In this document: positions 1 to 64,000 of the stretch, in pieces
Layout: the number at the start of each line of letters is the position of its first letter
How positions within the stretch are numbered: position 1 is the first letter of the stretch
Assembly (NCBI GenBank): GCA_934101115.1
Contig: CAKOPW010000001.1
Span: 73,295 to 137,294, forward strand
DNA length: 64,000 bases
Direction of reading: 5' to 3'
Source: an uncultured Bacilli bacterium
Lineage (GTDB): Bacteria > Bacillota_I > Bacilli_A > RF39 > UBA660
Notes under the pieces: model-generated
Databases searched by the model: none
The model's input: the letters and a program-made list of their open reading frames with translations, nothing else
What the model was told of the DNA's origin: nothing
Position numbers and translations under genes: made by a program

Positions 1-545
1 CCGCTTCGATATAGATATTTTTTGCATTCTAGAAAGGATTTTTGTAACCTATCTAAATCAATATAATATAACTCTTTGTTTTCTTTAGATTCATATAAAT
101 CTTTTGAAATATATAGAATATTGAATAATTCTTTAAATTCTTCTTCGTAGGAATTTACTACTGCAGATTCGTTACATTTTATAGCACTAAACTTGTGTAA
201 ATTTTCTCCGACTTTATATCCTAATTTTTCAATTTCATCAAGATTTAACTTCGTTGTTAAATCTAAGAGCTCATCTCCTTCAATAAATTCGTAGACAACA
301 AGGGTTTTAAAGATATCAGTCAAATACTCCGCTTCTAAAATTTTTGCTCTTGGAATATTTAATTTTTCATAGACCGATTCAACATCTCTGATTCTACTTA
401 AATCGTTTCCTTCGTATATTTTAACAAAGTACTTTCCGTTATCATCTTCACAAGCATACCTTAAAGCACTTGAATATCCACTAAAATCTTGTTTAATTGT
501 TTTACATTTCTTAAAAAAATCTATTTTTGAAGTAATATCTTCCAC
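1..545 (-). CDS. Partial CDS. The N-terminus is inside the window and the C-terminus lies left of position 1. Possibly an APH/choline-kinase-like phosphotransferase.
   Basis: Absent from the ORF track because there is no stop in the window. Hand translation from GTG 545-543 (AAGGAG 8 nt upstream) stays open to position 1: VEDITSKIDFFKKCKTIKQDFSGYSSALRYACEDDNGKYFVKIYEGNDL... The function is only a resemblance to a kinase N-lobe. Confidence 0.4.
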   Translation of the reverse strand, partial: MEDITSKIDFFKKCKTIKQDFSGYSSALRYACEDDNGKYFVKIYEGNDLSRIRDVESVYEKLNIPRAKILEAEYLTDIFKTLVVYEFIEGDELLDLTTKLNLDEIEKLGYKVGENLHKFSAIKCNESAVVNSYEEEFKELFNILYISKDLYESKENKELYYIDLDRLQKSFLECKKYLYRS

Positions 546-702
546 ATTTACAACTCCTTACTAATTATCGTTTATTATAAATATATAATATTTCATCAAT
601 TGAAGACAAATATCTTAATACTAATTTAGTATAACATAAATAATTTATGCTAGAAATAAAGTTTGTTAATTATTAACACATTGTTGATTTAGTTTATTAC
701 AT

Positions 703-727
703 AAAAAAATTAGACTTATTAGTCTAA
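703..727 (-). terminator. Rho-independent terminator after the PP2C gene
   Basis: On the minus strand: TTAGAC-taataa-GTCTAA followed by T7, directly after the stop codon at 728-730. Confidence 0.6.
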
Positions 728-1564
728 TTAATATTTATAAAGTACTAAAGTCTTTTCTTTGCCATATTTTGATGAATCTTCTTTTGATTTTTTCTCAATA
801 TAATTTTCAAACTTTTCTAAATTAAATTCAAGAATATTTTTGATAAATTCTTCTTCATGTAAAAATTCAGAAAAACCATCACTGTAAACAATTATTGAGT
901 CATTGTTTCTTAGTGGCACTTCGCCAGTTTTTATAAACTTTATAGCTGCTTTTTCTCCGGTTAATGCACCAAAAGATACACATTTACCATCAATAATATT
1001 GCTTGGATTATTTCTCCACTCACTTCTAACTATTCTACGGCATTCGGGTAAATACCATGGTGGAAGATTGGACTTGCTTTTGTAAGGGTCACTGTTGACT
1101 TTTTTATCATCAATTGTTTGAAATTTAATGTTCCCATTACCATCATATACTATTACACCACAATCACATATATATGCATATTTCAAAATGTTTTCTTGAA
1201 ATTCTATGCAAGCAGCAACGGACCCGTAGCAATCATTTTCAAGATAGTCACATTCTTTGATATACTTATCATTTAGTCTTTTTACTGCGTCATTACAAGA
1301 TATAAGTTTGTCTTTTAAAGAACCGCTTATAGATTGAAAATGTGCACATATTTCTTTTGCTGCAAGTTCAGCTCCACTCGGTCTAGGATACTTTTTTACA
1401 GCTTCTTGTTCACTAACTACAGAAAAATCAGGTAAACCAATTGGATCTCTTGTAATTCCATCTGCAACAATTGCACACAATTCGTCCGCATAAAATTGAT
1501 CTTCTACAGGAAAATTAAAACCGATTGTTTTGATGTTTTCAAAGGTATTTTTATATATTAACAT
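728..1564 (-). CDS. PP2C/SpoIIE-family protein phosphatase
   Basis: 278 aa with ADGITRD and VYSDGFSE acidic motifs typical of PP2C metal sites. AGGAGG lies upstream of the ATG. Confidence 0.6.
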   Translation of the reverse strand: MLIYKNTFENIKTIGFNFPVEDQFYADELCAIVADGITRDPIGLPDFSVVSEQEAVKKYPRPSGAELAAKEICAHFQSISGSLKDKLISCNDAVKRLNDKYIKECDYLENDCYGSVAACIEFQENILKYAYICDCGVIVYDGNGNIKFQTIDDKKVNSDPYKSKSNLPPWYLPECRRIVRSEWRNNPSNIIDGKCVSFGALTGEKAAIKFIKTGEVPLRNNDSIIVYSDGFSEFLHEEEFIKNILEFNLEKFENYIEKKSKEDSSKYGKEKTLVLYKY

Positions 1565-1572
1565 GGTTCCTC

Positions 1573-4500
1573 CTATTCGCTTCTTAGAGCTTCTACTGGA
1601 TCTTTTTTAGATGCTGATTTGGCTGGTATAAGTCCTCCGATTAAAGTCAATATAATCGATAAAGCAACTAATATAAGAGCATGATTTATATTTAATGTTG
1701 CTGAAAGTGGAATATTACCTGTGAAATGATGAATAACCGAGTTTATTATTGGAATAAATGCATAAGATATACCTATTCCAAAAAGCCCTGATAAAAGTCC
1801 AATAATAAATGTTTCGGCATTGAATATTGAAGATATATTTCCTTTAGACGCTCCGATTGCTCTTAATATACCAATTTCTTTTGTTCTTTCATAAACAGAA
1901 ATGTAAGTTATTACTCCTATCATAATACTTGATACAACAAGAGAAATAGAAACAAACGCTATTAATACATAACTTACTGCATTTACAATAGTTTTTACTG
2001 AAGACATAAGAATACCTGTTGTATCTGAATAATTTATTTTTTTATCTTCATCACTCTTTTTGTTATATTCATCTATAAATGATAAGAAATGTTCTTTGCC
2101 ATCAAAACTATTGAAGTAAAAAGATATATATGTTGGTTCTTCTTTATCTTGATAACCTAGCTTTATTAAATTTGTTTTTTGAGTAGTTTCGGTTTTACTC
2201 ATCATGGCACTTACAACACGAGTAAGCTCATCTTCACTAAAATTAAGTGTAAAAGCGGATGCAATTTTGCTTGCATCAATATTAAATGAAGACGCAAAAC
2301 TGTTAGCTAAATCATTTGTCAGATTTCCAACTTTAGTTAGTACTTCACTTTTAACTTTGGCTTCTGTCATTAGATTCGCAAATTTTTCTTCAGTTTCATT
2401 GATTAATGCGCTTTCAAGATAAGAAGATATAACCGTATTTTTTAAATCATTTATTATTAATACTTCTCCATCAAATGTTTTTCCTACTCCGCTTAAATAT
2501 ACTTTATATGCACTAGAATATGCATTCAATAAACCTTTTATTAAAGCACTATAAGAGCTTTTTAGAGTATCTACTGGTATTAAATATGCTTTTTCCATAT
2601 TCTTTAATTTAGATGTAACATCATCTTTGTTAAAGTAATTATTTACTAGTTCATCTATCTTATCCTCTTGGAAATCTCCACTTAAAACATCATTCATAAA
2701 TGTTTTTAAATTACTTTCAAATAAAGTTTTTGCTGGAGTCGTATCAACACTTATAGAGCTTTCTATTTCACTTATCGCTTTTTTAGTTTTATTTTCAATT
2801 GCTGATGAATCAATTTTACCACCAAAAGCATTTTTTAGTTTTTCTTCATCAACTTTAACTAAATCTTCAAATGAGAAAGCGTATTTATTGTTTTCTTTAT
2901 CAAAACGGTTTCCAGAAAAAACATCAATTTCTGAATTTTTTAATTGTTTTTTTACAATGTCAGTGTCTTTAGTTTGGTTGATAATGTAATCTATTAAAGC
3001 ATTAGTATAAACAACTCCTGGGTTAAGAGAAGTAGATGTTACTCCTTCTTTTGCACTTACAACACCAACTATTTTTAATTTTGTTGCTTTTTCATATACT
3101 TTTTTCATGAATGCTTCATCTTCAGACATATCTTCATACACATCATATTTTTTATTGTATTTATATGTATCAGTTGGAAGAACTAATCTTAAATCAACTC
3201 CCATCAAATCTTCATAAGAAAACTTTAATGGATCATGCTTAATATCAACTTCTTCGCCACTCATGATAGAATTAACCATCTTAGATAGTTCACTTGTATC
3301 TCTTAAACCTAAAGAATACACTAACAAATCAGATATGGTATTTTTCTCTGGTAAAACAATTACCATCTCATCATATGCTGTTGGCCAGTGTCCAGCAAGA
3401 ACATCATAATCTTTGGTTACCTCACTTATATCATCCACCATACTAGAATAAACACTTGCCATAGATGAATATGATGACATTAATGAGTTTCCTCCCATCA
3501 TTGATGTAAATAAATTACTAGGATTCACTTTAGAAAGTTTTTTAGTTGCATCAATTGTATAAATATTAGGATCGACACTGTAAGAATATTGAATATTGGC
3601 AACATCATCTTTTATTTCGTTCATGTTTTTTTCTAAATAAGCTTTAAAGCTTTTTAAATCGTTTGTGCTTACACTTGATAACATATTTGTTATATATTGT
3701 TCTTCAGTTACTTCGTCAGTTGACTCACTACTTTTTTCACCACTTCTCATCGACAAAAGAATACTTGTAATATCGGATGATTCTTGCATAATAGTAAGTG
3801 GATATGAATTTAAAGTGTCTTCTTGTATAGAATCAACATAATTTTGAAATCCGGTAGATACAGCCAATATTAAAGCAATACCGATTATACCAATTGAACC
3901 AGCAATGGATACAAGTACGGTTCTTCCTTTTTTAGTCATTAAGTTATTAAAGGAAAGTGTTAAAGCTGTAAAAAATGACATCTTAGTTTTCTTTAATACT
4001 CGGTTATCCTTTTCCTCTTTTTTATAATCATATGGATTTGTATCACTTAAAAGTTTACCATCTTTAATATTAATAATTCTGCTTGAATAGTTTTGGGCTA
4101 ATTCTGGGTTATGAGTAACCATAATAACAAGTTTATCTTTAGAGATGCTTTTTAATAATTCCATTATTTGAACAGAAGTATCAGAATCTAATGCTCCAGT
4201 TGGTTCATCAGCTAAAATAATATCTGGATCATTAACAAGTGCACGTGCTATAGCAACTCTTTGCATTTGACCGCCGGATAATTGATTAGGTTTTTTATTG
4301 ATATGTTTAGATAAACCAACAGCATCAAGTGCCTTAATAGCTTTTTCTTTTATAACCTTTTTAGATACACCGGATAGAGTAAGTGCAAGCTCAACGTTCT
4401 TTAAAACGGTTTGATGAGTAATCAAATTATAGCTTTGAAATACAAAACCAACTTTATGATTACGATATGTATCCCAGTCACGATCATTATACTTTTTAGT

Positions 4501-4704
4501 ACTCACACCATTTATAACTAAGTCTCCTGATGTGTACTTATCTAATCCTCCTATTATATTAAGAAGAGTCGTTTTTCCGCTTCCACTTGGACCTAAAATA
4601 GATACAAATTCTGATTTTCTAAAATTTATACTTACTTTATCCAAAGCTTTTTGTTCAAGACCATATGTCTTATAAATTTTTGTAATATTTTTTATTTCTA
4701 ACAT
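1573..4704 (-). CDS. Fused ABC transporter: MacB-like ATP-binding domain, large extracytoplasmic domain, and FtsX permease
   Basis: Walker A GPSGSGKTT, signature LSGGQMQRVAIARAL, Walker B ILADEPTGALD. One TM helix after about residue 260, and a C-terminal FtsX-type 3-TM bundle. Confidence 0.9.
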   Translation of the reverse strand: MLEIKNITKIYKTYGLEQKALDKVSINFRKSEFVSILGPSGSGKTTLLNIIGGLDKYTSGDLVINGVSTKKYNDRDWDTYRNHKVGFVFQSYNLITHQTVLKNVELALTLSGVSKKVIKEKAIKALDAVGLSKHINKKPNQLSGGQMQRVAIARALVNDPDIILADEPTGALDSDTSVQIMELLKSISKDKLVIMVTHNPELAQNYSSRIINIKDGKLLSDTNPYDYKKEEKDNRVLKKTKMSFFTALTLSFNNLMTKKGRTVLVSIAGSIGIIGIALILAVSTGFQNYVDSIQEDTLNSYPLTIMQESSDITSILLSMRSGEKSSESTDEVTEEQYITNMLSSVSTNDLKSFKAYLEKNMNEIKDDVANIQYSYSVDPNIYTIDATKKLSKVNPSNLFTSMMGGNSLMSSYSSMASVYSSMVDDISEVTKDYDVLAGHWPTAYDEMVIVLPEKNTISDLLVYSLGLRDTSELSKMVNSIMSGEEVDIKHDPLKFSYEDLMGVDLRLVLPTDTYKYNKKYDVYEDMSEDEAFMKKVYEKATKLKIVGVVSAKEGVTSTSLNPGVVYTNALIDYIINQTKDTDIVKKQLKNSEIDVFSGNRFDKENNKYAFSFEDLVKVDEEKLKNAFGGKIDSSAIENKTKKAISEIESSISVDTTPAKTLFESNLKTFMNDVLSGDFQEDKIDELVNNYFNKDDVTSKLKNMEKAYLIPVDTLKSSYSALIKGLLNAYSSAYKVYLSGVGKTFDGEVLIINDLKNTVISSYLESALINETEEKFANLMTEAKVKSEVLTKVGNLTNDLANSFASSFNIDASKIASAFTLNFSEDELTRVVSAMMSKTETTQKTNLIKLGYQDKEEPTYISFYFNSFDGKEHFLSFIDEYNKKSDEDKKINYSDTTGILMSSVKTIVNAVSYVLIAFVSISLVVSSIMIGVITYISVYERTKEIGILRAIGASKGNISSIFNAETFIIGLLSGLFGIGISYAFIPIINSVIHHFTGNIPLSATLNINHALILVALSIILTLIGGLIPAKSASKKDPVEALRSE

Positions 4705-4786
4705 AAATTCACCAAATTTCTAAATTAATATTATTATACACTTTTTTCGCACAATAAAGAATATGTTTTTTAAAATAAAAAAAGAC

Positions 4787-5224
4787 TTATGAAAGTCTTC
4801 CTTTAACAATTGCTGATACTTTACCCATATCGGCATTGCCATTCGTTTTTTCTTTTACTAAAGAAATTATTTTCCCCATTGATTTGATATCTGGATTTTC
4901 AAAAGTTTCTATAACTTCATCTATTATCTTTTCGACCTCTTCATCACTTAACATAGCTGGTAAATAAGATTCAAGTATTTCAACTTCATGTTTTAAATCT
5001 TGAACTGTATCTGTTTTACCAAATTTTTCATATTCTTGAATTGATGAATTTCTTTTCTTTACTTCTCTTCTAATAACATTTAAAGCTTCTTCATCAGTTA
5101 AATCATGACCAACATTTATTTGTTCCATTTGAAGAGCACTTTTAAGCATTCTAAGAACTCCTAATTTAAATTTATCTTGTTCTTTCATACTTGTAAGTAA
5201 ATCACTTTTAACTTTATCAAACAT
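4787..5224 (-). CDS. yqeY: GatB/YqeY domain protein
   Basis: 145 aa with the typical YqeY sequence (LKSALQ...EEALNVIRREVKKR...YLP) and the conserved position next to rpsU. Confidence 0.85.
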   Translation of the reverse strand: MFDKVKSDLLTSMKEQDKFKLGVLRMLKSALQMEQINVGHDLTDEEALNVIRREVKKRNSSIQEYEKFGKTDTVQDLKHEVEILESYLPAMLSDEEVEKIIDEVIETFENPDIKSMGKIISLVKEKTNGNADMGKVSAIVKGRLS

Positions 5225-5255
5225 ATTTTATTCTCCTTTAAATTAAAAAGAGGAA

Positions 5256-5444
5256 TTATCCTCTTCTATTTCTTTTACGTGAATTTTTTATCATTTCTTT
5301 CTTGGCTTCACGTTTTCTAACTCCTGGTTTGTCATAATGTTTATGTTTTTTAAGTTCAGAAGGGACACCACTCTTTGCCACTTTAAGTTTGAATCTTCTT
5401 AATGCTGAATTAATATCACCATTTTTAACATCAACCTTTGTCAT
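5256..5444 (-). CDS. rpsU: 30S ribosomal protein S21
   Basis: MTKVDVKNGDINSALRRFK...KHYDKPGVRKREAKKE. GGAGG precedes the internal ATG at 5444, so the 8 upstream codons in the ORF track are unlikely to be translated. Confidence 0.93.
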   Translation of the reverse strand: MTKVDVKNGDINSALRRFKLKVAKSGVPSELKKHKHYDKPGVRKREAKKEMIKNSRKRNRRG

Positions 5445-5550
5445 TTGCTTCCCTCCTCTCAATTTCAATAGTATTATAATACACTTTTTAGATTAGTGCA
5501 AGAAATTTTCTAAAAAATATCGCGAATTTAAGCAAAAAAAGATGAGTTGA

Positions 5551-7134
5551 TTATTTATCATCCTCATCTTTGTTTAATTCATATTGTTTTGTATTCATAA
5601 GATCGTTTAAAGCTTCATCAATATCGATGGTTGCATCTTTATCTTTAGAGAAATTTTCACCAATTATTTCTTCTTCAAGACCAGTTTCATCAACTGTATC
5701 TTCTGATTCTTCAACACTTTCTTCTTCTACTTTTAATTCTTCGACATTTTCGTCTTTTACTTCTTCTTTATTTTTTGGTAATTTTGGTTTTTTCTTTCTG
5801 AATAATAAAATTCCAGAAATTACGATAATTGCAAGACCAATTACTACAAGAACTATTATTAGAACTATTTTATTCTTTTTAGATTTATCATTTTTATTAT
5901 CTTCTACTATTTCATCATGTATTCTTTTACCATTATCATCAAATTTATATGTTCCATCTTCGATTTTTTTAGCTTCATCAGGATATTGTAGTTCAAAATC
6001 AGTAAATGATAAAGTTACTTCAGCACCATCACCATTTGTGAATGTTACTTTGTTGTTTAAATATGCTGTTACATCAATATCATCATCGCTTAATCTAGTG
6101 ATAATTAGTTTATATGTTTTAGCATCGTCTCCTAAAACATTTGTTACTACAATATTTATAATATTTTCTCCAACTTTTAATTCAGTTACATCATCTACGA
6201 TTACTTTAGCATTTGAATCAACTGGAGTAAATTCAATTAAACCAGCAGTTGAAGATATTTTGTTGGGAACAGTTATTCTATATTCATAGTTATTTGCTAC
6301 AAAAGCGGGTTCCATTGTATAAATTCCAACACTTAACTTAGAAAGGTTTGGACTGTTATAAGCGCTTTCACCACGTATTGTTTTAAAAGTATAAACGTTT
6401 GTTGTTTTACCACTTTCACTTTTTACAGTAATTCTGATGTCGTTATCGCCTTGATTTAAAGTAATTGTAGAGCTTTTTCCTGTTGATGAACTTCTGCTTT
6501 TACCACCTTCATATGATATTTCACAAGCTCCGTCATTACATTCTGCTGAAAATTTAATAGAATTAATCGTATCAGCTATATCAAAGATTGTATATTCAAA
6601 AACATCTTTATTAAATGTCGGATTCATACTTCCTTGCGAAATAGTGACACTTTTTAATGTAGCATCATCACTTTTAGGCTTCTTTCCGTTTACAATGTAT
6701 TTTTTAGTATCAACACTGAATAGATTGCCATTAATTTTATAAGTTATTTTAGCTATTACATCGGTATATTTTTCCTCACTAGAATTAGTAAGTATTACAT
6801 TTCCTAAAGCAGTTGCTGCATTAGCTGGAAAAGATGACTCATTAGCTTCAGCTGGATAAGTTATAACTATTCCATTTGAGCTGTTATTAGATATAATGCC
6901 TGTTCCTGATACTTTAAAATCACAACTGACAGCTCCTCTATCTGTTTCACAACTAACTAAAGTGACATTGTTAACTGTTTCATCGTCTGAAAGTTTAACA
7001 CTTATTGGTATGCGAGTTTCACCTACGTCTGTTGTAGATGTACCAAACTCCAAAGATGAAGCATGAGCAATCATTGGAAGTGCACTTCCGATTATAAATC
7101 CTCCACAGATTACTCTTTTAAAAAATTTATTCAT
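5551..7134 (-). CDS. Surface protein with a signal peptide, cadherin-like beta-sandwich repeats, a C-terminal TM anchor and an acidic tail
   Basis: N-terminal signal ending ..AHASS. Two units of the type LKSVTISQGSMNPTFNKDVFEYTI / LSKLSVGIYTMEPAFVANNYEYRITV. TM segment IVLIIVLVVIGLAIIVISGILLF followed by a K/E/D-rich tail. Confidence 0.65.
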   Translation of the reverse strand: MNKFFKRVICGGFIIGSALPMIAHASSLEFGTSTTDVGETRIPISVKLSDDETVNNVTLVSCETDRGAVSCDFKVSGTGIISNNSSNGIVITYPAEANESSFPANAATALGNVILTNSSEEKYTDVIAKITYKINGNLFSVDTKKYIVNGKKPKSDDATLKSVTISQGSMNPTFNKDVFEYTIFDIADTINSIKFSAECNDGACEISYEGGKSRSSSTGKSSTITLNQGDNDIRITVKSESGKTTNVYTFKTIRGESAYNSPNLSKLSVGIYTMEPAFVANNYEYRITVPNKISSTAGLIEFTPVDSNAKVIVDDVTELKVGENIINIVVTNVLGDDAKTYKLIITRLSDDDIDVTAYLNNKVTFTNGDGAEVTLSFTDFELQYPDEAKKIEDGTYKFDDNGKRIHDEIVEDNKNDKSKKNKIVLIIVLVVIGLAIIVISGILLFRKKKPKLPKNKEEVKDENVEELKVEEESVEESEDTVDETGLEEEIIGENFSKDKDATIDIDEALNDLMNTKQYELNKDEDDK

Positions 7135-7204
7135 ATTTTTCCCTACTTTTCTATTCTTATTTATTGCATTTTGATTATAGCAAATATAAATCGTTTTATC
7201 AATA

Positions 7205-8287
7205 TTAAATAAGTTTAACTAAAATCTCATTCATAACATATATCATGTTTGGATTTACAAATAAATAGCCGTTTTTATATATAAGTTCACCCTTATTTAT
7301 AAGCTCTTGCACTGGATATGCATCTTGAATATTAACATTATATTTATTAAAAAAATCATCAACATTTATACCTTCTAGTTTTCTAAGACCTAACATAATT
7401 TCATTATCCATTTGATCTTTATGAGTAAGGAGATTTTCTTCTAGACGATAGTTTCCTTTAATATATTCGTGAATACTTCTAGTATTAGTATACCTAAATC
7501 CGTCTTTATAGCCGCTTGCTCCAAGACCAAAACCATAATATTCACCGTTATTCCAATAGTTTAAATTATGAACTGATTTATATCCAGGTTTAGCAAAATT
7601 ACTAACTTCATAATGATCATACCCTGATTTTTTAAGATATTTGCATATCGTGTTATACATTTTAAAATCCAAGTCTTCACTTATATATTCTTCACCATTT
7701 ATTTTCATTTTAGTGTGTTCTTCAATTATTAAAGAATAAGTTGAAATATGAGTTGGATTAAGCTTTAATAATTTGTTTATGTCTTTTTTTAATACACTTA
7801 GTTTTTCTCCAGGTATTGCATACATTAAATCGAGATTAATATTAGTAAGCCCTCTAAGTCTCATTTTTTTTAACTTTTCTTCAATATCACTATATTCACA
7901 TTCTCTTTCAAGTATGTTTAAATTACTTGGGTCAAAAGATTCAATACCAATACTTACACGATTGATCCCATATTCGATAATATCATCCAAAAATTCATCA
8001 TCAATATCCTTTGGATTTACTTCAATTGTGTATTCACAGTCAGGATCGCGATTGAATATTTCTAAAGTTCGAAGTAATCTGATTCTTTCTTTTCTAGATA
8101 AACATGATGGAGTTCCGCCTCCAATATATAAAGATTTGATTCTTTCTCCGTCATAGCTGTTTTCTATTTCTTTTCTTAATGCCTCCAAATAATCACTTAT
8201 AAAAGAATCGATTTTTAATACTTTTGGAAAATCACAATAAGAACATATATGATTACAAAAAGGAATATGTACATATACTGCTTCCAT
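7205..8287 (-). CDS. hemW: Radical SAM heme chaperone HemW (HemN-like)
   Basis: CNHICSYCDF CxxxCxxC motif near the N-terminus. 360 aa. Sits next to lepA, as in many Firmicutes. Confidence 0.88.
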   Translation of the reverse strand: MEAVYVHIPFCNHICSYCDFPKVLKIDSFISDYLEALRKEIENSYDGERIKSLYIGGGTPSCLSRKERIRLLRTLEIFNRDPDCEYTIEVNPKDIDDEFLDDIIEYGINRVSIGIESFDPSNLNILERECEYSDIEEKLKKMRLRGLTNINLDLMYAIPGEKLSVLKKDINKLLKLNPTHISTYSLIIEEHTKMKINGEEYISEDLDFKMYNTICKYLKKSGYDHYEVSNFAKPGYKSVHNLNYWNNGEYYGFGLGASGYKDGFRYTNTRSIHEYIKGNYRLEENLLTHKDQMDNEIMLGLRKLEGINVDDFFNKYNVNIQDAYPVQELINKGELIYKNGYLFVNPNMIYVMNEILVKLI

Positions 8288-8361
8288 ATCATCACCTACA
8301 TTAAAATTTTATACTAAAATACAACAAAAAACAAGAATATTGTTTTATTTATTCTTGTATA

Positions 8362-10158
8362 TTATTTTTCAGTTTTTAAAACACTTAGGAAGGCTTCTGG
8401 TGGTATTTCAACGTTTCCAACCATCTTCATTCTCTTCTTTCCTTCTTTTTGCTTTTCAAGAAGTTTTCTCTTACGAGAAATATCTCCGCCATAACATTTT
8501 GCTAAAACGTTTTTCTTCATTTGACTGATATTTTCACGAGCAATTACTTTTGAACCAACGCTTGCTTGAATTGGAACTTGAAACAATTGACGTGGTATTA
8601 TTGCTTTTAAGTTCTCAACGATTTTTCTACCTCTTGAATAAGCAAAGTCTTTATGAACAATTAATGATAAAGCATCGACTATTTCTCCATTGATTAAAAT
8701 ATCCATCTTTACTAGATCACTTGCTTTATATCCAATAATTTCATAATCAAAAGATGCATAACCTTTAGTAGTAGATTTTAATCTATCATAGAAATCATAT
8801 ACAATCTCTGATAAAGGTATCTCATAATGTATGTTTACACGAGTATCATTTATATAATCCATTGATTTATATATGCCTCTTTTATCTTGACAAAGTTCCA
8901 TAATAGCTCCAATGTATTCACTTGGAACAAAGATATTAGTTTCAATATATGGTTCTCTAATTTCAGCTATTTTAACTCGCTCTGGCATTTTTGAAGGAGA
9001 ATCAATTGAGACAACCTCACCATTAGTTAATTTTACTTCATAAATAACTGATGGAGATGTGGTAATGATATCTATTCCGAATTCTCTTTCAATACGTTCT
9101 TCAATTATTTCCATATGAAGAAGTCCTAAAAATCCACAACGAAAACCAAATCCTAAAGCTTCAGATGTTTCAGGTTCAAATTCTAAAGATGCATCATTTA
9201 GTTTTAGCTTTTCTAATGCTTCTTTTAATGGTTCGAACTTGTTTGGTTCGATTGGAAAAAGGCCCGAATAAACCATTGGTTTCATTGGTTGATATCCTGG
9301 AAGCGGAGTTTTAGCTTCATGAGCAAGTGTTGTTATAGTGTCTCCGACTTTAACAGTATCGATTGTTTTAATACTCGCATTGATCCAACCTACTTGACCA
9401 CTTACTAGTTCAGAAAGTTCTTTAGTTTTAGGAGTTGATACACCAAGTTCAACCACTTCATAAGTTGCTCCTGTTGACATCATTTTTATAGTATCACTTT
9501 TCTTTATTTTTCCATCAAATACACGAACAGATGCAATAACGCCTCGATATGGATCAAAGTAAGAATCAAAAATCATGGCTTTAGTTTCGTGATCAACTGG
9601 TTCTTTTGGAGCAGGAATACGTTTAACTATAGCATCAAGTAGTTCTTTAACTCCAACACCTGTCTTACCACTACATAAAAGAATTTCATCACGATTAAAA
9701 CCTAAAACATTAACGAGTTCGTTTGTAACCTTTTCGACATCAGCATTAGGTAAATCTATCTTATTTATAACAGGAATAATTGTTAAATCATTATTCATTG
9801 CAAGATAAAGATTAGCAAGAGTTTGAGCTTCAATTCCTTGAGCAGCATCAACTATCAAAATAGCTCCTTCACATGCAGCTAAACTACGTGAGACTTCATA
9901 TGAAAAATCGACATGTCCTGGAGTATCAATTAAGTGTAATATGTATTCTTCACCTTCATAATTATATTTAAGTTCAACCGCGTTAAGTTTGATTGTAATA
10001 CCTCTTTCACGCTCAAGATCCATGCTATCTAAAAGTTGATCTTTCATATCGTGGCTTGATACCGCACCTGTTAACTCCAAAATTCTATCAGCAAGTGTAC
10101 TTTTACCATGATCTATATGAGCAATAATACTAAAGTTTCTAATGTGATTTATATCCAT
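8362..10158 (-). CDS. lepA: Translation elongation factor 4
   Basis: [28 protein letters not shown] and NKIDL GTPase motifs, plus a LepA-type C-terminus. Confidence 0.97.
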
Positions 10159-10225
10159 TTTTCTTCACCTATGAAAAATTATATCAAAAAAGATTAAAAT
10201 TCTCCATAAAAAAGAAAGTAGTTGT

Positions 10226-10876
10226 CTACTTTCTAAGCAATTTATTAAGAACTCTTTTTTCTTTTTTTAATCGAAGATGTAATAATATTTTATTTTTAGG
10301 AATTAATCCTTCAATTTTTTCAATATTATTTATTTCAAACTCTAAATATGGTTTATTATGTTTAAGTATTGGTCCGTATGTTAAATCTATTTTTGAATAT
10401 TTTTTATTGCCACGAACAAACACTATATTGATATAATTCTTTTTATTATCTTGAAAATACTCTTCACTTTTGATAAAAAATCCTAATTTAGTTACATATT
10501 TTCTTAACATTGTATGATCATTATTAGATTGAATTATTAACTTATTAATATTCTTTAAATGATCATTATTCAAAATACCCATGATAGTATTTGTTCCCAT
10601 ACCAGAGATTATTACAGTGTCTATGTTATCTTTTTCAGTTAAAACATTTAATCCATCACCTAAACGAGCCTCTATTTTGTCGCTTAAACCTTCATTTTCA
10701 ATATTTTTAATACCTGAATCTAAAGCCTGAGAGTTAACGTCAGATGCAATGATACTTTTAACTAAATCATTTTTTACTAGAAAAATGTCAAGTAATGCAT
10801 GATCACATCCAATGTCAATTATTTTATCATTATAATTTACAAATTTTGTAAGGGATGAAAGTCTTAAACTTAACAT
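10226..10876 (-). CDS. trmK: tRNA (adenine22-N1)-methyltransferase
   Basis: DIGCDHALL SAM motif. 216 aa. Conserved position downstream of sigA. Confidence 0.8.
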   Translation of the reverse strand: MLSLRLSSLTKFVNYNDKIIDIGCDHALLDIFLVKNDLVKSIIASDVNSQALDSGIKNIENEGLSDKIEARLGDGLNVLTEKDNIDTVIISGMGTNTIMGILNNDHLKNINKLIIQSNNDHTMLRKYVTKLGFFIKSEEYFQDNKKNYINIVFVRGNKKYSKIDLTYGPILKHNKPYLEFEINNIEKIEGLIPKNKILLHLRLKKEKRVLNKLLRK

Positions 10877-10895
10877 AAATACACCTCCTAAATAT

Positions 10896-11999
10896 CTAGT
10901 CAGTCATAAAGTCTTTTAATTTTTTAGCACGAGAAGGATGTCTTAATTTTCTTAAAGCTTTTGCTTCTATTTGACGAATTCTTTCTCTTGTAACATTAAA
11001 CCTTTTACCAACTTCTTCAAGAGTATAACTTGTTCCATCAATTAATCCAAAACGAAGTTCTAGCACTTGTTGTTCTCTTGGTTGAAGTGTAGATAAAACT
11101 GATTTAATTTCTTCTTTCAAGATTTCGTTTGTTGCATATTCTTCAGGGCTTAAACTTGATTCATCTTTAATGAAATCGCCTAAATGTGAATCATCTTCTT
11201 CACCAATTGGAGTTTCAAGAGAAACTGGATCTTGACTTATTTTTATAACTTCTCTTACTTTATCAACACTGATACCCATTTTTTTAGCAAGTTCTTCATC
11301 ACTTGGTTCACGGTTTAATTCAAGTGTCATTTGTCTTTGAATACGTGCCATTTTATTAATAGTTTCTACCATATGTACTGGAACACGAATTGTTCTTGCT
11401 TGATCTGCAAGTGCACGAGTTATTGCTTGTCTAATCCACCAAGTAGCATAAGTTGAGAATTTGTAACCTTTACCAAAGTCAAACTTTTCTACAGCTTTCA
11501 TAAGACCGATATTTCCTTCTTGAATTAAATCAAGAAATAAAAGTCCGCGTCCAACATATCTTTTAGCAATAGAAACAACTAGACGTAAGTTTGATTCGGC
11601 AAGAATATTTCTAGCTTCTTCGTCGCCATTAGCTACACGCACTGATAAATCCATTTCTTCTTCAGGAGTTAAAAGGGATATACGTCCGATTTCTTTTAAA
11701 TACATACGAACTGGATCGTTGATATTAACGTCTTTAGTTAAATCTTCATCATCAAGTACGATTACTTCTTCTTCTTTTTTTAATCCATCTTCAGAACTTT
11801 TTGCTTCTTCTTCAGTAATAACACTTATTCCGGCTTCTACAAAGCTATTATATAATTGATCTAATGAATCAGCATCCATATCAAGACCTTGTAAAGCTTT
11901 AGCAAGTTCTTCAAATGTAATAAATCCCTTCTTTTGTCCTTCCTCGATTAGTTCTTTTTTTCTTTCATCAAAAGTTTTAATTTCTTCTACTTTTTTCAT
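10896..11999 (-). CDS. sigA: Primary RNA polymerase sigma factor
   Basis: Regions 2-4 recognisable ([31 protein letters not shown]). Overlaps the dnaG stop. Confidence 0.97.
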
Positions 12000-13720
12000 T
12001 TAACACACATCCTCTTTTTTAAATTCACTATTTCATCATTAATACGAAGTTTTTCATTTATATCCGTTGTCGTTTTTAACTTTTCTTTCAATTCTTTTAT
12101 CTTTCTTTCGTTAGCTAGATCTTTTACTTTATTTACAACATCTATAATTTCTTCATCACTTAACGTATTTTGAATAAATTCGTCTATAACTTGAATTGCA
12201 AGTTCGTAAGCATCACTTTCAACCTCATATGATATAAAATCAGCAATACTTATATAATTATATTTTATATAGAAAGCCAATAAATCATTTGCAAGTGTAT
12301 TATACTCATCATTTGGTAAATATGCAAGTTCTTGTTCATATAGTCTAATGTATTTAGTATCATTCATCATATAGTAACAAATTAAACCATATAATTTCTC
12401 GTCCTTTTTTAATCTTTTTTTTACTTCTACTTTGGTTATAGTTTCTGGCTTGTTTTCAACTTTAATGACTTTATTCATCAATGTATTTTTGTCAATTCCG
12501 TAATCGTTTGCCAGTTTATTAATCGTTAAATCTATTAAAATATCATCTTTACACTTACTTAATTCTGAAAGTATAGAATTAACATACGCTGAAACGTCAT
12601 CGACCTTATCAAAGTTTTTGTTTTTCTTTAATTGATTCAATTTGAAATCAAAGAATGTTACGGCATGTTCTACCGCGTCTATGAATTCACTTACATCATG
12701 GCTAGTTAAATATTCATCTGGGTCTTTGGCTCCACTGATTCTTAATACTAAAGTTTCAATTCCGGCCTCGCTTAATTTTTCTCCATTTTTTATTGTAGCC
12801 ATTTCTCCAGCTGAGTCATTATCCATACATAAAACGACTTTAACGTTTAATTTACTTAAAAGTTTAATATGTTCTTTTGTAAGTGCTGTACCCATAGTTG
12901 CAACAACGTTTTTTACTCCGCAAGAATAAACTCTTATTGCATCCATTTGACCTTCAACAATTATTATAGTTTTCTTTAACCTTGCTTCACTTACGGCTCG
13001 ATGATAATTAAATAATACTTCACCTTTTTTAAATATAACTGTTTCCTTGGTGTTTACATACTTGGCGTCGTCGCTTTGTTTATATATACGAGCACTTATT
13101 CCAACTGGTTTTCCGTTTGCGTTGTGTATTGGGAAAGTTATACGATTTTTAAATATATCATATATTTTATTACCGTGGTTTATTAATCCAACATCAAGTA
13201 AAACATTTTCATCAAAACCTTTATTTAAAAGTAAACTTGATAAGGCATCATTATTGGGTGCTAATCCAATTTCAAATTCATCTATTACTTCATCGCTTAA
13301 TGCACGATTTTGCAAATATTTTTTAGCTTCAATTCCATCCTTGCTTCTTAAATTGTTTTGATAAAATTTAATAGCTAAATTCATAGCTTCATAATGTTTA
13401 TCATATTTACTAGTGACATGAATACCAGTACTTAGTGAAACACCTATTTTATCAGCAACAACTTTTACCGCTTCGATAAAACTTATATTTTCAAAATCTT
13501 GAACAAAGTTAAATACATTTCCAGTTTTGTGACAAACGAAGCAGGTAAATATTCCTTTTTCTTCACTTACTGACATTGATGGATTATGGTCATCATGAAA
13601 TGGACATATTCCAAAATAGTTACTACCTTTTTTTTCAAGACTAATATATGAGCTAATTATGTCTACAATATTAGCTTGTTTTTGAATTGAATTAATTTCT
13701 TCATTACTAATTGCAGCCAT
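11996..13720 (-). CDS. dnaG: DNA primase
   Basis: Zinc-ribbon [13 protein letters not shown]...CFVCH and a TOPRIM segment (EGQMD, DNDSAG). Confidence 0.95.
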
Positions 13721-13794
13721 AATTTCACCTTCTAATTATATATTTTACCCTAAAAGTCTTAAATTTCTTCTTTTTTTTGACATTTTTTGAAAAA

Positions 13795-13822
13795 AACATA
13801 AAAAAAGAGGAATAATCCTCTT
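13795..13822 (-). terminator. Rho-independent terminator after glycine-rich gene 1
   Basis: On the minus strand: AAGAGGA-ttat-TCCTCTT followed by a T-run. Confidence 0.6.
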
Positions 13823-13831
13823 GAAAAACTA

Positions 13832-16069
13832 TTAATCTTGACTTATCAATGTTATTTTTGCGTATCCATTGCCGGTGTTTCCAACAGCAGTAGATAATCC
13901 ATCATGAGAAGGCATTTGTGTTTTGGTTCCTTTAACAGTTGTCCAACTATAGCCATTACCATCTATCATTGTTGTGTTTTTAAAAATGATATTGCTGTAA
14001 TGATATGAGCAAGTTATATCGGTTGTTCCATCCTTACATGTTGCTCCCTTACTATCACTTCTTGGTGTAGTACTGTTTTGTGATGAAACCGCAACACAAC
14101 CAGCGTGTCCGGAGATAAATGATGAACCACCACCAGCACCCGAAACGGCTGTATGACCTCCGGCCCCTACCCAATCATAAAAATTTCCAGACCAGTATCC
14201 GTTTCCTCCAGTATTATTATAAAAATAGCTTCCTCCGGTATTAAGCAAAGGAACGTATCCAAAGGCGTGACCTGAAGTTTGAGTGGCGCCTTGAGCTCCT
14301 GTATGTTCTGTAACATTACCAGAAACACAACTTCCACCTTGATAACCAATCAAACCTCCAGCTGACCCTCCATATGGACTTCCCCCGTCAGTTGGATTTA
14401 AACCGCCTTGAGCTCCACCGCCGCCAGCAACCATTATTCTTGAAGTGAGAGATGATAGACTATCCCAACTACCATTTACTAACCTTATATCAGTGGCTCC
14501 TCCTCCAGTTTTAGTATAATTTTGATAACCATAATTGAAAACATAGTCCGTTGACGAAGAATCTAATCCAGATCTTCCAACATAAACATAAAATTTATTG
14601 CCTTTTTTAGCATTTAATTCACCACTTACATAACTTCCGTTTGCCGTTTGATAATAAGCGCCACCTTGCGCTCCCCAAAGCTCAAATTTGTAGGTTCCAT
14701 TTACAGGAGCGATAAAAATTTGTTCACCTCCGGTGTAGTCATAAGTCCATACTTTTTGACTATCATAAGCTTTTTTTGTTCTAGATACTTTATTTAGTTT
14801 TAACTTACATATTAAAGATTTACTATTGATATTATTTATAACTTGATTAGTGCTTTCTTGTGCTTTAATTTCTATTTGTTCGGTTGTTACATTAGTTGGT
14901 GATGATAATAAAGTGATACGAGCATATCCATTTCCTTGCTTTGCACAGTTTTCAGTTGGTGTTGCACTTGTACATGTAGTATTTATTGTTTTTGTATTTT
15001 CTTCGGAAGATTCTTCACAGCTATAGCAATACATACTTTTTTCACTTAAAAGTGAATTACCAATATAACCTGATCCTCCAGCTCCGGATCCTCCCCAAGA
15101 AGCTCCACCTCCATAGAAACCACCACCACCTGATGCCGATGCAAATTCTTTAGTTGTTGTCGATCCACCTCCAACTCCAAAATTTCCATTTAGCCATGAT
15201 TCTTTAGAATTACCAGTTAAGTTACCTCCACCGTAACCTCCGGAGCTTTGTGTTCCACCGGTTGGATTGTTGTTCGCGATTGTTCCATTTGAATAGTTTT
15301 TTGTTGTAGTGGAACCGACATAGCCTCCACCAGCACCGCCATTATCTGCTAACCACCAAGTGCAGGCTCCGCCTCCGCCTCCTGCGACAATTAAAATACC
15401 ATTTAATTTTGAACTAAATTGAGATAGATTTCCACTGTTACTTAATATATGAGTTGAACCACCACCAGTACTAAAATTGATATTGTTTGTATCAGGATTA
15501 TTAACTCTTACATTTCCACTATTAGGATAAGCATATACTACTCCTGAAGATCCGGATGAGTTTAAATTTTTTCCCTTTTCCCCAACATAAATATAAATTT
15601 TGTCACTAGAAGGTAAATTTATTGTACCACTAGAGTACCCTCCATATCCTCCGTGATAACCGTTCGAATCTGTTCCTCCTTGAGCTCCCCATACATCAAA
15701 CTTATATGTTCCACTAACTGGTACAGTAAATGTTTGCTCTCCTCCTGTATAATCATAGTTCCAAACTTTTCCTACATTTTCATCTTCTTTTACACATTCT
15801 AAATAAGCTTCTGTATCATATTCTGTTGAATCATTTACTATATCTACACTTATGTCTCCATTTATATCACTTATTGTAAATTCATCTTTTGCATCGTTTA
15901 TTCCATCCACTTCAGTACCATTTACTTTTAATGAAGATAGGTATACTTTGAAATCATTTAAGTTTTCGGCTAGCTTTGAATTTCCATATATATTTATTGT
16001 TGCATTATATGCTGCATATCCGATTGTCATAAATAAAACTGTTATCAAAAGTATTGGCATCTTCTTCAT
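13832..16069 (-). CDS. Secreted or anchored glycine-rich protein with two Gly-rich (ALK/LTK GlyR-like) modules
   Basis: 745 aa with an N-terminal hydrophobic leader. Two repeats each contain W.YDYTGGEQ.F..PV.GTYKF..WGAQGG...GGYGG, poly-G blocks (VAGGGGG, GGGGFYGGG) and a Cys-rich end MYCYSCEES...CAKQGNGYARITL. Confidence 0.75.
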   Translation of the reverse strand: MKKMPILLITVLFMTIGYAAYNATINIYGNSKLAENLNDFKVYLSSLKVNGTEVDGINDAKDEFTISDINGDISVDIVNDSTEYDTEAYLECVKEDENVGKVWNYDYTGGEQTFTVPVSGTYKFDVWGAQGGTDSNGYHGGYGGYSSGTINLPSSDKIYIYVGEKGKNLNSSGSSGVVYAYPNSGNVRVNNPDTNNINFSTGGGSTHILSNSGNLSQFSSKLNGILIVAGGGGGACTWWLADNGGAGGGYVGSTTTKNYSNGTIANNNPTGGTQSSGGYGGGNLTGNSKESWLNGNFGVGGGSTTTKEFASASGGGGFYGGGASWGGSGAGGSGYIGNSLLSEKSMYCYSCEESSEENTKTINTTCTSATPTENCAKQGNGYARITLLSSPTNVTTEQIEIKAQESTNQVINNINSKSLICKLKLNKVSRTKKAYDSQKVWTYDYTGGEQIFIAPVNGTYKFELWGAQGGAYYQTANGSYVSGELNAKKGNKFYVYVGRSGLDSSSTDYVFNYGYQNYTKTGGGATDIRLVNGSWDSLSSLTSRIMVAGGGGAQGGLNPTDGGSPYGGSAGGLIGYQGGSCVSGNVTEHTGAQGATQTSGHAFGYVPLLNTGGSYFYNNTGGNGYWSGNFYDWVGAGGHTAVSGAGGGSSFISGHAGCVAVSSQNSTTPRSDSKGATCKDGTTDITCSYHYSNIIFKNTTMIDGNGYSWTTVKGTKTQMPSHDGLSTAVGNTGNGYAKITLISQD

Positions 16070-16103
16070 TTTTACATCTTCCTTATCTTTCTATTTTTAT
16101 TTT

Positions 16104-16131
16104 ATAATACCCCCCCCGATTTTCAAGTCAA
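16104..16131 (-). promoter_or_regulatory. Sigma-A-type promoter of glycine-rich gene 1 with a G8 tract in the spacer
   Basis: Minus strand reads TTGACT (16131-16126), then a 16-nt spacer tgaaaatcGGGGGGGG, then TATTAT (16109-16104). The C8 run on the plus strand is at 16110-16117. Confidence 0.55.
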
Positions 16132-16147
16132 ACCAAAAAATTTTGCA

Positions 16148-16173
16148 CAAAAAAATTATGCTTTTTTGCATAA
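16148..16173 (-). terminator. Weak terminator after glycine-rich gene 2
   Basis: On the minus strand: TTATGC-aaaaaa-GCATAA followed by T7. Confidence 0.4.
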
Positions 16174-16178
16174 CTTTT

Positions 16179-18329
16179 TTAATCTATACTTACTAAAGTA
16201 ATACGCGCATATCCATTTCCTTGCTTTGCACAGTTTTCAGTTGGATTAGAATTCACACATGTTGTTGAAATTGTTTTAGTTGATATTTCAGTTGACTCAG
16301 TACAATTATAGCAGTACATCGCCTTATTTGATAAAAAAGAATTTCCAATATAACTAGATCCTCCACCGGCTCCAGATATTCTACTACCTCCGCCTCCATA
16401 GAAGCCGCCGCCACCTCCTACAGAATATTGTGATAAATTGAAATTGTAGTCATAACCAAGTCCAAATGAGCCACAAAGTTTATTTTCATTGTTACAACCA
16501 GCGGCAGTTTGAGTTGCTCCTAAACCATATGTATTAGCTACTGCATGAGCGGATAAGTTATATCCATCTTGTCCCTTAACTCCTCCAGCTGACCCTCCAG
16601 TACCATAATTAACCGTATTACAATATGTTCCTCCGCCGCCTCCACCGGCAACAATTAATATTTGGTCCTTATTATTTTCTAAAGTTGATAGTAAACCTGA
16701 TGTGGTTGCTATATGCGTTGCTCCGCCTCCAGAACTATTTAAACTGTACCTACAACCACGATTATTATTTTTGGCTGATCCCCCACCATTATAACCACCT
16801 TCAACAAAGCGATTAAAAGAAGTAGCTGTTTGACCAGTTCCTCCTACATTGATATAAAGAGTATCGTTAAGATTTAAATTTACATATCCTATAGAATAGC
16901 CTCCATAACCTCCACTATAAACGTCAGTAGCGCTGCCACCTTGGGCTCCCCATACCTCTAACTTATATGTTCCAGTTTCTTTTATAGAGTATTTTTCTTC
17001 CTCTCCTGTATATATAAAACTTGCTTCATTTTTTTCTTTAGAGTTTTCTTTAGATACTTTTTGAATTTTGAGACTGCAAACTAATTTCTCGCCAGTAACA
17101 TTCATAAATTTTTGCTTTAACGTGGAAGAAGATTTTATGTTGTTTTTGTTGGAAGAAAAACCAACTGGTGTCCACTCGTAGCTCTCAATAAAACTAATCT
17201 TAGCATAGCCATTTCCGGATTTAGGACAATTTGCAGTTGGTGTTGCACTTGTACATGTTGTACTTATTGTTTTTGTAGATGTTTCACTTGATTCCGTACA
17301 ATTATAACAATACATACTTTTTTCTAACAACAGTGAATTCCCTATATAACTTGAACCTCCAGCACCTGCTCCGATGTTTGCTCCACTTCCACCATAATAC
17401 CCACTTCCTCCTCCGGAACCTGCTCCGTCATGGTATATAGTCATAGCAGAATTTCCACCTTGTCCAAAAGATCCACAGTCAGCTCCGTTGCTATTACAAC
17501 CAGCCGAGCTTTGATTTCCGGGATTTGAAAGACGGCCGACACCTGTATAATCTTGTAATAAATTTGTTGGTCTCATACCTGTATATCCTCCTGCTGAGCC
17601 TCCAACACCACCATTTGAACCATTGGTATAATGTCCACCTCCGCCTCCTGCAGCTACAATAATTAAATCTTTTTTATTGTTTACAAATGTAGATAAAAGA
17701 CCTGACGAAGTTGCTATATGTGTCGCTCCGCCTCCACCAGCAGCTAGAGATTCAGTTTGAGTGTATGCTAAAGCTGAACCGCCTCCATTATATCCTCCAT
17801 CACATCTAGTAGCAGTTGTACAATTTTTACCTGTTGATCCAACATTGATATAGAGCTTATCATCAACGCTCAACTCTATATTTCCTTTTGAATAACCACC
17901 ATAGCCTCCATGAAATTCATCATTTGCACTTCCACCTTGCGCTCCCCAAACTTCTAGAGTATACACTCCGTTTACTGGTGCAGTAAATGTTTGTTCGCTT
18001 CCTGTATAGTCAAAAGACCATTCATCACCAGCAATCTTTTTTGTAAGTTCACACTCTAAGTAAGCATCGGCATCATATTCTGTTGAATCATTTTTTATTT
18101 CATATTCAACGCTCCCATTTAAAGTAGAGTCTATTGTAAATTCGTCTTTTGCATCATTTATTCCATTCACTTCTGTTCCATTTACTTTTAATGAAGATAA
18201 GTATACTTTAAAGTCACTTAAGTTTTCAGCTAGCAATGTATTTCCATATATGTTTATTGTTGCATTATATGCTGCATAGCCTATTACCATAAATAAAACT
18301 GTTATCAAAAGTATTGTTGTTTTCTTCAT
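16179..18329 (-). CDS. Paralogous glycine-rich protein with two Gly-rich modules
   Basis: 716 aa. The first ~65 aa and the 5' leader are nearly identical to those of 13832-16069, and the architecture is the same (WGAQGG..GGYGGYS.., MYCYNCTES...NGYA.I). Confidence 0.75.
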   Translation of the reverse strand: MKKTTILLITVLFMVIGYAAYNATINIYGNTLLAENLSDFKVYLSSLKVNGTEVNGINDAKDEFTIDSTLNGSVEYEIKNDSTEYDADAYLECELTKKIAGDEWSFDYTGSEQTFTAPVNGVYTLEVWGAQGGSANDEFHGGYGGYSKGNIELSVDDKLYINVGSTGKNCTTATRCDGGYNGGGSALAYTQTESLAAGGGGATHIATSSGLLSTFVNNKKDLIIVAAGGGGGHYTNGSNGGVGGSAGGYTGMRPTNLLQDYTGVGRLSNPGNQSSAGCNSNGADCGSFGQGGNSAMTIYHDGAGSGGGSGYYGGSGANIGAGAGGSSYIGNSLLLEKSMYCYNCTESSETSTKTISTTCTSATPTANCPKSGNGYAKISFIESYEWTPVGFSSNKNNIKSSSTLKQKFMNVTGEKLVCSLKIQKVSKENSKEKNEASFIYTGEEEKYSIKETGTYKLEVWGAQGGSATDVYSGGYGGYSIGYVNLNLNDTLYINVGGTGQTATSFNRFVEGGYNGGGSAKNNNRGCRYSLNSSGGGATHIATTSGLLSTLENNKDQILIVAGGGGGGTYCNTVNYGTGGSAGGVKGQDGYNLSAHAVANTYGLGATQTAAGCNNENKLCGSFGLGYDYNFNLSQYSVGGGGGFYGGGGSRISGAGGGSSYIGNSFLSNKAMYCYNCTESTEISTKTISTTCVNSNPTENCAKQGNGYARITLVSID

Positions 18330-18362
18330 TTTTACATCTCCGTATCTTTCTATTTTTATTTT

Positions 18363-18390
18363 ATAATACCCCCCCCGATTTGCAAGTTAA
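18363..18390 (-). promoter_or_regulatory. Duplicate promoter of glycine-rich gene 2 with a G8 tract in the spacer
   Basis: Minus strand reads TTAACT (18390-18385), then a 16-nt spacer tgcaaatcGGGGGGGG, then TATTAT (18368-18363). The C8 run on the plus strand is at 18369-18376. Confidence 0.5.
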
Positions 18391-18413
18391 TTCAAAAATA
18401 TTTGCACAAAAAT

Positions 18414-18446
18414 CAAAAAAACATCATTTTATAGTTGATGTTTTTG
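18414..18446. terminator. Bidirectional hairpin terminator, probably the end of the mnmA transcript
   Basis: ACATCA-ttttatagt-TGATGT flanked by A7 on the left and T5 on the right. Confidence 0.5.
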
Positions 18447-18470
18447 GTAAAATCGTGATATCATTTATTT

Positions 18471-18542
18471 GGTGAGCAAATCACCTGTTTATGGGAATAC
18501 TCATAGACACCACTTTGGTAGCTCTTCTCGGCTACCTTTTTT
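18471..18542 (+). ncRNA. Candidate small RNA (about 72 nt) of unknown class
   Basis: Plus strand has TTGATG (18435-18440), 18 nt, then an extended -10 TGaTATCAT (18456-18464). It also has hairpin GGTGA-gcaaa-TCACC, and a terminator GGTAGC-tcttctcg-GCTACC followed by T6 that has a U-tail only on the plus strand. No plus-strand ORF is present. Confidence 0.25.
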
Positions 18543-18562
18543 GTTGCAATAAAAAAAGCTTT

Positions 18563-19672
18563 TTATAAATACCAAAGCTTTTCTCCGTTTTTTCTAACTG
18601 TTTTAATTATTCCTGATCCAATACATTGTTCACCTAGATAAATAACACATGCTTGTCCTGGAGTAACTGCTGGAACTTTTTCTGGATAACTTACTTTTAT
18701 TTCATTATTATCCAAATATTCTAACATTACTTCATAATCCGGCCCACGATATCTAAATTTTGCTGTTGCAAATGTTGGGTGATTTGGGCTAATCAAGTTA
18801 ACGTCTTCAATTATACACTCATCACTATAAAGGGTTTCTGGATTATCACCAAAAGCGACAAATAAGATATTTTTCTCTACATCTTTTCCAACAACAAAAT
18901 GTTTATCTTTAAAACCTGATACTCCAACATTTCTTCTTTGACCAATTGTATAATTCATTAAACCATTGTGAGTACCAATAATTTCTCCTGAGTCTATATC
19001 AACTATATTACCTGGATTAGGTTTTAAATAGTTATGTAAAAATTTTTGATAATTTCTTTCTCCGATAAAACAAATACCTGTGGAATCTTTTTTCTTGGCT
19101 GTTGGAAGATTTATCTTACTTGCAATTTCTCTAACTTCACTTTTTTCTAAATCACCGACTGGAAATAAAACATCTTTTAATTGGTCTGCTGATACTTGAG
19201 CTAAAAAGTAAGTTTGATCTTTATTAGAATCAACTCCTCTTAAAAGTTTGTTTCCAACTATTCTAGCATAATGACCTGTTGCAATATAATCAGCTCCAAG
19301 TTTTTTTGCTTCTTTTTTAAATAAATCAAATTTAATATATTTGTTACACATTAAATCAGGATTTGGAGTTCTTCCTTTTTTTAATTCATCCAAGAAATAT
19401 GTGAATACGTTATCCCAATACTCTTTAATAAAATCAACCCTATGTAAAGGAATACCTAAAGTGTTACAAACCTCTAACGCATCATTATAATCTTGTTCTT
19501 GCGGACATATATTATTTCCTAAATTAGGATTTCCTTCTGTATCATTATTAACTAAAGAGTCCCAATTTCTCATAAACAGTCCAATTACTTCGTATCCTTG
19601 CTTTTGTAGTAAATAAGCAGCAACTGATGAATCAACACCGCCACTCATACCAACAACAACTTTTTTAGCCAT
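18563..19672 (-). CDS. mnmA: tRNA 2-thiouridine(34) synthase
   Basis: PP-loop VVGMSGGVDSSVAA and the rest of the MnmA sequence (CNKYIKF, GHYAR). Confidence 0.95.
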   Translation of the reverse strand: MAKKVVVGMSGGVDSSVAAYLLQKQGYEVIGLFMRNWDSLVNNDTEGNPNLGNNICPQEQDYNDALEVCNTLGIPLHRVDFIKEYWDNVFTYFLDELKKGRTPNPDLMCNKYIKFDLFKKEAKKLGADYIATGHYARIVGNKLLRGVDSNKDQTYFLAQVSADQLKDVLFPVGDLEKSEVREIASKINLPTAKKKDSTGICFIGERNYQKFLHNYLKPNPGNIVDIDSGEIIGTHNGLMNYTIGQRRNVGVSGFKDKHFVVGKDVEKNILFVAFGDNPETLYSDECIIEDVNLISPNHPTFATAKFRYRGPDYEVMLEYLDNNEIKVSYPEKVPAVTPGQACVIYLGEQCIGSGIIKTVRKNGEKLWYL

Positions 19673-19732
19673 AATTCCACCTCTACTGCATTAATTATAG
19701 TATAAGTTACATCATTTAGCAAATGAAAAAGA

Positions 19733-20284
19733 CTATAATATAAAAGTAAAATATTTGACCAGTTTATATAAAAGAAAATAATTTAATAAATCGTATATAA
19801 CAATAAAAATAGTTATTAATAAATACTTTTTAACCATTGGTTTCATTAAAACTATTAAATAATCGGTACTTAATCCAACAACATTTGATAGACTTTTTTT
19901 GACATATTTAACACCGACAATAAATAGATAAAATAATATAATTATGAATAATCCTTTATTTAGAAGTAAATTAATTAATGAATAAATAATTCCTTTGATA
20001 CCATAAGTTTTAAAAAATGCTGATATAACAAAGCCAACAGAAACACCTTCAAATCCAATATAAAAGCCATTTATTAGTATTCCGATTAATGATATCGTTG
20101 AGAAGAAAAATAGCATAATAACTAATAAATGATTAAATAAAAGCATGTTTTTATCAATATTCTTTACATATTCACTTATATCATAAGGATTATTAATTCC
20201 ATAAATAAAGCCAACAATTAAAGAAATTACAAAAATAGATACTACGAGTACTAGAGCATATTTATTCTTTTTCAAAACTATCAC
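19733..20284 (-). CDS. Polytopic membrane protein, possibly SpoIIM-like
   Basis: 183 aa with about 5 TM helices. The start is uncertain: the listed GTG overlaps the AGGTGA RBS, so TTG at 20275 is more likely. Confidence 0.4.
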   Translation of the reverse strand: MIVLKKNKYALVLVVSIFVISLIVGFIYGINNPYDISEYVKNIDKNMLLFNHLLVIMLFFFSTISLIGILINGFYIGFEGVSVGFVISAFFKTYGIKGIIYSLINLLLNKGLFIIILFYLFIVGVKYVKKSLSNVVGLSTDYLIVLMKPMVKKYLLITIFIVIYDLLNYFLLYKLVKYFTFIL

Positions 20285-20351
20285 CTATTAATTTATATTT
20301 TAATCTTTAAATTTTATTCTAAATATTATATAATTTATGCAGGTGAAGTTT

Positions 20352-20543
20352 ATGAAAGATGAAAAAAGCTATGAAACTGTTGGAAATATAAAAATTAAAG
20401 AAGCTAAAAAAAAGAAAAAAAATAGAAAATCAAGTGATACTCCACTTGGTGTAAAAATATTTGTTTGGGTAATGTTCTTTGCAATGCTTGCAAGTATCGC
20501 TGCTCCTTTGGTTTATTATTTTATAACAGCAACTAGCAAATAG
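20352..20543 (+). CDS. Small Lys-rich single-TM protein
   Basis: AGGTGA lies 5 nt before the ATG at 20352. The sequence has a K-rich stretch followed by TM IFVWVMFFAMLASIAAPLVYYFI. Hairpin ACACTCA-att-GAGTGT plus T7 follows. Confidence 0.5.
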   Translation: MKDEKSYETVGNIKIKEAKKKKKNRKSSDTPLGVKIFVWVMFFAMLASIAAPLVYYFITATSK

Positions 20544-20582
20544 ACACTCAATTGAGTGTTTTTTTCATGAAAAAAATGAGCT

Positions 20583-21125
20583 TTAAACGCTCATTAATTC
20601 TGCAGTTTTTTCTTTGATTTTTTCATCAACAATCTTATTGTATTTATTTATGATTTCTTGAACATCTTCTTGATATCTTTTTTTATCATCTTCAGTTAGT
20701 TCTTCAGCCTTTTTGATATCGTTGTTGGCATCTTGTCTTGCATTTCTTAAAGCAATTTTTGCTTGTTCACCCATTTCATCAACCTGTTTAACATAGTTTC
20801 TTCTAGTTTCTTCTGTTAATTGAGGAACAGTTAAGATAACCATCTCACCATTATTTGTTGGAGTTATTCCAATATTCGCTTCATTTATAGCTCTTTCAAT
20901 ATCTTTTATAATACTTCTATCAAATGGTTTTATAAATAGTTGTCTTGCTTCTGGAACAGTTATATTTGCAACTTGATTGATTGGAGTTGGTGCCCCATAA
21001 TATTCAACCATTATTCCATTAAGCATTGATGCATTTGCACGTCCAGCACGAACTGTTATAAGTCTTGCTTCTAGGTTTTCAATTGCCTTCATCATGTTCA
21101 TTTCACATTCATCTAAAAAATCCAT
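20583..21125 (-). CDS. frr: Ribosome recycling factor
   Basis: 180 aa with the typical RRF sequence (RTGRANASML-like VRAGRANASMLNGIMVEYYG, ...EETRRNYVKQ...). Confidence 0.95.
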   Translation of the reverse strand: MDFLDECEMNMMKAIENLEARLITVRAGRANASMLNGIMVEYYGAPTPINQVANITVPEARQLFIKPFDRSIIKDIERAINEANIGITPTNNGEMVILTVPQLTEETRRNYVKQVDEMGEQAKIALRNARQDANNDIKKAEELTEDDKKRYQEDVQEIINKYNKIVDEKIKEKTAELMSV

Positions 21126-21167
21126 ATTTCCTCCTTATAAACTAATTAAATTATACTTTATTTATAT

Positions 21168-22238
21168 CTATTTAGCAAGAGATATATAAGCAACAACAAA
21201 CATCGCGATAATTAAAATTTCCATTGCAACAATTATAAATCCTCCGTTAAATTGAAATTGATCATCACTTTTCTCATGAGTTCTTGCTAAGAATTCTTTT
21301 TCGATTTTTGTAAGTATGAAAGTATTATTCATAATTCTTTGGTTTAGTACTTTTATGTATCTAGTAAGTATTCCACTTGCTGCATCATCTAAAAGCTCTG
21401 GTTTTTCAATAATAGTTTTAATTGCTGCCTCTAGATATCTTTTTTCGCGTGTATTTATATTTGGAAAATTATCCAATATTTCATTTAATCTATCGATATC
21501 TATTTCAAATGGTAAAAGTACATGAATATCATCATACTCGTAAGTTTGATCTTTTAAATCTTGATAAACATCTTCACTTTTTAAATAATAAAGATTATTC
21601 ATTTTGGAATCATATCTTATGATTGCACTTCCAGCAATAATGAATATTTGTCCTTTAGAATCTTGATAAATATGATATTTTTCAACTCTTTTTCTTTTCA
21701 TATATTCTTCTATTGCTAATTTTACTTCCTCGTTTAAATCGTTTAAAAGAACTTCTTTTGGTATAGGATTAAAGTTCAATGTAGTTGTTAAATAATTTAT
21801 ATATCCATCTATTATAGTTTCTTTATCAGTTGAAGGAGTTACATGTGTATTAACATAATTAGCTAAATCATATATTTGCATACATTCCAACACATGTATT
21901 TTTTTGCTTTTATAATAGTAAAAGTAGTAGTTTTCTACTCCATCGTTTTTAAAAGAAACAATACCTACTTCCATGCCTAAAACCATTTTTAAATATTCAC
22001 TTGCTTCACCATTGTTATTTAATTTATCATTGTATTTATATTTATTTAATAAAGTTATTAATTGATATTTATTTTTAATATCACTGTTGGAAAGAAAAGT
22101 TATTAATGACTCAACATAACGATGTTCTTCATCACTAAATTTGCCTTCAAATTCTTTTAATAAATTAACTATTTCATCAACATTGGTAATCACACCATTT
22201 TCTTCTTTTATATGAAATCTATTATTAAATGCACTCAT
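21168..22238 (-). CDS. Hypothetical tail-anchored protein
   Basis: 356 aa with a single C-terminal TM (GGFIIVAMEILIIAMFVVAYISL). No motif recognised. Confidence 0.5.
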   Translation of the reverse strand: MSAFNNRFHIKEENGVITNVDEIVNLLKEFEGKFSDEEHRYVESLITFLSNSDIKNKYQLITLLNKYKYNDKLNNNGEASEYLKMVLGMEVGIVSFKNDGVENYYFYYYKSKKIHVLECMQIYDLANYVNTHVTPSTDKETIIDGYINYLTTTLNFNPIPKEVLLNDLNEEVKLAIEEYMKRKRVEKYHIYQDSKGQIFIIAGSAIIRYDSKMNNLYYLKSEDVYQDLKDQTYEYDDIHVLLPFEIDIDRLNEILDNFPNINTREKRYLEAAIKTIIEKPELLDDAASGILTRYIKVLNQRIMNNTFILTKIEKEFLARTHEKSDDQFQFNGGFIIVAMEILIIAMFVVAYISLAK

Positions 22239-22252
22239 AATTTTAGCCCTTT

Positions 22253-23419
22253 CTAGTATTCTGTTTCTCTTTTTCTTTTGGTTTCAATATTTACTCGTTG
22301 AGTTAAAGCGGTAAGTATCATTATATTTAACATGAATGATCCTCCATAACTTAAGAACGGAAGTGGTACACCAGTAAGTGGAATTAAAGCCAAAAGTCCT
22401 CCTAAGTTGATGACTATATGACTTAAGATATAAGCAAAGGTTCCGAAAGCAATTATGGAATTTCTTAAATTTGTTGCGTTCCTTGCAATTACTAAAATTC
22501 TAAACAATAGGATTATATATGCAATAAGTACACAAGTTCCTCCAATAAGTCCAAGTTCCTCCACAATAATTGGAAAAATAAAATCTGTATGGGCAGCTGG
22601 CAAATATAAATATTTTTGAGTAGATGCTCCAAGGCCTACTCCAAATATTCCACCATTGTGAATCGCGATATAACCATTACATACTTGGTATCCAGTTTCT
22701 TCTAGATATCTTGAACAAGGATTCTTAAAATTAAATCTACTTGCTTGTGCTGACGTTAAAATATCTGAATTAAAATTCAAGAAAAATATTCCACCAATAG
22801 CAGCTATTACAGTTGCTATTCTTAATATTTTAATGTTTTTGTTATTTGAAAGCGGCAATGAAAAAAAGATAAACATACATATAATCGCTATTAAACAAGC
22901 GGTTCCTAAGTCAGGTTCTAATGCTACTAAGAAAAAAACAATTATACATGGTATCATTGGTAAAAAAACATCACTGACACTTTTAAATTTTTTAATTTTT
23001 GAATATGTGCATGCTAGATATAATATAATAAATGTTTTAGCAAATTCACTAGGTTGGATAGAAAATCCTAATATTTTAAACCAACTTCTGGCTGAATTAG
23101 TAACCGTTCCATATGTCTTTAAAGCAATTAACATGATTATCATTAAAACAATACCCAATTTAGATATTACACCATAGTTTTTTGTCGGAAAATTTATAAC
23201 AATTAAAGATACAAATAAACCAACTATAACAACTAATAATTGCTTTTCAAAAAAGTAATAAGGTGTTTTTTTGTAACTCAAAACGCTTGTGACGCTTGAT
23301 GAACTAAATACCATTATAAGCCCAAATATTATTAATGCTGTTGTTACTAATAGCAATGGAATATCAACGTTTTTTAATGAGTTTTTAATATATCTTAAAG
23401 CTCTTTTCACAACAATCAC
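22253..23419 (-). CDS. SEDS-family peptidoglycan polymerase (FtsW/RodA/SpoVE)
   Basis: 388 aa polytopic protein with SEDS motifs (QPSEFAK, LEPDLGT, TDFIF, PLPFLSYGGS). Confidence 0.9.
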   Translation of the reverse strand: MIVVKRALRYIKNSLKNVDIPLLLVTTALIIFGLIMVFSSSSVTSVLSYKKTPYYFFEKQLLVVIVGLFVSLIVINFPTKNYGVISKLGIVLMIIMLIALKTYGTVTNSARSWFKILGFSIQPSEFAKTFIILYLACTYSKIKKFKSVSDVFLPMIPCIIVFFLVALEPDLGTACLIAIICMFIFFSLPLSNNKNIKILRIATVIAAIGGIFFLNFNSDILTSAQASRFNFKNPCSRYLEETGYQVCNGYIAIHNGGIFGVGLGASTQKYLYLPAAHTDFIFPIIVEELGLIGGTCVLIAYIILLFRILVIARNATNLRNSIIAFGTFAYILSHIVINLGGLLALIPLTGVPLPFLSYGGSFMLNIMILTALTQRVNIETKRKRETEY

Positions 23420-23493
23420 CCTATATTAAGTATAACATAAAAAAAGGAATACATTTTTGATATATTCCCAAGTGTTGTTAAGTAAGTGTCTAC

Positions 23494-23919
23494 CTAATCA
23501 ACTAGTTTGTTTCCTGCAGCATCTGTTTCAATATTTCCTGAAAGAATTAAGATTCCTTCAATAAATCCCCAAAGGGCAGAAACAAATGAAAGTGTACAGC
23601 AACTCAATACAGTTATAAGAAGTTGAGCAATTGCTCTTCCATTATATCCTAAATAGAAATTATGAACTCCAAATCCTCCTAAGAATATTGCTAATAGACC
23701 AGCAACTACTCTATTCTTAGCTTGAGGATTATAGTTTTGATTTTGAGCTTGATTTTGAGTTTGATTTTGGCTTGAAGTTGATTCCTTAGTTTCTTCTGTT
23801 ACCTTTTCTGCTTTAACTTCTTCTCTTACTACTCTATCTTTAACTGCTTTACCACAATTGCTACATACAGTATCATTTAAATTTAATTTGTTTCCACAAT
23901 TTGTACAAAAATTTGCCAT
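23494..23919 (-). CDS. Zinc-ribbon plus TM2-domain membrane protein
   Basis: CTNCGN...CSNCG at the N-terminus, a Q/N-rich linker, and a TM2-like GLLAIFLGGFGVHNFYLG. Confidence 0.7.
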   Translation of the reverse strand: MANFCTNCGNKLNLNDTVCSNCGKAVKDRVVREEVKAEKVTEETKESTSSQNQTQNQAQNQNYNPQAKNRVVAGLLAIFLGGFGVHNFYLGYNGRAIAQLLITVLSCCTLSFVSALWGFIEGILILSGNIETDAAGNKLVD

Positions 23920-23955
23920 TTTTAACCACCTATCTTTATTAATTATATAAGTTTT

Positions 23956-24864
23956 TTATTGTTTTTGCAACGAATTTACTTTCCTATCTATAAAGTTATT
24001 AAATAAACTTACAACAAGTATACTAATTAACGGAGCCAGTGTTGGCTCTATAAAATAATTTATAAAAGTAAGTAAACCAACTAAAATACCGAAAACAATC
24101 ATTCCTTTTCTTGTATAGCAGCTTGTTTTAGTATCAGTTGCTACATAACTCATAAGCATAACAATATTGTTAGCAAAGAATAAATTTGTAAAATTGTTGT
24201 CTGTTAACAATGAATAGACCCCAAATAATAAAAACAATGTTACTAGACTTGAAAGACTTATATCTATTTTTATATTATTTGTCATATATAAGCCAAATAA
24301 ACCTAAACAAATCAATATTACATGCGTGCTTGCAACTCCACCAGGAAATCTTCCTATCAAATAATCCATAAATTCATAAGAGAAAGTTTTGCTCATCTCA
24401 TATGAATTTAAAAATGAAGCATTTCCCATTATTTTGCTCAACAAGTAAATAACTATTAAAGTAAAACACATAATATTTACTCGATTATTTAAAAATTTTG
24501 ATACCATAAAAACTGATAATAACACCAAAGTGTAGATAAGAACATTTGTGTTTATTGAGACTAAACATCCTACAACAATTCCATATTCTAAATGAAATGA
24601 GGAAAAAATAATCGAACTCAAATCATCTTTACTCTTTTTAATAATTTTTTCATAAAAGATATTTACAAATATACCAACTAAAGCTCCTATTGAAACATAG
24701 ATAAGAGGTCTAAATATTTCAATAAAAGAAATATAATGCTCTTGGTATAAATAGATACCATTTTTATAGAAGCCATAAATTATTAAAGGAAGTAAAAATA
24801 ATAATTTTGTTAATGTTATAGATTTTATAGACTTATTGCTACGTACATATACATTATTTTTCAT
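23956..24864 (-). CDS. RnfD/NqrB-family membrane protein
   Basis: Polytopic. The motif YVATDTKTSCYTRKGMIVFGILVG resembles the RnfD ATDxVTSP...G..i.G block. Overlaps the rnfC-like stop. Confidence 0.5.
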   Translation of the reverse strand: MKNNVYVRSNKSIKSITLTKLLFLLPLIIYGFYKNGIYLYQEHYISFIEIFRPLIYVSIGALVGIFVNIFYEKIIKKSKDDLSSIIFSSFHLEYGIVVGCLVSINTNVLIYTLVLLSVFMVSKFLNNRVNIMCFTLIVIYLLSKIMGNASFLNSYEMSKTFSYEFMDYLIGRFPGGVASTHVILICLGLFGLYMTNNIKIDISLSSLVTLFLLFGVYSLLTDNNFTNLFFANNIVMLMSYVATDTKTSCYTRKGMIVFGILVGLLTFINYFIEPTLAPLISILVVSLFNNFIDRKVNSLQKQ

Positions 24865-26008
24865 GACTATTTAAACACTCCTTAAAATTAATTTTGCTTG
24901 GGCAAATATACGAACATAAACCACAATTAATACATTTACTTTTATCAGCTTTTTTATGTTCTTTTATGTATTTAGGATTTAACCCAACTGGACATTTCAA
25001 TGTACAAAGTCCACAATTAATACATTCTTTTTCACTTGTCTTATCCAAAGTGTTCAAGAATATACTTCTCGTATTTAAGGTAATTATTGAATTTAATGAT
25101 TCTAAAGTTATGCCAGAAATAAGACCATTTACGACAACATAATAATCTTCATTTACTATTTCACAATTGTTTTTTATTAAGTCGGCTATTTTTACTCCTA
25201 TTTTGGTATTTACAACAATTGATTCCTTTATACAATTTCCACCAATTGTTACATATTTTTCAGTTATTGGGTTTCTTTTTTTTAAGACGTTATAGATATT
25301 TATTAAATCTTCTACAGTTAAATAAATAATTCCGTTTTCTATTTCTTTTTTGGTTAATACATTTTTGATTAATATATTTTTAAAACCTATTGGATAAACA
25401 TCAGGAAGCAGTTTTAGTCTTATATTAGGATATGTTCCAATGTTGCTTGTTAAATTAATGACATTATTTGAATCTTTATTGTTTATAGCAAATATAACAT
25501 TGTCAATCTTTAAAATATCTGATAAAGCATCTGCAGTCTCAAGAAGTTTATCACTTTTATTGTTTATTATAAAAGAATAATTTTTCTCTGCTTCTTCTTT
25601 GTCTATACCATTTATCAAAATTGTCTTTTCATCACTGAATTTATGTAATTCTGGCATATACTTTCTTAGCAAATCTAGCAGTTCTTGTTTGGAGTATTTA
25701 TTTATATATTTTGTTGCCCATTTATTTTGTTTAATATCTTCTTTAAAATTATTTTCGATAACTAAGCACTTTACATCATGGTTATTTATTTTTAAATCAT
25801 CATTGACACTTCTAACAATACCACTTATTGGACTAAAAATTGATTTACCATTTTTTTCAAATAATATATCGTTTTTCATTACTTTTCTTTCTTCTGATAA
25901 TTGTAGATTAAAATTATCAGGAAGTGGAATATAAACATAGTCTGGATTTAAAAATTCCTCTAATTTAGAATTTATTTGAGGATGCTTACATCTTTTATAG
26001 CTATTCAT
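24854..26008 (-). CDS. RnfC-like iron-sulfur protein
   Basis: C-terminal 2x[4Fe-4S] motifs CINCGLCTLKCP and CINCGLCSYICP. Confidence 0.6.
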   Translation of the reverse strand: MNSYKRCKHPQINSKLEEFLNPDYVYIPLPDNFNLQLSEERKVMKNDILFEKNGKSIFSPISGIVRSVNDDLKINNHDVKCLVIENNFKEDIKQNKWATKYINKYSKQELLDLLRKYMPELHKFSDEKTILINGIDKEEAEKNYSFIINNKSDKLLETADALSDILKIDNVIFAINNKDSNNVINLTSNIGTYPNIRLKLLPDVYPIGFKNILIKNVLTKKEIENGIIYLTVEDLINIYNVLKKRNPITEKYVTIGGNCIKESIVVNTKIGVKIADLIKNNCEIVNEDYYVVVNGLISGITLESLNSIITLNTRSIFLNTLDKTSEKECINCGLCTLKCPVGLNPKYIKEHKKADKSKCINCGLCSYICPSKINFKECLNSHEK

Positions 26009-26903
26009 TTGTTCCTCTATAATAAGTTACTATATCATCATATAAATTGTGGTTGAATTCTCTATTTTTTACTTCTTCTATTTCAAATTTATATGGTGAA
26101 TATTCACGATCTACAAAAGGAGTTTCAAGCATTTTAGGGATATTTTCTAAACGCTTATTATAAGCTACATTGATAAGAGTCTCAAATCCAATAGTGCCAT
26201 ATCCTAGGTTTTCATGACGATCTTTTCTTGCTCCAATTGGGTTTTTAGAGTCATTTAAGTGAACACACCCAATTTTATCAATACCAATTTGTTTATCAAA
26301 TTCATCTAAATATTCATCGAATTTACTGATATCTATACCAGAATCACTTAAATGGCAAGTGTCAAGACAAACACCTATTTTGTCTTGTAATTCGATATTA
26401 TCAATTATATATTTTAACTCTTCTAAATTTATTCCTAATTCTGTTCCTTTTCCGGCCATTGTCTCTAGTAATATTACAATATTATCATCAGGATAAAGAA
26501 TAGAGTTTAATCCTTTTATTATGTTATTTAAAGCATCAGTTCTGTCTAGCTTTGTTGCGCTTCCTGGATGAAGAACCATTCTTCTAACTCCTAATTTTAT
26601 GCATCTTTCAATTTCTTGTCTTAAAAAATTTTTGGCAAATTCATATTTTTCAGGATCAATGTTGTTTGCAAGATTAACTATATAAGGGGCATGACATACT
26701 ACATTTTCAAGCATAATGCCGTTTTCTTTCATCTTTTTCATTGCTTCATATGTTACTAAATCATTTATCTCTCCTCTTTGAGTATTTTGAGGAGCTCCTG
26801 TATAAAACATGAAAGCGTTTGCTCCATAAGAAATTGCATCTTCGACAGATCCTAGTAACTGAGTTGAGTTTTTGTATGATACATGACTTCCAATTATTAA
26901 CAT
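26001..26903 (-). CDS. nfo: Endonuclease IV
   Basis: IGSHVS...ANAFMFYTGAPQN...HAPYIVNLA...HPGS...CLDTCH metal-ligand pattern. GGTGG lies 6 nt before the ATG at 26903. Confidence 0.9.
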   Translation of the reverse strand: MLIIGSHVSYKNSTQLLGSVEDAISYGANAFMFYTGAPQNTQRGEINDLVTYEAMKKMKENGIMLENVVCHAPYIVNLANNIDPEKYEFAKNFLRQEIERCIKLGVRRMVLHPGSATKLDRTDALNNIIKGLNSILYPDDNIVILLETMAGKGTELGINLEELKYIIDNIELQDKIGVCLDTCHLSDSGIDISKFDEYLDEFDKQIGIDKIGCVHLNDSKNPIGARKDRHENLGYGTIGFETLINVAYNKRLENIPKMLETPFVDREYSPYKFEIEEVKNREFNHNLYDDIVTYYRGTNE

Positions 26904-26961
26904 TTTTACCACCATAAAAATTATATCATGAGAACAAAAAAAAAGATACTAAGTATCTCTT

Positions 26962-27480
26962 TTATTCAACAATTTTATATCCTTGACGATTATAACAATT
27001 AGTTACAGTTGCTGAAGAACCAGCTTTACAAGCAACATATTCATTTAAACCAGCTACTTGAGTTTTGTCTAAAGATTGAATTGCTGTTTTATCATCTGCT
27101 TTTGGCATTTTTTGATCTGTAACATCCCAACTTAATGTCATATAGTTAGAATCCCAAAGATAAACAATATAATGTGGATTGTCAACATCTTCAGCATTTA
27201 CAACTACATATCCTTTATAATCACCAGTTGATGTATATCCTAAATCTTTTTCAATATTGTAAACATATCTTCCTGCTCCAGCAATTGCTCCTCCATTTGA
27301 ATCATAAACATATTGAGTAGTTGTATCTTTTACAACTTTTTCAATATATATAGCAAATGAGCTTCTTCTTGCACTTGCCATTGTTTCAAGTACTGTTGGA
27401 ATAGCAATTATCATTATAATAGCTAAAATTACTATAACAGCAAGTAACTCAACTAAAGTAAAACCATTTTTCTTTTTCAT
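26962..27480 (-). CDS. Type IV pilin/pseudopilin-like protein
   Basis: Class III signal MKKKNG|FTLVELLAVIVILAII, with G-1, F+1 and E+5. Confidence 0.8.
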   Translation of the reverse strand: MKKKNGFTLVELLAVIVILAIIMIIAIPTVLETMASARRSSFAIYIEKVVKDTTTQYVYDSNGGAIAGAGRYVYNIEKDLGYTSTGDYKGYVVVNAEDVDNPHYIVYLWDSNYMTLSWDVTDQKMPKADDKTAIQSLDKTQVAGLNEYVACKAGSSATVTNCYNRQGYKIVE

Positions 27481-27541
27481 AAATATCCTCTTCCTATCTT
27501 AAATTAATTATATATTTTATCTAATTTATAGTCAATACTTT

Positions 27542-29236
27542 TTAAATGTTTTTGTCTTCGTTGTTTGTATCAATAATGTCATTTTTATTTTTTGCTTTTC
27601 TGCTTGTTCTCTTATTTGCACTTATTATTACAAGTAATGCTATAAGGGCTACTCCTAAGCCAGCTATTAAGAATTTCAAGAACGTACTCATAATATTTGA
27701 CTCTTTTTTAGTATGGACTGTTATAGTATAAACTTTCTTATAGTATCCGTTTTCACTAGTGACATATATGCTAATCTTTGAGCCATCTGTTAAAGATTCG
27801 TTTCCTTCCATATAAGCACGAGCTTGAGAAGATGTTGTTTCATATCTTATCGGTAATGAATCAGTATCAACTATTGTAAGTTCATATTCGTATTTGTTTT
27901 TGTCGAATTCTAACATATATCCGGAAATAGTTAAACTAGAAAGAGATGCATCACTTGATGGAAGTGTTGGATCTGGAAGTCCTTCTTCTCTATTATATAT
28001 TGGAGCATCATTCGTTCTTGTGACTTCAACAATATTTCCAAGTTCATCTAATCTTCTTACTTGAATATAATAATTAGCTTCTTTACTTTCGTTTGGATTC
28101 GATAGATTAATTCTTATTATATTAGATCCAATAGTTAATCCATCAGCCCCGATAATTGAAACGACAGTGTTTGGATCTGTTGATGTTGCTGAAATTGAAA
28201 GTGATGAAACACCATTTGGAACAGTAAGTTCGTAGTTAAATTTCATTGGGCTAAATGAAATATCATAGCCAGATACATTTAATGTATTTAAAAGCAATGC
28301 TGTCTTTTCAGGTTCTATTGTTGTAGAAGGTATAACATATGTTTGACGAGTTGTTGTTGTAGTTTTATCAGCTTCAATCGTTTGTCTTTCATTGGTTGTA
28401 GTCGTTGTAGCTTGACTCGTTTTGTCATCTACTATAGAACTTGTAGTTACTTTTGTTGTGCCATCAGTTGTTGTTGATTGATTAGTTACTTTTGTCGTTT
28501 TAACGGTTGTTGTTCCTTTGGTTTCGTCTCCTGTAGACGAACAACTTAGACTTGAAATGCTTAAATCGCCTTTGGATTGCATTTCATCGTAGAAAGTTTC
28601 CATTGGCATATCTTTATTAAATAAAACGTTTTCGACTTTATAATTATTATCCTTTAAAGTAATATACACATCATAACGATATGAATCTTTTGCTCCAGTA
28701 TCTCTTCCACTTACGCATGTAGTATCGCTTGTTCTTAATGTCTTAGTAGCATCAGCATATTTGTAGTTATAGCAAAGTTTATCATTTTCCCCAATTGTTT
28801 TATTAATATTTACCTCTGTTTTACCCTCTTCATAATAATAAGTTTCATTTGGTGTACATGATCCGGAGCTAGTTACGCAATAATATATTCCACTTAAACT
28901 ATCGTTTTTAATAGATGCAGTAGCGACTAAATTTCCTGAAGATACAGCTACACGATTTATTTTAACCCAGCCCTCATATTTACCAGTGTTACTGATGTCT
29001 AAATCTTTAGATATATCATATACAGCGCATTCAGTATTGCTCTTGTTTAAGTCTAAATCTTGAGTATACTTAGCAGTTGCCTTGCTTTGTAAACTTTGAG
29101 CATATAAGTAAAACGATTCCTTTCTTGCACTTCCAATTGACTTCATAATACTTGGCACTACTACTATCATTATAAGCGCTAAAACAACGATAACAGCTAG
29201 TAATTCTACCAAAGTAAAGCCATTTTTCTTTTTCAC
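27542..29236 (-). CDS. Prepilin-leader protein with a Thr-rich linker, two cadherin-like beta-sandwich domains and a C-terminal TM anchor
   Basis: Same MKKKNG|FTLVELLAVIV leader. T-rich stretch around residues 230-290. Units LNVSGYDISFSPMKFNYELTV and LTISGYMLEFDKNKYEYELTI. C-terminal TM FLKFLIAGLGVALIALLVIISA. Confidence 0.7.
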   Translation of the reverse strand: MKKKNGFTLVELLAVIVVLALIMIVVVPSIMKSIGSARKESFYLYAQSLQSKATAKYTQDLDLNKSNTECAVYDISKDLDISNTGKYEGWVKINRVAVSSGNLVATASIKNDSLSGIYYCVTSSGSCTPNETYYYEEGKTEVNINKTIGENDKLCYNYKYADATKTLRTSDTTCVSGRDTGAKDSYRYDVYITLKDNNYKVENVLFNKDMPMETFYDEMQSKGDLSISSLSCSSTGDETKGTTTVKTTKVTNQSTTTDGTTKVTTSSIVDDKTSQATTTTTNERQTIEADKTTTTTRQTYVIPSTTIEPEKTALLLNTLNVSGYDISFSPMKFNYELTVPNGVSSLSISATSTDPNTVVSIIGADGLTIGSNIIRINLSNPNESKEANYYIQVRRLDELGNIVEVTRTNDAPIYNREEGLPDPTLPSSDASLSSLTISGYMLEFDKNKYEYELTIVDTDSLPIRYETTSSQARAYMEGNESLTDGSKISIYVTSENGYYKKVYTITVHTKKESNIMSTFLKFLIAGLGVALIALLVIISANKRTSRKAKNKNDIIDTNNEDKNI

Positions 29237-29299
29237 TTTATCACCCTCGTATTCTATTATTAATTATAGAGTAGATATTATTTTTTTTCAAGAAAAAAG

Positions 29300-30583
29300 T
29301 TACTTTGTTAAAAGCAACTCTTCGTTTTTTTCAAAACTATAAATTTGTTTCATTGATTCAATGTAAGCTAAATATTCTTTTGTTTCTTCGTTTATATTGC
29401 TTGCAATGAATTCTTGAATTGTTTCTTTCCCAACTTGTGAATCATTATTAACATATTGTTCAAATAAATCATAAAGTTCTTTAACGTTATCCAAGCTATT
29501 AAAACGTTTTGCTAATTCTTGGTCTAAAAGTGCTTGATTTTCTTCGGTATAAGCTTTAAGAACAACATCTTCACCAACAAGGTTTATTACTTGCTCTGTA
29601 CACCATTTTAAATCATCATAATAATCAATTTTTTTTGACGTATTAGCAATTTTACTTGTTAGTAAAGAAGTGTATCCTTCATTTAAAATTACATTACCAA
29701 GTTTACCAGTCGAATGTGTAAATTCGTGTTGTAAAATATTTTCTCGACTCGCATTTTCACTGCCATAGTAGTCAACTATATTAGTAGTTGGATCATATGT
29801 AGCTCCAAGTCCTTCGTTACCTTTATAGTTTTTATCAACAACTTGAATCGTCATGAAAGTTTTATAAACATCATTCATAGAAAGATATGGATTTTCGCTT
29901 ATATAACCTTTTAAAGTTTGCAAAGTTTCTGCATCATTTTCACTCAAATAAGGCGATTTTTCAAGATCATCAAATATCTTATTGATTTGATCATCACGGC
30001 TTTCATAAGTTTTTTCGATGTTTGTATTTTTTATTGATAGATAATATGGAAGTGTTTCAACTGGTACGCAATAATTAACGAATGAATATAAAGATAATCC
30101 AATAGATAAAGCTAGTACACCATTACCTAAACGGTTTTTACCTAAATTATATTTTTTATGAAATTTATTTAAACATGTGTTCATCGCGATTAAAATAGTA
30201 TTAAGAACTGTGCCAAAACCAAGTACAAAAAATAATTGAATGTCGAGAAATGCTGTGTCATTATGATGGCAAAAACTTGTTACTAGTTGAATAAAAAATT
30301 GAAAAAATGGAGCTAATACAAAATAATTTGATCTCAAGTCAGTATATTTATTACATTGTTTAACTATTTTCTTTGCTCTTTCGTAGTCTGATTTTTTATT
30401 ATAAACAATTATATCCTTTTTTGAATATAGTTCTTCATAGCTTTTTCCGCTTTCAGCAACAAATGTAGAAATCATCTTTTCAGTACCAGTTGCATTTTTT
30501 TCTACTACTGTATCTTTTTGAGATATCAATAAACTTTTCTTTATTTTGCCTTTTTCTTTTAAAACAACAATACATTTTATCAT
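29300..30583 (-). CDS. Membrane protein with a C-terminal HExxH (gluzincin-like) domain
   Basis: Central TM helices. HEFTHSTGKLGNVILNEGYT motif. Paralog of the adjacent gene. Confidence 0.55.
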   Translation of the reverse strand: MIKCIVVLKEKGKIKKSLLISQKDTVVEKNATGTEKMISTFVAESGKSYEELYSKKDIIVYNKKSDYERAKKIVKQCNKYTDLRSNYFVLAPFFQFFIQLVTSFCHHNDTAFLDIQLFFVLGFGTVLNTILIAMNTCLNKFHKKYNLGKNRLGNGVLALSIGLSLYSFVNYCVPVETLPYYLSIKNTNIEKTYESRDDQINKIFDDLEKSPYLSENDAETLQTLKGYISENPYLSMNDVYKTFMTIQVVDKNYKGNEGLGATYDPTTNIVDYYGSENASRENILQHEFTHSTGKLGNVILNEGYTSLLTSKIANTSKKIDYYDDLKWCTEQVINLVGEDVVLKAYTEENQALLDQELAKRFNSLDNVKELYDLFEQYVNNDSQVGKETIQEFIASNINEETKEYLAYIESMKQIYSFEKNEELLLTK

Positions 30584-30591
30584 TGTCTCAC

Positions 30592-31995
30592 CTACTTTAA
30601 TTTTTTTGTGTGCATAAAGTCATATTCTCTGATTGTCACATCTGTTACAGACACATTTCGTATTTTTTCCAAATATTCAGGAGTAATATTATCACATAAA
30701 AATCCTAAAAGTTCATTTATACCGATTTTATTTTCACAATAAGAATTTATTAAATTTCCAAATCTTTCCACTTTTTCCATAGAGCCAAATACAAATACTT
30801 CTTTTAATGCCTCGTCTAATATTGAAGCATCTTTTTTAGAATAAGCTTCAAGAAGTTTATCTTTACCAACGAGAGCCATAACGTACCTAACGCACAAACG
30901 TTCTTTATTGTAGGTACCTGTATATTCCTCATCTGTTAAAGTTTCATAAGTTAAATATTCGGTAAAACCTTCGTCTAAATGTTTGTATCTTTTACTATTT
31001 CCTAAACCACCTATTAAATGATAATATTCATGCACAAATATATCTTTCTCATAATTTTTATAAGTGCCATATGGATAATCGTCGTAAAAGTAAAGTTTAT
31101 CTCCGTGAAAGTAAAGAATATTATTTGTCAAAGGAAATGTGAAGGCAGCATAGTCTTTAGTATCTCGCCTCCAAAAATATTCTTTATCTGCTGCAAAGCA
31201 TTCAGTAATATTAACTGTTGTTAATTTTTTATAAACTTCGTCTAAATCGATGTAAGGATTTTCCTTAATATACTCTTCTAAAAGCATCATATATTCTTTT
31301 TCTTCATCAGTTAATTGGTTTGAAGATTGAATACCATCAAAAATAATTTGTTCTTTTGCTGCTTTTTGTCCTTCTAATGATGCGTTCTCATCAATCATAT
31401 CGTCTAAATCTTTAGAGTATGCTCTGACATAATTTGGAATATTATCGAGTCCAATTGACATCTCAAATGCTGTTGTTAAAGTGAACAAAACACATAAGGC
31501 ATAAATTGCTCTATATCTAATATATGGCTTGCCTAATTGTTTGTGTTTTCTAACATTGTCACTTGTTGATAAATTCACTGTCGTTAGTAAAAAGAGAAGA
31601 TTAAATAGGAATCTTGTGTCTCTAAAACCAACAAAATCTTGCGTTTTATCAATAGAGTCTAGAAAAAAGCATATGTTGCTGAAGCAATTTGCAACCACTC
31701 CGCTTGCAAACGAGGCAGTGGTTGCATTAATGGTTACTAACGCCCATTCCTTATCGATAAGAGAATCGAATATTTTTTTATCTTTATAAACGCAAATAGT
31801 TTTATTTTTAGCCCATCCAACAAGGTCATGAACAGAATCTGGATTTTGCTCGTTTAGTTCTTTAACAATTTGAGAAAAAGTAAGTTTTTTACAATCTTTA
31901 TGAAGCATTTTTGATATCCCGTTTTCAAATATGTAATAACAATCTTCTATTTTATCATTAACTAAATATACGTATACCTTTCTTATCTTTTTCAT
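30592..31995 (-). CDS. Membrane protein with a C-terminal HExxH domain (paralog)
   Basis: HEYYHLIGGLGNSKRYKHLDEGFTEY. The ATG at 31995 has GAAGGGG about 8 nt upstream, so the 18 codons upstream in the ORF track are unlikely. Confidence 0.55.
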   Translation of the reverse strand: MKKIRKVYVYLVNDKIEDCYYIFENGISKMLHKDCKKLTFSQIVKELNEQNPDSVHDLVGWAKNKTICVYKDKKIFDSLIDKEWALVTINATTASFASGVVANCFSNICFFLDSIDKTQDFVGFRDTRFLFNLLFLLTTVNLSTSDNVRKHKQLGKPYIRYRAIYALCVLFTLTTAFEMSIGLDNIPNYVRAYSKDLDDMIDENASLEGQKAAKEQIIFDGIQSSNQLTDEEKEYMMLLEEYIKENPYIDLDEVYKKLTTVNITECFAADKEYFWRRDTKDYAAFTFPLTNNILYFHGDKLYFYDDYPYGTYKNYEKDIFVHEYYHLIGGLGNSKRYKHLDEGFTEYLTYETLTDEEYTGTYNKERLCVRYVMALVGKDKLLEAYSKKDASILDEALKEVFVFGSMEKVERFGNLINSYCENKIGINELLGFLCDNITPEYLEKIRNVSVTDVTIREYDFMHTKKLK

Positions 31996-32052
31996 AACCA
32001 TTCCCCTTCTTTTGAGTGCTATTGTACCACAAACTAAAGCATCATGCAAATT

Positions 32053-32271
32053 TTACATGACGCTCATAATGTTAGAAATGGTTTCAATGTTTTCCACTGC
32101 ATCGCTTACTTTTTTAGCAGTTTCCTCTCGCTTGTATTTTTTATATTCTTTTAAAAATGTCTCAAAATAATCAGGATCGCGATTTAACTCTTTATAAAGA
32201 TATGAATGGTTCATCAAATATTCATGCATAGCTTGATCACTTTCAAGTTTTAAAATTATATCTATACTCAT
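32053..32271 (-). CDS. YlbE-like small protein
   Basis: 72 aa. ...YLYKELNRDPDYFETFLKEYKKY resembles B. subtilis YlbE, recalled from memory. Adjacent to the YlbD-like gene, as in Bacillus. Confidence 0.4.
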   Translation of the reverse strand: MSIDIILKLESDQAMHEYLMNHSYLYKELNRDPDYFETFLKEYKKYKREETAKKVSDAVENIETISNIMSVM

Positions 32272-32273
32272 AC

Positions 32274-32621
32274 TTAATCTCCAAAAAATTTGCTTATCGG
32301 CCTTTCAACTTTAGTTAGTACTTCAGGACTTTTTTTAGTTAATTCTTGAATAATACTTATAGCTTTTTGGGCGTTATTTACATGATGTTCAATGTTATCC
32401 ATATTAACATTTTTAAAAATTGATGTTAGTTCACTAATTTTATCCCTAGTTGAAGATGTATCAATATCTTCTTTAAAATATTTACTCCACACATCATTTT
32501 CTTCACCATATATATCATATATTTCATAAAAATCCTGAAAAGTCATCTCTTTGTTTTTAATAAATCTTAATATTTCAGGGTGTTTACTTAAAAAACTTTT
32601 GAATTCACTTTTTTTATCCAT
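32274..32621 (-). CDS. YlbD-like protein
   Basis: 115 aa. FKSFLSKHPEILRFIKNKEMTFQDFYEIYDIYGEENDVWSKY matches my recollection of the YlbD N-terminus. Confidence 0.4.
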   Translation of the reverse strand: MDKKSEFKSFLSKHPEILRFIKNKEMTFQDFYEIYDIYGEENDVWSKYFKEDIDTSSTRDKISELTSIFKNVNMDNIEHHVNNAQKAISIIQELTKKSPEVLTKVERPISKFFGD

Positions 32622-32668
32622 AGAAAAACCACCTAATATATTATATTTATACTAGGTGGTTTAAATTA

Positions 32669-35173
32669 CTATATTTTGAAATCTTCAATAAATTCCATTT
32701 TTTCTTGCTTTTCTTGTTCTTCTGTTTTTACTACTTTCTTTTTAGTATCGTCAAAATGTACCTTTTCAATATCGGCAAAAACAAATGCTGATATAAATTT
32801 CTTCTTAGCAATAGATGAACCAGTTGACGCAAGATCCATTATTGGAATATCAGTATTTTTCAGTTCCCCAATATCTTCTAACATTGTTAAACCAATTTGA
32901 TCTTTTGTTTGAGTAATTAAAGCAGAAACAATTTCGTAGTTAGTCGTTTTTACTTTCTTAATTACCATACTACCTCTTTTTGCTCGAGATAATTGGTCAA
33001 GTTCATTTAATTTAACACGTTTAGCTGTTTTTTGATTTGTGAAAATATCTAAATACTCGTCAGTATCATCATATGTTAAACCAGCTACTACTTCATCATC
33101 TTTTAAGTTTATTCCTTTTACTCCGCTTGATTTTGTACTTGATAAAGGAATTTCAGTAGTTTTATAAGAAATATAGTAACCACTTTTAGTAACAATCATC
33201 GTGTTTTCTTTTTTATAATCAACAAATTTAACTTCATCTTCATCTTTAAGTTTAATGTATGTATATAGTTTTGTATATCTACTTACAAATAAGTCTTTGA
33301 TGTTTGTACGTTTAACCATTCCACTCTTAGTAACAACTAAGAGATTATCATCACTGACGTTTTCATTTACGATAAATGAATTTAATACTGAATCTTCAGG
33401 AGAAATAGTTACTAAGTTGGATACATGTTTTCCTAAATCTTTCCACTTGCACCATGGAATATCGTTAACAGGAACATAAATGTAATTTCCTTTTTTAGTT
33501 AATATAGCCATTTTATTTATTGTGCTTGTTTCAAAAATATTTAAAGCATAATCTCCTGGTTTTAGACCTGTCTCATCACCGTTAGCTGAAGTGTATGATT
33601 TCATTGGTACTTTTTTAATATAGCCATCATGAGTTAAAACAACCATAACGTTTTCTTTGATAATTAAATCTTCTGCAGAAATATTAATTTCTTTAGCTGT
33701 TTCTCTGATCTCCGTTTTTCTTGGGACTCCATATTCACGTTTAATCTTACGAAGCTCTTCTTTAGCAACAAGTGCCAACTTTTCTTCACTCGAAAGAATT
33801 TCTCTTAAACCAGCAATTATCTTATTTAAACTTTCTAATTTATTTTGCAATTCCAAAATATCGGTATTAGTAAGTTTATATAGTTGTAACATAACAATTT
33901 TTTCTGCTTGGGCTTCACTAAAACCAAATTCTTTTACTAAATTGGCTTCAGCATCACCTTTATTTTTACTTGCTCTAATAACTGCTATAACCTCATCCAA
34001 TATAGATATTGCTTTAACAAGGCCTTCTGTGTAATGTACTTCCTTTAAAGCAACATTTAAGTCAAATTCGCTTCTTAATTTTATGATTTCTTTTAAATGA
34101 GCAATATAAGCATCAATTATACCGACAATACCAAGAAGTTTTGGGCGACGGTTAACGATAGTTACCATGTTATATGTGTAATTACATTGGCAATCGGTAT
34201 TTTTAAGCAAGTAATTCATTACAAGTTCTTTATTGGCTCCTGATTTTAAGTCAATTACAATTCTAACGTTGGCATCCTTATCAGATTCATCCCTAACTTC
34301 AGCAATACCTTGAACTTTATTATCAATTCTAATATCATCAATTTTTTTAACAAGTTGTTGTTTGTTTACCTCAAAAGGAATTTCACTTATAACGATTTTA
34401 TCTTTACCTTTTTCTTGAACAAACTCATATTTACTTGAAATAACTACTTTACCTCTACCGGTTTCAAAAGCTTGTCTTATACCATCTGTTCCTTCAATTA
34501 TTCCGCCTGTTGGGAAGTCTGGTCCTTTAACTATATCTAAAATAGTTTCAAACTTACAATTTGGAGAATCGATTCTTTTAATAACTGCATCTATTACTTC
34601 ACACAAATTATGTGGAGGAATGTTTGTAGCATATCCAGCCGATATACCATTACTTCCGTTTACTAAAAGATTTGGAAACTTAGCAGGAAGTACAGTTGGT
34701 TCCATTAAAGTATCTGAATAGTTTGGGGCCATTTTTACAGTATTTTTATCAATATCTTTTAAAAGCTCTTCACTTATTTTGGCAAGACGTGCTTCAGTGT
34801 AACGCATTGCTGCTGGAGGATCTCCATCCATTGAACCATTGTTTCCGGATATTTCTACTAAAATATGATTTTGTTTCCAATCTTGTCCCATACGAACAAG
34901 CGCATCATATATTGATGAATCTCCGTGTGGATGATATTTACCCATGACATTACCAACTGCATTAGCACATTTTTTATATTGTTTGTCATAAGTGTTTTTA
35001 TCACGATACATCGCAAAGATTATTCTTCTTTGAACAGGCTTTAATCCGTCTCTTACGTCTGGTATTGCTCTATCTTGAATAATATACTTTGAATATCTAC
35101 CAAAACGTAGTCCCATAATTTCTTCAAGGGCACACTCGTGAATTTTTCCTATAACTTCTTCTACTTTCTTCAT
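32669..35173 (-). CDS. parC: DNA topoisomerase IV subunit A
   Basis: FGRYSKYIIQDRAIPDVRDGLKPVQRRI (the ParC-type rather than GyrA-type N-terminus). YHPHGD is present. AGGTGA lies 5 nt before the ATG at 35173. Confidence 0.85.
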   Translation of the reverse strand: MKKVEEVIGKIHECALEEIMGLRFGRYSKYIIQDRAIPDVRDGLKPVQRRIIFAMYRDKNTYDKQYKKCANAVGNVMGKYHPHGDSSIYDALVRMGQDWKQNHILVEISGNNGSMDGDPPAAMRYTEARLAKISEELLKDIDKNTVKMAPNYSDTLMEPTVLPAKFPNLLVNGSNGISAGYATNIPPHNLCEVIDAVIKRIDSPNCKFETILDIVKGPDFPTGGIIEGTDGIRQAFETGRGKVVISSKYEFVQEKGKDKIVISEIPFEVNKQQLVKKIDDIRIDNKVQGIAEVRDESDKDANVRIVIDLKSGANKELVMNYLLKNTDCQCNYTYNMVTIVNRRPKLLGIVGIIDAYIAHLKEIIKLRSEFDLNVALKEVHYTEGLVKAISILDEVIAVIRASKNKGDAEANLVKEFGFSEAQAEKIVMLQLYKLTNTDILELQNKLESLNKIIAGLREILSSEEKLALVAKEELRKIKREYGVPRKTEIRETAKEINISAEDLIIKENVMVVLTHDGYIKKVPMKSYTSANGDETGLKPGDYALNIFETSTINKMAILTKKGNYIYVPVNDIPWCKWKDLGKHVSNLVTISPEDSVLNSFIVNENVSDDNLLVVTKSGMVKRTNIKDLFVSRYTKLYTYIKLKDEDEVKFVDYKKENTMIVTKSGYYISYKTTEIPLSSTKSSGVKGINLKDDEVVAGLTYDDTDEYLDIFTNQKTAKRVKLNELDQLSRAKRGSMVIKKVKTTNYEIVSALITQTKDQIGLTMLEDIGELKNTDIPIMDLASTGSSIAKKKFISAFVFADIEKVHFDDTKKKVVKTEEQEKQEKMEFIEDFKI

Positions 35174-35242
35174 TCTATTCACCTATTGCTAATTATAGCA
35201 TAAGAAAATAAAAAAATGTCAAATTTTGACATTTTTTTGACA

Positions 35243-35533
35243 TTACTTATTTATGAAGTTTAATATTTCTTCTTTAGATTGTAAACCAATCATCTTATTA
35301 GTTTCGCTTCCATCTTTAAATAAAATTAAAGTAGGAATGCTCATTACTCCAAATTTTTGAGCTAGATTAGGAAACTCATCAGTATTAACTTTTAAGATGT
35401 CAGCATCTACTGTTTCAAGTATTTCTCCCATAATTTTACATGGACCACACCATTCTGCAAAGAAATCTACTAATACACATCCTTTAGCAGTTAAATTCAA
35501 GAAATCCTCTTCGTTTTTAAGATATTTTATCAT
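35243..35533 (-). CDS. trxA: Thioredoxin
   Basis: WCGPCK active site. The ATG at 35533 is better spaced from GAAAGGA than the ATG at 35542. Confidence 0.9.
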   Translation of the reverse strand: MIKYLKNEEDFLNLTAKGCVLVDFFAEWCGPCKIMGEILETVDADILKVNTDEFPNLAQKFGVMSIPTLILFKDGSETNKMIGLQSKEEILNFINK

Positions 35534-36254
35534 TTTTATCATTCCTTTCTTTTTCGCTTAATATTTCATCAATATTATCAATTTTTAATTTTCCTTTTTC
35601 GTTAAGTTTTTTTACACTTTCTTCACTTATAACATCATATTTTAAAAGTATTCTTATCGATTCTTCATTACCTTTAGATTTATCGGATACTCCATCATAT
35701 TTTAAACACACATCGTAGATATCCATAATCGAATTATAAACATTGTTGGTCATCTTAGATATAATTGGCGTTTTCGAAAGAATTGTTGGAGCGATTGTGG
35801 ATTCTTTAAAGTATGGAGTAAAGAACGGAATAGACGCTAAAACAAACAAAACAATGAATGTATAGATATAATACTCCAAAACTTTTAAAAATGCACCTAT
35901 TAATTTGCTTGGTAAAGCTAAGATTATTGTCGCAGATATAAGCTTATCAATAATTCCAGTAAGTTTAATTACAATTTTTAGAATTGCTGATAGAACAATT
36001 AAACATATTATGTATGAGATTGCTTCATATAAAATTATATTTAAAGCTGCAATTCCTGAAAATATTCCTCCAAATGTATGAAATGGTAAGTTTTCATACA
36101 TAAGTACACTTAATGGGTTCTTTAAGTAATATGCTCCAACAAAAACAAATAAAGAACCAACTAATGATACTGCACTTCTTACAAACCCATATTTGAAACC
36201 ACGATAAATTCCAAATACAAGAATAATTATTATTAATATATCCAATATAGACAT
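35517..36254 (-). CDS. cvpA: CvpA-family membrane protein
   Basis: N-terminal MSILDILIIIILVFGIYRGFKYGF and 4 TM helices, typical of CvpA. Confidence 0.75.
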   Translation of the reverse strand: MSILDILIIIILVFGIYRGFKYGFVRSAVSLVGSLFVFVGAYYLKNPLSVLMYENLPFHTFGGIFSGIAALNIILYEAISYIICLIVLSAILKIVIKLTGIIDKLISATIILALPSKLIGAFLKVLEYYIYTFIVLFVLASIPFFTPYFKESTIAPTILSKTPIISKMTNNVYNSIMDIYDVCLKYDGVSDKSKGNEESIRILLKYDVISEESVKKLNEKGKLKIDNIDEILSEKERNDKNDKIS

Positions 36255-36373
36255 TTTTAATCCCTCACTACTATTATACTTTGAAAATTTTTTAATATTC
36301 TAAGTACCTTAATTATAATATAATTTTGTTTAAAAAAGCAATTACTTATGATAAAATTTAATCAGGTGATTTC

Positions 36374-37330
36374 ATGAAACAACAAACTATCGTATTTAAA
36401 ATATCGGATAATTTAAAAAATAAAGTAATAGATTTTTATAAAGATCGTGCTCTTCCAAATCATCCACCCTATTCCGTATTTCAAGTTAAAGATTATGACT
36501 GTGTTATCACATTATATGAATCCGGAAAATTAATGTTTCAAGGAATAGGCGCTGATATTGAAGCAAGCTATTGGATGGAAGAAGAAAGAATCAACAATAA
36601 TCGTGATTTAGAAAAAGAATTAAAGGATAAACAAGATAAAAAAGACAAAAAAGATGAAGAACTAAATGATACTCGTTTTAAAAATATTTCTACTATCGGT
36701 TCTGATGAAGTTGGAACTGGAGATTATTTTGGTCCTATAATTGTAACGGCATCTTTTGTGGATATAAGTAAAAAATCTTTTCTTTATGACTTAGGAGTAA
36801 GAGATTCAAAAAAAATTACTGATGAAAAAATAATGTCTATCGCACCTACTTTAATAAAAGAATTTCCTCACGTTACATATATCTTGACTCCAAGTGATTA
36901 TAACCGTTTAGGAATTACTAATATGAATAAAGTAAAAGCTATATTGCATAATAAAGTATTGTTTGCATTAAAAAATAAAAACTATAACTATGATAAAATT
37001 GTAGTTGATCAATTCTGCTTTCCAACTAAATATTATGAGCATATAAAGGAAACACCAAATAAGGTTACAAATATTACATTTACTACTCATGCTGAAGATA
37101 AGTGTCTAAGTGTTGCTGTTTCAAGTATTATTTCAAGATATATTTTCATTAAAGAAATGGAAAAAATGGAAGATCAATTAAAAATGAGAATTCCAAAAGG
37201 TGCTGGCGATATCGTAGATCAAACAGGTGTGAAGATCGTTAATAGTTATGGAATAGAAAAATTAAAAGATATTGCAAAATTAAATTTTAAAAATACCGAT
37301 AAAATTAAAGAGTTCTTACAAATCAAGTAA
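36374..37330 (+). CDS. rnhC: Ribonuclease HIII
   Basis: N-terminal substrate-binding domain followed by an RNase HII/HIII core: GSDEVGTGDYFGP, DSKK. Confidence 0.88.
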   Translation: MKQQTIVFKISDNLKNKVIDFYKDRALPNHPPYSVFQVKDYDCVITLYESGKLMFQGIGADIEASYWMEEERINNNRDLEKELKDKQDKKDKKDEELNDTRFKNISTIGSDEVGTGDYFGPIIVTASFVDISKKSFLYDLGVRDSKKITDEKIMSIAPTLIKEFPHVTYILTPSDYNRLGITNMNKVKAILHNKVLFALKNKNYNYDKIVVDQFCFPTKYYEHIKETPNKVTNITFTTHAEDKCLSVAVSSIISRYIFIKEMEKMEDQLKMRIPKGAGDIVDQTGVKIVNSYGIEKLKDIAKLNFKNTDKIKEFLQIK

Positions 37331-38245
37331 GAACTCTTTTAATGCATAAATTTGGTCATAACCACTTTTTAATTTTAAATCTAGATTGGATAAAGAAACA
37401 ATTATATCTTTTAATTGATCAAGAGTATAAATTTTTCCGTTTCTTTTTAATACTCCTACTCTTTTTGGATTAGAATATCCAAATAGTTTAGCTATTTCTT
37501 CATCACTTAAACCATCAGCAGAAGCACTTTTTACCATATAAATGTTGGTAAAACTACTAGCAAGAAGTGCTACTATATTAATTGGTTCACTTCCATTTTT
37601 TAATAGAGTATCTAAATATTTAAATCCTAAATTAAAATCCTTAGCTATTATCGCATTTGAAAAAGCAAATGTTACATCCTCATCATTTTTTTTAGTGTTT
37701 GAAGCAACTAAATCATGAGTTATATTGTTGCTTAAATTGGAAAGCCTTTCAATCTCATTGATAGTTATATCTATATTATTTGAACTATTATTATATATTT
37801 CCAATAAAGCATCTCTATTTATACTTATATTCTCTTTTTTAAAATAATCAACTATATAAGTTACAACATCATCTTCATTATTACCAGTTAAATCAATAAA
37901 TTTTACTCCTAAAGAAATTAAATCTTTTACAATTTTTTTAGATTTTAAAACTTCGTCATTAATAAAAATTACCATTGTCTCATCATCTAAATTGGATAAT
38001 GCACTTTTTAATTTATTGCATTCTTCCTCATATGAAAAATTACCAGCAAAGTATTTTACGTTTTTTACAATTATACATTTGCTCTCAGAAAAAAGTCCAA
38101 AATGTTGCATGCTTTCTATTACATCATCAATCAAATCTTCCACTAAAGAAAAATTTTCAATCTCTTTGTAGTCTTTACTAAGCTCTTTGATTTTATCATT
38201 TAAAAATGTAAAACTATTTGATTTAATAATGTATTTATTTTCCAT
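37316..38245 (-). CDS. holA: DNA polymerase III delta subunit
   Basis: Starts at MENKYIIKSN, ATG at 38245 with GGTGGA upstream. The 53 upstream codons in the ORF track are the antisense of tRNA-His. Confidence 0.75.
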   Translation of the reverse strand: MENKYIIKSNSFTFLNDKIKELSKDYKEIENFSLVEDLIDDVIESMQHFGLFSESKCIIVKNVKYFAGNFSYEEECNKLKSALSNLDDETMVIFINDEVLKSKKIVKDLISLGVKFIDLTGNNEDDVVTYIVDYFKKENISINRDALLEIYNNSSNNIDITINEIERLSNLSNNITHDLVASNTKKNDEDVTFAFSNAIIAKDFNLGFKYLDTLLKNGSEPINIVALLASSFTNIYMVKSASADGLSDEEIAKLFGYSNPKRVGVLKRNGKIYTLDQLKDIIVSLSNLDLKLKSGYDQIYALKEFLLDL

Positions 38246-38336
38246 ATGATCCACCTTTAAAATTATAGCATTTAAAATTAATATAATAAAGGACTTGCAA
38301 TACATAAAATTATTTGATAGAATTAGATATGTCAAT

Positions 38337-38413
38337 GGCGAAATTGGTGAAGTGGTTAACACGCCGGATTGTGGCTCCGGTATGCGTGGGTTCGATTCCC
38401 ACATTTCGCCCCA
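38337..38413 (+). tRNA. tRNA-His (GTG)
   Basis: Hand-folded. G-1 pairs with C73. Acceptor GCGAAAT/ATTTCGC. Anticodon stem CCGGA/TCCGG with loop TTGTGGC. T-arm GTGGG-TTCGATT-CCCAC. CCA is encoded. Confidence 0.9.
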
Positions 38414-38423
38414 TTGAAAAATT

Positions 38424-38454
38424 AAAACTAAGAATTAATTTCTTAGTTTTTTTC
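38424..38454 (+). terminator. tRNA-His terminator
   Basis: AAAACTAAGAA-ttaat-TTCTTAGTTTT followed by a T-run. Confidence 0.75.
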
Positions 38455-38484
38455 TTGCAAATAATATCGAACATTTGTTATAAT
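38455..38484 (+). promoter_or_regulatory. Near-consensus promoter of the small-peptide mRNA
   Basis: TTGCAA (38455-38460), 18 nt, then extended -10 TGtTATAAT (38476-38484). Confidence 0.65.
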
Positions 38485-38551
38485 TTTACTAGGAATATCA
38501 GTTGTTGAGTGTCTACCTCCATTCTTTATAGAGAGGAGGTTCTTGATATAT

Positions 38552-38647
38552 ATGGGAAAGAAAGATTTCTTAATCTTAAGCTTGATCATTATAATCATTT
38601 TGTTAATAGCCTTACTCTTCATTACTTTGAAGCAGTATCACCTATAA
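38552..38647 (+). CDS. 31-aa hydrophobic peptide, candidate type I toxin
   Basis: MGKKDFLILSLIIIIILLIALLFITLKQYHL. GGAGG (38535-38539) lies 12 nt upstream and can pair with CCTCC (38516-38520). Confidence 0.6.
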   Translation: MGKKDFLILSLIIIIILLIALLFITLKQYHL

Positions 38648-38758
38648 ATAAAAACGACACTCATCTGCAAAGATAAGTGTCTACAATATTTTCAGGTAGA
38701 CATTCAACATGCAAAAACTGAATGTTCCCTTTTTTATTGTATGCAATATCGCATCTCT
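38648..38758 (-). ncRNA. Candidate antitoxin antisense RNA (about 110 nt)
   Basis: Minus strand has TTGCAA (38793-38788), 17 nt, then TAATAT (38770-38765). It ends with terminator GACACTTATCT-ttgc-AGATGAGTGTC plus GTTTTTATTT (38681-38646). It overlaps the 3' UTR of the peptide mRNA. Confidence 0.5.
38700..38736 (+). terminator. Terminator of the peptide mRNA
   Basis: ACATTCA-acatgcaaaaac-TGAATGT followed by TCCCTTTTTTA. Confidence 0.65.
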
Positions 38759-38944
38759 AAATACATATTACTACATATGTTTTTATTTTGCAAGAAAATA
38801 TATGGTTTTACTATTGTTAGAAGAAACTTATAAAATGCATAAATCTCTATTATCTATATTGTAACTTTCGTTCAACATTTAAAAATTTTGTGTTTTCATA
38901 TTGACGTATTTTTTTGAAATCAAGTTTTACTACACTGCTTATAA

Positions 38945-39796
38945 TTATAAATCGTTTTTCGTTATATAATCAGCCAATTTCAAAGCCATATCAAAATATC
39001 TGCCATCATGTTGTGTGCCTTTTATTTCTCCAGGAATTTTTCTTTCATCCCATTCTGGGGCATCTAGTAAATCACCGCTTATAAAAAACGTATAAAGATT
39101 TAAATTTCTAAATTGACACATTGCCTCTACTGAAGCACATTCCATTTCCACTGATATACACCCATCAGCTTTATGTTTTTCAAAATTATTTTTAGTTTCT
39201 CTATAAAAAGCATCGGTAGTCCATGTCTTACCTAAAACATATGGAATATTATATTCTTTCATAAAATTAGCAACTATACTATTATTCTTAATTTCAATAT
39301 AATCTGATGCTTTAGCATAATGATATGATGTTCCCTCGTCTCTATAAGCCTCAGTAGGAATAATAACCTTGCCCATAGTAATTTCTTTGTTTAAGCATCC
39401 TGCTCCACCAAATAAAACATATTTATTAACATTAAGTTCCTGGAATGAATCTTCGATTGATCCAACACATGCTGGTCCACCAACGTAAGTTCTAAAAAAA
39501 GCAAACTTATGGCCATTATATTCAAGTTCATATATTGGCGTAATCCCAGTTACAAATTTATACTCTGCAATTTTTACACAATTATAATTATCTAAAATGT
39601 ATTGCTCAATAATGTTTGAAAATGTAATTATACAAGCATCCACTTTAATCGCATGTTCTTTTCTTTTTGGATTGATAATTGCTTCTGATTTATCATCAAA
39701 TGAATTAATTATCACATAATCACTACCTTTCAAGACAATTATACAGGATTTTTTATGTCTAATCAAGATTGTGTCTTTCTTGTTTTCAAAGCACAA
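38945..39796 (-). CDS. Nucleoside phosphorylase family protein (PNP/UDP type)
   Basis: GGAGCL...IPTEAYRDEGTSYHY...SVEMECASV pattern. The start is uncertain, since the listed start is a TTG. Confidence 0.65.
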   Translation of the reverse strand: MCFENKKDTILIRHKKSCIIVLKGSDYVIINSFDDKSEAIINPKRKEHAIKVDACIITFSNIIEQYILDNYNCVKIAEYKFVTGITPIYELEYNGHKFAFFRTYVGGPACVGSIEDSFQELNVNKYVLFGGAGCLNKEITMGKVIIPTEAYRDEGTSYHYAKASDYIEIKNNSIVANFMKEYNIPYVLGKTWTTDAFYRETKNNFEKHKADGCISVEMECASVEAMCQFRNLNLYTFFISGDLLDAPEWDERKIPGEIKGTQHDGRYFDMALKLADYITKNDL

Positions 39797-39999
39797 TTGC
39801 CCTTGTCAAAAGTATTTATTGTTATGCTTATTATCACACTATTGATCACTTTACTCATCAATTGAAAAATTAAAACTAAGAATTAATTTTCTTAGTTTTT
39901 TCTTGCAAATAATATCGAACATTTGTTATAATTTCACTAGGAACATCAGTTGTTGAGTGTCTACCTCCATTCTTTATTGAGAGGAGGTTCTTGGTATAT

Positions 40000-40083
40000 A
40001 TGGGAAAGAAAGATTTCTTAATCTTAAGCTTGATCATTATAATCATTTTGTTAATAGCCTTACTCTTCATCACTTTGAAGTAG
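40000..40083 (+). CDS. 27-aa variant of the hydrophobic peptide
   Basis: MGKKDFLILSLIIIIILLIALLFITLK. The CAG codon of copy 1 is TAG here (40081-40083). Confidence 0.5.
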   Translation: MGKKDFLILSLIIIIILLIALLFITLK

Positions 40084-40095
40084 TATCACCTATAA

Positions 40096-40206
40096 ATAAA
40101 AACGACACTCATCTGCAAAGATAAGTGTCAAACCATATTTTGGGTAGACATTCAACTTAGCCATACTGAATGTTCCCTTTTTTATTGTATGCAATATTGC
40201 ATCTCT
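40096..40206 (-). ncRNA. Candidate antisense RNA, copy 2
   Basis: TTGCAA at 40241-40236, 17 nt, then TAATAT. The terminator hairpin is the same as in copy 1. Confidence 0.45.
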
Positions 40207-40289
40207 AAATACATATTACTACATATGTTTTTATTTTGCAAGAAAATATATTATTGTATATTATTGTATACATAAACACCTGCTTGAAT

Positions 40290-41426
40290 TTATTTCTTCA
40301 AGTTATCCTTTTTTAAGTTTTCTTGAATAAAAGCATCAAGGTCTTTAAAAATCAATTCTTTTTGTATAAATATAGAGCGATGATTTCCTTCATACATTAT
40401 GGAAGTTGAGTTTAATCCAAGACTCTCGTAAATTTTTTGTTGCTTTATAAATCTTTCTTGCACTCTTGTTCCAAGTACTTTATTGATACAATTTACATCT
40501 TCGTCACTAAATAAACCATATTTTGCAGTATAATTACCATTTTCATCTAAAACAAATACTTGGTTTCCATTTTCGTCAATTCTTGGAGTTAAATTACCAC
40601 ATTCGTCCCTATATAGTTCTTCTTCTCCTTTATCATTTATAAAAGTATAGTTTTCAAAATAAGGTATAGCCGAATCTGATTTATCCGCATCACCAACATA
40701 AAAGAAAAAAGATATTTTTTTAAAAGATTCAAAATCAAAATTTGGTAATCCACTTATTCCTGTTGGGTATTTAAATTCATAACCGCCCATTTCTGAAACT
40801 GGCATTGAAATTGCTCCACCTGTCCCACCAGCGATAACTCCTTTTATTATTTCTAGGTGTAATAAAGATAAGTGCGAAACAAATTTTGCTCCTTCTGAGT
40901 AACCACATAAGGTTGCTTTTTCAGAAACATCTATTTTTTCTGCTTTTAAAATATTTACAGCAGTTTCGATTATAGCTTTATGTTGATCAGCCAAGTTTTT
41001 ATACATATACATATATTTTTCAAAGCGTTTATCATTTCCTTTTAATTCAAAATCATTCAAAAGGCAATCTCTTCCCAAAAAGTTTGGTCTAAAGTCTTTT
41101 AATCTTGGAATATAAGGAATAACCATAGGATTTCCATCATCAACGCATAAATGGTAATGAATTGGATCTATTGATCTAAATTTTCTTCTTTCTTCTACAT
41201 TTTCTTCCTTTGCACAATATATCAATTCTTCCATTGTTGAACAATTTTCAGAATTATTAGCAGTAAGATTACAAGCATATATCAATTCCGGATTCTCAAC
41301 TATCGTTTGAGGAATAATTATTATAAACGGAAAATAAAATCCTAATTCAGGATTAGCTTCCACTTCTATGCAATTTACAACTGCACCTTTAAAGTTCATT
41401 TGTTTCATAAAATCATCTACTTTCAT
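40290..41426 (-). CDS. Alpha/beta-hydrolase-like protein
   Basis: 378 aa. A GYSEG (GxSxG-type) nucleophile elbow followed by GGTGGA. Confidence 0.45.
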   Translation of the reverse strand: MKVDDFMKQMNFKGAVVNCIEVEANPELGFYFPFIIIIPQTIVENPELIYACNLTANNSENCSTMEELIYCAKEENVEERRKFRSIDPIHYHLCVDDGNPMVIPYIPRLKDFRPNFLGRDCLLNDFELKGNDKRFEKYMYMYKNLADQHKAIIETAVNILKAEKIDVSEKATLCGYSEGAKFVSHLSLLHLEIIKGVIAGGTGGAISMPVSEMGGYEFKYPTGISGLPNFDFESFKKISFFFYVGDADKSDSAIPYFENYTFINDKGEEELYRDECGNLTPRIDENGNQVFVLDENGNYTAKYGLFSDEDVNCINKVLGTRVQERFIKQQKIYESLGLNSTSIMYEGNHRSIFIQKELIFKDLDAFIQENLKKDNLKK

Positions 41427-41488
41427 AGATGATTATAGCATGCCTCATTTATTTTATAAAACTTTTTCAAAAAAAGCGATGACCCAAA

Positions 41489-42255
41489 TCATCGTTTTGT
41501 ATTAATGCTCTTACTATAGTATTGTTTTATATATTCATAACCTTTTTTGATTTTTTCTTCAATTGATATATGCTCAGAATATATTGCTCTCAACTTATCC
41601 ATCACCAACTCACCATTATCATACAAATCATAAAAAGAATTGTAACCACGCTCGTTAAAACTAAATTGACTTAGAAATGGTTCATTATTTAGAATTGGAT
41701 CTGTTACCATTTCGCTATATTGCCAACATAAATGTGGAGAATCAAATTCTTCTCTTGGTGTATCAGGATATATCTCTTTCCACTTTTCAAACCATGCAAA
41801 GTGGAGAGTCTCATGTGCGCATAAATTAACAATCACATTATCAGGAACACTATGGAAATCGAAAAAGAGAAACTATCTAGATATCTTGGACATACAGGTA
41901 AAATTCCAATTGAAGCATCTATTGTTTTAAATTTTTCTGGAAATTCAACCTCAAAAAAATCAATTAAGAGTTTAAAATACTTGTCATTAACTTCGTCCCA
42001 TATTTTACTGCATGTTTTTACTTTGTTTTCAATTACATTATTTAACTTCTTGTATCTATCACTTAAAACTTTTTCAATTGCTAAAAACACTTCTTCTTTC
42101 GGAGAATTCAAATTATACTTTTTTAGTTCTGGAAAAGCTTCTAAAGTATAATCATGCAATGATAAGCTTTCTCCATTTTCATAAAAAGCTTCTTTGACAA
42201 AATTAATGTTTTCTTTTAAAGTCATCTTTCTAAAAATTATTGTTGGATAATTCAT
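41489..42255 (-). pseudogene. HExxH-motif gene split by a +/-1 frameshift (ORFs 41833-42255 and 41489-41836)
   Basis: The downstream frame is already open from 41872 and reads FLFFDFHSVPDNVIVNLCAHETLHF, continuing smoothly from ...CPRYLDS of the upstream frame. An A5/T5 run lies at 41862-41866. Confidence 0.5.
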
Positions 42256-42884
42256 TATATGCCTCCATTGCCTATTCTTCTATCATACTCTTTTATATAA
42301 ACAGGAAATTTCTCGTACCATTTCAAAAACTCTTTTTCATCACCAAAAGAATATAGTTTATACCCTTCTTTTGTTATGTATTTTTCTTTTAGATCCAAGA
42401 AATTTTTTATAAACTTTTGTCCATCAAGTGTTTGACCTTCAGCGCACATATTCTTAAAATTTATTCCCCTGCTCATTAAATCGTTAATTTTTTTATTCAT
42501 TCCTTTTAATAGGTAACTTAAAACTAATTTATCATCTCTATACTTTTTATCAATTGCAGCTACAGAAACTAAAAGATTATAGCTATTGTTGTCTTGATAG
42601 GCTTCTAAAGATTCATAATTTAACTCAGTATCAGATAGTTCATTTTTCATAAAGTCTGTAAATTGTTTATCTGTTAATGGTAACAAAGTTATTTCTCCAA
42701 TAATACAATCAGAAATTACATCTCTTACAAAAATGTTAATATCTCTATTTTTACTATCCCATAGCATAACTTGCTCTACACTTGATATTGTTTCTGGTTC
42801 TAAATAATCATGTTCTATATTCCAAACATCATCAAAATCTTTTTTTGTATGGTTATAAAATTCAATTACATATCTTTCTTTCAT
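42255..42884 (-). CDS. Hypothetical protein, possibly GNAT-like
   Basis: 209 aa. Its stop overlaps the next start (ATGA). Only a weak acetyltransferase-like layout. Confidence 0.3.
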   Translation of the reverse strand: MKERYVIEFYNHTKKDFDDVWNIEHDYLEPETISSVEQVMLWDSKNRDINIFVRDVISDCIIGEITLLPLTDKQFTDFMKNELSDTELNYESLEAYQDNNSYNLLVSVAAIDKKYRDDKLVLSYLLKGMNKKINDLMSRGINFKNMCAEGQTLDGQKFIKNFLDLKEKYITKEGYKLYSFGDEKEFLKWYEKFPVYIKEYDRRIGNGGI

Positions 42885-43006
42885 ATGGGATTCTCCTTAA
42901 TCTTTATTTTACCATATTTTATTAGTTCTGCAATTATTATCCATTTATGTCGAATGTGAAATAACTTTCTTTATATATGATATAATTAATTTTAGAGGTG
43001 ATACAC

Positions 43007-44632
43007 ATGACAGATATAGAAATAGCTTCTTCATGTAAAATGAAGCTAATTAAAGATGTTGCGAATTCTATTGGTATTGATGAGTTAATTGAAAATTATG
43101 GAAATTATAAAGCAAAAATAAACTATGATAAAATAAATAATTCTAAAAATGGTAAATTGGTTCTAGTAACATCGATACATCCTACTCCATATGGTGAGGG
43201 AAAAACTACTTTGTCAATTGGAATAAATGATGCTCTAAAAAAAATTGGTAAAAATAGTATTGTTGTTTTAAGAGAACCATCACTTGGTCCTACTTTTGGG
43301 ATGAAAGGCGGCGCTACTGGAGGAGGAAAATCTCAAGTTGTTCCTATGGAAGATATAAACCTACATTTTACAGGAGATATGCATGCAATAACATCTTGTA
43401 ACAATTTATTATGTGCGCTTATTGATAATCATATATATCATGGTAATGAGCTTGAAATAGACCCAAATTCTATTTGTTTTCATAGAACTCTTGATATGAA
43501 TGATCGTGCTTTAAGAAGAATATCCTTAGATACTCGTAAAGAACGTTTTTGCATTACAGCTGCAAGTGAAATTATGGCAATACTTTGTTTGGCAAAAAAT
43601 ATGACTGATTTAAGAAAACGACTTGATTCTATTTTAATCGGTTACACTTATAATAAAACACCTATTTTTGCTCGAGATTTAAAGGCAACTGATACCATGA
43701 TGATTCTTTTAAAAGATGCAATGAAACCTAATCTAGTTCAATCCTTTGAAAACAATCCGGTAATTATCCATGGTGGTCCTTTTGCAAATATTGCTCATGG
43801 TTGTAATTCTTATATTGCAACTAGTACTGCTCTTTCATTAAGTGATTATGTTATTACTGAAGCTGGATTTGGATCAGATTTAGGTGCTGAAAAATTTTTT
43901 GATATAAAGTGCCGTTTAGGATTAAAACCTGACTTAGTTATATTAAACTGTACTGTTCGTGCTTTGAAACATAACGGCTATTGCAATGAAACAGATATTC
44001 TTACACAAGATCATAAGTTTTTGAATGCTGGTTTATGTAACCTTGAAGCGCATATTGATAATCTTAAAAAATTTACAAACAATATTCTTGTAGTTTTAAA
44101 TCGTTTCAATACTGATACTTTAGAAGAAATTAATATCATAAGAGAATTTGTTCATGAAAAAAATATTCCTTTTGAAATAAGTGATGCTTATAAAAACGGA
44201 AGTGTTGGAGCACTAGAGATTGCTAAAAGAATAGTTGAGCTAACTAACAAACCTTCCTCTTTTAAATTTTTATATGATTTAAATGATTCTATTCAAAATA
44301 AAATTGAGATTATTTGTAAAGATATTTATCACGCAAAAAATGTTATTTATACAGATGACGCACTTATACAATTAAAAAATATAGAAAACTTAGGATTTAG
44401 TAACTTACCAATATGCATAGCTAAAACGCAATATTCTTTTAGTGATGATCCTAAAAAACTTGGAAATCCAACAAATTATGATGTAACAGTACAAAAATTA
44501 GAATTAAAAAGCGGAGCTGGATTTATTGTTTGTTTTTTAGGAAGTATTATAGATATGCCTGGCCTTCCTAAACATCCAAATGCACTTGATATGAAAATTG
44601 ATGATAATTTAAAAATAAGCGGACTATTTTAG
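43007..44632 (+). CDS. fhs: Formate--tetrahydrofolate ligase
   Basis: PTPYGEGKTT P-loop and the typical FTHFS sequence throughout. AGAGGTGA precedes the ATG at 43007. Confidence 0.93.
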   Translation: MTDIEIASSCKMKLIKDVANSIGIDELIENYGNYKAKINYDKINNSKNGKLVLVTSIHPTPYGEGKTTLSIGINDALKKIGKNSIVVLREPSLGPTFGMKGGATGGGKSQVVPMEDINLHFTGDMHAITSCNNLLCALIDNHIYHGNELEIDPNSICFHRTLDMNDRALRRISLDTRKERFCITAASEIMAILCLAKNMTDLRKRLDSILIGYTYNKTPIFARDLKATDTMMILLKDAMKPNLVQSFENNPVIIHGGPFANIAHGCNSYIATSTALSLSDYVITEAGFGSDLGAEKFFDIKCRLGLKPDLVILNCTVRALKHNGYCNETDILTQDHKFLNAGLCNLEAHIDNLKKFTNNILVVLNRFNTDTLEEINIIREFVHEKNIPFEISDAYKNGSVGALEIAKRIVELTNKPSSFKFLYDLNDSIQNKIEIICKDIYHAKNVIYTDDALIQLKNIENLGFSNLPICIAKTQYSFSDDPKKLGNPTNYDVTVQKLELKSGAGFIVCFLGSIIDMPGLPKHPNALDMKIDDNLKISGLF

Positions 44633-44767
44633 CCCGCTTTTCTATTTCTATAATTTTTTACTATTTCTTCCGAAGTCTCTCATAAACTAAATATTATAAA
44701 AAGAATTACAAATGAAAGAATCACTATTCTAAACACTTTTTTGTAAAGCTTGTATGATTTAAAATTA

Positions 44768-44931
44768 TTATAAACTACTCTCAACAAATCTTTTTTTGCT
44801 ATTTATATCAAATAGATCATTTAAAGTAGTGTTATAAAAGTGAATTAGCTTGTCGACTAACATATATTTCTTTACTTGCTTCGTTTTGACTTATGTTTTT
44901 TTAAGTTATTACTAAGCTTTGTGGTATTCAT
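44768..44931 (-). pseudogene. Decayed Xre-family HTH gene remnant
   Basis: ATG at 44931 gives MNTTKLSNNLKKHKSKRSK*. Shifted frames read ISQNEASKEIYVSRQANSLL* and LVDKLIHFYNTTLNDLFD..., which are pieces of an HTH and its C-terminal helix in different frames. Confidence 0.3.
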
Positions 44932-45003
44932 AATATTATCACCTATTTATATAGTATCATATAATAAAAAAATAAAAGCAATTGCTAGTTGCTTTTATTA
45001 ATT

Positions 45004-45636
45004 CTATTTGATTGAAAATATATTTAATGGATCTATGGCTGCTTCATCTGAGAGAGAATAATCATTATAAACTGCAAAATGTAAACTAGTAAATTCAATT
45101 TCTTTATTTTTTCCTATGGTTGCAATTTTGTCTCCTGATTTTACAACGTCATTTGGTTTAACAAGGATATCGTTTAGACCACCATAAAGCGTGAAGTATC
45201 CATTTGAGTGCTTTATAATAACTACTTTACCATATTTATCTTCAAGCATTGATAAATTATCAGGCTTTACAACTACTCCGTCATATGCTGAATATACAGG
45301 TGAATCAAATTCAATTCCACCAATATCAACTCCTTTATGTTCTGCTCCCCATCTCTTTTTAAATCCTGCTATAACAACAAAGGGTTGCTCAGTTGGCCAT
45401 GTCCAATCATTAATATTAGAAGTATAAGAATAATTAGATTTATGATTAATGGTATAGTAATAAGTGATTTTCTTGTTATTAAATATTATAAATGAAAATG
45501 ATATTAAAACGAAAAAGCTAACAAGTATGGGTTTAAGATAATTCTTACCTTTTTGATAAACTGTTTTATTAAGAATTTTATTTTCTAAATCTTCATTCAT
45601 CTCTATTTTTGAATAATATTCTTTTATTTTATTCAT
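45004..45636 (-). CDS. Anti-sigma-like single-TM protein fused to an M23 (LytM) peptidase domain
   Basis: The stop of the sigma gene overlaps this start. TM ILVSFFVLISFSFIIF. HKGVDIGG (HxxxD) is present, but SLHFAVY replaces the HxH motif. Confidence 0.65.
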   Translation of the reverse strand: MNKIKEYYSKIEMNEDLENKILNKTVYQKGKNYLKPILVSFFVLISFSFIIFNNKKITYYYTINHKSNYSYTSNINDWTWPTEQPFVVIAGFKKRWGAEHKGVDIGGIEFDSPVYSAYDGVVVKPDNLSMLEDKYGKVVIIKHSNGYFTLYGGLNDILVKPNDVVKSGDKIATIGKNKEIEFTSLHFAVYNDYSLSDEAAIDPLNIFSIK

Positions 45637-46100
45637 TGATTATCACCTTCCATCATATTTTTTAATTTTTTTCTAGTTCTAGATAATAACACTTTAACAT
45701 TGACTTCTGATAGCTTCATCATTTCGGCTATTTCTTTTATTTTATATCCTTCGTAGTAATGTAAAAAAACTATAATTCTTTCTCTTTTATTTAGGTTTGC
45801 TATAACATCTAGTAAATCATTATTGCTATCAGATGTTTTTATATCTTTATCATCAAATAAAGATACTTTTATTCGCCAATGAGATAAAAATAAACTTTTA
45901 CATTCATTGATTGTAACTTTAAATAGCCATTTTTTAATGCTGTCTTTATCAAGTTTTAAAATATCTTTATGTTTATATAATTTAACAAAAACATTTTGAG
46001 TTATATCATCAGTATCAGATTTGTTTTTAGTATAACTATAAGCAAGTCGATAAACATCATTTTTATATAAATTAAATATTTTTATAAACTCATCATTCAT
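45633..46100 (-). CDS. ECF-type sigma-70 family factor
   Basis: 155 aa with region 2 (DDITQNVFVKLY) and region 4 (YEGYKIKEIAEMMKLSEVNVKVLLSRTRKKL). Confidence 0.85.
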   Translation of the reverse strand: MNDEFIKIFNLYKNDVYRLAYSYTKNKSDTDDITQNVFVKLYKHKDILKLDKDSIKKWLFKVTINECKSLFLSHWRIKVSLFDDKDIKTSDSNNDLLDVIANLNKRERIIVFLHYYEGYKIKEIAEMMKLSEVNVKVLLSRTRKKLKNMMEGDNQ

Positions 46101-46234
46101 ATGCTTGTTTCCTCACTTTCAATATAATAACTAATATACCCATTAAAAGGTTACAAAAAAATTAAACTCACATAAAAATGTGAGCCTAGTATGCTAATTG
46201 CTGATTTTTTCAATATCTGTTTTATTCAACAACG

Positions 46235-46792
46235 TTATGAATTATTACCAATTTCATCAGCAAGTTTATCAAGTGTTGCTTCTCTTCTATCTTCTCTTGA
46301 CGTGTTAATTAAAGTAAATCCGTATTTTAGACAATCTTTTTTTAATAACTCATTTTTTTCTAAAATTTCCTTAACATTTCTTTCTATATCTTCAATGCCT
46401 ACATAAGCTGGCCAATCAAAAGGTTTAGAATATTTTTTCATGTCTTCTCTAATATTGGCTTCATCAGCATCCAAATTAGCTAAAAAATAAATTTCCACTT
46501 TATCCTTATATTCAAACATAGATAATTGTTTAGGTGTAAAAATATATTCATAAATTGTGCTTACTCCATAATTCTTGGCATCATCTAAACTCCTTCTTGC
46601 CATTTCATTTAATAATGTAACATATTTATCATCATTATGATCTTGTAAAACCTTAAAAGATTCTTCAAGTGAATCTAATAACATATCAAAATTATAGTAA
46701 TTAAAATTGTATTTTTGATGAAGTTTCATTGTAAGTGTTGTTTTACCAGCTCTCTTGTTTCCAGCAATAATTACTACTTTTCCATTTTTCAT
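46235..46792 (-). CDS. P-loop NTPase/kinase-like protein
   Basis: Walker A GNKRAGKTT at residues about 11-19. 185 aa. Confidence 0.5.
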   Translation of the reverse strand: MKNGKVVIIAGNKRAGKTTLTMKLHQKYNFNYYNFDMLLDSLEESFKVLQDHNDDKYVTLLNEMARRSLDDAKNYGVSTIYEYIFTPKQLSMFEYKDKVEIYFLANLDADEANIREDMKKYSKPFDWPAYVGIEDIERNVKEILEKNELLKKDCLKYGFTLINTSREDRREATLDKLADEIGNNS

Positions 46793-46899
46793 TAAATCAC
46801 TTCCATAACTTAATTATAACTAATAAAGCGTTTTTATTAAAGAAAAACAAAAAAACTTGCATACAATTTATGCAAGCTCATTAGTTTTTACAAAGATTT

Positions 46900-47763
46900 T
46901 TAAAATACATGATAATGATCCAATAATTTCTTTGATTTACTATTATAAATGTCATTAGAGACAGTATGCGGAGTATATTCATTTTGTTGAGCAAATTTAA
47001 AAATCCAATCACTCAATAATATTTTATATATTTCTTCATAGCTTGTCGCAACTCCTGTATCATCTAAAAACGATTTTTCTGTCATTAGTCTTATACGCCT
47101 TTGACGATCTTTATAACTATCAACGGAATTTTCATATCCATGCTGATTATTTAGATATTGAATAATATTTAAAACATTTTCATATGCGTATTTAAAGGCA
47201 TAATGCTCATCTGGATTTGCTATATAAAGGTAAAACGCTTTCTTTATATCAGCTTGTTGTTGTTTTTCTGAAACTTCGTGACACTCAAAATAAGTTTTAT
47301 ATTCTTTTAATTCGCGATATAATTCACCTTCACCTTGATTTAATTCTAAAATCAAATGATGAAATAAAGCATGAAATTGTTCATGTAACATTGAATCTAA
47401 AAGGCATAAATTGAAACCATCAACTTCTTTGTAAGTTATTTCTTTTGTTTCTGGATTATATACTTCTTCTTTTCCTTCAAAAATATACTTTTCATTAAAT
47501 AATATTTTACCTGATTTTCCATCTTTACCCAAAATTATTCCGGCGTTCATTAATCTTACATCTCTTTTGTCAGACACAACTTCATATGGTTTCCTATTTT
47601 GTTTTTCTGCTTCAACATTTTCTAATTCTTGTAAAAGAGCTAAACGTTCAAAAGGTTCAAGTGATGAAAATACAGATGAATGAAATAAATAGAATAACTT
47701 TGTTTCTTTTCCAATTATATCAGAATTTATGTATTTTCTTGAACGCATAACTTTGTTTAACAT
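46900..47763 (-). CDS. Hypothetical HExxH-motif protein
   Basis: LHEQFHALFHH. Start MLNKVMR has AAAGAGGGG upstream, and its own promoter is TTGCAA-17 nt-TAAAAT. Confidence 0.45.
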   Translation of the reverse strand: MLNKVMRSRKYINSDIIGKETKLFYLFHSSVFSSLEPFERLALLQELENVEAEKQNRKPYEVVSDKRDVRLMNAGIILGKDGKSGKILFNEKYIFEGKEEVYNPETKEITYKEVDGFNLCLLDSMLHEQFHALFHHLILELNQGEGELYRELKEYKTYFECHEVSEKQQQADIKKAFYLYIANPDEHYAFKYAYENVLNIIQYLNNQHGYENSVDSYKDRQRRIRLMTEKSFLDDTGVATSYEEIYKILLSDWIFKFAQQNEYTPHTVSNDIYNSKSKKLLDHYHVF

Positions 47764-47820
47764 TATTATCCCCTCTTTAATAACGTTAGTTATTTTAGCA
47801 AAATTTGAAAATAATTGCAA

Positions 47821-47849
47821 ATAAAAAATAGATTCGTCACCACAATCTA
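47821..47849 (-). terminator. Terminator after the RT operon
   Basis: On the minus strand: TAGATT-gtggtgacg-AATCTA followed by TTTTTTAT. Confidence 0.55.
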
Positions 47850-47860
47850 CTTTAAGTACT

Positions 47861-48889
47861 TCATTTTAAATTATTATTACATAAAATTGCCTCAATCTTA
47901 TTCACATAGTTATATGAATTAGAATGACTTGCATGTCCTAAAAAAGAATTATAACTTAATAAAAATTTTTTATCATAAAACATATTATTGTTTTTTAAAT
48001 ATATCCATTGTTTAATTGACTTCTTTACTTTCTTTTTAAAGCGTTTTCTAAGAAGAATATGTGTTGGATAAATAATATATCCACAAAAATCAATACCTAA
48101 TTTATTAGGATAATATCTGCTTTTATGATTAAGCGACAGATTTAAATGGGCACTTACAAAAGTTGAAACTAAGTTGAGCACTTCTTTTGCTTCATCTTTG
48201 GTTTTTAAAATAAAAATCTGATCGTCCATATATCTTGTATAAAATTTTATTTTTAGTTCATCTTTTACATAATGGTCTAATTCATTTAAATAAATATTGG
48301 CAAAGAACTGACTGGTATAATTACCAATTGGAATTCCGACTTCGTTGCCATCATCAAGAATTTTTTTACTGAATTCAAGTAATTTTTTATCTTTAATTTT
48401 TGATGCTAAAATCTTTAATAATATTTCTTTATCTATACTATAAAAATATTTTTTTATATCGGTTTTTAAAATATAACAGTTTTTTCCATATAGTTTAGTT
48501 GCATTTCTCAATTGATTTTGAACACATATAACTGATTTATGCGTTCCTCGATTATCTAAACATGCATATGTATCATTGATGAACCGTTTCATAAAATAAG
48601 GCTTTATAAATTCTTCAACATACCATTGATGAACTATACGATCACGGTAAGGCAAAGATTTTATTATTCTTTCTTTTGGTTCATGAATAACAAATTCTCG
48701 ATATTCACCAAACTTATAAGTATTATTTTTTATCTCGTCCATTATTCTTATAAGATTAGTTTCTAATTCCATTTCAAATATTATTACTTCTTTTTTAGTC
48801 TTTTTACCTTTAGAAGCACGTATGTGGGCACTTAACATTTTTTCGAAAGTCAATTTAGATAGAAAAACATTTTTTATTGTTTTAGGCAT
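47861..48889 (-). CDS. DGR reverse transcriptase
   Basis: EPKERIIKSLPYRDRIVHQ, LKTDIKKYFYSID, PIGNYTSQFFANIYL (the DGR-specific IGxxxSQ block) and YTRYMDDQ. Collinear with my recollection of Bordetella phage Brt. Confidence 0.9.
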   Translation of the reverse strand: MPKTIKNVFLSKLTFEKMLSAHIRASKGKKTKKEVIIFEMELETNLIRIMDEIKNNTYKFGEYREFVIHEPKERIIKSLPYRDRIVHQWYVEEFIKPYFMKRFINDTYACLDNRGTHKSVICVQNQLRNATKLYGKNCYILKTDIKKYFYSIDKEILLKILASKIKDKKLLEFSKKILDDGNEVGIPIGNYTSQFFANIYLNELDHYVKDELKIKFYTRYMDDQIFILKTKDEAKEVLNLVSTFVSAHLNLSLNHKSRYYPNKLGIDFCGYIIYPTHILLRKRFKKKVKKSIKQWIYLKNNNMFYDKKFLLSYNSFLGHASHSNSYNYVNKIEAILCNNNLK

Positions 48890-49236
48890 GCATTTATCCA
48901 GCCTCCTAAAGACATACTAACTAAATTTATTTTTCTACTCCATGCTTCATAATTACGAATGTTTATATATTTTCTTTTGTATGATAATCTAGCAAATACC
49001 CTTTGCATTTTTAAATTGATATCAAGTTCATTTAAGTATTTTAATTTTTCCTTTTTATCAAATGACTTATATGCTAGTAAAATATACTTGATACCTTCGT
49101 AGGATGAATTTTTTATTGTTGCAACTATGCCTGATTTAGTTGAATTAGGATATTTCTCAGTGATCATTTCAAGATATATAATAAAATCCATGTATATTTG
49201 ATAAATTCGTGTTTCTTCAACACAGCTAGCTTTCAC
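48874..49236 (-). CDS. avd: Accessory variability determinant (four-helix-bundle protein)
   Basis: 120 aa, helical, ending SLGGWINA. Overlaps both neighbours and lies immediately upstream of the RT. Confidence 0.75.
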   Translation of the reverse strand: MKASCVEETRIYQIYMDFIIYLEMITEKYPNSTKSGIVATIKNSSYEGIKYILLAYKSFDKKEKLKYLNELDINLKMQRVFARLSYKRKYINIRNYEAWSRKINLVSMSLGGWINACLKQ

Positions 49237-49597
49237 TAATGAGCTTCTCCTTTACATCTTTTAATATATTCAATGCCTGCAAGGGCGTTATAGAATCAAT
49301 GTCTAAGTTGATTATTTTTTCTTTAATTGAATCATCTATATTAGTTTTTAAACTATCTACAACTTCGACGTCTAAGTTGTGATTTTTAAAAACGCGCATG
49401 TAGTTATCAAGAACATCAGCAGGAAAACCACATTTGTATGATTCACTTGAGAATTTTACTTTTTTTAATACAACATAATCATTGATAGTATCACAATCTT
49501 CACCAACAAATATATAAAATTTGCCAGATTTAAAAAGATATAATTTGTTTGCATCTTCTTTTTTTAATTGCAAATACTTTTGATATATCACACTCAA
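49226..49597 (-). CDS. MutS domain-I-like small protein (DGR accessory)
   Basis: From TTG 49597 (AAAGGAGGTGG upstream): SVIYQKYLQLKKEDANKLYLFKSGKFYIFVGEDCDTIN...KCGFPADVLDNYMRVFKNHNLDVEVV. This parallels the MutS N-terminus: mqQY..iK.....lLfFR.GDFYElF..DA...PMaGiP......Y...L...G..VAi. Confidence 0.6.
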   Translation of the reverse strand: MSVIYQKYLQLKKEDANKLYLFKSGKFYIFVGEDCDTINDYVVLKKVKFSSESYKCGFPADVLDNYMRVFKNHNLDVEVVDSLKTNIDDSIKEKIINLDIDSITPLQALNILKDVKEKLISES

Positions 49598-49620
49598 TAT
49601 TACCACCTCCTTTAATCCTA

Positions 49621-49645
49621 TTAAAAAAGTGGAAATGATCCACTT
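49621..49645 (-). terminator. Hairpin terminator/attenuator between the TR and the accessory operon
   Basis: On the minus strand: AAGTGGA-tcatt-TCCACTT followed by TTTTTAA, just upstream of the RBS of 49226-49597. Confidence 0.5.
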
Positions 49646-49836
49646 CTTTTTATCTTTGATGTTCATCATTTTACTACTAACCAAAGACATTCTTTTTTAT
49701 ATTTTATTCTACTATGTAGAAAGGTTATAAATTTCTAAAATAAACACTAAAACAAAATCCGTAGATTAATGATATAAAATATGAATATATTTTTCTTATC
49801 TTTGTTTATGTGAAGAATAATCTTATATATTTTAGT

Positions 49837-49986
49837 GGAGAGAACAAGGCGGAACCCGATGTTAGCATTGGCGCCTCCTGTGTTCCTATTGAAGTTGAAC
49901 TGACCTGCGAGAACTCCATTGTCGTAATTGCCGCCCCGATTGAACCAAGGATACGAGGAGTCAACAAAGTTCGAATTGTCGCCATA
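49837..49986 (-). repeat. DGR template repeat (TR)
   Basis: 150 bp, ungapped match to 50184-50333. Asn (AAY)-rich in the reading frame of the VR. Confidence 0.9.
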
Positions 49987-50090
49987 AAGAGTAAAAAGAG
50001 TCAAAAAAGCTAATTTCAACAACTTATAACCTACATTTATACTAAGACTAATAAATTAATATTTTAAACTAACCTACTAGACATAAATGC

Positions 50091-50134
50091 CAAAAAAGTG
50101 ATTCCTTTCCGCTTAAAAAGAAGGCGGAAAGGAA
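50091..50134 (-). terminator. Terminator of the DGR target gene
   Basis: 11-bp stem TTCCTTTCCGC/GCGGAAAGGAA followed by TCACTTTTTTG on the minus strand. Confidence 0.7.
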
Positions 50135-50156
50135 TATTAAAAGTGAAAAAAGTAAT

Positions 50157-50180
50157 TGTAAAAAAACAAGTTTTTTTACA
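50157..50180 (-). promoter_or_regulatory. Hairpin abutting the VR 3' end, candidate DGR target-recognition element
   Basis: Perfect 10-bp stem TGTAAAAAAA/TTTTTTTACA with a 4-nt loop, starting right after the stop codon (50181-50183). Confidence 0.5.
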
Positions 50181-51590
50181 CTAGGAGAGAACAAGGCGGA
50201 ACCCGATGTCAGCAGCGGCGCCTCCTGTGAGCCTAGAGAAGTGGAACTGACCTGCGAGAACTCCATGGTCGTACCTGCCGCCCCGATAGAACCAAGGAGA
50301 CGAGGAGTGAACAAAGTGCGAACTGCCGCCATACCAACTATTATGGTATCTAGAGTTGTTATCTCCGTCTAAATATGTCTTGAATGGTCCCATCTCTCCC
50401 GTTGCATCTCCTAATATTCTATATTGATAAGATGTTAATGTAGATGATGCTGAGTATACATCATAATATTTAGAATCATAATTAGCAAGTGTTGTAGCAC
50501 TAAAACCACTTGATCCTAATTGACCACTCATATATGATGCCACATATTCATGTGCTCCACCAGACATATCATATATTCCACTTATATTTCCAGTAGTTGT
50601 TGCAAGATAACCGATACTTGTATTATAAGCGTTATTATATGTGTTTCCATCACCATAAGTTCCTGGATATGTTTGTTGGCTTGTACTTGGAAGTGCTGAA
50701 TATCCTGTTTTATATGAACTATTATTATTAATGTTAACTTCCGCATTGATTCCATATTTTGAATGGCTTAGATATGCTACTGCTCCCCATTCAGTGTTTT
50801 TCATCATATGTGAATTCATTGCTCTTTTATAATTATAAGCAGCTGTAAACATATTCATGACTGTTAAATTTCTCCATGAATAAGAATTTGGTTTTACAAT
50901 TATTTTGCTTGAATCATTGGAATTTACTTGAGCAGCAGTTGCACTTGTTGCTCCATTGTATCCAGTTTCAAACTTACCTGCCCAGAAGCCATTTACTCCC
51001 ATGCTTATAAATGCTGGATGTGTCATATATTCTCCGTTTTTACAATTTCCACTTGATCCACTTGTCATTGGAGTTTTACAAGATACTCCGGTTACATCTG
51101 TTGTATCAGTTGTATCAAATATTATCTCGATTTCATGAATATTTTTTGAAGCCGTTCCAGTATTCCATAACTTATATTTATATTTTGGAATCCATACAAA
51201 GTAACTTTGGATATCACTTTCTTTTATTGTGTCTCCTACTTTATAACTTGCTCCACTATTAAGAATAACGGCATTTGCCCAAACTTTATCACAGTAGTTA
51301 TACCATACTTTACTTGTATCGGCGTATGTTACAGTTCCATCATCTGAAATAGTAACTGGTATTAAACCATCGGTTAAATTGGGAACTGCAACTTCTTTTG
51401 AACAAGATGTTAAATCAGATGCCTTGCTATAAAGTTCATCTAATGCATCTTGAACGTTTTTGGATTTTAATAAAGACGAAGAATTATCATAATATACATC
51501 TTTTCCGATAATTAAATCTGCTGCATATGCTACACTTACAAATAGTACTAATGCACACATACCAATTATTAATATTTTTCTATTTTTCAT
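50181..51590 (-). CDS. DGR target protein: secreted, with a C-terminal C-type-lectin/FGE-like variable domain
   Basis: Signal peptide ..VSVAYAAD. HMMKNTEWGAVAYL and a C-terminal ...PWFYRGG.Y..GVLAGQF.F.R..GGA..DIGFRLVLS typical of the CLec fold of DGR targets. Confidence 0.8.
   Translation of the reverse strand: MKNRKILIIGMCALVLFVSVAYAADLIIGKDVYYDNSSSLLKSKNVQDALDELYSKASDLTSCSKEVAVPNLTDGLIPVTISDDGTVTYADTSKVWYNYCDKVWANAVILNSGASYKVGDTIKESDIQSYFVWIPKYKYKLWNTGTASKNIHEIEIIFDTTDTTDVTGVSCKTPMTSGSSGNCKNGEYMTHPAFISMGVNGFWAGKFETGYNGATSATAAQVNSNDSSKIIVKPNSYSWRNLTVMNMFTAAYNYKRAMNSHMMKNTEWGAVAYLSHSKYGINAEVNINNNSSYKTGYSALPSTSQQTYPGTYGDGNTYNNAYNTSIGYLATTTGNISGIYDMSGGAHEYVASYMSGQLGSSGFSATTLANYDSKYYDVYSASSTLTSYQYRILGDATGEMGPFKTYLDGDNNSRYHNSWYGGSSHFVHSSSPWFYRGGRYDHGVLAGQFHFSRLTGGAAADIGFRLVLS
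50184..50333 (-). repeat. DGR variable repeat (VR), the last 50 codons of the target gene
   Basis: 17 mismatches to the TR, of which 15 fall at TR adenines on the coding strand. Confidence 0.9.
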
Positions 51591-51600
51591 AACACCACTC

Positions 51601-52401
51601 CTACACTAACATCGAATTAATTTCATCTATTGCACATTGAACTGTTTCACAAATAGATCTTGATTTTGTATTATCATACTTAGTATATCTAGCATGTAAA
51701 ATAGACCAATCTGCATAGAGAATTTCATCTTCATCATCTTCTATTTTTGTCTTTTCATCAATAGTTTCTTTATCTTTATTAATCCAACCAAGAAAAATTG
51801 AATCTCCCCTTACAGTATTTGGCAAACCTTCATAAGTAGTATTTCCATCATATATTGTATAAGGTTTATCAATACTAGCTCCAGTTGAAGAATAGAAAAC
51901 AGCTTTGTTCTTCTTCACCGCAGTATCACGTGATACATCTTCATATGTTAATCTACATAGAATTGTTTTTTCGGTTGTATCACTTTTACTTATTGTCATC
52001 TCTCCAGAATTGATTTGTTGAGCACTAATTAGAGAATCAAAATTATTAGTAATATTTAATGTTGTATTGTCACTTGCTGAACAACTTAACTTAGCCGACT
52101 CATCATATTCTGTTGCATTATTTCTAACATAATAATCGATTTTAGTTGTTGTTCCGCTCATGGTAAAAGTGAAACTGGATAAATCATCTGATAAATAATC
52201 AAAATGATTTACAGAATCTACAAATACGTTTCCAATGTAACAATCCAAGTCACTTAGGTTAGCTGCTAATAAAGCGTTTCCTTTTGTGAACAGCTTACTA
52301 CTAACTGTTGCATAACCTATTGTCATAAGAACCAGACAACATATAATTATGTTCTGTTTAGATAAATGATAATTTTTTAGTTTGTTTGCAATTTTTTTCA
52401 C
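51601..52401 (-). CDS. Anchored protein with a Listeria-Bacteroides (Flg_new) repeat
   Basis: Leader LVLMTIGYATV... The N-domain is related to that of the glycine-rich proteins. C-terminal GLPNTVRGDSIFLGWINKD...ILYADWS. Lies 10 nt upstream of the DGR target gene. Confidence 0.6.
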   Translation of the reverse strand: MKKIANKLKNYHLSKQNIIICCLVLMTIGYATVSSKLFTKGNALLAANLSDLDCYIGNVFVDSVNHFDYLSDDLSSFTFTMSGTTTKIDYYVRNNATEYDESAKLSCSASDNTTLNITNNFDSLISAQQINSGEMTISKSDTTEKTILCRLTYEDVSRDTAVKKNKAVFYSSTGASIDKPYTIYDGNTTYEGLPNTVRGDSIFLGWINKDKETIDEKTKIEDDEDEILYADWSILHARYTKYDNTKSRSICETVQCAIDEINSMLV

Positions 52402-52530
52402 ATCTTTTACCTCTAATTATCTATGCTTTCTTCTATTCTTAATTTAACTATAACACAAATATCTCTTGCAGTAAATAGTTCGTGTGAATATTTTTATTTA
52501 AATAATATCATACTTGTAATGAGGTGTGTT

Positions 52531-52812
52531 ATGAGATTAAACTTTAAAAGTTTGCCTGAACTTTTAGCATTTAATATCAAATATTACCGTTATTTAAACG
52601 GTTATTCTCAAGAAAAACTGGCTGAATTATGTAAGTTAAGTCCAAGATATTTAACAGATATTGAAAGAGGAATCCATTGCCCTCCAATTTCTAAACTTGA
52701 GGTTTTAGCCAAAGCTCTTAATGTAGAGCCATATGAATTATTGCTAAATGAAGATCGTGATAAAAAAATAGTTCAAAAAATGAAGTCATTCAGGCAATAT
52801 AATCAAAAATAA
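52531..52812 (+). CDS. Xre-family HTH regulator
   Basis: GYSQEKLAELCKLSPRYLTDIERG. GAGGTG precedes the ATG at 52531. Hairpin CGAATC-gttt-GATTCG plus a T-run follows. Confidence 0.8.
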   Translation: MRLNFKSLPELLAFNIKYYRYLNGYSQEKLAELCKLSPRYLTDIERGIHCPPISKLEVLAKALNVEPYELLLNEDRDKKIVQKMKSFRQYNQK

Positions 52813-52850
52813 AAACGAATCGTTTGATTCGCTTTTATTTTGAAATATTT

Positions 52851-53291
52851 TTAGTCTTTATATAGCTCGTCATATTCATCTTGTGCTTCAATAGCTTCTA
52901 GAAATGATAGCTTAGCTTCACTTATCGCAAGTACAGCAAGTGATATACAACTTGATGAATATTCTAATCTGTCATCAATATATTTTTCTAATTTTTCTTT
53001 ATCTTTTAATTCTTTCTTCTCTTCTAGTTTAGATTTAAGATCATTTATATCATCTTGAATTTTAGTTATATGACTAGAAAATTTTTCGTGAGTGTCCTTT
53101 TGTTTTCTTTTAATGTTTTCTTTTGCTGTTTCAATATTCTTTTTAGTTTCATCTATTTTTTTGTCAACTTCATCTTTAGCATACATGCATTCTAAAACTG
53201 TAGTTTCTGTTGCATCCTTTAGATGTTTATTAACTTCATCAAATTCCTTATTAATCTTTTTTAATTTTTCTTTCATTTCTTTTTCTTTCAT
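52851..53291 (-). CDS. Hypothetical coiled-coil protein
   Basis: 146 aa, K/E-rich heptad-like sequence. No motif recognised. Confidence 0.4.
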   Translation of the reverse strand: MKEKEMKEKLKKINKEFDEVNKHLKDATETTVLECMYAKDEVDKKIDETKKNIETAKENIKRKQKDTHEKFSSHITKIQDDINDLKSKLEEKKELKDKEKLEKYIDDRLEYSSSCISLAVLAISEAKLSFLEAIEAQDEYDELYKD

Positions 53292-53441
53292 AAAAAATCT
53301 CTCCTATCCTATCTTATTATACCTAGTTTTTATAGATTAATACTCTAATCTATAGATAAATTGTAATATTTTGGGATGTTTTTGGTAAGAGCAAAAAAAA
53401 TAATTTGTATGTTATCTATACAAATTTATCTTTTTGTTATT

Positions 53442-53645
53442 TTATTTATTATTATCTTTCAAATTATTTCTTTCATCTAGTCCAAATATAATAATTCCAC
53501 CATATTTATTAGAAAAGCTAGAAAAAGTGTCATAGCATTTTTTAGAAAAACCTAGGGTTGCTGATTTGGCTTCGATCATATTTGTCTCAGAATTGTATTT
53601 TCGCAAAATATCTATCGCTTTGAATATATCCCCTCTTCCATAAAA
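53442..53645 (-). pseudogene. Start-less fragment resembling the N-terminus of an AlbA_2/Schlafen-type DNA-binding protein
   Basis: The open frame after a TGA reads FYGRGDIFKAIDILRKYNSETNMIEAKSATLGFSKKCYDTFSSFSNKYGGIIIFGLDERNN.., and then stops early. Confidence 0.25.
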
Positions 53646-53736
53646 TCATCTCCTATAGATATATAACACTTTAAAAAGTTGTTTTTCTTCTTTTTTCGAT
53701 AAAAAAACTACAGTTTTGAGCTGTAGTTTTGCGCGT

Positions 53737-55758
53737 TTATTCTTTTATAATATTTTTACTGCATAAATATGTTATTAAGAAATATCCTCCATATATAAGC
53801 ACAATAATCATACTGGTAAATATAACTGATTTTAATAAGCCGTTGTTTCCAAACATTTCAAGGATTTTTAAAGCAAAACGCATACCGAATATTGAATGTA
53901 TTATAGCAAGTAATAATGGTGTCATAAAGAAAATAAATATTTCTCTAAATAACGATTTTCGTATTAATTTATCATCAGCACCAATACGTCTTAGAATAAT
54001 ATATCTATTACGATTATCACTAGCTTCACTCAGATTCTTTAATGCAAGTATAGCTGCACTTGATATTAAGAAAACCACACCTAAATATATTCCTAAGAAA
54101 GTTACAATTACTCCTAACCCAACTGATGAATCTTCTAGATCAGTTTTAAACGAATAACCGACATTTCCAATATAAGAATTAGCTTTTTCAAAAATATCAT
54201 CAACATCATATTTTTTATTACGATTAGTTTCTTTATAAACTCCAATAAAATAATTATATTTTGGTTTTCTTCCTTTTAATACAGAATCTGGAACAACAAT
54301 TATACCTGTATTGGTTTTATTATTTGAAATCTCTACAAAGCCATCGATACATTTTTTATATTTAGGCTTTAATTCGTGGTTAAAAATTTTCACTTTAGTG
54401 TTTTTTTCTAAAGCCTCATTTCGCATATTCATCATTATTTCAAAATTAGCAACAATTATATATTCATCTTCGTTTAATCTTAATTCACTTTTCTTATACA
54501 ATCTAGCTATTTTATTGTAATCACTTAAAGACATAATAATCTCAAGTGGATCCTCGTCATAACCATATTTTTCCATCAAATAATCGTACATATCTCCTAC
54601 CGAATTGGAAAAGCAAAAAATCTCATCATAATAAAGATTAACAGAAGTATAATCACTTAGATAATTGCTATAATCAAATTTATTTTTATCATACCTTTCT
54701 TGTACGGTTAAATTTTTATATTCTGAATCATCAAAATTGGTTTCATCATAGCTATAAAACACATAAGTTTGAAAATCAGCAGGTGTTAACTCCTCTAAAT
54801 TTTTAGTAAGTGAGTCCCTTAAAGAAAAAGAACTAGATAATGCACATATTGTAATGAATAACATTAAACAGATCATGCTCATTGATACCACCGTAGTGTT
54901 TATTTTACTGCTTAATTGTCTTAGCATAAATGAATTTAAGCCTTTATAGTATACTCCTTTGATCTTGCTAACTATTTTCAATACAAGTCCGGATAAACTC
55001 CACATTATTAAAAATGTAGAAATAATACCATAAATTATTGGTTTAATAATATCTTTTAGATCTTTCAAATTTGATAAACCATCAGTTACCATATAGTATG
55101 CATATCCGAGTAAAGAGCAAGCAAACACAAAGACAAGCAAGCATATTATAGGATTTTTAATTTTAACTTTTTCGTTCTTTTTGCTTGAATAAAGCAAATC
55201 TATTAATTTACATCTTGTAACCACCAACGTATTAAATATCATAACTATTAAATACATTATTCCAAAATACATAAAAGTTTTTAACATAGCTGAAGTTGAA
55301 AATACAAAATGGTATTTTTCCATATCAGCATCAAAAAGGGAAGCAATTATAACACTCATTCCTTGAGATAAGAAAACTCCAAGAAAAAGTCCGGCTGCTA
55401 AAGAAATTATACCAATCATTAAAGTTTCTAAAAACAATATAAGAGATATTTTTCTTTTACTCATTCCCAACGTCAAATAAACACCAAATTCTTTATTTCT
55501 TCTTTTTATTAAAAACCTGCTAGCATAAATTATCAGAGCGCCCAAAATGAATGATACAAAAACGCTTGTTGCAGATAAAACAGATTCTAGTAAACCAATT
55601 ATTTCTTCAGTTCTTGAACTTATTTTTAACATTACAACTTGAGAATCAATTGAATTAAAAATATAAAATATTGATACTCCAAGCACTAGAGTAAAAAAGT
55701 ATATCGCATAATCTTTAAAACTCTTTTTTATATTTTTAAACGATAATTTAGCGATCAC
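53737..55758 (-). CDS. BceB-type FtsX-family ABC permease
   Basis: 673 aa with about 10 TM helices and a large extracellular loop. Followed by hairpin AAACTACAG/CTGTAGTTT. Confidence 0.85.
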   Translation of the reverse strand: MIAKLSFKNIKKSFKDYAIYFFTLVLGVSIFYIFNSIDSQVVMLKISSRTEEIIGLLESVLSATSVFVSFILGALIIYASRFLIKRRNKEFGVYLTLGMSKRKISLILFLETLMIGIISLAAGLFLGVFLSQGMSVIIASLFDADMEKYHFVFSTSAMLKTFMYFGIMYLIVMIFNTLVVTRCKLIDLLYSSKKNEKVKIKNPIICLLVFVFACSLLGYAYYMVTDGLSNLKDLKDIIKPIIYGIISTFLIMWSLSGLVLKIVSKIKGVYYKGLNSFMLRQLSSKINTTVVSMSMICLMLFITICALSSSFSLRDSLTKNLEELTPADFQTYVFYSYDETNFDDSEYKNLTVQERYDKNKFDYSNYLSDYTSVNLYYDEIFCFSNSVGDMYDYLMEKYGYDEDPLEIIMSLSDYNKIARLYKKSELRLNEDEYIIVANFEIMMNMRNEALEKNTKVKIFNHELKPKYKKCIDGFVEISNNKTNTGIIVVPDSVLKGRKPKYNYFIGVYKETNRNKKYDVDDIFEKANSYIGNVGYSFKTDLEDSSVGLGVIVTFLGIYLGVVFLISSAAILALKNLSEASDNRNRYIILRRIGADDKLIRKSLFREIFIFFMTPLLLAIIHSIFGMRFALKILEMFGNNGLLKSVIFTSMIIVLIYGGYFLITYLCSKNIIKE

Positions 55759-56512
55759 TTAAATCCCCTCCAAGTACAGTTACAACATCAATAATCTTGT
55801 CGAAAAATTCTTTTCTATCCAAGTTTCCCTTTTCTATTTCATTAAATATACGACCATCCTTGATAAATATTACTCGGCTGGAATAAGATGCGGTATAAGC
55901 ATCATGTGTAACCATTAAAATAGTCGACTTTTTTTCTTTATTCAAATATTCAAGACGTTCAAGAAGCATCTTAGCTGATTTTGAATCAAGAGCTCCAGTT
56001 GGTTCATCAGCAAGAATTAATGATGGATTTGTAATTATTGCACGAGCTGATGCTACTCTTTGTTTTTCTCCACCACTCATTTGATAAGGGTATTTATTCA
56101 ATACGTGAGTAATGTTTAAATATTTACTAACTTCCTTTATCTTTTCATCTAAATTTTTTACACTTTTGTTTTGAATGGACAAAGCAAGAGCTATATTATC
56201 ATAAGCAGTTAAAGTATCAAGTAAATTGAAATCTTGAAAAATAAAGCCTAATTCTTCTCTTCTGAATTCACTTAATTTGTTTCCTTTTAAAGTTGTGACA
56301 TCCAAGTCATTTAAATAAATATGACCACTGGTAACTTTATCAATAGTTGAAATACAGTTTAGAAGAGTTGTTTTACCACTTCCGCTCGCTCCCATAATCG
56401 CGATAAATTCACCGCGTTCAACATCAAAACTGATGTTATCGATAGCTTTCGTTAGACTCGATTTACTACCATAATATTTTTCTATTGAATCAATCTTCAA
56501 TAATTTTTCCAT
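55748..56512 (-). CDS. BceA-type ABC ATP-binding protein
   Basis: GASGSGKTT, MSGGEKQRVASARA, ILADEPTGALD. GGAAGGTGA precedes the ATG at 56512. Confidence 0.92.
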   Translation of the reverse strand: MEKLLKIDSIEKYYGSKSSLTKAIDNISFDVERGEFIAIMGASGSGKTTLLNCISTIDKVTSGHIYLNDLDVTTLKGNKLSEFRREELGFIFQDFNLLDTLTAYDNIALALSIQNKSVKNLDEKIKEVSKYLNITHVLNKYPYQMSGGEKQRVASARAIITNPSLILADEPTGALDSKSAKMLLERLEYLNKEKKSTILMVTHDAYTASYSSRVIFIKDGRIFNEIEKGNLDRKEFFDKIIDVVTVLGGDLSDR

Positions 56513-56599
56513 ATATTTCACCTTCCATGCTTTGATTATATGCTAAATTTATTAATTAATCGCGATTCTAATATTTCTATATCTTACAATTTTGTAATG

Positions 56600-57610
56600 T
56601 TAGATCTTATAAAGATCATTTTTGCCAAAAGTAATCGTTATTTCAAAATATTTATTTTCTTCACTTGTTGCACTTATTTTATGTCCAAGTTTTTCAATGA
56701 GTTTCTTACTTATATAAAGACCGAATCCAGTTGAATTACGCATCTTTCTTCCGTTTTCTCCAGTAAATGATTTATCAAAAACATGTTTTAAATCACTGGC
56801 ATTTACACCTATTCCATTATCTTTAATATGTAAAATAGTCTCTTTTTCATTATCTTCAATATAAAACATGATGTATGAATCTTTATTGTTATCACAATAT
56901 TTAATAGAATTATTTACTATTTGATTAAGGATAAAGACAAGCCATTTTGAGTCAGTTAAAACTTTAATATTCTTAACATCAACAGAAACATCAATATGAT
57001 TTTCAAGTATTGAATCTTTATTTTTTAAAAGTACTTCATTGATAATTTTATCCATGCTAGCTTCTTTAATTAAAAAGTCTTTTTCGGCATAGTTACTTCT
57101 AACATAATAAAGAATTTGATCAGTTAAATTATCTAAAGTATTTAATTGATCTAAAAATTTTCTATTAACATTTTTATTGTTATGATACATCAACATAAGT
57201 CCAGCTATCGGTATTTTTATCTCATGAATCCACATTTCCACATATTCTTTAAAATCTTCTGTTTCATTTCGATAATTGTTGATGTTTTCCATCATTGACT
57301 TATCAATTTTATATAAAGCATCATAAAAAACTTTTCCATCTAAAAATTCAGGTTCTTCCAAAGTTTCTAAGATCAAATATTTTTTATCCAATAAATTAAG
57401 GTTATTTAAAAAGTTATCATAATATTTTTTTCTCTTCAAGTAAAAGACAAGAAAATCGATAATAAAATATATACTTAATAGAACTAAAATCATTACAGTT
57501 AAATATTTATTTACATCAAATAAACTAAGCAAAAATAGTAAAATGATAAATAATACTACAAATAGTATTATATTAGCTCTTTTTTCTTTTATATATGTTT
57601 CTATACTCAT
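56600..57610 (-). CDS. BceS-like intramembrane-sensing histidine kinase
   Basis: Two N-terminal TM helices with almost no loop. H-box WIHEIKIP. N and G boxes (NSIKY, DNGIGV, GFGLY). Confidence 0.88.
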   Translation of the reverse strand: MSIETYIKEKRANIILFVVLFIILLFLLSLFDVNKYLTVMILVLLSIYFIIDFLVFYLKRKKYYDNFLNNLNLLDKKYLILETLEEPEFLDGKVFYDALYKIDKSMMENINNYRNETEDFKEYVEMWIHEIKIPIAGLMLMYHNNKNVNRKFLDQLNTLDNLTDQILYYVRSNYAEKDFLIKEASMDKIINEVLLKNKDSILENHIDVSVDVKNIKVLTDSKWLVFILNQIVNNSIKYCDNNKDSYIMFYIEDNEKETILHIKDNGIGVNASDLKHVFDKSFTGENGRKMRNSTGFGLYISKKLIEKLGHKISATSEENKYFEITITFGKNDLYKI

Positions 57611-58269
57611 AATAAGATATACCCTAACCCCTTCTTAGTTTCAATCGCATCCGTTAATGAAGCATCACTTAACTTACTTCTTAAGCGACTAATATTAACT
57701 GTTAAAGCATTATCGTTAATATATTCATCATTATTCCAAAGAGTTGTCATAATTTCATCTCTTGAGACAATCTTACCTAAGTTATCAAACAAACACATAA
57801 AGATAATCATTTCGTTTTTAGTAAGTTCGATTACTTTATCGCCACTTTCCAACTCACAACGTGATTTATTAATAAAAAATCCTCGATACATCTTATTTTG
57901 TTCAGTATTATTACATCTTTTTAAAACTGATTGAATTCTTAATATTAAAATATTAGGATTATAAGGCTTCGTTATATAATCATCTGCTCCATAAGTGATT
58001 GATAAAGCTTCATCAAGTTCATTATTGTTACTAGTAACCATAATAACAGGAATATTGCTTTTTTCTCTTATTCTTTTTAAAACTTCTTTGCCATTTAAAC
58101 ATGGGATATTGATATCAAGCAAAACTAAATCAGAGTTGCTTGCAAGTAAAGATTCTTCAACATGTGAAAAATCTTCAACACAATAAACATCATAGTTAGC
58201 ATTTTTAAGAAGTTCTCCTAATTCTTTTCTAATCGTTTCATCATCTTCTACTATAGCAATTTTCTTCAT
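57607..58269 (-). CDS. OmpR-family response regulator
   Basis: Receiver domain (DLVLLDINIP) plus a winged-helix C-terminus (LTVNISRLRSKL...GLGY). Confidence 0.92.
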   Translation of the reverse strand: MKKIAIVEDDETIRKELGELLKNANYDVYCVEDFSHVEESLLASNSDLVLLDINIPCLNGKEVLKRIREKSNIPVIMVTSNNNELDEALSITYGADDYITKPYNPNILILRIQSVLKRCNNTEQNKMYRGFFINKSRCELESGDKVIELTKNEMIIFMCLFDNLGKIVSRDEIMTTLWNNDEYINDNALTVNISRLRSKLSDASLTDAIETKKGLGYILL

Positions 58270-58310
58270 AGTTCCTCCGTTACATTATTATATCAAATTT
58301 TTTATCTTTT

Positions 58311-59222
58311 CTACCTTACTTTTTTGTAATGTTCTTTATCTTCATACATCGCTTCATCGGCTATTTTAGTTAAATCATTTAAACTTAAGTTTTTTTCTTT
58401 GTAAGCAACTCCTATGGCACAACTATATTTAGTTTTATTCATTTTTTCTTTTAACTCTTTTATAAATTCTTCTATTTCTAATTTATGAGTATTATAGCAA
58501 ACAATTAAAAATTCATCGCCTCCTACTCGATATAAACGCATATCCTTTAAAATCGTTGTTTTGATTAGCTCTACCAAAGTTACAATTGCTTTATCTCCTT
58601 CATCATGGCCTAAAGTATCATTGATTTTCTTTAAATTATTTAAATCAATGCTTATAATAGCATTAATTTGTTTTTTATTTTTATTAAAATCTCTTTTTAA
58701 AGGTTTTCTATTTAAAGTATCTGTAAGTTCATCTTTTATATAAAAATCACATATTAAATATATAAAATAGAATAACGTAAAGAAAGTATTACCTATATAT
58801 AATTTATCTATTAAAAGAGAAATTATTAAGAATATATATAAGACAGCACGTATATTATTATCATATTTTGGATTATTTAAATAACTATATAATTCAACAA
58901 CAACTAAAAACGTTGTATAGATAAAGAAAACATCCATCCTATTAAATATAAAGTAAGAAATTAATAATACAATATTTGAAATAAAATTTAATTTTTTACT
59001 TTTTATCGTATAAAGAGAATATAACATAAAATTTAATAAATACAAAAAGCTAATAAGATAAGCTCCATTTAAAAATAATAGAAATTCAAATATGTTTAGA
59101 AAAAACATAATATTGATAATCAATTTATTGGTTGTATCCTTTAAATAAAAGATAAACGAATAGTAGATAATCATTATAAAGATAAAAAAGACAAAATAGT
59201 TATTTATAAATATATCAAACAT
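58311..59222 (-). CDS. Membrane-bound GGDEF diguanylate cyclase
   Basis: About 5 TM helices followed by DSLTxLxNR-like TDTLNRKP and RVGGDEFLIV. Confidence 0.85.
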   Translation of the reverse strand: MFDIFINNYFVFFIFIMIIYYSFIFYLKDTTNKLIINIMFFLNIFEFLLFLNGAYLISFLYLLNFMLYSLYTIKSKKLNFISNIVLLISYFIFNRMDVFFIYTTFLVVVELYSYLNNPKYDNNIRAVLYIFLIISLLIDKLYIGNTFFTLFYFIYLICDFYIKDELTDTLNRKPLKRDFNKNKKQINAIISIDLNNLKKINDTLGHDEGDKAIVTLVELIKTTILKDMRLYRVGGDEFLIVCYNTHKLEIEEFIKELKEKMNKTKYSCAIGVAYKEKNLSLNDLTKIADEAMYEDKEHYKKVR

Positions 59223-59263
59223 TTAATCACCCTATTTAATAATATTAAAAAGGAAGCAAATAA

Positions 59264-60457
59264 TTACTTCCTTTCTAATAATTGTCTTTCATATTCATAT
59301 GTAGCTAATCTATTGCTATATTGCAATTTTGTTAATTCTTCATTGATTCCCATAATCCAATATTCTTTATCTTCATCATCTATACATGTTTCCATTTCTT
59401 TCATATATTCAAATACTTGATCAAGCTCTTCTCCAAAATAAAATTTAAATTCTTCTATATGATCTTTAAAATAGTCATATGTATATGTCTTCGCGACTAT
59501 TTCAGTTTTCTTTAAAAAATTTGCTAATTTGTATTGCTCAAAGCCAAGACGAACCATTAAAGATGCTACATACTCACGTTCTTCACTGGTTAAGATTTCA
59601 CTGGTTAAGATTTCATTAGTTAATTCTCCAGTATATGGATTATAATATTTTTTTACTTCTTTTAATAAAGTTTTATATTCTTTATCATTTATATATTTGT
59701 GAGTTTGTGGTTCTGTTGTTTTTTTAACTTCGGTTACTGAAACTTGATTTTTTGTTTTACTGCGTTTATTCAATCTGCTTAATAATTCATTTTCAATGCT
59801 TTCAGCAACATAAATTGATACTCCTAAATTTAAGAAAGCTTTGAATACCTTTAATATATTTTTTTCATCATATGTATTTGGTATGTTTGTATAATTTTCT
59901 TTTATTATAGAAATGTTTGTAAAAACACTATTTAAATCCAATTGATATTCGAAACCACAATTGCCTAACTTAGATAAAACCTCTTGATCTTGTTCGATTG
60001 CAGATTTCATTGGTTGATAATTACCTTTGGTTGCATCTATCAAATGATTTTGATTAACAGATTTGCTGAAATAATGAAAATAAACTTCATAGCAATCAAT
60101 AACGTATGCTTCATCATTTGTTATTGGGCAATCGGATATAAAATCAAGTAAAACGTTTGCTATCTCTTTTCGCGTCAATGATGAATCTTCTAAAGTATCA
60201 GCTAATATTTTTACAATATTTGTTAAATAAAAATATTCAGTAAACTGACAACTCTTAAACATATTTGATAAAGTCAAATAGATAATTTCTAAATGAGTTA
60301 TTCTTTTTAGTTTTTCGGATGTTTCATTACATGGAAAATTACTTTTTCCTCCCAATTTTCTTAACTTTTCTTCTAGTAAAATTGCACTATTGACTTTTTT
60401 TAACTCTATCACTTGTTCATCAAAAAAGTTTATTGCTTTTTGATATGATTTATTCAC
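59264..60457 (-). CDS. Paralog-array protein 1 (unknown function)
   Basis: GTG 60457 (AAAGGTGA upstream) gives VNKSYQKAINFF.., parallel to the N-termini of the paralogs. The conserved C-terminal module is KTYTYDYFKDH.EEF.FYFGEEL...DKEYWIMGINEEL. A terminator follows the stop. Confidence 0.7.
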   Translation of the reverse strand: MNKSYQKAINFFDEQVIELKKVNSAILLEEKLRKLGGKSNFPCNETSEKLKRITHLEIIYLTLSNMFKSCQFTEYFYLTNIVKILADTLEDSSLTRKEIANVLLDFISDCPITNDEAYVIDCYEVYFHYFSKSVNQNHLIDATKGNYQPMKSAIEQDQEVLSKLGNCGFEYQLDLNSVFTNISIIKENYTNIPNTYDEKNILKVFKAFLNLGVSIYVAESIENELLSRLNKRSKTKNQVSVTEVKKTTEPQTHKYINDKEYKTLLKEVKKYYNPYTGELTNEILTSEILTSEEREYVASLMVRLGFEQYKLANFLKKTEIVAKTYTYDYFKDHIEEFKFYFGEELDQVFEYMKEMETCIDDEDKEYWIMGINEELTKLQYSNRLATYEYERQLLERK

Positions 60458-60470
60458 TTTGATCACCTTT

Positions 60471-61472
60471 CTAATATTGTACCAATAAATTCTTTTTAGT
60501 TTTCTTTTCTTGGTCTCTTTCTTTAAAAGTTGTTGAACCATTGATGCATGCTACTGTGTTTGCTAACATTTTCTCATAATAGAAATTGTATTCTTCCTCA
60601 TAATCATATTTTTCTTTTTGTTGATCATCAGTTTCCTTTAAGAACTTGATAACACTTTCTTTTTTTGTGTTTATTATAATCATTGCAATTACTACTTGTT
60701 CTCGCTCTTCTTTGGATATTTTTAATAAAATTGTTTCATCAGTGTCTAAATTAAAATATTTGTTTATTATTTCTAAATATTGATGATATTCTTTTTTATA
60801 ATAATCTCTAACTAATTCGTCCTCCAATACATATAACATAGCGGGATTCACTCCCAACCTCAATAATCCATTAATTGCTTCAAAAATGTACTTTGGATTA
60901 TTTTTTCTCTTTATATTTGCATATGATTTTTGAATACTTCTAATCTGTTCACAGATATTATCAATATCAAGAATAAATAATTCGCTATTTAATGCATCTT
61001 GTAAACGACTATCTTTTTTTATAAAATCGCGGATTTCTTTTTCATCGCCAGCAACATAACTTTTTACCATTTCATCGCTTATTATACTTGGATAGTATTC
61101 TAAAATTATTTTGAAAATATCGATATCTTTTTTTCTTTCATAAACCTTTGGGATTTCTTCAATCATAGAAAATAGAATGTTAGCAATTTCTTGAATGCTT
61201 AAATCGGTTGATTCTAATACATCGGTTAATAAACAAATCATATTAGTAGAAAAAAACATCTCCTTTTTACCAGTTTTTAAGTAAGATTTTAGAATAGAAA
61301 ATTCGAGTTGCTTTTTATTTGGTAAATGTTCTTCGTTTTTTGAAGTGGGATTCTTTTTAATTTCAAAATAATCATAAGCATCTTGTAAAGAAACAGAATA
61401 ACTTCTATTATTATCGATTAAACTTTTTTCGATAATATCTAAAATTTGTATATAAATTTTATTCATCATCAC
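60471..61472 (-). CDS. Paralog-array protein 2 (short form lacking the conserved C-terminal module)
   Basis: The N-terminal two thirds are homologous to the paralogs (..IQEIANILFSMIEEIP.., ..LLRLGV..). The C-terminus is diverged or truncated. Confidence 0.65.
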   Translation of the reverse strand: MMMNKIYIQILDIIEKSLIDNNRSYSVSLQDAYDYFEIKKNPTSKNEEHLPNKKQLEFSILKSYLKTGKKEMFFSTNMICLLTDVLESTDLSIQEIANILFSMIEEIPKVYERKKDIDIFKIILEYYPSIISDEMVKSYVAGDEKEIRDFIKKDSRLQDALNSELFILDIDNICEQIRSIQKSYANIKRKNNPKYIFEAINGLLRLGVNPAMLYVLEDELVRDYYKKEYHQYLEIINKYFNLDTDETILLKISKEEREQVVIAMIIINTKKESVIKFLKETDDQQKEKYDYEEEYNFYYEKMLANTVACINGSTTFKERDQEKKTKKNLLVQY

Positions 61473-62652
61473 TATTTTTACTTTGAACTAATAATTTTGT
61501 TTCATATTCGTAAGAATTTAATTTGTTACCTGATTTTAATTTATCAAGTTCTTCATTTATTCCCATAATCCAATATTCTTTGTCTTCATCACTCACACAT
61601 AATGTAATTTCTTCCATATATGCTTTTACTTGTTCTAGTTCTTCTCCAAAGTAGAATTCAAACTCCTCTACATGATCTTTAAAATAATCATAGGTATAAG
61701 TTTTTTCTACCATTTCTGTTTTGCTTAAAAAGTCCAATAATTGCTCTTGTTCTACTCCAATTTGAATCATTAGTGAAGCAATATATTCACGCTTCTCACT
61801 AGTTAAAATTTCATCAGTAAGCTTTCCTGAGGAAGGATTATAGTATTTGTTTATTTCTTTTAAAATTGCTCGATATTCTTTATCACTCAAATATTTACTT
61901 GGTTTTGGTTCTTTTTTGATAACTATTGGGGTTTGTTCTTTTATTGCATCTTTCTTTACTCTTTCAAATAATTGATAAAGTAACTCCTTCTCTACTATTT
62001 TAACGTGTTTTGTACTTACACCTAGTGTAGAAAGTGCATATAAAACATTAGCAATATTGCTTACATCAAAACTATCTTTGATTTTGGAATAATTATCTTT
62101 AATTATTTCAATTTGCTTAATTACCGCACCTAAATCCATAAATACCGCTGAACAATCATAATTAATTAGTTTTAGAAAATTTTTATCAGAAATACGTTCA
62201 ATAATTTTAGCTGGATTAGTCGTTAAATAACTATACATTTCTTGTTGACTAATAACAGCTGGGAAGTAAATCGATAATGTAGCAGTAAGATCAGGTATAA
62301 ATATAGGTTCATCAGTAGTGTTTTCAATATTTATTGAAACACTTGATGCAACACTCAATAATATATTAGAAATTGTTTTATTATCAAAAGGAAACTTATC
62401 AAGTGCTTCTGAGAGTATACGCATGGTATCTGAAAATGCAAAAAATGCTGGGTTTCCATAACAGATATATTGTCTCAACATTGCTGTGCCAAAGCTCTCT
62501 CGTTTTATTGAAACACAAGTTTCAGTGGCTACTCGATCATTTTCTAATCTTTCTTTATAACTTTTAACAAAAGGATTATCACCAGGAACTGGTAATTTTA
62601 AATTCAAATCCTTGTCTAAAACATCTAATATTTTTTTATAATATTTATTCAT
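61459..62652 (-). CDS. Paralog-array protein 3
   Basis: 397 aa with the full conserved C-terminal module. 14-nt overlap with the next gene. Confidence 0.7.
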   Translation of the reverse strand: MNKYYKKILDVLDKDLNLKLPVPGDNPFVKSYKERLENDRVATETCVSIKRESFGTAMLRQYICYGNPAFFAFSDTMRILSEALDKFPFDNKTISNILLSVASSVSINIENTTDEPIFIPDLTATLSIYFPAVISQQEMYSYLTTNPAKIIERISDKNFLKLINYDCSAVFMDLGAVIKQIEIIKDNYSKIKDSFDVSNIANVLYALSTLGVSTKHVKIVEKELLYQLFERVKKDAIKEQTPIVIKKEPKPSKYLSDKEYRAILKEINKYYNPSSGKLTDEILTSEKREYIASLMIQIGVEQEQLLDFLSKTEMVEKTYTYDYFKDHVEEFEFYFGEELEQVKAYMEEITLCVSDEDKEYWIMGINEELDKLKSGNKLNSYEYETKLLVQSKNSDDE

Positions 62653-63955
62653 TTTCTTCTAGCCTTCTTTCAACTAATAATTTTGTTTCATATTCGTAAG
62701 AATTTAATTTGTTACCTGATTTTAACTTATCAAGTTCTTCATTTATTCCCATAATCCAATATTCTTTGTCTTCACTACTTACACATAATTTAATTTCTTC
62801 CATATATTCAAATATTTGATCAAGTTCTTCTCCAAAATAAAATTTAAATTCTTCCACATGATCTTTAAAATAATCATAGGTATAAGTTTTCTCTACTACC
62901 TCCGTTTTGCTTAAAAAGTCTGAAATAACTGATTGATCGATTTCAACTTTAACCATTAGATATGTAATATACTCGCGTTTTTCTTCAGATATTTCTTCCA
63001 ATAGTTCTCTTGTATATGGGTTATAGCTTTTCCTTATTTCTTTTAAAACTGCTCGATATTCTTTATCTGTTAAATTTTTACTCTTTTTTGCTTCTATAGC
63101 TGCTTTTTTACTCATTTGGTTTTCAAAAAGTTCTTTTTTTAAAGTTTTTCTCATATAAGTAATTAGATTATGAGGGAATCCTAATCTCTCTAAACTCCAA
63201 CAAACTTCTTCAATGGATGTTTCGTCAAAATTTTCTTGATTATGTAAATAACTTTTTTTAATTTGATTAATATTGTTTTTAATTTTAATTGGACGCAGCG
63301 TTGGATTTATTTTTTCTCGAGAAATCACTGATTTTAGTGATACAAATAACAGATTGAGATAAATATCGATGTTTCCTGTGGAAAATTCTAAGACATCAAC
63401 ATTTCTAAAAAAGAAACGCCCTTTTTCAAATATATCAAAGATATCATAACTAAATTCTGACTCACATAACTGAATCGGATAATTTTCTATTAGTTCCATT
63501 AAAAAATCACATACTAAATCTTTTGGTAATGATGACTTTCCTAATTCAACTGCATAACTTTTTATTATATTTGTTAACTTAAAATACCCAATACTTTGGT
63601 CATTTTGTGTTGAATATTTTGTTATTGTAGTTAAAGGTGAGTTATATTGTTCTGCTAATTTGATTGCATTTGCTAAAGATGATTTTGATTCTTTGTTTAA
63701 GAGACTATTATCCTTTTCATCTTTGGCAGCATATATTTCATCTAAATGTTTTAGAAGATACAATAAAAGTAATCTTCTCATTATTTGAATCGTTGTGTTA
63801 CTTACTCTAATGTAGCTTTCTGATAACTCAATTCTTGCTTTAGCTGTATTTAAAAATGCATCAATATCTTCATCTAAACATGGATCAAAATCAGGTGCTA
63901 TATTTTTAGCAATACTCTTTTTTAGATATTCCTCTATTTCTTTATATTTCTTCAT
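62645..63955 (-). CDS. Paralog-array protein 4
   Basis: 436 aa with the full conserved C-terminal module. 8-nt overlap with the next gene. Confidence 0.7.
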   Translation of the reverse strand: MKKYKEIEEYLKKSIAKNIAPDFDPCLDEDIDAFLNTAKARIELSESYIRVSNTTIQIMRRLLLLYLLKHLDEIYAAKDEKDNSLLNKESKSSLANAIKLAEQYNSPLTTITKYSTQNDQSIGYFKLTNIIKSYAVELGKSSLPKDLVCDFLMELIENYPIQLCESEFSYDIFDIFEKGRFFFRNVDVLEFSTGNIDIYLNLLFVSLKSVISREKINPTLRPIKIKNNINQIKKSYLHNQENFDETSIEEVCWSLERLGFPHNLITYMRKTLKKELFENQMSKKAAIEAKKSKNLTDKEYRAVLKEIRKSYNPYTRELLEEISEEKREYITYLMVKVEIDQSVISDFLSKTEVVEKTYTYDYFKDHVEEFKFYFGEELDQIFEYMEEIKLCVSSEDKEYWIMGINEELDKLKSGNKLNSYEYETKLLVERRLEENE

Positions 63956-64000
63956 GATTATCTTTCCTATCTTTTAACAATTTCGTTTCATATTCATACG
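63942..64000 (-). CDS. C-terminal end of a fifth paralog (partial, continues right of the window)
   Basis: Hand translation gives ..YEYETKLLKDRKDNHEEI*, matching the ..YEYETKLLV.. tails of paralogs 3 and 4. Its stop overlaps the start of paralog 4. Confidence 0.6.
   Translation of the reverse strand, partial: YEYETKLLKDRKDNHEEI

Follow-up and report, generated by a model that had tools for sequence, protein, structure and literature searches.

Background

[quoted passage not shown] In par (fst/RNA II of Enterococcus faecalis pAD1), repeats that cover the start region are the main sites of interaction and the terminator is shared; the antitoxins of tisB/istR-1 and dinQ/agrB from Escherichia coli are encoded divergently or act in trans, and their pairing site is the 5' UTR. 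The activation of the tisB/dinQ-type toxin mRNAs is ascribed to 5' processing (PMC5066626). In hok (hok/Sok of plasmid R1) and in aapA (aapA/IsoA of Helicobacter pylori) the antisense RNA is directed at the 5' region, the SD is masked either by the closing interaction or by an element linked to it, and trimming of the 3' end activates the mRNA (PMC9841398, PMC6733600). In the bsrG mRNA, encoded in the SPβ prophage of Bacillus subtilis, nt 1-35 pair with nt 232-262 (helix P1) and the antitoxin SR4 has its complement in the 3' region; once SR4 is bound, nt 1-33 are single-stranded and the SD helix is extended from 4 to 8 bp (PMC3834814).

Here we analyse a cassette found in the window (the whole 64,000-nt stretch of DNA under study, from an uncultured Bacilli bacterium; coordinates refer to it unless a contig is named), in which the 5' end of a predicted toxin mRNA pairs with its 3' end. 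We think it rather probable that this pairing serves as the closing helix in a cassette that resembles type I toxin-antitoxin systems and follows a bsrG/SR4-like logic, and bsrG/SR4 is the closest case characterised by experiment. As there, the toxin mRNA is overlapped at its 3' end by a convergent antisense RNA (predicted here), its first ~35 nt lie in a long helix with a 3' region complementary to the antitoxin, and the SD is held in a short helix; binding of the antisense RNA, probed there and predicted here for the window copy only, would free the 5' strand and lengthen the SD helix. The two systems differ in that bsrG has a terminator stem-loop of its own beyond P1, whereas here the terminal hairpin provides both its arms as the 3' strand of the helix, which extends to the U tract. 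Moreover, a second co-varying partner of the leader lies here beyond the stop codon, and the promoter contains a LexA-type box. No similarity of the peptides in sequence or profile was detected in scans of Pfam and NCBIfam.

With hok/Sok and aapA/IsoA the cassette shares the end-to-end closure of the full-length toxin mRNA and a succession of structures during transcription; however, the antisense target is here the 3' strand of the helix, and the SD is occluded by a local anti-SD located upstream. An earlier sequence-only reading of the locus had compared it with the fbi/tac logic of hok, which is apt for the shape of the 5'-3' fold-back but not for the antisense RNA, directed at the 3' UTR and not at the 5' region. 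The likeness to par consists in convergent transcription and in direct repeats (38508-38517 and 38676-38685, 10 bp) that give the antitoxin complementarity to the 5' region, but the overlap of the predicted antisense RNA with the 3' UTR amounts to about 90 nt and the peptides have no Pfam match to the Fst family. Pfam likewise reported no match of the peptides to the Hok/Gef family. With tisB/istR-1 and dinQ/agrB the cassette has in common a LexA-type operator and a structured primary transcript predicted to be poorly translated.

The predicted toxin gene

The toxin mRNA is predicted from promoter and U-tract motifs to extend over about 244 nt of the plus strand (38492-38735). Its predicted sigma-70-type promoter (38455-38484) consists of the -35 element TTGCAA (38455-38460) and the -10 element TATAAT (38479-38484), the latter preceded by TG. 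In 114 of 127 homologous modules the sense -10 is located 6-8 nt ahead of the first G of the leader, therefore we place the predicted +1 at 38491/38492, which makes the helix begin at the 5' terminus. Between the -35 and the -10, overlapping the latter, lies a putative LexA-type operator (CGAACATTTGTTAT, 38468-38481 on the plus strand; 39916-39929 in the second copy of the cassette). It is nearly identical to the palindromic boxes AGAACATTTGTTCG and TAAACATTTGTTTG that precede the genome's own lexA (contig C45:4872), and the cassette is probably under SOS control. Other genomic copies carry the sequence CGAACA(A/T)(A/T)TGTAT, placed differently relative to their promoters.

The leader is followed by an anti-SD/SD hairpin (38516-38539, plus strand) formed in prefix folds as well as in full-length folds by CCTCC (38516-38520) and GGAGG (38535-38539). 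According to folds of the window copy, this hairpin comprises 6+4 bp with a free leader but shrinks to 3+4 bp upon closure of the mRNA; ACC (38515-38517) of the leader is common to the pairing with the 3'a arm and to the pairing with the SD. The toxin-like ORF (38552-38647, plus strand), recognised from its translation and by comparison with relatives, has 31 codons and encodes the hydrophobic peptide MGKKDFLILSLIIIIILLIALLFITLKQYHL. At 38633-38635 copy 1 has CAG, whereas copy 2, the copy on contig C7 and most relatives have the stop codon TAG; the copy-1 peptide is therefore 31 aa long, against a family norm of 27 aa. In the peptides (27-31 aa), which fall into two families, the charged character of the N-terminus and the hydrophobic character of the core are conserved. 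One RNA chassis carries two unrelated peptide types: a 27-aa type M(N/S/G)KKDFLILSL... and a 30-aa type MKTKTFIIKVLKL...IKK. The short hydrophobic membrane-peptide ORF with a sequestered SD expected of a type I TA toxin is present. Searches of Pfam and NCBIfam with four peptide variants (E up to 10) revealed nothing meaningful, and the Rfam scan of 37800-40800 (E up to 1) reported only tRNA-His and chance matches.

The closing helix of the window copy

The leader GTTGAGTGTCTACCT (38504-38518) and the segment AGGTAGACATTCAAC of the 3' UTR (38694-38708) form the 15-nt fold-back, with 14 Watson-Crick pairs and one G-U, that the sequence-only reading had proposed, and both the positions and the pairing proved correct in the window sequence. 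An inverted-repeat search identified a pair of 16 nt (38503-38518 / 38694-38709, 94% complementary), in which G38509·T38703 (G·U in RNA) is the sole non-Watson-Crick position. The reverse complement of the leader has an expectation of 0.01 in dinucleotide shuffles of the window, and it is present at 38694. The proposed extent was however too short, the 5'-terminal 11 nt and the last arm of the 3' end having been missed. In the fold, two successive segments of the leader, L_B (GGAATATCAGT / GGAAUAUCAGU, 38492-38502, plus strand) and L_A (TGTTGAGTGTCTACCT, 38503-38518, plus strand), pair with two arms of the 3' UTR, L_A with 3'a (AGGTAGACATTCAACA, 38694-38709, plus strand; also found by the repeat search) and L_B with 3'b (ACTGAATGTTCC / ACUGAAUGUUCC, 38717-38728, plus strand). 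The 3'b arm is followed by a C and by the U tract (38730-38735), the whole element covering 38717-38735.

The closing helix so defined has 27 bp, including 2 G·U pairs, with one bulged A and a 7-nt bulge at 38710-38716 (plus strand); the latter is the loop of a local hairpin and varies between copies. It runs from the predicted +1 to the U tract, pairing the first 27 nt of the predicted toxin mRNA with the last ~40 nt and occupying both "terminator" arms. Two contacts noticed in the earlier reading are borne out: the anti-SD CCTCC overlaps and adjoins the leader arm, and the 3' partner includes ACATTCA (38700-38706), the 5' arm of the local 3' hairpin. The switch between a "closed" and a "terminator/open" form that had been proposed on this basis is not supported in that form, as the helix consumes the two terminator arms and extends as far as the U tract. 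To judge from the sequence comparisons, the real alternative for the leader is a segment just 3' of the stop codon (P5), not a terminator form.

Folding of the full-length mRNA, which had been named as a check, supports the helix: the predicted transcript (38492-38735) has an MFE of -74.7 kcal/mol and contains it (z = -7.56; 0 of 200 shuffles as stable). Copy 2 of the toxin mRNA (39940-40183, plus strand; leader 39940-39966, 3'a 40142-40157, 3'b 40165-40176), which has a 27-codon ORF, forms the same helix (duplex -34.9 kcal/mol; 22.9 expected closing pairs). As had been observed before, it retains GGTAGACATTCAAC at 40143-40156, and its spacer and loop differ from those of copy 1.

Conservation and covariation in relatives

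The comparative sample consisted of 63 full modules from related genomes and of modules anchored only on an 18-nt 3' motif; combined, it comprised at least 126 distinct leader/tail combinations among the matches listed, from a species-wide genome collection. Flanking regions and chance motif matches in unrelated phyla were used as negative controls. The closing duplex has a mean energy of -33 kcal/mol in the 126 distinct modules, and duplexes of -30 to -41 kcal/mol are found ~215-245 nt upstream of the 3'-anchored motif in many genera, as opposed to about -15 kcal/mol for flanking regions or chance matches and -11.6 for shuffled tails. Partition-function calculations gave a mean of 24-25 expected closing pairs, with at least 15 in each of the homologous mRNAs (60/60).

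In alignment A1, 94.9% of cells are standard pairs, compared with 39-46% if the partner columns are slid, and five pairs with 24 cells are altered on both sides (0 of 500 shuffles match the score), but many of the homologues are closely related, so that cell counts overstate the number of independent events. Examples of two-sided changes are A-U 41 / G-C 18 and C-G 20 / U-G 28 / U-A 11. Helix 1, formed by L_B and 3'b, is paired in 99.1% of cells, with 4 pairs changed on both sides; helix 2 is paired in only 88.8%, because MAFFT shifts about 10 leaders that have an extra A by one column, a misplacement that is avoided in the partner-anchored pair count. The distal helix has been rewritten lineage-wide (CUACC:GGUAG; UUGCC:GGCAA; CUUGCC:GGCAAG; CGUCC:GACG; CUAUCC:GGAUAG), and hybrid duplexes, made of a leader of one main type and a tail of the other, are less stable by about 10 kcal/mol. 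All 126 modules pair the penultimate C ahead of the U tract with a leader G, and 106 of the 126 pair the last C in this way.

In the helix between the leader and the 3' end (126 modules), 3046 Watson-Crick pairs and 323 G·U pairs contrast with only 6 A/C oppositions. The excess of G·U over A/C (323 vs 6) therefore places the selection on the sense RNA and not on the DNA or on the antisense strand. Homologous loci, where a loss of the complementarity had been regarded as evidence against the fold-back, preserve it with co-varying changes. The conservation and covariation in more than 120 cassettes therefore identify the closing helix as a real, selected RNA structure; the selection is both purifying and compensatory, and it acts on the sense RNA.

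A second partner of the leader

RNAalifold analysis of 20 full-length mRNAs recovered the outer helix and paired the core of L_A (UGAGUGUC, 38506-38513, plus strand) with GACACUCA (38656-38663), an alternative partner that belongs to P5 (38656-38666), the 5' arm of a post-stop hairpin whose other arm is P3 (38671-38681); on the plus strand P5 and P3 represent the arms of the terminator stem of the antisense RNA (see below). The L_A:P5 pairing has a mean energy of -12.2 kcal/mol and comprises 1041 Watson-Crick pairs, 151 G·U and 2 A/C oppositions. It co-varies also at the position where the pairing with 3'a has a bulge (A:U 26, G:C 14 and C:G 4 of 48); we considered that it could be an alignment artefact and dropped this idea in view of the genuine covariation. 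Altogether, six related segments with a core close to GAGTGTC alternate along the mRNA in the order L_B, L_A, ..., P5, P3, 3'a, 3'b.

For the window copy, the calculated energies are -74.5 kcal/mol for the final closed form, -70.8 kcal/mol for the conformer with L_A on P5 and -58.6 kcal/mol for the best fold without long-range pairs, ~16 kcal/mol above the closed form. Family-wide, the 3'a conformer beats the P5 conformer by a median of 7-8 kcal/mol. In folds of successive prefixes of the window copy, the SD is in the 6+4-bp hairpin from the outset, L_A settles on P5 once the region of the stop codon has emerged (-47.8 kcal/mol) and shifts to 3'a upon its emergence, before 3'b is made; L_B then pairs with 3'b. 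As the pairing with P5 is real yet weaker than that with 3'a, we read P5 as probably a co-transcriptional docking site for the leader.

The predicted antisense RNA and the strand under selection

The predicted antisense (antitoxin) RNA is encoded on the minus strand (38646-38758, ~110 nt), its ends being placed according to promoter and terminator motifs and its structure predicted by folding. It is convergent with the toxin mRNA and complementary to the entire 3' UTR (about 90 nt). The predicted promoter (38765-38793, minus strand) has the -35 element TTGCAA (38793-38788), a 17-nt spacer and the -10 element TAATAT (38770-38765). An extended -10 (TGn) is present on the minus strand in 115 of 127 homologous modules, and the best minus-strand -10 sits 33-37 nt from the mimic of the leader in 105 of 127. 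The terminator (38646-38681, minus strand), identified by a terminator scan, consists of the stem 38681-38656 and a subsequent U run; the scan reported sites on the minus strand only, directly 3' of the stop codons of both copies, and flagged no site on the plus strand at the cassette. The leader mimic GGGAACATTCAGT...GTTGAATGTCTACCT forms a hairpin in the fold of the predicted antisense RNA. The suggestion, made from the sequence, that the antisense RNA and the leader compete for one 3' site is true by construction.

The direction of wobble pairs is different in the local hairpins. The 3'a:3'b hairpin shows in the sense orientation 59 C/A oppositions vs 26 G·U, and in 111 of 126 modules its antisense version is the more stable of the two (mean energies -10.5 kcal/mol antisense, -5.8 kcal/mol sense). 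For the post-stop P5:P3 stems, reading in the sense orientation yields 66 C/A oppositions, which correspond to G·U on the antisense strand. This C/A bias and the higher stability on the antisense strand indicate therefore that the local hairpins belong to the antisense RNA. Thus, the local 3' and post-stop hairpins appear to be optimised on the antisense strand, while in the mRNA the same segments seem to be tuned to the leader. The same DNA would accordingly encode, on its other strand, an antisense RNA in which, as computed from the sequences, these segments form two local hairpins better than they do in the mRNA.

The segment AAGTGTCTAC (38676-38685, plus strand) repeats the leader core GAGTGTCTAC (38508-38517) in direct orientation. 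Since this repeat lies inside the antisense gene, the antisense RNA could form 10 bp with the leader; in homologous modules the pairing of L_A with the reverse complement of P3 has a mean energy of -12.7 kcal/mol.

Some loci have the 3' arms and the U tract with no complementary leader within 300 nt upstream (L073, L076, L083, L107, L116, L119, L125, L140, L146, L176 and L180; another is at contig C49:161-206 of the source genome). These leaderless loci may be orphan antisense-RNA genes or decayed cassettes.

Accessibility of the SD

In full-length folds the SD of type-1 modules is slightly more open if the mRNA is closed (0.25 vs 0.21), and type-2 modules behave in the opposite direction (0.15 closed vs 0.28). 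A local model predicted a looser SD in the closed state in 89 of 119 modules, and forcing either partner upon the leader produced no systematic difference in the SD. As the three modelling schemes disagree in direction, we claim no family-wide effect on translation. What we commit to, on the basis of the models, is that the helix would close the mRNA and that the antisense RNA would have to open the helix; the helix probably stabilises the mRNA, and it may well be coupled to translation.

In some relatives (L148, L096, L133; contig C2:112580-112960) the 3' arm contains GGAGG or GAGG. In those variants the 3' arm pairs with the anti-SD itself, and the 3' UTR is a mimic of the SD that competes for the anti-SD.

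Proposed mechanism and alternative explanations

We propose that the helix assembles during transcription. The adjacent anti-SD would sequester the SD from the start, the leader core would dock on P5, the first complementary segment after the stop codon, and would be transferred to the 3'a arm upon its emergence, and finally the 5' end would pair with 3'b beside the U tract. In the computed folds, the 5' end of the mRNA is locked in this way to the bases that immediately precede the U tract. Once closed, the mRNA would be a stable, poorly translated form. The antisense RNA would bind the 3' UTR via the unpaired spacer and the bulge and strip the leader off, which would expose both RNA ends to nucleases and, in the window copy, let the anti-SD helix grow from 3+4 to 6+4 bp.

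The helix may also double as an intrinsic terminator, as it ends at the U tract and the local hairpin is weak. The upstream arm of this terminator would be the 5'-terminal 11-12 nt of the docked leader, and the transcript would be born closed. We regard this reading as tentative; it is compatible with the closing-helix explanation and not exclusive of it. It agrees with the position of the helix end, 0-1 nt before the conserved U tract, with the G-C pairs at the helix base and with the prefix folds, which put L_A on 3'a before 3'b exists. The local sense hairpin is weak, with a mean of -5.8 kcal/mol (above -3 in 10 of 126 modules) and a loop of ~12 nt, and the terminator scan found no plus-strand site. 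On the other hand, a local hairpin that abuts the U tract is possible in the window copy (-6.9 kcal/mol), and long-range stems are, to our knowledge, not an established mechanism of termination. A more comprehensive proposal, which we likewise put forward only as a possibility, is that one DNA stretch is read as two folds, distinguished by the wobble asymmetry: the antisense RNA would form the local hairpins, and in the sense RNA the leader would dock successively on P5, 3'a and 3'b, thereby supplying the upstream arm of its own terminator, with the result that the mRNA is born closed and is opened only by the antisense RNA.

An unlikely alternative is a reservoir of the hok kind, in which the closed mRNA would be inert and refractory to the antisense RNA until slow 3' exonucleolytic trimming frees the leader and enables translation. 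The architecture does match tac/fbi of hok and the 5'-3' long-distance interactions of aapA (PMC9841398, PMC6733600), and for type-2 modules a more accessible SD is predicted if the 3' UTR is masked. The trimming logic of hok and aapA fits poorly, however, because the antisense target is the 3' UTR and trimming would delete it; besides, the freed leader tightens the anti-SD helix in the window copy and in most type-1 modules, and the upstream anti-SD sequesters the SD without any long-range pairing. Still less probable, in our opinion, is that the segments arose by duplication and owe their retention solely to the folding of the antisense RNA, the complementarity of the leader being without function in the mRNA. 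A core close to GAGTGTC does recur in the segments and makes their relatedness recognisable, and the hairpins of the antisense strand are clearly selected, but the leader lies outside the antisense RNA and yet follows both of its partners by compensatory changes, and its departures are nearly all G·U (323 vs 6 with the 3' end, 151 vs 2 with P5). A DNA-level role, be it as terminal inverted repeats of a small mobile element or as a recombination site, comes to mind for a cassette that is multi-copy, often in tandem, and adjoins a tRNA gene. Both promoters are however situated outside the repeats, the similarity of the copies runs past the repeats, a transposase is absent nearby and recognition of DNA would not be expected to generate a strand-specific wobble asymmetry. 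We consider this extremely improbable, and a mobile element or DNA inverted repeat was rejected on account of the wobble asymmetry and the promoter positions.

Distribution and significance

The source genome (1.54 Mb) contains at least 9 full or partial copies of the cassette on four contigs. It is widespread in the taxonomic family to which this genome belongs: 54 of 151 genomes contained one subtype, and 171 of 401 genomes, representing 116 of 214 genera, contained the second. Among the matches listed are uncultured gut Bacilli or "Tenericutes", Coprobacillus sp. CAG:605, Firmicutes bacterium CAG:582 and Candidatus Ventrenecus. Tandem arrays that mix both peptide types occur at contig C2:112200-113380 and at C7:70300-71270, and the window has its array at 38413-40251. 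The window copies begin directly after tRNA-His (38338-38410 region) and flank a minus-strand gene of 283 codons (38945-39796). Between the copies of an array the stems are conserved, and the bulge or loop and the spacer differ; this divergence would give each antisense RNA a copy-specific contact site.

We found no catalogued family for the cassette in Rfam, Pfam, NCBIfam or the literature. The cassette family seems to be undescribed, while the kind of RNA structure it employs is already known. The cassettes are unannotated in the genomes, and the helix makes them easy to find. With hundreds of copies in more than 100 genera of small-genome gut Bacilli, the family constitutes a large natural data set, in which covariation together with the direction of wobble pairs separates the closing helix, the second docking site and the antisense hairpins from one another. 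It thus becomes testable how the binding of an antisense RNA at the 3' end reaches the ribosome-binding site, how both ends of the RNA gain protection and whether a long-range helix can act as a terminator.

Follow-up and report, generated by a model that had tools for sequence, protein, structure and literature searches.

A complete and evidently active diversity-generating retroelement, very probably chromosomal and of the MSL class, in an uncultured gut Bacilli lineage

A stretch of 64,000 nucleotides from an uncultured Bacilli bacterium (hereafter the window) carries, between positions 47861 and 51590, a reverse transcriptase gene, two accessory genes and a pair of similar repeats, raising the question of whether this is a working diversity-generating retroelement (DGR) of the cell, a silent one, an element carried by a phage, or an ordinary duplication. 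The locus as a whole is best explained as a chromosomal DGR of the MSL (MutS-like) class, hosted by an uncultured AT-rich gut Bacilli-like bacterium, with a probability of about 0.9. The DGR is complete, as the initial annotation had claimed of a chromosomal element: the reverse transcriptase (RT), Avd, template repeat (TR), variable repeat (VR) and MutS-like gene are all present, and every countable detail was obtained again. [quoted passage not shown] The element is a further example of an already described kind and layout, and knowledge of DGRs is unchanged by it.

Regarding the repeats, the TR (49837..49986, minus strand) has 150 nt with 34 adenines, and the VR (50184..50333, minus strand) makes up the final 50 codons of the target gene. 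A recount of this alignment gave the same result as reported before, gapless, with 17 mismatches and an offset constant at 347 nt, and again placed 15 of the 17 at minus-strand adenines of the TR (Fisher exact p = 1.2e-9, given 34 A among 150 nt). All 10 Asn AAY codons are changed in the VR, as was first noticed, to S, H, Y, R, H, H, S, L, A and D. The two remaining mismatches, one at G (G to C) and one at T (T to G), are consistent with occasional RT errors or subsequent point mutation, and with some quiescence as well. The VR is indeed the 3' coding end of a 469-aa open reading frame, with the stop codon directly following it. The last 23 nt are identical between TR and VR and the homology ends at this stop codon, so that no IMH/IMH* difference is identifiable. 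A blastn search of the window returned the TR/VR pair (E = 3e-52) and no third copy of the repeat, whose G+C content is 50%, compared with 28% for the window.

In the comparison with other strains, the TR is identical in contigs L001-L003, and a variant of it, differing by 8 nt from that of the window, is identical across L004-L007. In L004, L005 and L006, which come from other gut samples of the same species, all 8 TR differences are at non-A sites, and the VR of each contig mirrors all 8 of these substitutions; relative to their own TR, the same VRs differ at A only (13/13, 18/18 and 12/12 differences, respectively), and they are mutually different although the TR is unchanged. As judged from these contigs, the pattern shows that information flows from TR to VR in the population. 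On a wider scale, the cluster of target proteins at 90% identity has 541 members, and in the 14 examined for the VR each has a distinct VR peptide (14/14), with the remaining 419 aa of the target nearly invariant among them. Column entropy averages 0.66 bits over the VR versus 0.06 over the other 419 columns, and codons with A at position 1 or 2 hold 4.1 distinct residues versus 1.2 elsewhere. Thus, going by the comparison with other samples, the DGR has evidently been altering the end of a secreted protein. One and the same VR is shared by the window, L001 and L003, which have the exact RT of the window and either extend to the VR or derive from the window; these are possibly from the same strain or project.

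The RT gene (47861..48889, minus strand) encodes 342 aa with an RVT_1 match at E = 7e-16, and carries PIGNYTSQFFANIY as well as YMDD; the IGxxxSQ block described for it at the outset was found as PIGNYTSQ, together with the YMDD motif. Its closest solved relative is 8ub7_A (E = 3e-51, residues 5-330), and the next-best solved RTs, of the group II and retron types, are far weaker (3.5e-14 and about 1e-14). We take 8ub7_A as the Bordetella phage bRT, as its residue numbering fits the bRT residues named in bioRxiv 10.1101/2023.10.23.563531; the window RT is then homologous over its full length to that of the Bordetella phage BPP-1 DGR (mtd-avd-TR-brt), sharing its catalytic residues and those conserved bRT residues that are named as contacting template and dNTP, with equivalents of K29, F66, R74, I76, D138, I181, G182, Q187 and D215/D216 conserved. 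By this relation to a solved structure and by its IGxxxSQ and YMDD motifs, the RT is assigned to the DGR clade. BPP-1 and the window are also alike in having Avd and A-specific TR/VR differences.

The Avd accessory protein (48874..49236, minus strand) is basic, with 120 aa and a pI of 9.6, and matches Pfam bAvd PF22296 at 55.6 bits (cut-off 40); against NCBIfam DivGenRetAVD it reaches E = 3e-18 and 65.9 bits, under the cut-off of 80. Its gene overlaps the RT start by 16 nt, in agreement with the overlap initially annotated upstream of the RT. The MSL protein (49226..49597, minus strand) has 123 aa, a pI of 5.4 and a match to MutS_I PF01624 at E = 1.2e-9. Its start is the TTG at 49597, with the ribosome-binding site (RBS) AGGAGG upstream, and 123 aa is also the length given by the gene caller on the identical contig L001. 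A longer frame from the ATG at 49690 was rejected, because the RBS and the TTG start are conserved in 65 homologues; the first 90 nt of this long frame, at its 5' end, are conserved non-coding RNA and a terminator-like hairpin. MSL aligns with residues 13-96 of E. coli MutS and weakly with residues 827-846, its tail resembling the extreme MutS C-terminus. The stacking Phe of domain I is retained, and the discriminating Glu is replaced by a hydrophobic residue, mostly Ile, in 65 of 65 homologues. Judging from these alignments, MSL is a mini-MutS, with the mismatch-binding domain I and a MutS-like C-terminal tail. A domain search among the ORFs of the cassette gave no match to an HRDC gene.

By this gene content, a small MutS-like protein and avd without HRDC, the DGR of the window fits the MSL class and the MSL-containing "Architecture D" defined, together with the MSL accessory genes, by Wu et al. 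2017 (PMC5758913); Msl has also been reported in Bacteroides DGRs (bioRxiv 10.1101/2024.11.15.621889). MSL DGRs share with the window the joint presence of RT, Avd and a small MutS-domain-I protein, the lack of an HRDC gene, a C-terminal VR in a surface or secreted protein of the cell, and a cellular context. They differ from it in that the host of the window is an uncultured AT-rich gut Bacilli-like lineage and in that its MSL is acidic, at pI 5.4 against a reported mean of 7.2. The gene order had been put forward as non-canonical and worthy of note, a view that is not supported, as the order is not new: the name Architecture D was given to MSL-containing DGRs in 2017. Among 80 related loci from gut metagenome-assembled genomes (MAGs), MSL lies upstream of Avd-RT in 64, and the full target-TR-MSL-Avd-RT order with an A-biased TR/VR pair was found in 25. 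Unlike BPP-1, the window has MSL as an extra gene in this order, its spacer RNA is two ORFs away from the RT gene, apparently with its own terminator, and the element is chromosomal.

The TR stands within a non-coding stretch of about 420 nt (minus strand, roughly 50041 to 49621), bounded by the terminator-like element of the target gene and by a hairpin with a T-run before MSL. At its start, a conserved TATAAAT box (50035-50041, minus strand), a candidate -10 element with a putative promoter role, precedes GGTTATAAGTTG (50020..50031, minus strand), the 5' strand of a closing duplex located 33 nt upstream of the TR and recognized by complementarity and covariation. The 5' strand of an inner helix, CTAAAATA (49828..49835, minus strand), begins 1 nt past the TR. 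Their 3' strands are adjacent (49723..49742, minus strand), about 95 nt further on: AAATTTATAACC (49723-49734) pairs with the GGTTATAAGTTG strand and TATTTTAG (49735-49742) with CTAAAATA. Across 16 loci, 91% of the cells are paired and two-sided changes occur in 14 of 20 pairs, counts that are biased upward because the closing-duplex 5' strand was chosen by best complementarity, its position beside GTAGG being constant. None of 500 shuffles was as high and slid registers pair at 31-48%; the pairing was also checked for each locus on its own against a shuffled control. Covariation has thus shown two stacked helices that close around the TR.

Within and beyond this closure, several smaller elements follow, all on the minus strand. 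At 49753..49769 lies a small hairpin candidate, identified by eye, with a CTACGG loop and a weak stem in the window; its counterparts in relatives have TTCAAGG or TTTACGG loops and clear stems, and it may be the Avd-binding stem-loop. Directly past the closing duplex, 16 of 16 loci have a stem-loop, in the window TTCTAC-ATA-GTAGAA (49707-49721); an A-rich run (49690-49706) follows it there, and an A-rich stretch is seen at this place in nearly all of the 16. This arrangement fits the "cPRT Stop" stem-loop and the adenosines next to it in bioRxiv 10.1101/2023.10.23.563531, where an upstream/downstream duplex, a stem-loop and adenosines are described for DGR RNAs. A hairpin with the conserved apical loop TAGTAGTAAAATGATGAAC (49653..49687) aligns to the 3' hairpin of the Rfam RT-14 model, and its stem varies in sequence and yet folds in 13 of 16 loci, as seen by inspection and single-sequence folds. 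The conserved TR RNA appears to end at a terminator-like hairpin with a T-run (49621..49645, by folding), upstream of the MSL RBS, and a hairpin followed by a T-run occurs at the same spot in most of the 16 related loci. On the side of the target gene, folding predicts an intrinsic terminator-like element (50090..50135) with a 12-bp stem, an 11-nt loop and a T-run, and a hairpin of 10 bp with a 4-nt loop (50157..50180) from the first base past the VR stop codon; the fold of 50085-50190, which holds the terminator-like and VR-flanking hairpins, has z = -6.2. The latter hairpin is a candidate target-recognition hairpin or cruciform. Most of about 20 relatives have, by eye, a hairpin near the same post-VR place, mostly with a loop of 3-6 nt and of different sequence.

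These RNA features find their nearest counterparts in two systems. BPP-1 likewise has RNA segments that pair across the TR, from its upstream to its downstream side, a stem-loop with adenosines, and a hairpin right after the VR, although the post-VR hairpin of the window is A/T-rich rather than G/C-rich. The second is RT-14 (RF02921), which belongs to the motifs RT-1 to RT-19 published by Weinberg et al. 2017 (PMC5737381). It shares with the window a nearby RT gene and the order of elements: UAUU..AG-GAUUUAU-UCC comes first, then a small stem-loop and an A-rich run, and last a hairpin whose loop reads UAGUAGCAAAA..GCGAA. The model leaves unpaired a stretch that in the window pairs with the TR-flanking sequences. 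At 27.5 bits, the window stays below the gathering score of 48.1 (E = 0.05-0.12), so that it falls outside the Rfam family as delimited, and RT-14 was found at threshold in 0 of 13 related loci.

Turning to the alternatives, a direct repeat of 150 bp could by itself come from a chance or ordinary duplication of the 3' end of a gene, later diverged by normal mutation or gene conversion, but this reading is refuted by the A-bias: the mismatches are concentrated on one base, one strand and one copy in the window, and 43 of 43 are at A in the other strains. The repeat is moreover linked to RT, Avd and MSL, an arrangement found in 41 of 80 related loci, leaving duplication a practically negligible chance. 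It is less far-fetched, but still improbable, that the element is a DGR by origin now silent in the window strain, the A-site pattern being the fossil of past retrohoming. The identical VR of the window, L001 and L003 would agree with this, as would the two non-A mismatches in the window lineage versus 0 of 43 in the sister lineage; however, the identical contigs may represent one strain or project, all ORFs are intact, YMDD is preserved along with the equivalents of the bRT residues, L001-L003 have one identical TR, none of the RNA elements is disrupted, and the sister lineage has fresh strain-specific A-only variation.

A DGR borne by a phage or an integrative and conjugative element (ICE), serving tropism switching or travelling as element cargo, is very unlikely. 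DGRs are often carried by phages, RT relatives of 35-38% identity occur in crAss-like and Vibrio phages, and an HTH repressor-like gene (52423-52812) and an M23 peptidase gene lie near the cassette. Against this, no structural, packaging, integrase or conjugation genes were found within 15 kb on either side of the cassette, the flanks are housekeeping genes and the like (gyrA, RNase HII, holA, FTHFS, an ABC/FtsX transporter and a two-component system), the locus stands between the same genes in five samples, its chromosomal context being the same as in four other samples of the species, and the target has a signal-like N-terminus in a context unlike that of a tail fibre. The class of phage-borne DGRs, with a prophage location and a tail-fibre or receptor-binding target, does not fit the locus, which has no phage structural genes, housekeeping flanks and a conserved position; this bears out the earlier view of a cellular element.

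The protein diversified by this chromosomal DGR is encoded at 50181..51590 (minus strand) and has 469 aa, with a hydrophobic, signal-like N-terminal segment, a poorly characterised body and a C-terminal variable-protein domain of about 240 aa; the proposed diversification of its C-terminus is supported, as is a signal-like start. The C-type-lectin fold initially ascribed to it is weakly supported. On the one side, PF03781 matches the C-terminal half at E = 0.013 and 15.6 bits, under the cut-off of 23.3, and 5 of 40 distant relatives match it (best 3.7e-5); a domain profile also matches the DGR variable protein TaqVP (5vf4) at E = 0.0045. On the other side, no Pfam family reached threshold on the target protein of the window. 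As in TaqVP, TvpA and Mtd, of the C-type-lectin/FGE-sulfatase fold, the VR is at the extreme C-terminus, ending in GFR(L/I)VL, and HMMKNTEWGAVAYL and NITGIYDMSGGxxEY can be aligned with motifs of the FGE fold in TaqVP and PvdO, the sequence similarity being marginal (E = 0.0045 and 0.23). The AlphaFold (AF2) model of the target, with a mean pLDDT of 39, is unusable.

By analogy with the Bordetella phage DGR, an RT-Avd complex would bind the TR RNA, presumably transcribed as a discrete RNA ending at the hairpin and T-run; cDNA synthesis would be cis-primed from the region downstream of the TR, which would be copied faithfully except at adenines, and the cDNA would then replace the VR, with the GC-rich 3' end that TR and VR have in common and the post-stop hairpin as guides. 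As a result, 22 codons, 12 being AAY, would vary in the ligand-binding surface at the C-terminus of a protein that is secreted or anchored in the membrane. MSL could act on the cDNA:VR heteroduplex with its many mismatches, most likely by protecting it from the mismatch repair of the host, a purely conjectural role whose rationale is that host MutS cuts DGR output 5- to 10-fold in Bacteroides (bioRxiv 10.1101/2024.11.15.621889).

The locus is a clean case, taken from nature, of a cellular DGR that is evidently active, in an uncultured gut Bacilli lineage with a small genome, where strain-to-strain data display the rule of A-only mutation as well as that of copying from TR to VR. Exact coordinates are provided for its cis elements (the TR-closing helices, the stem-loop and A-run, the RT-14-like hairpin, the terminator-like hairpin and the post-VR hairpin), which could guide experiments on DGR RNAs beyond the Bordetella phage model, as well as work on the unexplained MSL protein, host MutS being now known to restrain retrohoming.

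A broader idea, possible but rather doubtful, is that a purpose-built mini-MutS that blocks repair and a TR in the form of a self-contained small RNA together define a modular, repair-countering DGR subtype common in gut Firmicutes. MSL might block mismatch repair by binding either the cDNA:VR heteroduplex with its multiple mismatches or the MutS of the host; the TR would be delivered in this clade as a self-contained, RT-14-like small RNA with its own terminator, a unit open to duplication into arrays. In one relative, a single VR is accompanied by four different TR cassettes.

The window has a G+C content of 28% and carries a direct repeat of 150 bp with 50% G+C, whose two copies, the template repeat (TR, 49837–49986) and the variable repeat (VR, 50184–50333), are 88.7% identical and align without gaps; no third copy was found by a repeat search within the window. 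On the minus strand, the VR forms the final 50 codons of a 469-aa ORF (50181–51590), the target gene of a diversity-generating retroelement (DGR). Both copies differ at 17 positions, 15 of them at adenines of the TR, which make up 34 of its 150 nt (Fisher p = 1.2e-9), and all ten AAY codons are changed in the VR, to S, H, Y, R, H, H, S, L, A and D; all figures that the initial annotation gives were reproduced on recount. A 91-aa ORF lies over the TR (49747–50022, minus strand), crossing the conserved RNA helices and lacking conservation as a gene. It is a by-product, since the TR copies the coding 3' end.

The evidence for retrohoming is at the population level and concerns the species. The 90%-identity cluster of the target comprises 541 members, of which 15 were aligned, one VR/TR chimera being excluded from the counts. 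Residues 1–419 are near invariant (mean column entropy 0.06 bits, compared to 0.66 bits for the last 50), and the VR peptide is distinct in 14/14 cluster members. The mean residue variety is 4.1 at TR codons bearing A at position 1 or 2, compared to 1.2 at the others. In addition, three loci of a sister lineage of the same species from other gut samples (L004, L005 and L006) have one common TR, differing from the window TR at eight non-adenine sites, and the same eight bases are present in every VR of these loci, while the differences between each VR and its own TR occur at adenines only (13/13, 18/18 and 12/12, respectively). Thus, the VRs mirror their own TR at non-A sites and vary at A alone, the hallmark of mutagenic retrohoming. 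Regarding the lineage of the window, both other contigs reaching the VR have a VR identical to this one, which itself has two non-A differences from the TR, and present-day activity in this strain is consequently graded as no more than likely.

The TR/VR repeat is a probable breakpoint of assemblies, and such DGRs may for this reason be undercounted in metagenomes. A contig with an identical RT (L002:1-331) ends approximately 180 nt upstream of the TR. In P0131, a 498-aa protein of the target cluster, the VR runs directly into the sequence downstream of the TR (…GFRLVLSTKIYKIILHINKDKK…); therefore, its contig joined VR and TR, through either an assembly collapse of the repeat or a genuine VR/TR recombination.

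Downstream of the repeat, the minus strand encodes a MutS-domain-I protein, a bAvd protein and a reverse transcriptase (RT). The RT has 342 aa, and its start overlaps the end of Avd by 16 nt. Its top relative among solved structures is 8ub7_A, matched over the full length (E = 3e-51), followed by group II intron and retron-type RTs with E near 1e-14. The annotation of 8ub7_A reads only "Reverse transcriptase"; the chain is identified as the RT of the Bordetella phage DGR (bRT) by its numbering of I181, G182, Q187, D138, D215/D216, K29, F66, R74 and I76, which agrees exactly with the residues named in the bRT cryo-EM preprint (bioRxiv 10.1101/2023.10.23.563531), and all of these residues are kept in the RT of the window. 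Avd is a basic protein (pI 9.6) matching PF22296 (bAvd) above threshold, and a PDB sequence search with it gave no useful match.

The MutS-like protein (MSL) matches PF01624 (E = 1.2e-9). As first drawn, its gene was too long, and the start was moved to TTG 49597, with an AGGAGG site upstream, based on a comparison of 65 homologues and on how the gene was called on an identical contig; the gene then spans 49226–49597, encoding 123 aa, with homologues in the related loci L004–L087. MSL aligns with residues 13–96 of E. coli MutS (domain I), where the mismatch-stacking Phe is conserved (GKFYIF, compared to GDFYELF in MutS) and a hydrophobic residue, in most cases Ile, takes the place of the Glu of Phe-x-Glu in 65/65 aligned homologues. 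Its final ~20 residues, NLDIDSITPLQALNIL, show a weak alignment to the very C-terminal end of MutS, ENLDPDSLTPRQALEWI (E. coli residues 827–846), and the C-terminal motif D-I/L-x-x-I/L-T-P-x-x-A-L is kept in most of the MSL family. Judged by these alignments, MSL looks like a mini-MutS, possessing domain I and a MutS-like C-terminal motif. As host MutS cuts the DGR output 5- to 10-fold in Bacteroides (bioRxiv 10.1101/2024.11.15.621889), it is a reasonable guess, and only a guess, that MSL is a small mismatch-binding protein shielding the heteroduplex.

The flanks of the TR, compared across 16 to 22 related loci, have a conserved architecture. On the minus strand, a closing helix pairs GGTTATAAGTTG (50020–50031, 33 nt upstream of the TR) with AAATTTATAACC (49723–49734), and an inner helix pairs TATTTTAG (49735–49742, adjoining AAATTTATAACC) with CTAAAATA (49828–49835, 1 nt after the TR). 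In an anchored alignment of 16 loci, 91% of the cells of the closing helices are paired and both-side changes occur in 14/20 pairs, pair counts to be read with the caveat that the upstream strand was chosen by best complementarity, its position beside the GTAGG motif being constant; none of 500 shuffles reached the observed values, and slid registers were 31–48% paired. At least 11 of the 12 pairs were formed in 12/15 real loci, compared to 1.3% of shuffled flanks. The helices are followed by a small stem-loop in 16/16 loci, an A-rich run in nearly all and a further hairpin in 13/16, whose stem sequence varies and whose ~19-nt loop, TAGTAGTAAAATGRYGAA, is conserved, and the final element in most loci is a hairpin with a T-run immediately before the MSL ribosome-binding site. 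This arrangement agrees with the bRT-Avd-RNA structure, for which a duplex joining the upstream and downstream flanks of the TR, a neighbouring stem-loop and then adenosines are described as conserved among DGRs (bioRxiv 10.1101/2023.10.23.563531). The 3' part of the RNA also aligns end to end with the Rfam motif RT-14 (RF02921), scoring 27.5 bits against a threshold of 48.1 that 0/13 relatives reach; RT-14 is among the RT-associated motifs of Weinberg et al. (PMC5737381), who guessed at a role in DGRs.

Two priming duplexes drawn by eye, TAGTA of the conserved loop with ACTA after the TR and GAACA with TGTTC in the TR, were dropped, as their pairing was inconsistent across loci. No convincing promoter for the TR RNA was found, a simple scan giving 33 sites compared to 32 expected from shuffles, and a TATAAAT box is suggested as a promoter element on the sole ground of its conservation. 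Directly after the VR, the first base past the stop codon opens a 10-bp hairpin with a loop of 4 nt, resembling the hairpin at the target site of the Bordetella and Legionella elements, and in most relatives a hairpin of other sequence is seen by eye at approximately this position.

Established here are the parts with their homologies, the A-only rule, the TR-to-VR copying in the population and the conserved RNA pairings, and the steps joining them can be proposed by analogy with Bordetella. The RT-Avd complex would bind the structured RNA, and cis-priming of the cDNA would take place in the sequence that follows the TR. Synthesis would then halt at the closing duplex, and the cDNA would replace the VR with the help of the flanking hairpin and of the GC-rich 3' segment that is identical in both copies.

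The N-terminus of the target (MKNRKILIIGMCALVLFVSVAYA/AD) resembles a signal peptide. Its C-terminal 239 aa constitute a domain for which there are 3126 representative-cluster relatives (P0255–P0403 being relatives of window 50181–50900), attached to varied N-terminal parts; some giant proteins of 3700–4500 aa carry it three to six times (P0270, P0283 and P0296), and 7/40 sampled relatives have a type IV pilin-like N-terminus (methylation motif PF07963). The C-type-lectin fold proposed in the initial annotation gained marginal matches, with PF03781 reaching E = 0.013 on the target and found in 5/40 relatives (best 3.7e-5), and the domain profile matching the DGR variable protein TaqVP (5vf4, E = 0.0045) and the FGE-fold protein PvdO (E = 0.23) via common HxxxNxEW and GxYDMxGxxxE motifs. 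The AlphaFold2 model failed to add support, having a mean pLDDT of 39 from an alignment of 32 sequences that are 70–92% identical, and a PDB sequence search with the target gave no useful match. The indications of a C-type-lectin/FGE fold are weak but consistent.

The flanking 15 kb on each side contain gyrA and genes for RNase HII, DNA polymerase III delta, a purine-nucleoside-phosphorylase-family protein, formate-tetrahydrofolate ligase, an ECF-type sigma factor, an ABC/FtsX transporter, a two-component system and a GGDEF protein. Genes for phage structural proteins, integrases or conjugation were not found in this range, and PHROGs gave the neighbouring genes no phage function beyond generic HTH and M23 peptidase matches, in line with the earlier observation that phage genes are absent nearby. 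By exact-sequence look-ups, the same neighbours flank the cassette in metagenomes of the human gut sampled in several studies. The genes next to it are specific to the species and absent beside related RTs; consequently, the element is a five-part cassette of target, TR RNA, MSL, Avd and RT. The flanking 306-aa, AAA_14, 266-aa and 146-aa genes were rejected as extra accessories, being confined to the same species. The 306-aa ORF (46900–47820, minus strand), directly downstream of the RT and without a family match, shares only ~73% identity across the species' two lineages, compared to 89–95% for neighbouring genes. Between the AAA_14 and sigma-factor genes, L004, L005 and L006 carry a 264-aa gene that is missing from the window, and a short ORF (53442–53606, minus strand) is an apparent remnant of a 412-aa AlbA_2/SLFN-HATPase_c_4 gene, which L004 and L006 have intact at the corresponding site and L005 has in split form.

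Scanning one genome per species yielded 80 related loci, nearly all from uncultured MAGs, the best match being 69% identical and the species of the window not being among the matches. Four are labelled Muribaculaceae, and the rest Bacilli, Clostridia, Bacillota/Firmicutes or "Tenericutes". MSL lies upstream of Avd-RT in 64/80 loci, an A-biased TR/VR pair is present in 41/80 and the complete target-TR-MSL-Avd-RT order in 25/80, while in a smaller group TR and target are inverted, downstream of the RT. Wu et al. (PMC5758913) defined MSL genes and an architecture containing them in 2017, on the basis of 16 DGRs, and Msl was also noted in Bacteroides DGRs (bioRxiv 10.1101/2024.11.15.621889). The gene order, first regarded as non-canonical, is therefore common and already catalogued, and what this analysis contributes is proof of activity from the population, a corrected start for MSL and a map of the RNA elements.

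In a related locus from an uncultured Bacilli MAG (L009:2961-5177, CANRGA010000003.1), one VR is accompanied by four tandem TR cassettes of ~465–555 bp, with TR copies at 3303–3451, 3766–3915, 4324–4472 and 4788–4937. Each cassette has its own RT-14-like scaffold, their mutual identity is 87–91%, and the TR-to-VR mismatches are mostly at TR adenines (17/23, 20/28, 20/29 and 9/14). Several templates per VR would broaden the reachable sequence space at non-A positions.

Follow-up and report, generated by a model that had tools for sequence, protein, structure and literature searches.

The window, that is the whole stretch of 64,000 nt analysed here, is chromosomal DNA of a low-GC gut bacterium of the Bacilli, uncultured and related to 'Firmicutes bacterium CAG:582'; such hosts have been found in human gut metagenomes, those of the Hadza among them. 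At the right-hand end of the window, the minus strand encodes four full paralogues and, cut off by the edge, the 3' part of a fifth. The array of the original prediction is real, probably with the proposed translational coupling, and its count of at least five genes holds for the window; the complete array, read from the identical metagenome contig L001 (identical copies of which come from independent samples), comprises six genes, of which the window contains the distal five-sixths. All six belong to an uncharacterised family of soluble, acidic, all-alpha proteins of ~400 aa, in which an N-terminal domain (N-domain, ~240 aa) is joined by a K/E-rich linker to a Tyr/Glu-rich C-terminal module (C-module, ~140 aa). 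The first gene, g1 (type A, 403 aa; L001 2288-3499), lies past the window edge, as does the promoter, and g2 (type B, 394 aa when whole; L001 3499-4683) continues past that edge, its 3' end occupying 63942-64000 of the minus strand and its translation finishing with YEYETKLLKDRKDNHEEI and a stop codon. Next on the same strand are g3 (type C, 436 aa; 62645-63955, with the N-domain at 63068-63955 and the C-module at 62645-63067), g4 (type D, 397 aa; 61459-62652, N-domain 61885-62652, C-module 61459-61884) and g5 (type E, 331 aa; 60471-61466), the C-module of which (60471-60794) is degenerate and truncated. The array ends with g6 (type F, 397 aa; 59264-60457, N-domain 59687-60457, C-module 59264-59686). 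The 425-aa open reading frame from 60541 is over-extended, and three findings favour the GTG start that gives g6 397 aa: the ribosome binding site (RBS) AAAGGTGA, the alignment of the N-termini, and P0004, a database gene call of 397 aa. The family HMM matches every array copy with E-values of 1e-23 to 1e-85, so that their similarity is not due to chance; g5, the orthologue of which is g5 of the genome L009, is matched at E = 6e-23.

The operon start was expected beyond position 64000, and extension of the contig places it two genes further on, at a near-consensus sigma-A type promoter (TTGACT-17 nt-TACAAT, with a TG extension and a GGAGG RBS). Any partner gene had been placed there too; the extended contig shows mntP, then the promoter and then g1 and the rest of g2. 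The promoter is conserved across seven genomes, six of which carry the TTGACT/TACAAT form; in the remaining one (L013) the -10 element has diverged. A role in sporulation or the spore coat, considered in view of the Tyr-rich module and of SpoIVB and SSPI in some neighbourhoods, was dropped because this conserved promoter is of the sigma-A type. The genes overlap by 14, 8 and 8 nt at three junctions, within the predicted range of 8-14 nt, and g5 and g6 are separated by a 13-nt gap with an RBS inside. As the six genes share one promoter and their stop and start codons overlap or lie close together, their co-transcription and co-translation are very probable. The single terminator proposed at about 59230-59260 corresponds to a strong terminator-like hairpin lying slightly to the right (59243-59280, minus strand), which runs across the stop codon of g6 and has U-rich sequence after it. 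Its 17 bp stem folds at -19.4 kcal/mol (z = -6.3), and equally good folding was obtained in 0 of 200 shuffles, although a simple terminator scan did not pick up this array-end hairpin.

The array proteins have a pI of ~5, and neither a signal peptide nor a convincing transmembrane segment is found in them, as originally predicted; hydropathy exceeds the cut-off of 1.6 in g1 alone (1.82), which lies outside the window, and this peak falls in a polar helix-loop-helix segment. The earlier failure to recognise any known motif also stands. No significant match to the four window proteins was obtained in Pfam, NCBIfam, PHROGs or PADLOC, Pfam detected no known or fused domain in 20 distant members that included forms of 560-700 aa, and a Pfam scan of 110 family members gave no recurrent match. 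A weak LYRM2-like match in five of these 110 (best E = 0.008) is taken as compositional, and designed helical repeats were the sole matches among PDB sequence profiles. A first AF2 model, built on a shallow alignment of 25 sequences, reached a pLDDT of 73 and had no Foldseek match. The model of g4 based on a 129-sequence alignment reached 86.7 (92-98 in the C-module), and its best Foldseek E-values were 1.1 against the PDB and 0.66 against BFVD. Conserved residues of catalytic type are absent, the invariant positions being Y, E, K, D, L, F, R and I, and the array proteins carry no motif of a nuclease, TIR, SIR2, protease, pore or NTPase. A helix-loop-helix of the form 'DIxxVxxxLxxLGVS' recurs at the end of the N-domain and the start of the C-module, where hhalign comparison (E ~0.001-0.015, low probability) gives a hint of a possible internal duplication. 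The RRNPP/Rap receptors of the Firmicutes are likewise all-alpha cytoplasmic proteins, of ~380-420 aa and with multiple paralogues, and the array proteins resemble them in these respects. RRNPP/Rap proteins carry a TPR superhelical domain and usually an N-terminal HTH, with a cognate small peptide gene downstream. This identity was rejected for the array, as Pfam detects neither TPR nor HTH and the Foldseek match to NprR is very weak (E = 1.5, TM-score 0.12); since the array genes overlap, there are also no small peptide genes between the copies.

The two parts of these proteins differ markedly in their divergence. The ~140-aa C-module that the original prediction recognised in g3, g4 and g6 is indeed common to them at 63-72% amino acid identity (26-31% for the g5 version), and within the window's own genome C-module identity is 62-79%, a moderate degree of homogenisation. 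The N-terminal halves, described as only distantly alignable, fall into seven types (A to G) with 10-25% identity between types. Nucleotide identity is 73-83% between whole C-modules but 39-46% between N-domains; the tracts 61470-61700 and 62655-62890, which had been called almost identical, are 91.4% identical over 220 nt, so that the likeness is there but was overstated. Each N-domain lineage is stable and the order of types is largely kept between genomes; type D (g4) was found in the window genome alone among the genomes compared. Values of omega (0.23-0.49 for N-domains and 0.07-0.32 for C-modules) indicate purifying selection on both parts. On these comparisons, the N-domains are seven ancient paralogue lineages, all but type D seen as orthologues elsewhere, rather than hypervariable cassettes.

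Identity matrices and NJ trees group the N-domains by orthologous type and the C-modules by genome, and the C-modules are closer within a genome than between orthologues independently in five lineages. The dS of the C-modules is 0.26-0.67 within arrays as against 0.86-1.20 for the L001/L009 orthologues of types A, B and C, and identical residues share the same codon in 76-92% of cases within arrays versus 69-77% in the L001/L009 orthologue comparisons of types A-C. The g3 gene is mosaic, with some parts resembling g2 and others g4 (max-chi-square permutation p = 0.0005), and breakpoints were found by the same test in three more triplets (p ~0.001), whereas mosaicism was not significant in two triplets tested (L003 and L010). 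Domain-restricted concerted evolution is thus seen in the identity and tree pattern, in dS and codon usage, and in four triplets at p <= 0.001, and the suspected action of recombination on the array is borne out. It could be argued that no conversion took place, and that very strong purifying selection conserved the C-module while the N-domains drifted after old duplications; the low omega of the C-module fits such a history, as does the fact that it is the best-conserved part also among close orthologues. Protein-level selection cannot, however, explain genome-wise grouping of C-modules in five independent lineages, lower synonymous divergence within arrays, shared synonymous codons or sharp mosaic breakpoints, and a history without conversion is considered highly improbable. 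Homogenisation of the C-module by within-genome conversion, alongside N-domains of old descent, is on this evidence the mechanism with high likelihood. The C-module described earlier as hyper-conserved is certainly alike between copies, but largely through domain-restricted gene conversion: the contrast between hyper-conserved and divergent modules arises because most neighbouring C-modules have been repeatedly homogenised. Conversion is not the sole cause of this similarity, since purifying selection on the C-module is also strong (omega ~0.1-0.3). The C-module of g6 is 95% identical to that of its orthologue, L009 g6, and is not homogenised with those of g1-g4; the last gene, situated behind the degenerate fifth copy, thus escapes conversion.

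The locus is chromosomal and syntenic, with gyrA, holA and FTHFS encoded within the window. Comparison of related genomes reveals the variation in copy number that had been anticipated, with 6, 6, 3, 3, 3, 2 and 2 copies between mntP and the GGDEF gene in seven genome types, and an IS3-type insertion interrupts the type-B gene in one strain, suggesting that this copy is dispensable. Changes in copy number may have come about by unequal crossing-over between the C-modules, which flank every N-domain as direct repeats. The neighbours within ~10 kb on each side in the seven syntenic genome types code for MntP, a TM protein, surface proteins, a GGDEF protein, response regulator and histidine kinase (RR/HK) and ABC/FtsX proteins; no toxin, secretion-system, restriction-modification or recombinase genes occur in this range, and no inverted repeats in 59200-64000. 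A diversity-generating retroelement (DGR) is located 8 kb from the array, with its template repeat (TR) at 49837-49986 and its variable repeat (VR) in the gene at 50181-51590. The array was rejected as a target of this DGR, since nothing longer than 9-mers in it matches the TR. In certain strains only, the wider neighbourhood also includes a gene for a Schlafen/pAgo-like ATPase. The family as a whole comprises ~190 clusters at 50% identity, distant relatives included. Its members at four distant homologue loci, three single genes and one tandem pair, are found among unrelated housekeeping genes, and no toxin or secretion partner accompanies them.

Arrays of conserved and variable modules invite a reading as programmed variation, in which variable domains are swapped into an expression site by way of conserved modules, as in specificity cassettes, shufflons or antigenic switches. 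The conserved modules do flank every variable domain as direct repeats and recombination tracts are detectable, so that the recombination of the proposed variation system is present. Its direction is nevertheless the opposite, as conversion homogenises the constant module and the N-domains are old and stable. Every copy is moreover complete, on the same strand and equipped with its own RBS and start codon, which leaves no silent cassette in the array; from genome to genome there is little change in the types of N-domain or in their order, and antigenic variation would make no sense for cytoplasmic proteins. The analogy to specificity-subunit cassettes finds no support, in that there is no HsdS, HsdM or HsdR, no recombinase or invertase nearby and no inverted repeats, and programmed variation of any of these kinds is extremely improbable here.

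The immunity arrays of polymorphic toxins (SUKH/Imm) consist of tandem, tightly packed same-strand genes for small acidic cytoplasmic proteins and vary in copy number between strains. The array shares the packing, the acidic cytoplasmic products with a variable and a constant part, and the copy-number variation, and the dispensability of one copy would also suit an orphan immunity array, in which each paralogue would counter a different polymorphic toxin delivered by a competitor and the N-domain would bind that toxin. At 400 aa the two-domain proteins are, however, far above the typical size of immunity proteins, and neither the window proteins (Pfam, NCBIfam) nor the 110 family members (Pfam) show any Imm or SUKH homology. 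No toxin, LXG/WXG, Rhs, CDI or T7SS/T6SS gene is encoded within ~10 kb in the seven syntenic genome types, the homologues at the four distant loci stand among housekeeping genes in one or two copies, and the types of N-domain, which are not fast-evolving, persist as conserved orthologues under purifying selection. The immunity analogy in the original prediction is accordingly unsupported, as for the cassettes, for want of a toxin, secretion, restriction-modification or recombinase partner or inverted repeats, and an immunity function is regarded as very unlikely.

A new anti-phage or stress-sensing system, in which the N-domains would sense different triggers and the C-module would serve as the common effector or assembly domain, is only slightly less unlikely. 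A variable sensor joined to a constant module in a lineage-specific expansion, the accessory surroundings provided by the DGR and the strain-variable Schlafen/pAgo-like ATPase gene, and a fold with no match in the PDB or BFVD are in keeping with such a system. Against it, no PADLOC model is matched (the best PADLOC-DB v2 hits, GajB at E = 3e-4 over 75 residues and BrxA at E = 0.005-0.01, are inconsistent across paralogues), the proteins lack the effector motifs and conserved catalytic-type residues sought above, and the relatives at the distant loci examined occur in core-genome contexts rather than defence islands. The locus is also fixed and syntenic rather than mobile, and the family has no relative among the viral contigs of IMG/VR. 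A PHROGs search matched one of 30 family members (E = 8e-4), which does not constitute PHROG membership and does not point to a phage or mobile-element origin.

The mode of evolution of the array, homogenised C-modules beside lasting N-domains, is most closely matched by the mammalian TLR1/TLR6 receptors, tandem paralogues in which the N-terminal parts are closer between orthologues and a C-terminal block has been made closer between paralogues by conversion events that recurred independently in each lineage (Kruithof et al. 2007, PMC2077338). Conversion there is considered to keep the region that binds a shared partner in co-evolution as the other domain becomes more diverse (Kruithof et al. 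2007, PMC2077338). TLR1 and TLR6 are, however, two eukaryotic membrane receptors of known function with no protein homology to the array family, whereas the array proteins are bacterial and cytoplasmic, and two to six copies are encoded in a single operon. Prokaryotic paralogues that are closer within a genome than to their orthologues have been attributed to recurrent concerted evolution, often of proteins of the same complex or pathway (Wang & Chen 2018, PMC6053082). Those cases concern known key pathway genes and are mostly whole-gene, unlike the one-domain conversion in an orphan family of variable copy number observed here.

By analogy with these systems, and given the absence of enzyme-like features, the array products may be non-enzymatic binding or adaptor proteins, in which the C-module would dock onto a common partner or mediate homo- or hetero-oligomerisation and the N-domains would supply different specificities. 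Conversion would then keep the shared C-module interface co-evolving, as proposed for TLR1/TLR6. This biochemical role, adaptors with a common docking or assembly C-module, is put forward tentatively as a possibility. Taken as a whole, a six-gene operon with converted C-modules that encodes adaptor proteins is the best explanation of the locus and a reasonably probable one. It is unlikely, though somewhat less so than a defence function, that the array represents an undescribed modular cytoplasmic system in which distinct N-domains recognise ligands, proteins or invaders and the shared C-module signals or assembles; if true, this would be a new sensor/adaptor or defence-like system specific to uncultured gut Bacilli. 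Should the function prove mundane, the locus would amount to an annotation and evolution note and not a discovery. The array provides a clean prokaryotic case of tandem paralogues in which conversion is restricted to a single domain, with a visible boundary and one recognisable escapee, and its two-, three- and six-copy versions are useful for the study of conversion and unequal crossing-over in bacterial multigene families. The family of ~190 clusters lies outside the domain databases searched and has a confidently predicted fold without a structural neighbour in the PDB or BFVD. A strongly promoted array of 7 kb is a notable investment for the host genome, and probably reflects something of importance to the biology of the host.

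The minus strand of positions 59264-64000 contains four ORFs in full and the end of a fifth, bearing out the tandem paralogue array of the original prediction. On an identical public contig (L001, an exact match to the window) the full array comprises six genes, g1 to g6 in transcription order, coding for proteins of 403, 394, 436, 397, 331 and 397 aa, which corrects the predicted "at least five" to six. The genes complete in the window, all on the minus strand, are g3 (62645-63955, 436 aa), g4 (61459-62652, 397 aa), g5 (60471-61466, 331 aa) and g6 (59264-60457, 397 aa), and the window closes with 59 bases encoding ...YEYETKLLKDRKDNHEEI*, the C-terminus of another paralogue. The longest ORF of g6 begins at 60541 and is over-extended; a GTG start is assigned because of the RBS AAAGGTGA 6 nt upstream, the N-terminal alignment (xNKxY...) and the gene call of a database protein (P0004, 397 aa). 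Overlaps of 14, 8 and 8 nt join consecutive genes as far as g5, after which a 13-nt gap with an RBS inside it precedes g6. Upstream of g1, TTGACT and TACAAT (the latter with a TG extension) are spaced by 17 nt and followed by a GGAGG RBS. This layout is kept in seven genomes, six in this form and the seventh (L013) with a diverged -10, which indicates that the array is likely transcribed by the housekeeping sigma-A. The predicted terminator is present, although at a different position, as a 17-bp hairpin at 59243-59280 (-19.4 kcal/mol, z = -6.3) which overlaps the last stop codon of the array and was not picked up by a simple terminator scan. As the adjacent GGDEF gene starts only 41 nt past the array stop codon, some read-through into it is possible.

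The window is ordinary chromosome (GC ~28%), with gyrA/parC-like, holA-like and FTHFS genes. The holA-like ORF (37316-38404, minus strand) overlaps a tRNA gene (38338-38410, plus strand) at its 5' end and therefore probably has an over-extended listed start, and tandem paralogues of 745 and 716 aa with ALK/LTK-type glycine-rich domains (PF12810; 13832-16069 and 16179-18329, minus strand) are the source of a local GC rise (0.376 versus ~0.28 elsewhere). The g4 protein is encoded on five public contigs, and the identical locus occurs in two independent gut-metagenome assemblies, one of them from a Hadza sample; the hosts found by genome scan are "uncultured Bacilli bacterium" MAGs and "Firmicutes bacterium CAG:582". 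The array is flanked on its 5' side by mntP and genes for a small TM protein and a glycine-rich surface protein, and on its 3' side by those for a membrane GGDEF protein, a response regulator and histidine kinase pair and an ABC/FtsX transporter, with no partner gene beside the complete array on the extended contig. The response regulator, histidine kinase, ABC ATPase and 673-aa FtsX permease genes downstream of the GGDEF gene (53737-58269, minus strand) form a Bce-like peptide-sensing/detoxification module kept in all syntenic loci. The large surface protein encoded two genes upstream of mntP changes from genome to genome: in L001 (1-981) it is glycine-rich and at least 326 aa long, in L005 and L012 (L005 1798-7563) it is a 1921-aa Flg_new protein and in L017 (1584-6365) a 1593-aa Flg_new and ALK_LTK_GRD protein. 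A 412-aa Schlafen AlbA_2/HATPase_c_4 gene, the product of which gives a weak, pAgo/Aga-like PADLOC match, follows the FtsX gene in the two-copy strains (L005 16787-18025), survives in L009 as a 65-aa remnant (14776-14973) and is absent from L001.

When 20 genes from five genome types were divided at the DKEY motif, the two parts of the proteins showed different histories. The N-domains group by type (A to G, represented by A to F in g1 to g6) across genomes, with 41-84% identity within and 10-25% between types, and for all 20 genes the closest N-domain relative is in a different genome; they are thus old, stable paralogue lineages. By amino-acid identity the C-modules group instead by genome: the three L003 copies share 88-92% among themselves versus about 60-65% with their L001/L009 orthologues, while g1-g4 share 82-89% within L009 and 62-79% within L001, and those of L017 g2-g3 and L013 g1-g2 likewise group by genome. 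Two exceptions are the type F C-module of the last gene, which is 95% identical between L001 and L009, and that of type E in the fifth gene, which is degenerate and truncated, yet conserved between genomes (omega ~0.38). A stretch of C-module DNA originally described as near-identical between copies is similar, at 91%, but falls short of that description. Silent sites follow the same pattern, with a C-module dS of 0.26-0.67 within arrays against 0.86-1.20 for L001-L009 orthologues of types A, B and C, and the same codon at 76-92% of identical residues within arrays against 69-77% for these orthologues. In the nucleotide alignment the g3 C-module of the window genome is a mosaic, its 5' half resembling g2 and its 3' half g4 (max-chi-square permutation p = 0.0005); three further triplets gave p of about 0.001 and two (L003, L010) were not significant. 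Omega values of 0.23-0.49 for orthologous N-domains and 0.07-0.32 for C-modules give no indication of overall diversifying selection, and only direct repeats, no inverted ones, occur at the array. The combined results show that gene conversion, limited to the C-module, has recurred independently in different lineages on top of purifying selection. Selection without any conversion is a very improbable explanation, since both the silent sites and the mosaics contradict it. Programmed cassette variation is scarcely credible, as every copy is complete, same-strand and translated, and a recombinase and inverted repeats are absent. The recombination and copy-number variation originally suspected are real, as the mosaic C-modules and alleles of two, three or six copies demonstrate; recombination runs, however, in a homogenising direction and not in that of a variation system. 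The evolutionary phenomenon itself is of a known kind.

In the CAG:582 clade the family always lies between mntP and the GGDEF gene, with six copies in the window/L001 and L009, three in L003/L011, L010 and L017 and two in L005-8, L012, L013 and L021-25. Since two directly repeated C-modules flank every N-domain, unequal crossing-over between them is the obvious route and would generate the two-, three- and six-copy alleles. Individual copies are dispensable, given that an IS3-type element (181-aa orfA and 269-aa DDE transposase) splits a type-B gene in a gut strain (L026 11390-12780), a natural knock-out, and that a family gene in L027 (9570-11132) is broken into three ORF fragments, representing a pseudogene or an assembly error.

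The array proteins belong to a family new to the databases and without a fold match in the PDB or BFVD. Those of the window have no significant match in Pfam, NCBIfam, PHROGs or PADLOC. A word-indexed search of 5.8 billion proteins returned only 30 relatives, none of which has a name or a Pfam domain, while an exhaustive profile search of 1.84 billion representatives returned 191 proteins at E <= 1e-3, most of them ~400 aa and aligned over their full length. No Pfam domain was found in 20 of these, no recurrent weak Pfam match among 110 family members and no source name for the members looked up; the family is absent from IMG/VR, and the sole matches among PDB sequence profiles are designed helical repeats. 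Some distant members are ~630 aa (P0053, P0069, P0094, P0129 and others), and P0053, the one read, apparently has two N-domains before one C-module, which suggests domain-level duplication also within single genes. With a pI of about 5 the proteins are acidic; they are also hydrophilic and, as predicted, lack signal peptides and convincing transmembrane segments. The one hydropathy value above the 1.6 cut-off is that of g1 (1.82), outside the window, and belongs to a polar helix-loop-helix segment. Tyr makes up 9-11% and Glu 17-20% of the C-module. An AlphaFold2 model from a 129-sequence alignment (mean pLDDT 86.7; C-module 92-98) predicts an all-alpha, two-domain fold with a disordered linker at residues ~240-255, for which the best Foldseek matches had E = 1.1 (PDB) and 0.66 (BFVD). 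The invariant residues (Y, E, K, D, L, F, R and I) include no catalytic-looking constellation. Although a fold without a match leaves room for a role as defence sensors, this is unlikely, with both a PADLOC match and an effector motif absent and the locus fixed in the core genome.

Among four distant homologue loci, three carry a single gene and one (L020) a tandem pair, in unrelated housekeeping neighbourhoods with no neighbour in common (Tex/NrdDG/MiaB; MraZ/RsmB-type methyltransferase/PBP5; PriA/RNase HII/SSPI; PBP/Wzz-CpsD-CpsB). The L020 pair (6641-11390) lies directly upstream of a Wzz/CpsD-like tyrosine kinase/CpsB phosphatase module, an adjacency which is intriguing given the Tyr-rich C-module, and which occurs once. 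An orphan immunity-protein array is distinctly unlikely: toxin or secretion genes are absent from every syntenic locus and accompany none of the distant relatives examined, Imm-type homology is absent and the proteins are 400 aa in size. The originally suggested analogies with immunity proteins, specificity cassettes and variation systems are thus unsupported, there being no toxin or secretion gene or recombinase within about 10 kb in seven syntenic genome types and no inverted repeats at the array.

A complete diversity-generating retroelement (DGR; 47861-51590, minus strand) is located ~8 kb from the array. It comprises, all on the minus strand, a target gene (50181-51590; 469 aa, no Pfam domain) containing the VR (50184-50333), the TR (49837-49986), a MutS_I-like gene (49226-49690), bAvd (48874-49236) and the RT gene (47861-48889). 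TR and VR are 89% identical, with TR adenines at 15 of the 17 mismatches, and nothing in the array matches the TR. With bAvd and MutS_I genes also ~7 kb from the family gene at a distant homologue locus (L019 1-1084), the family is near a DGR in two of five independent contexts. As DGRs are common in gut Firmicutes, this proximity is probably coincidental.

The array closely parallels mammalian TLR1/TLR6, the N-terminal parts of which track orthology while a C-terminal block tracks paralogy through independent conversions, proposed by the authors to keep the region binding a shared partner co-evolving (PMC2077338); here, too, orthologous N-domains are joined to a conversion-shaped C-terminal block. 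Concerted evolution is also documented for prokaryotic paralogues of the same complex or pathway (PMC6053082). By analogy, and in view of the tightly coupled co-expression from one promoter, the absence of motifs typical of enzymes and the two helical domains, both well folded, we tentatively propose that the array proteins may be non-enzymatic binding or adaptor proteins, which would all dock or oligomerise through the C-module and owe differing specificities to their N-domains.
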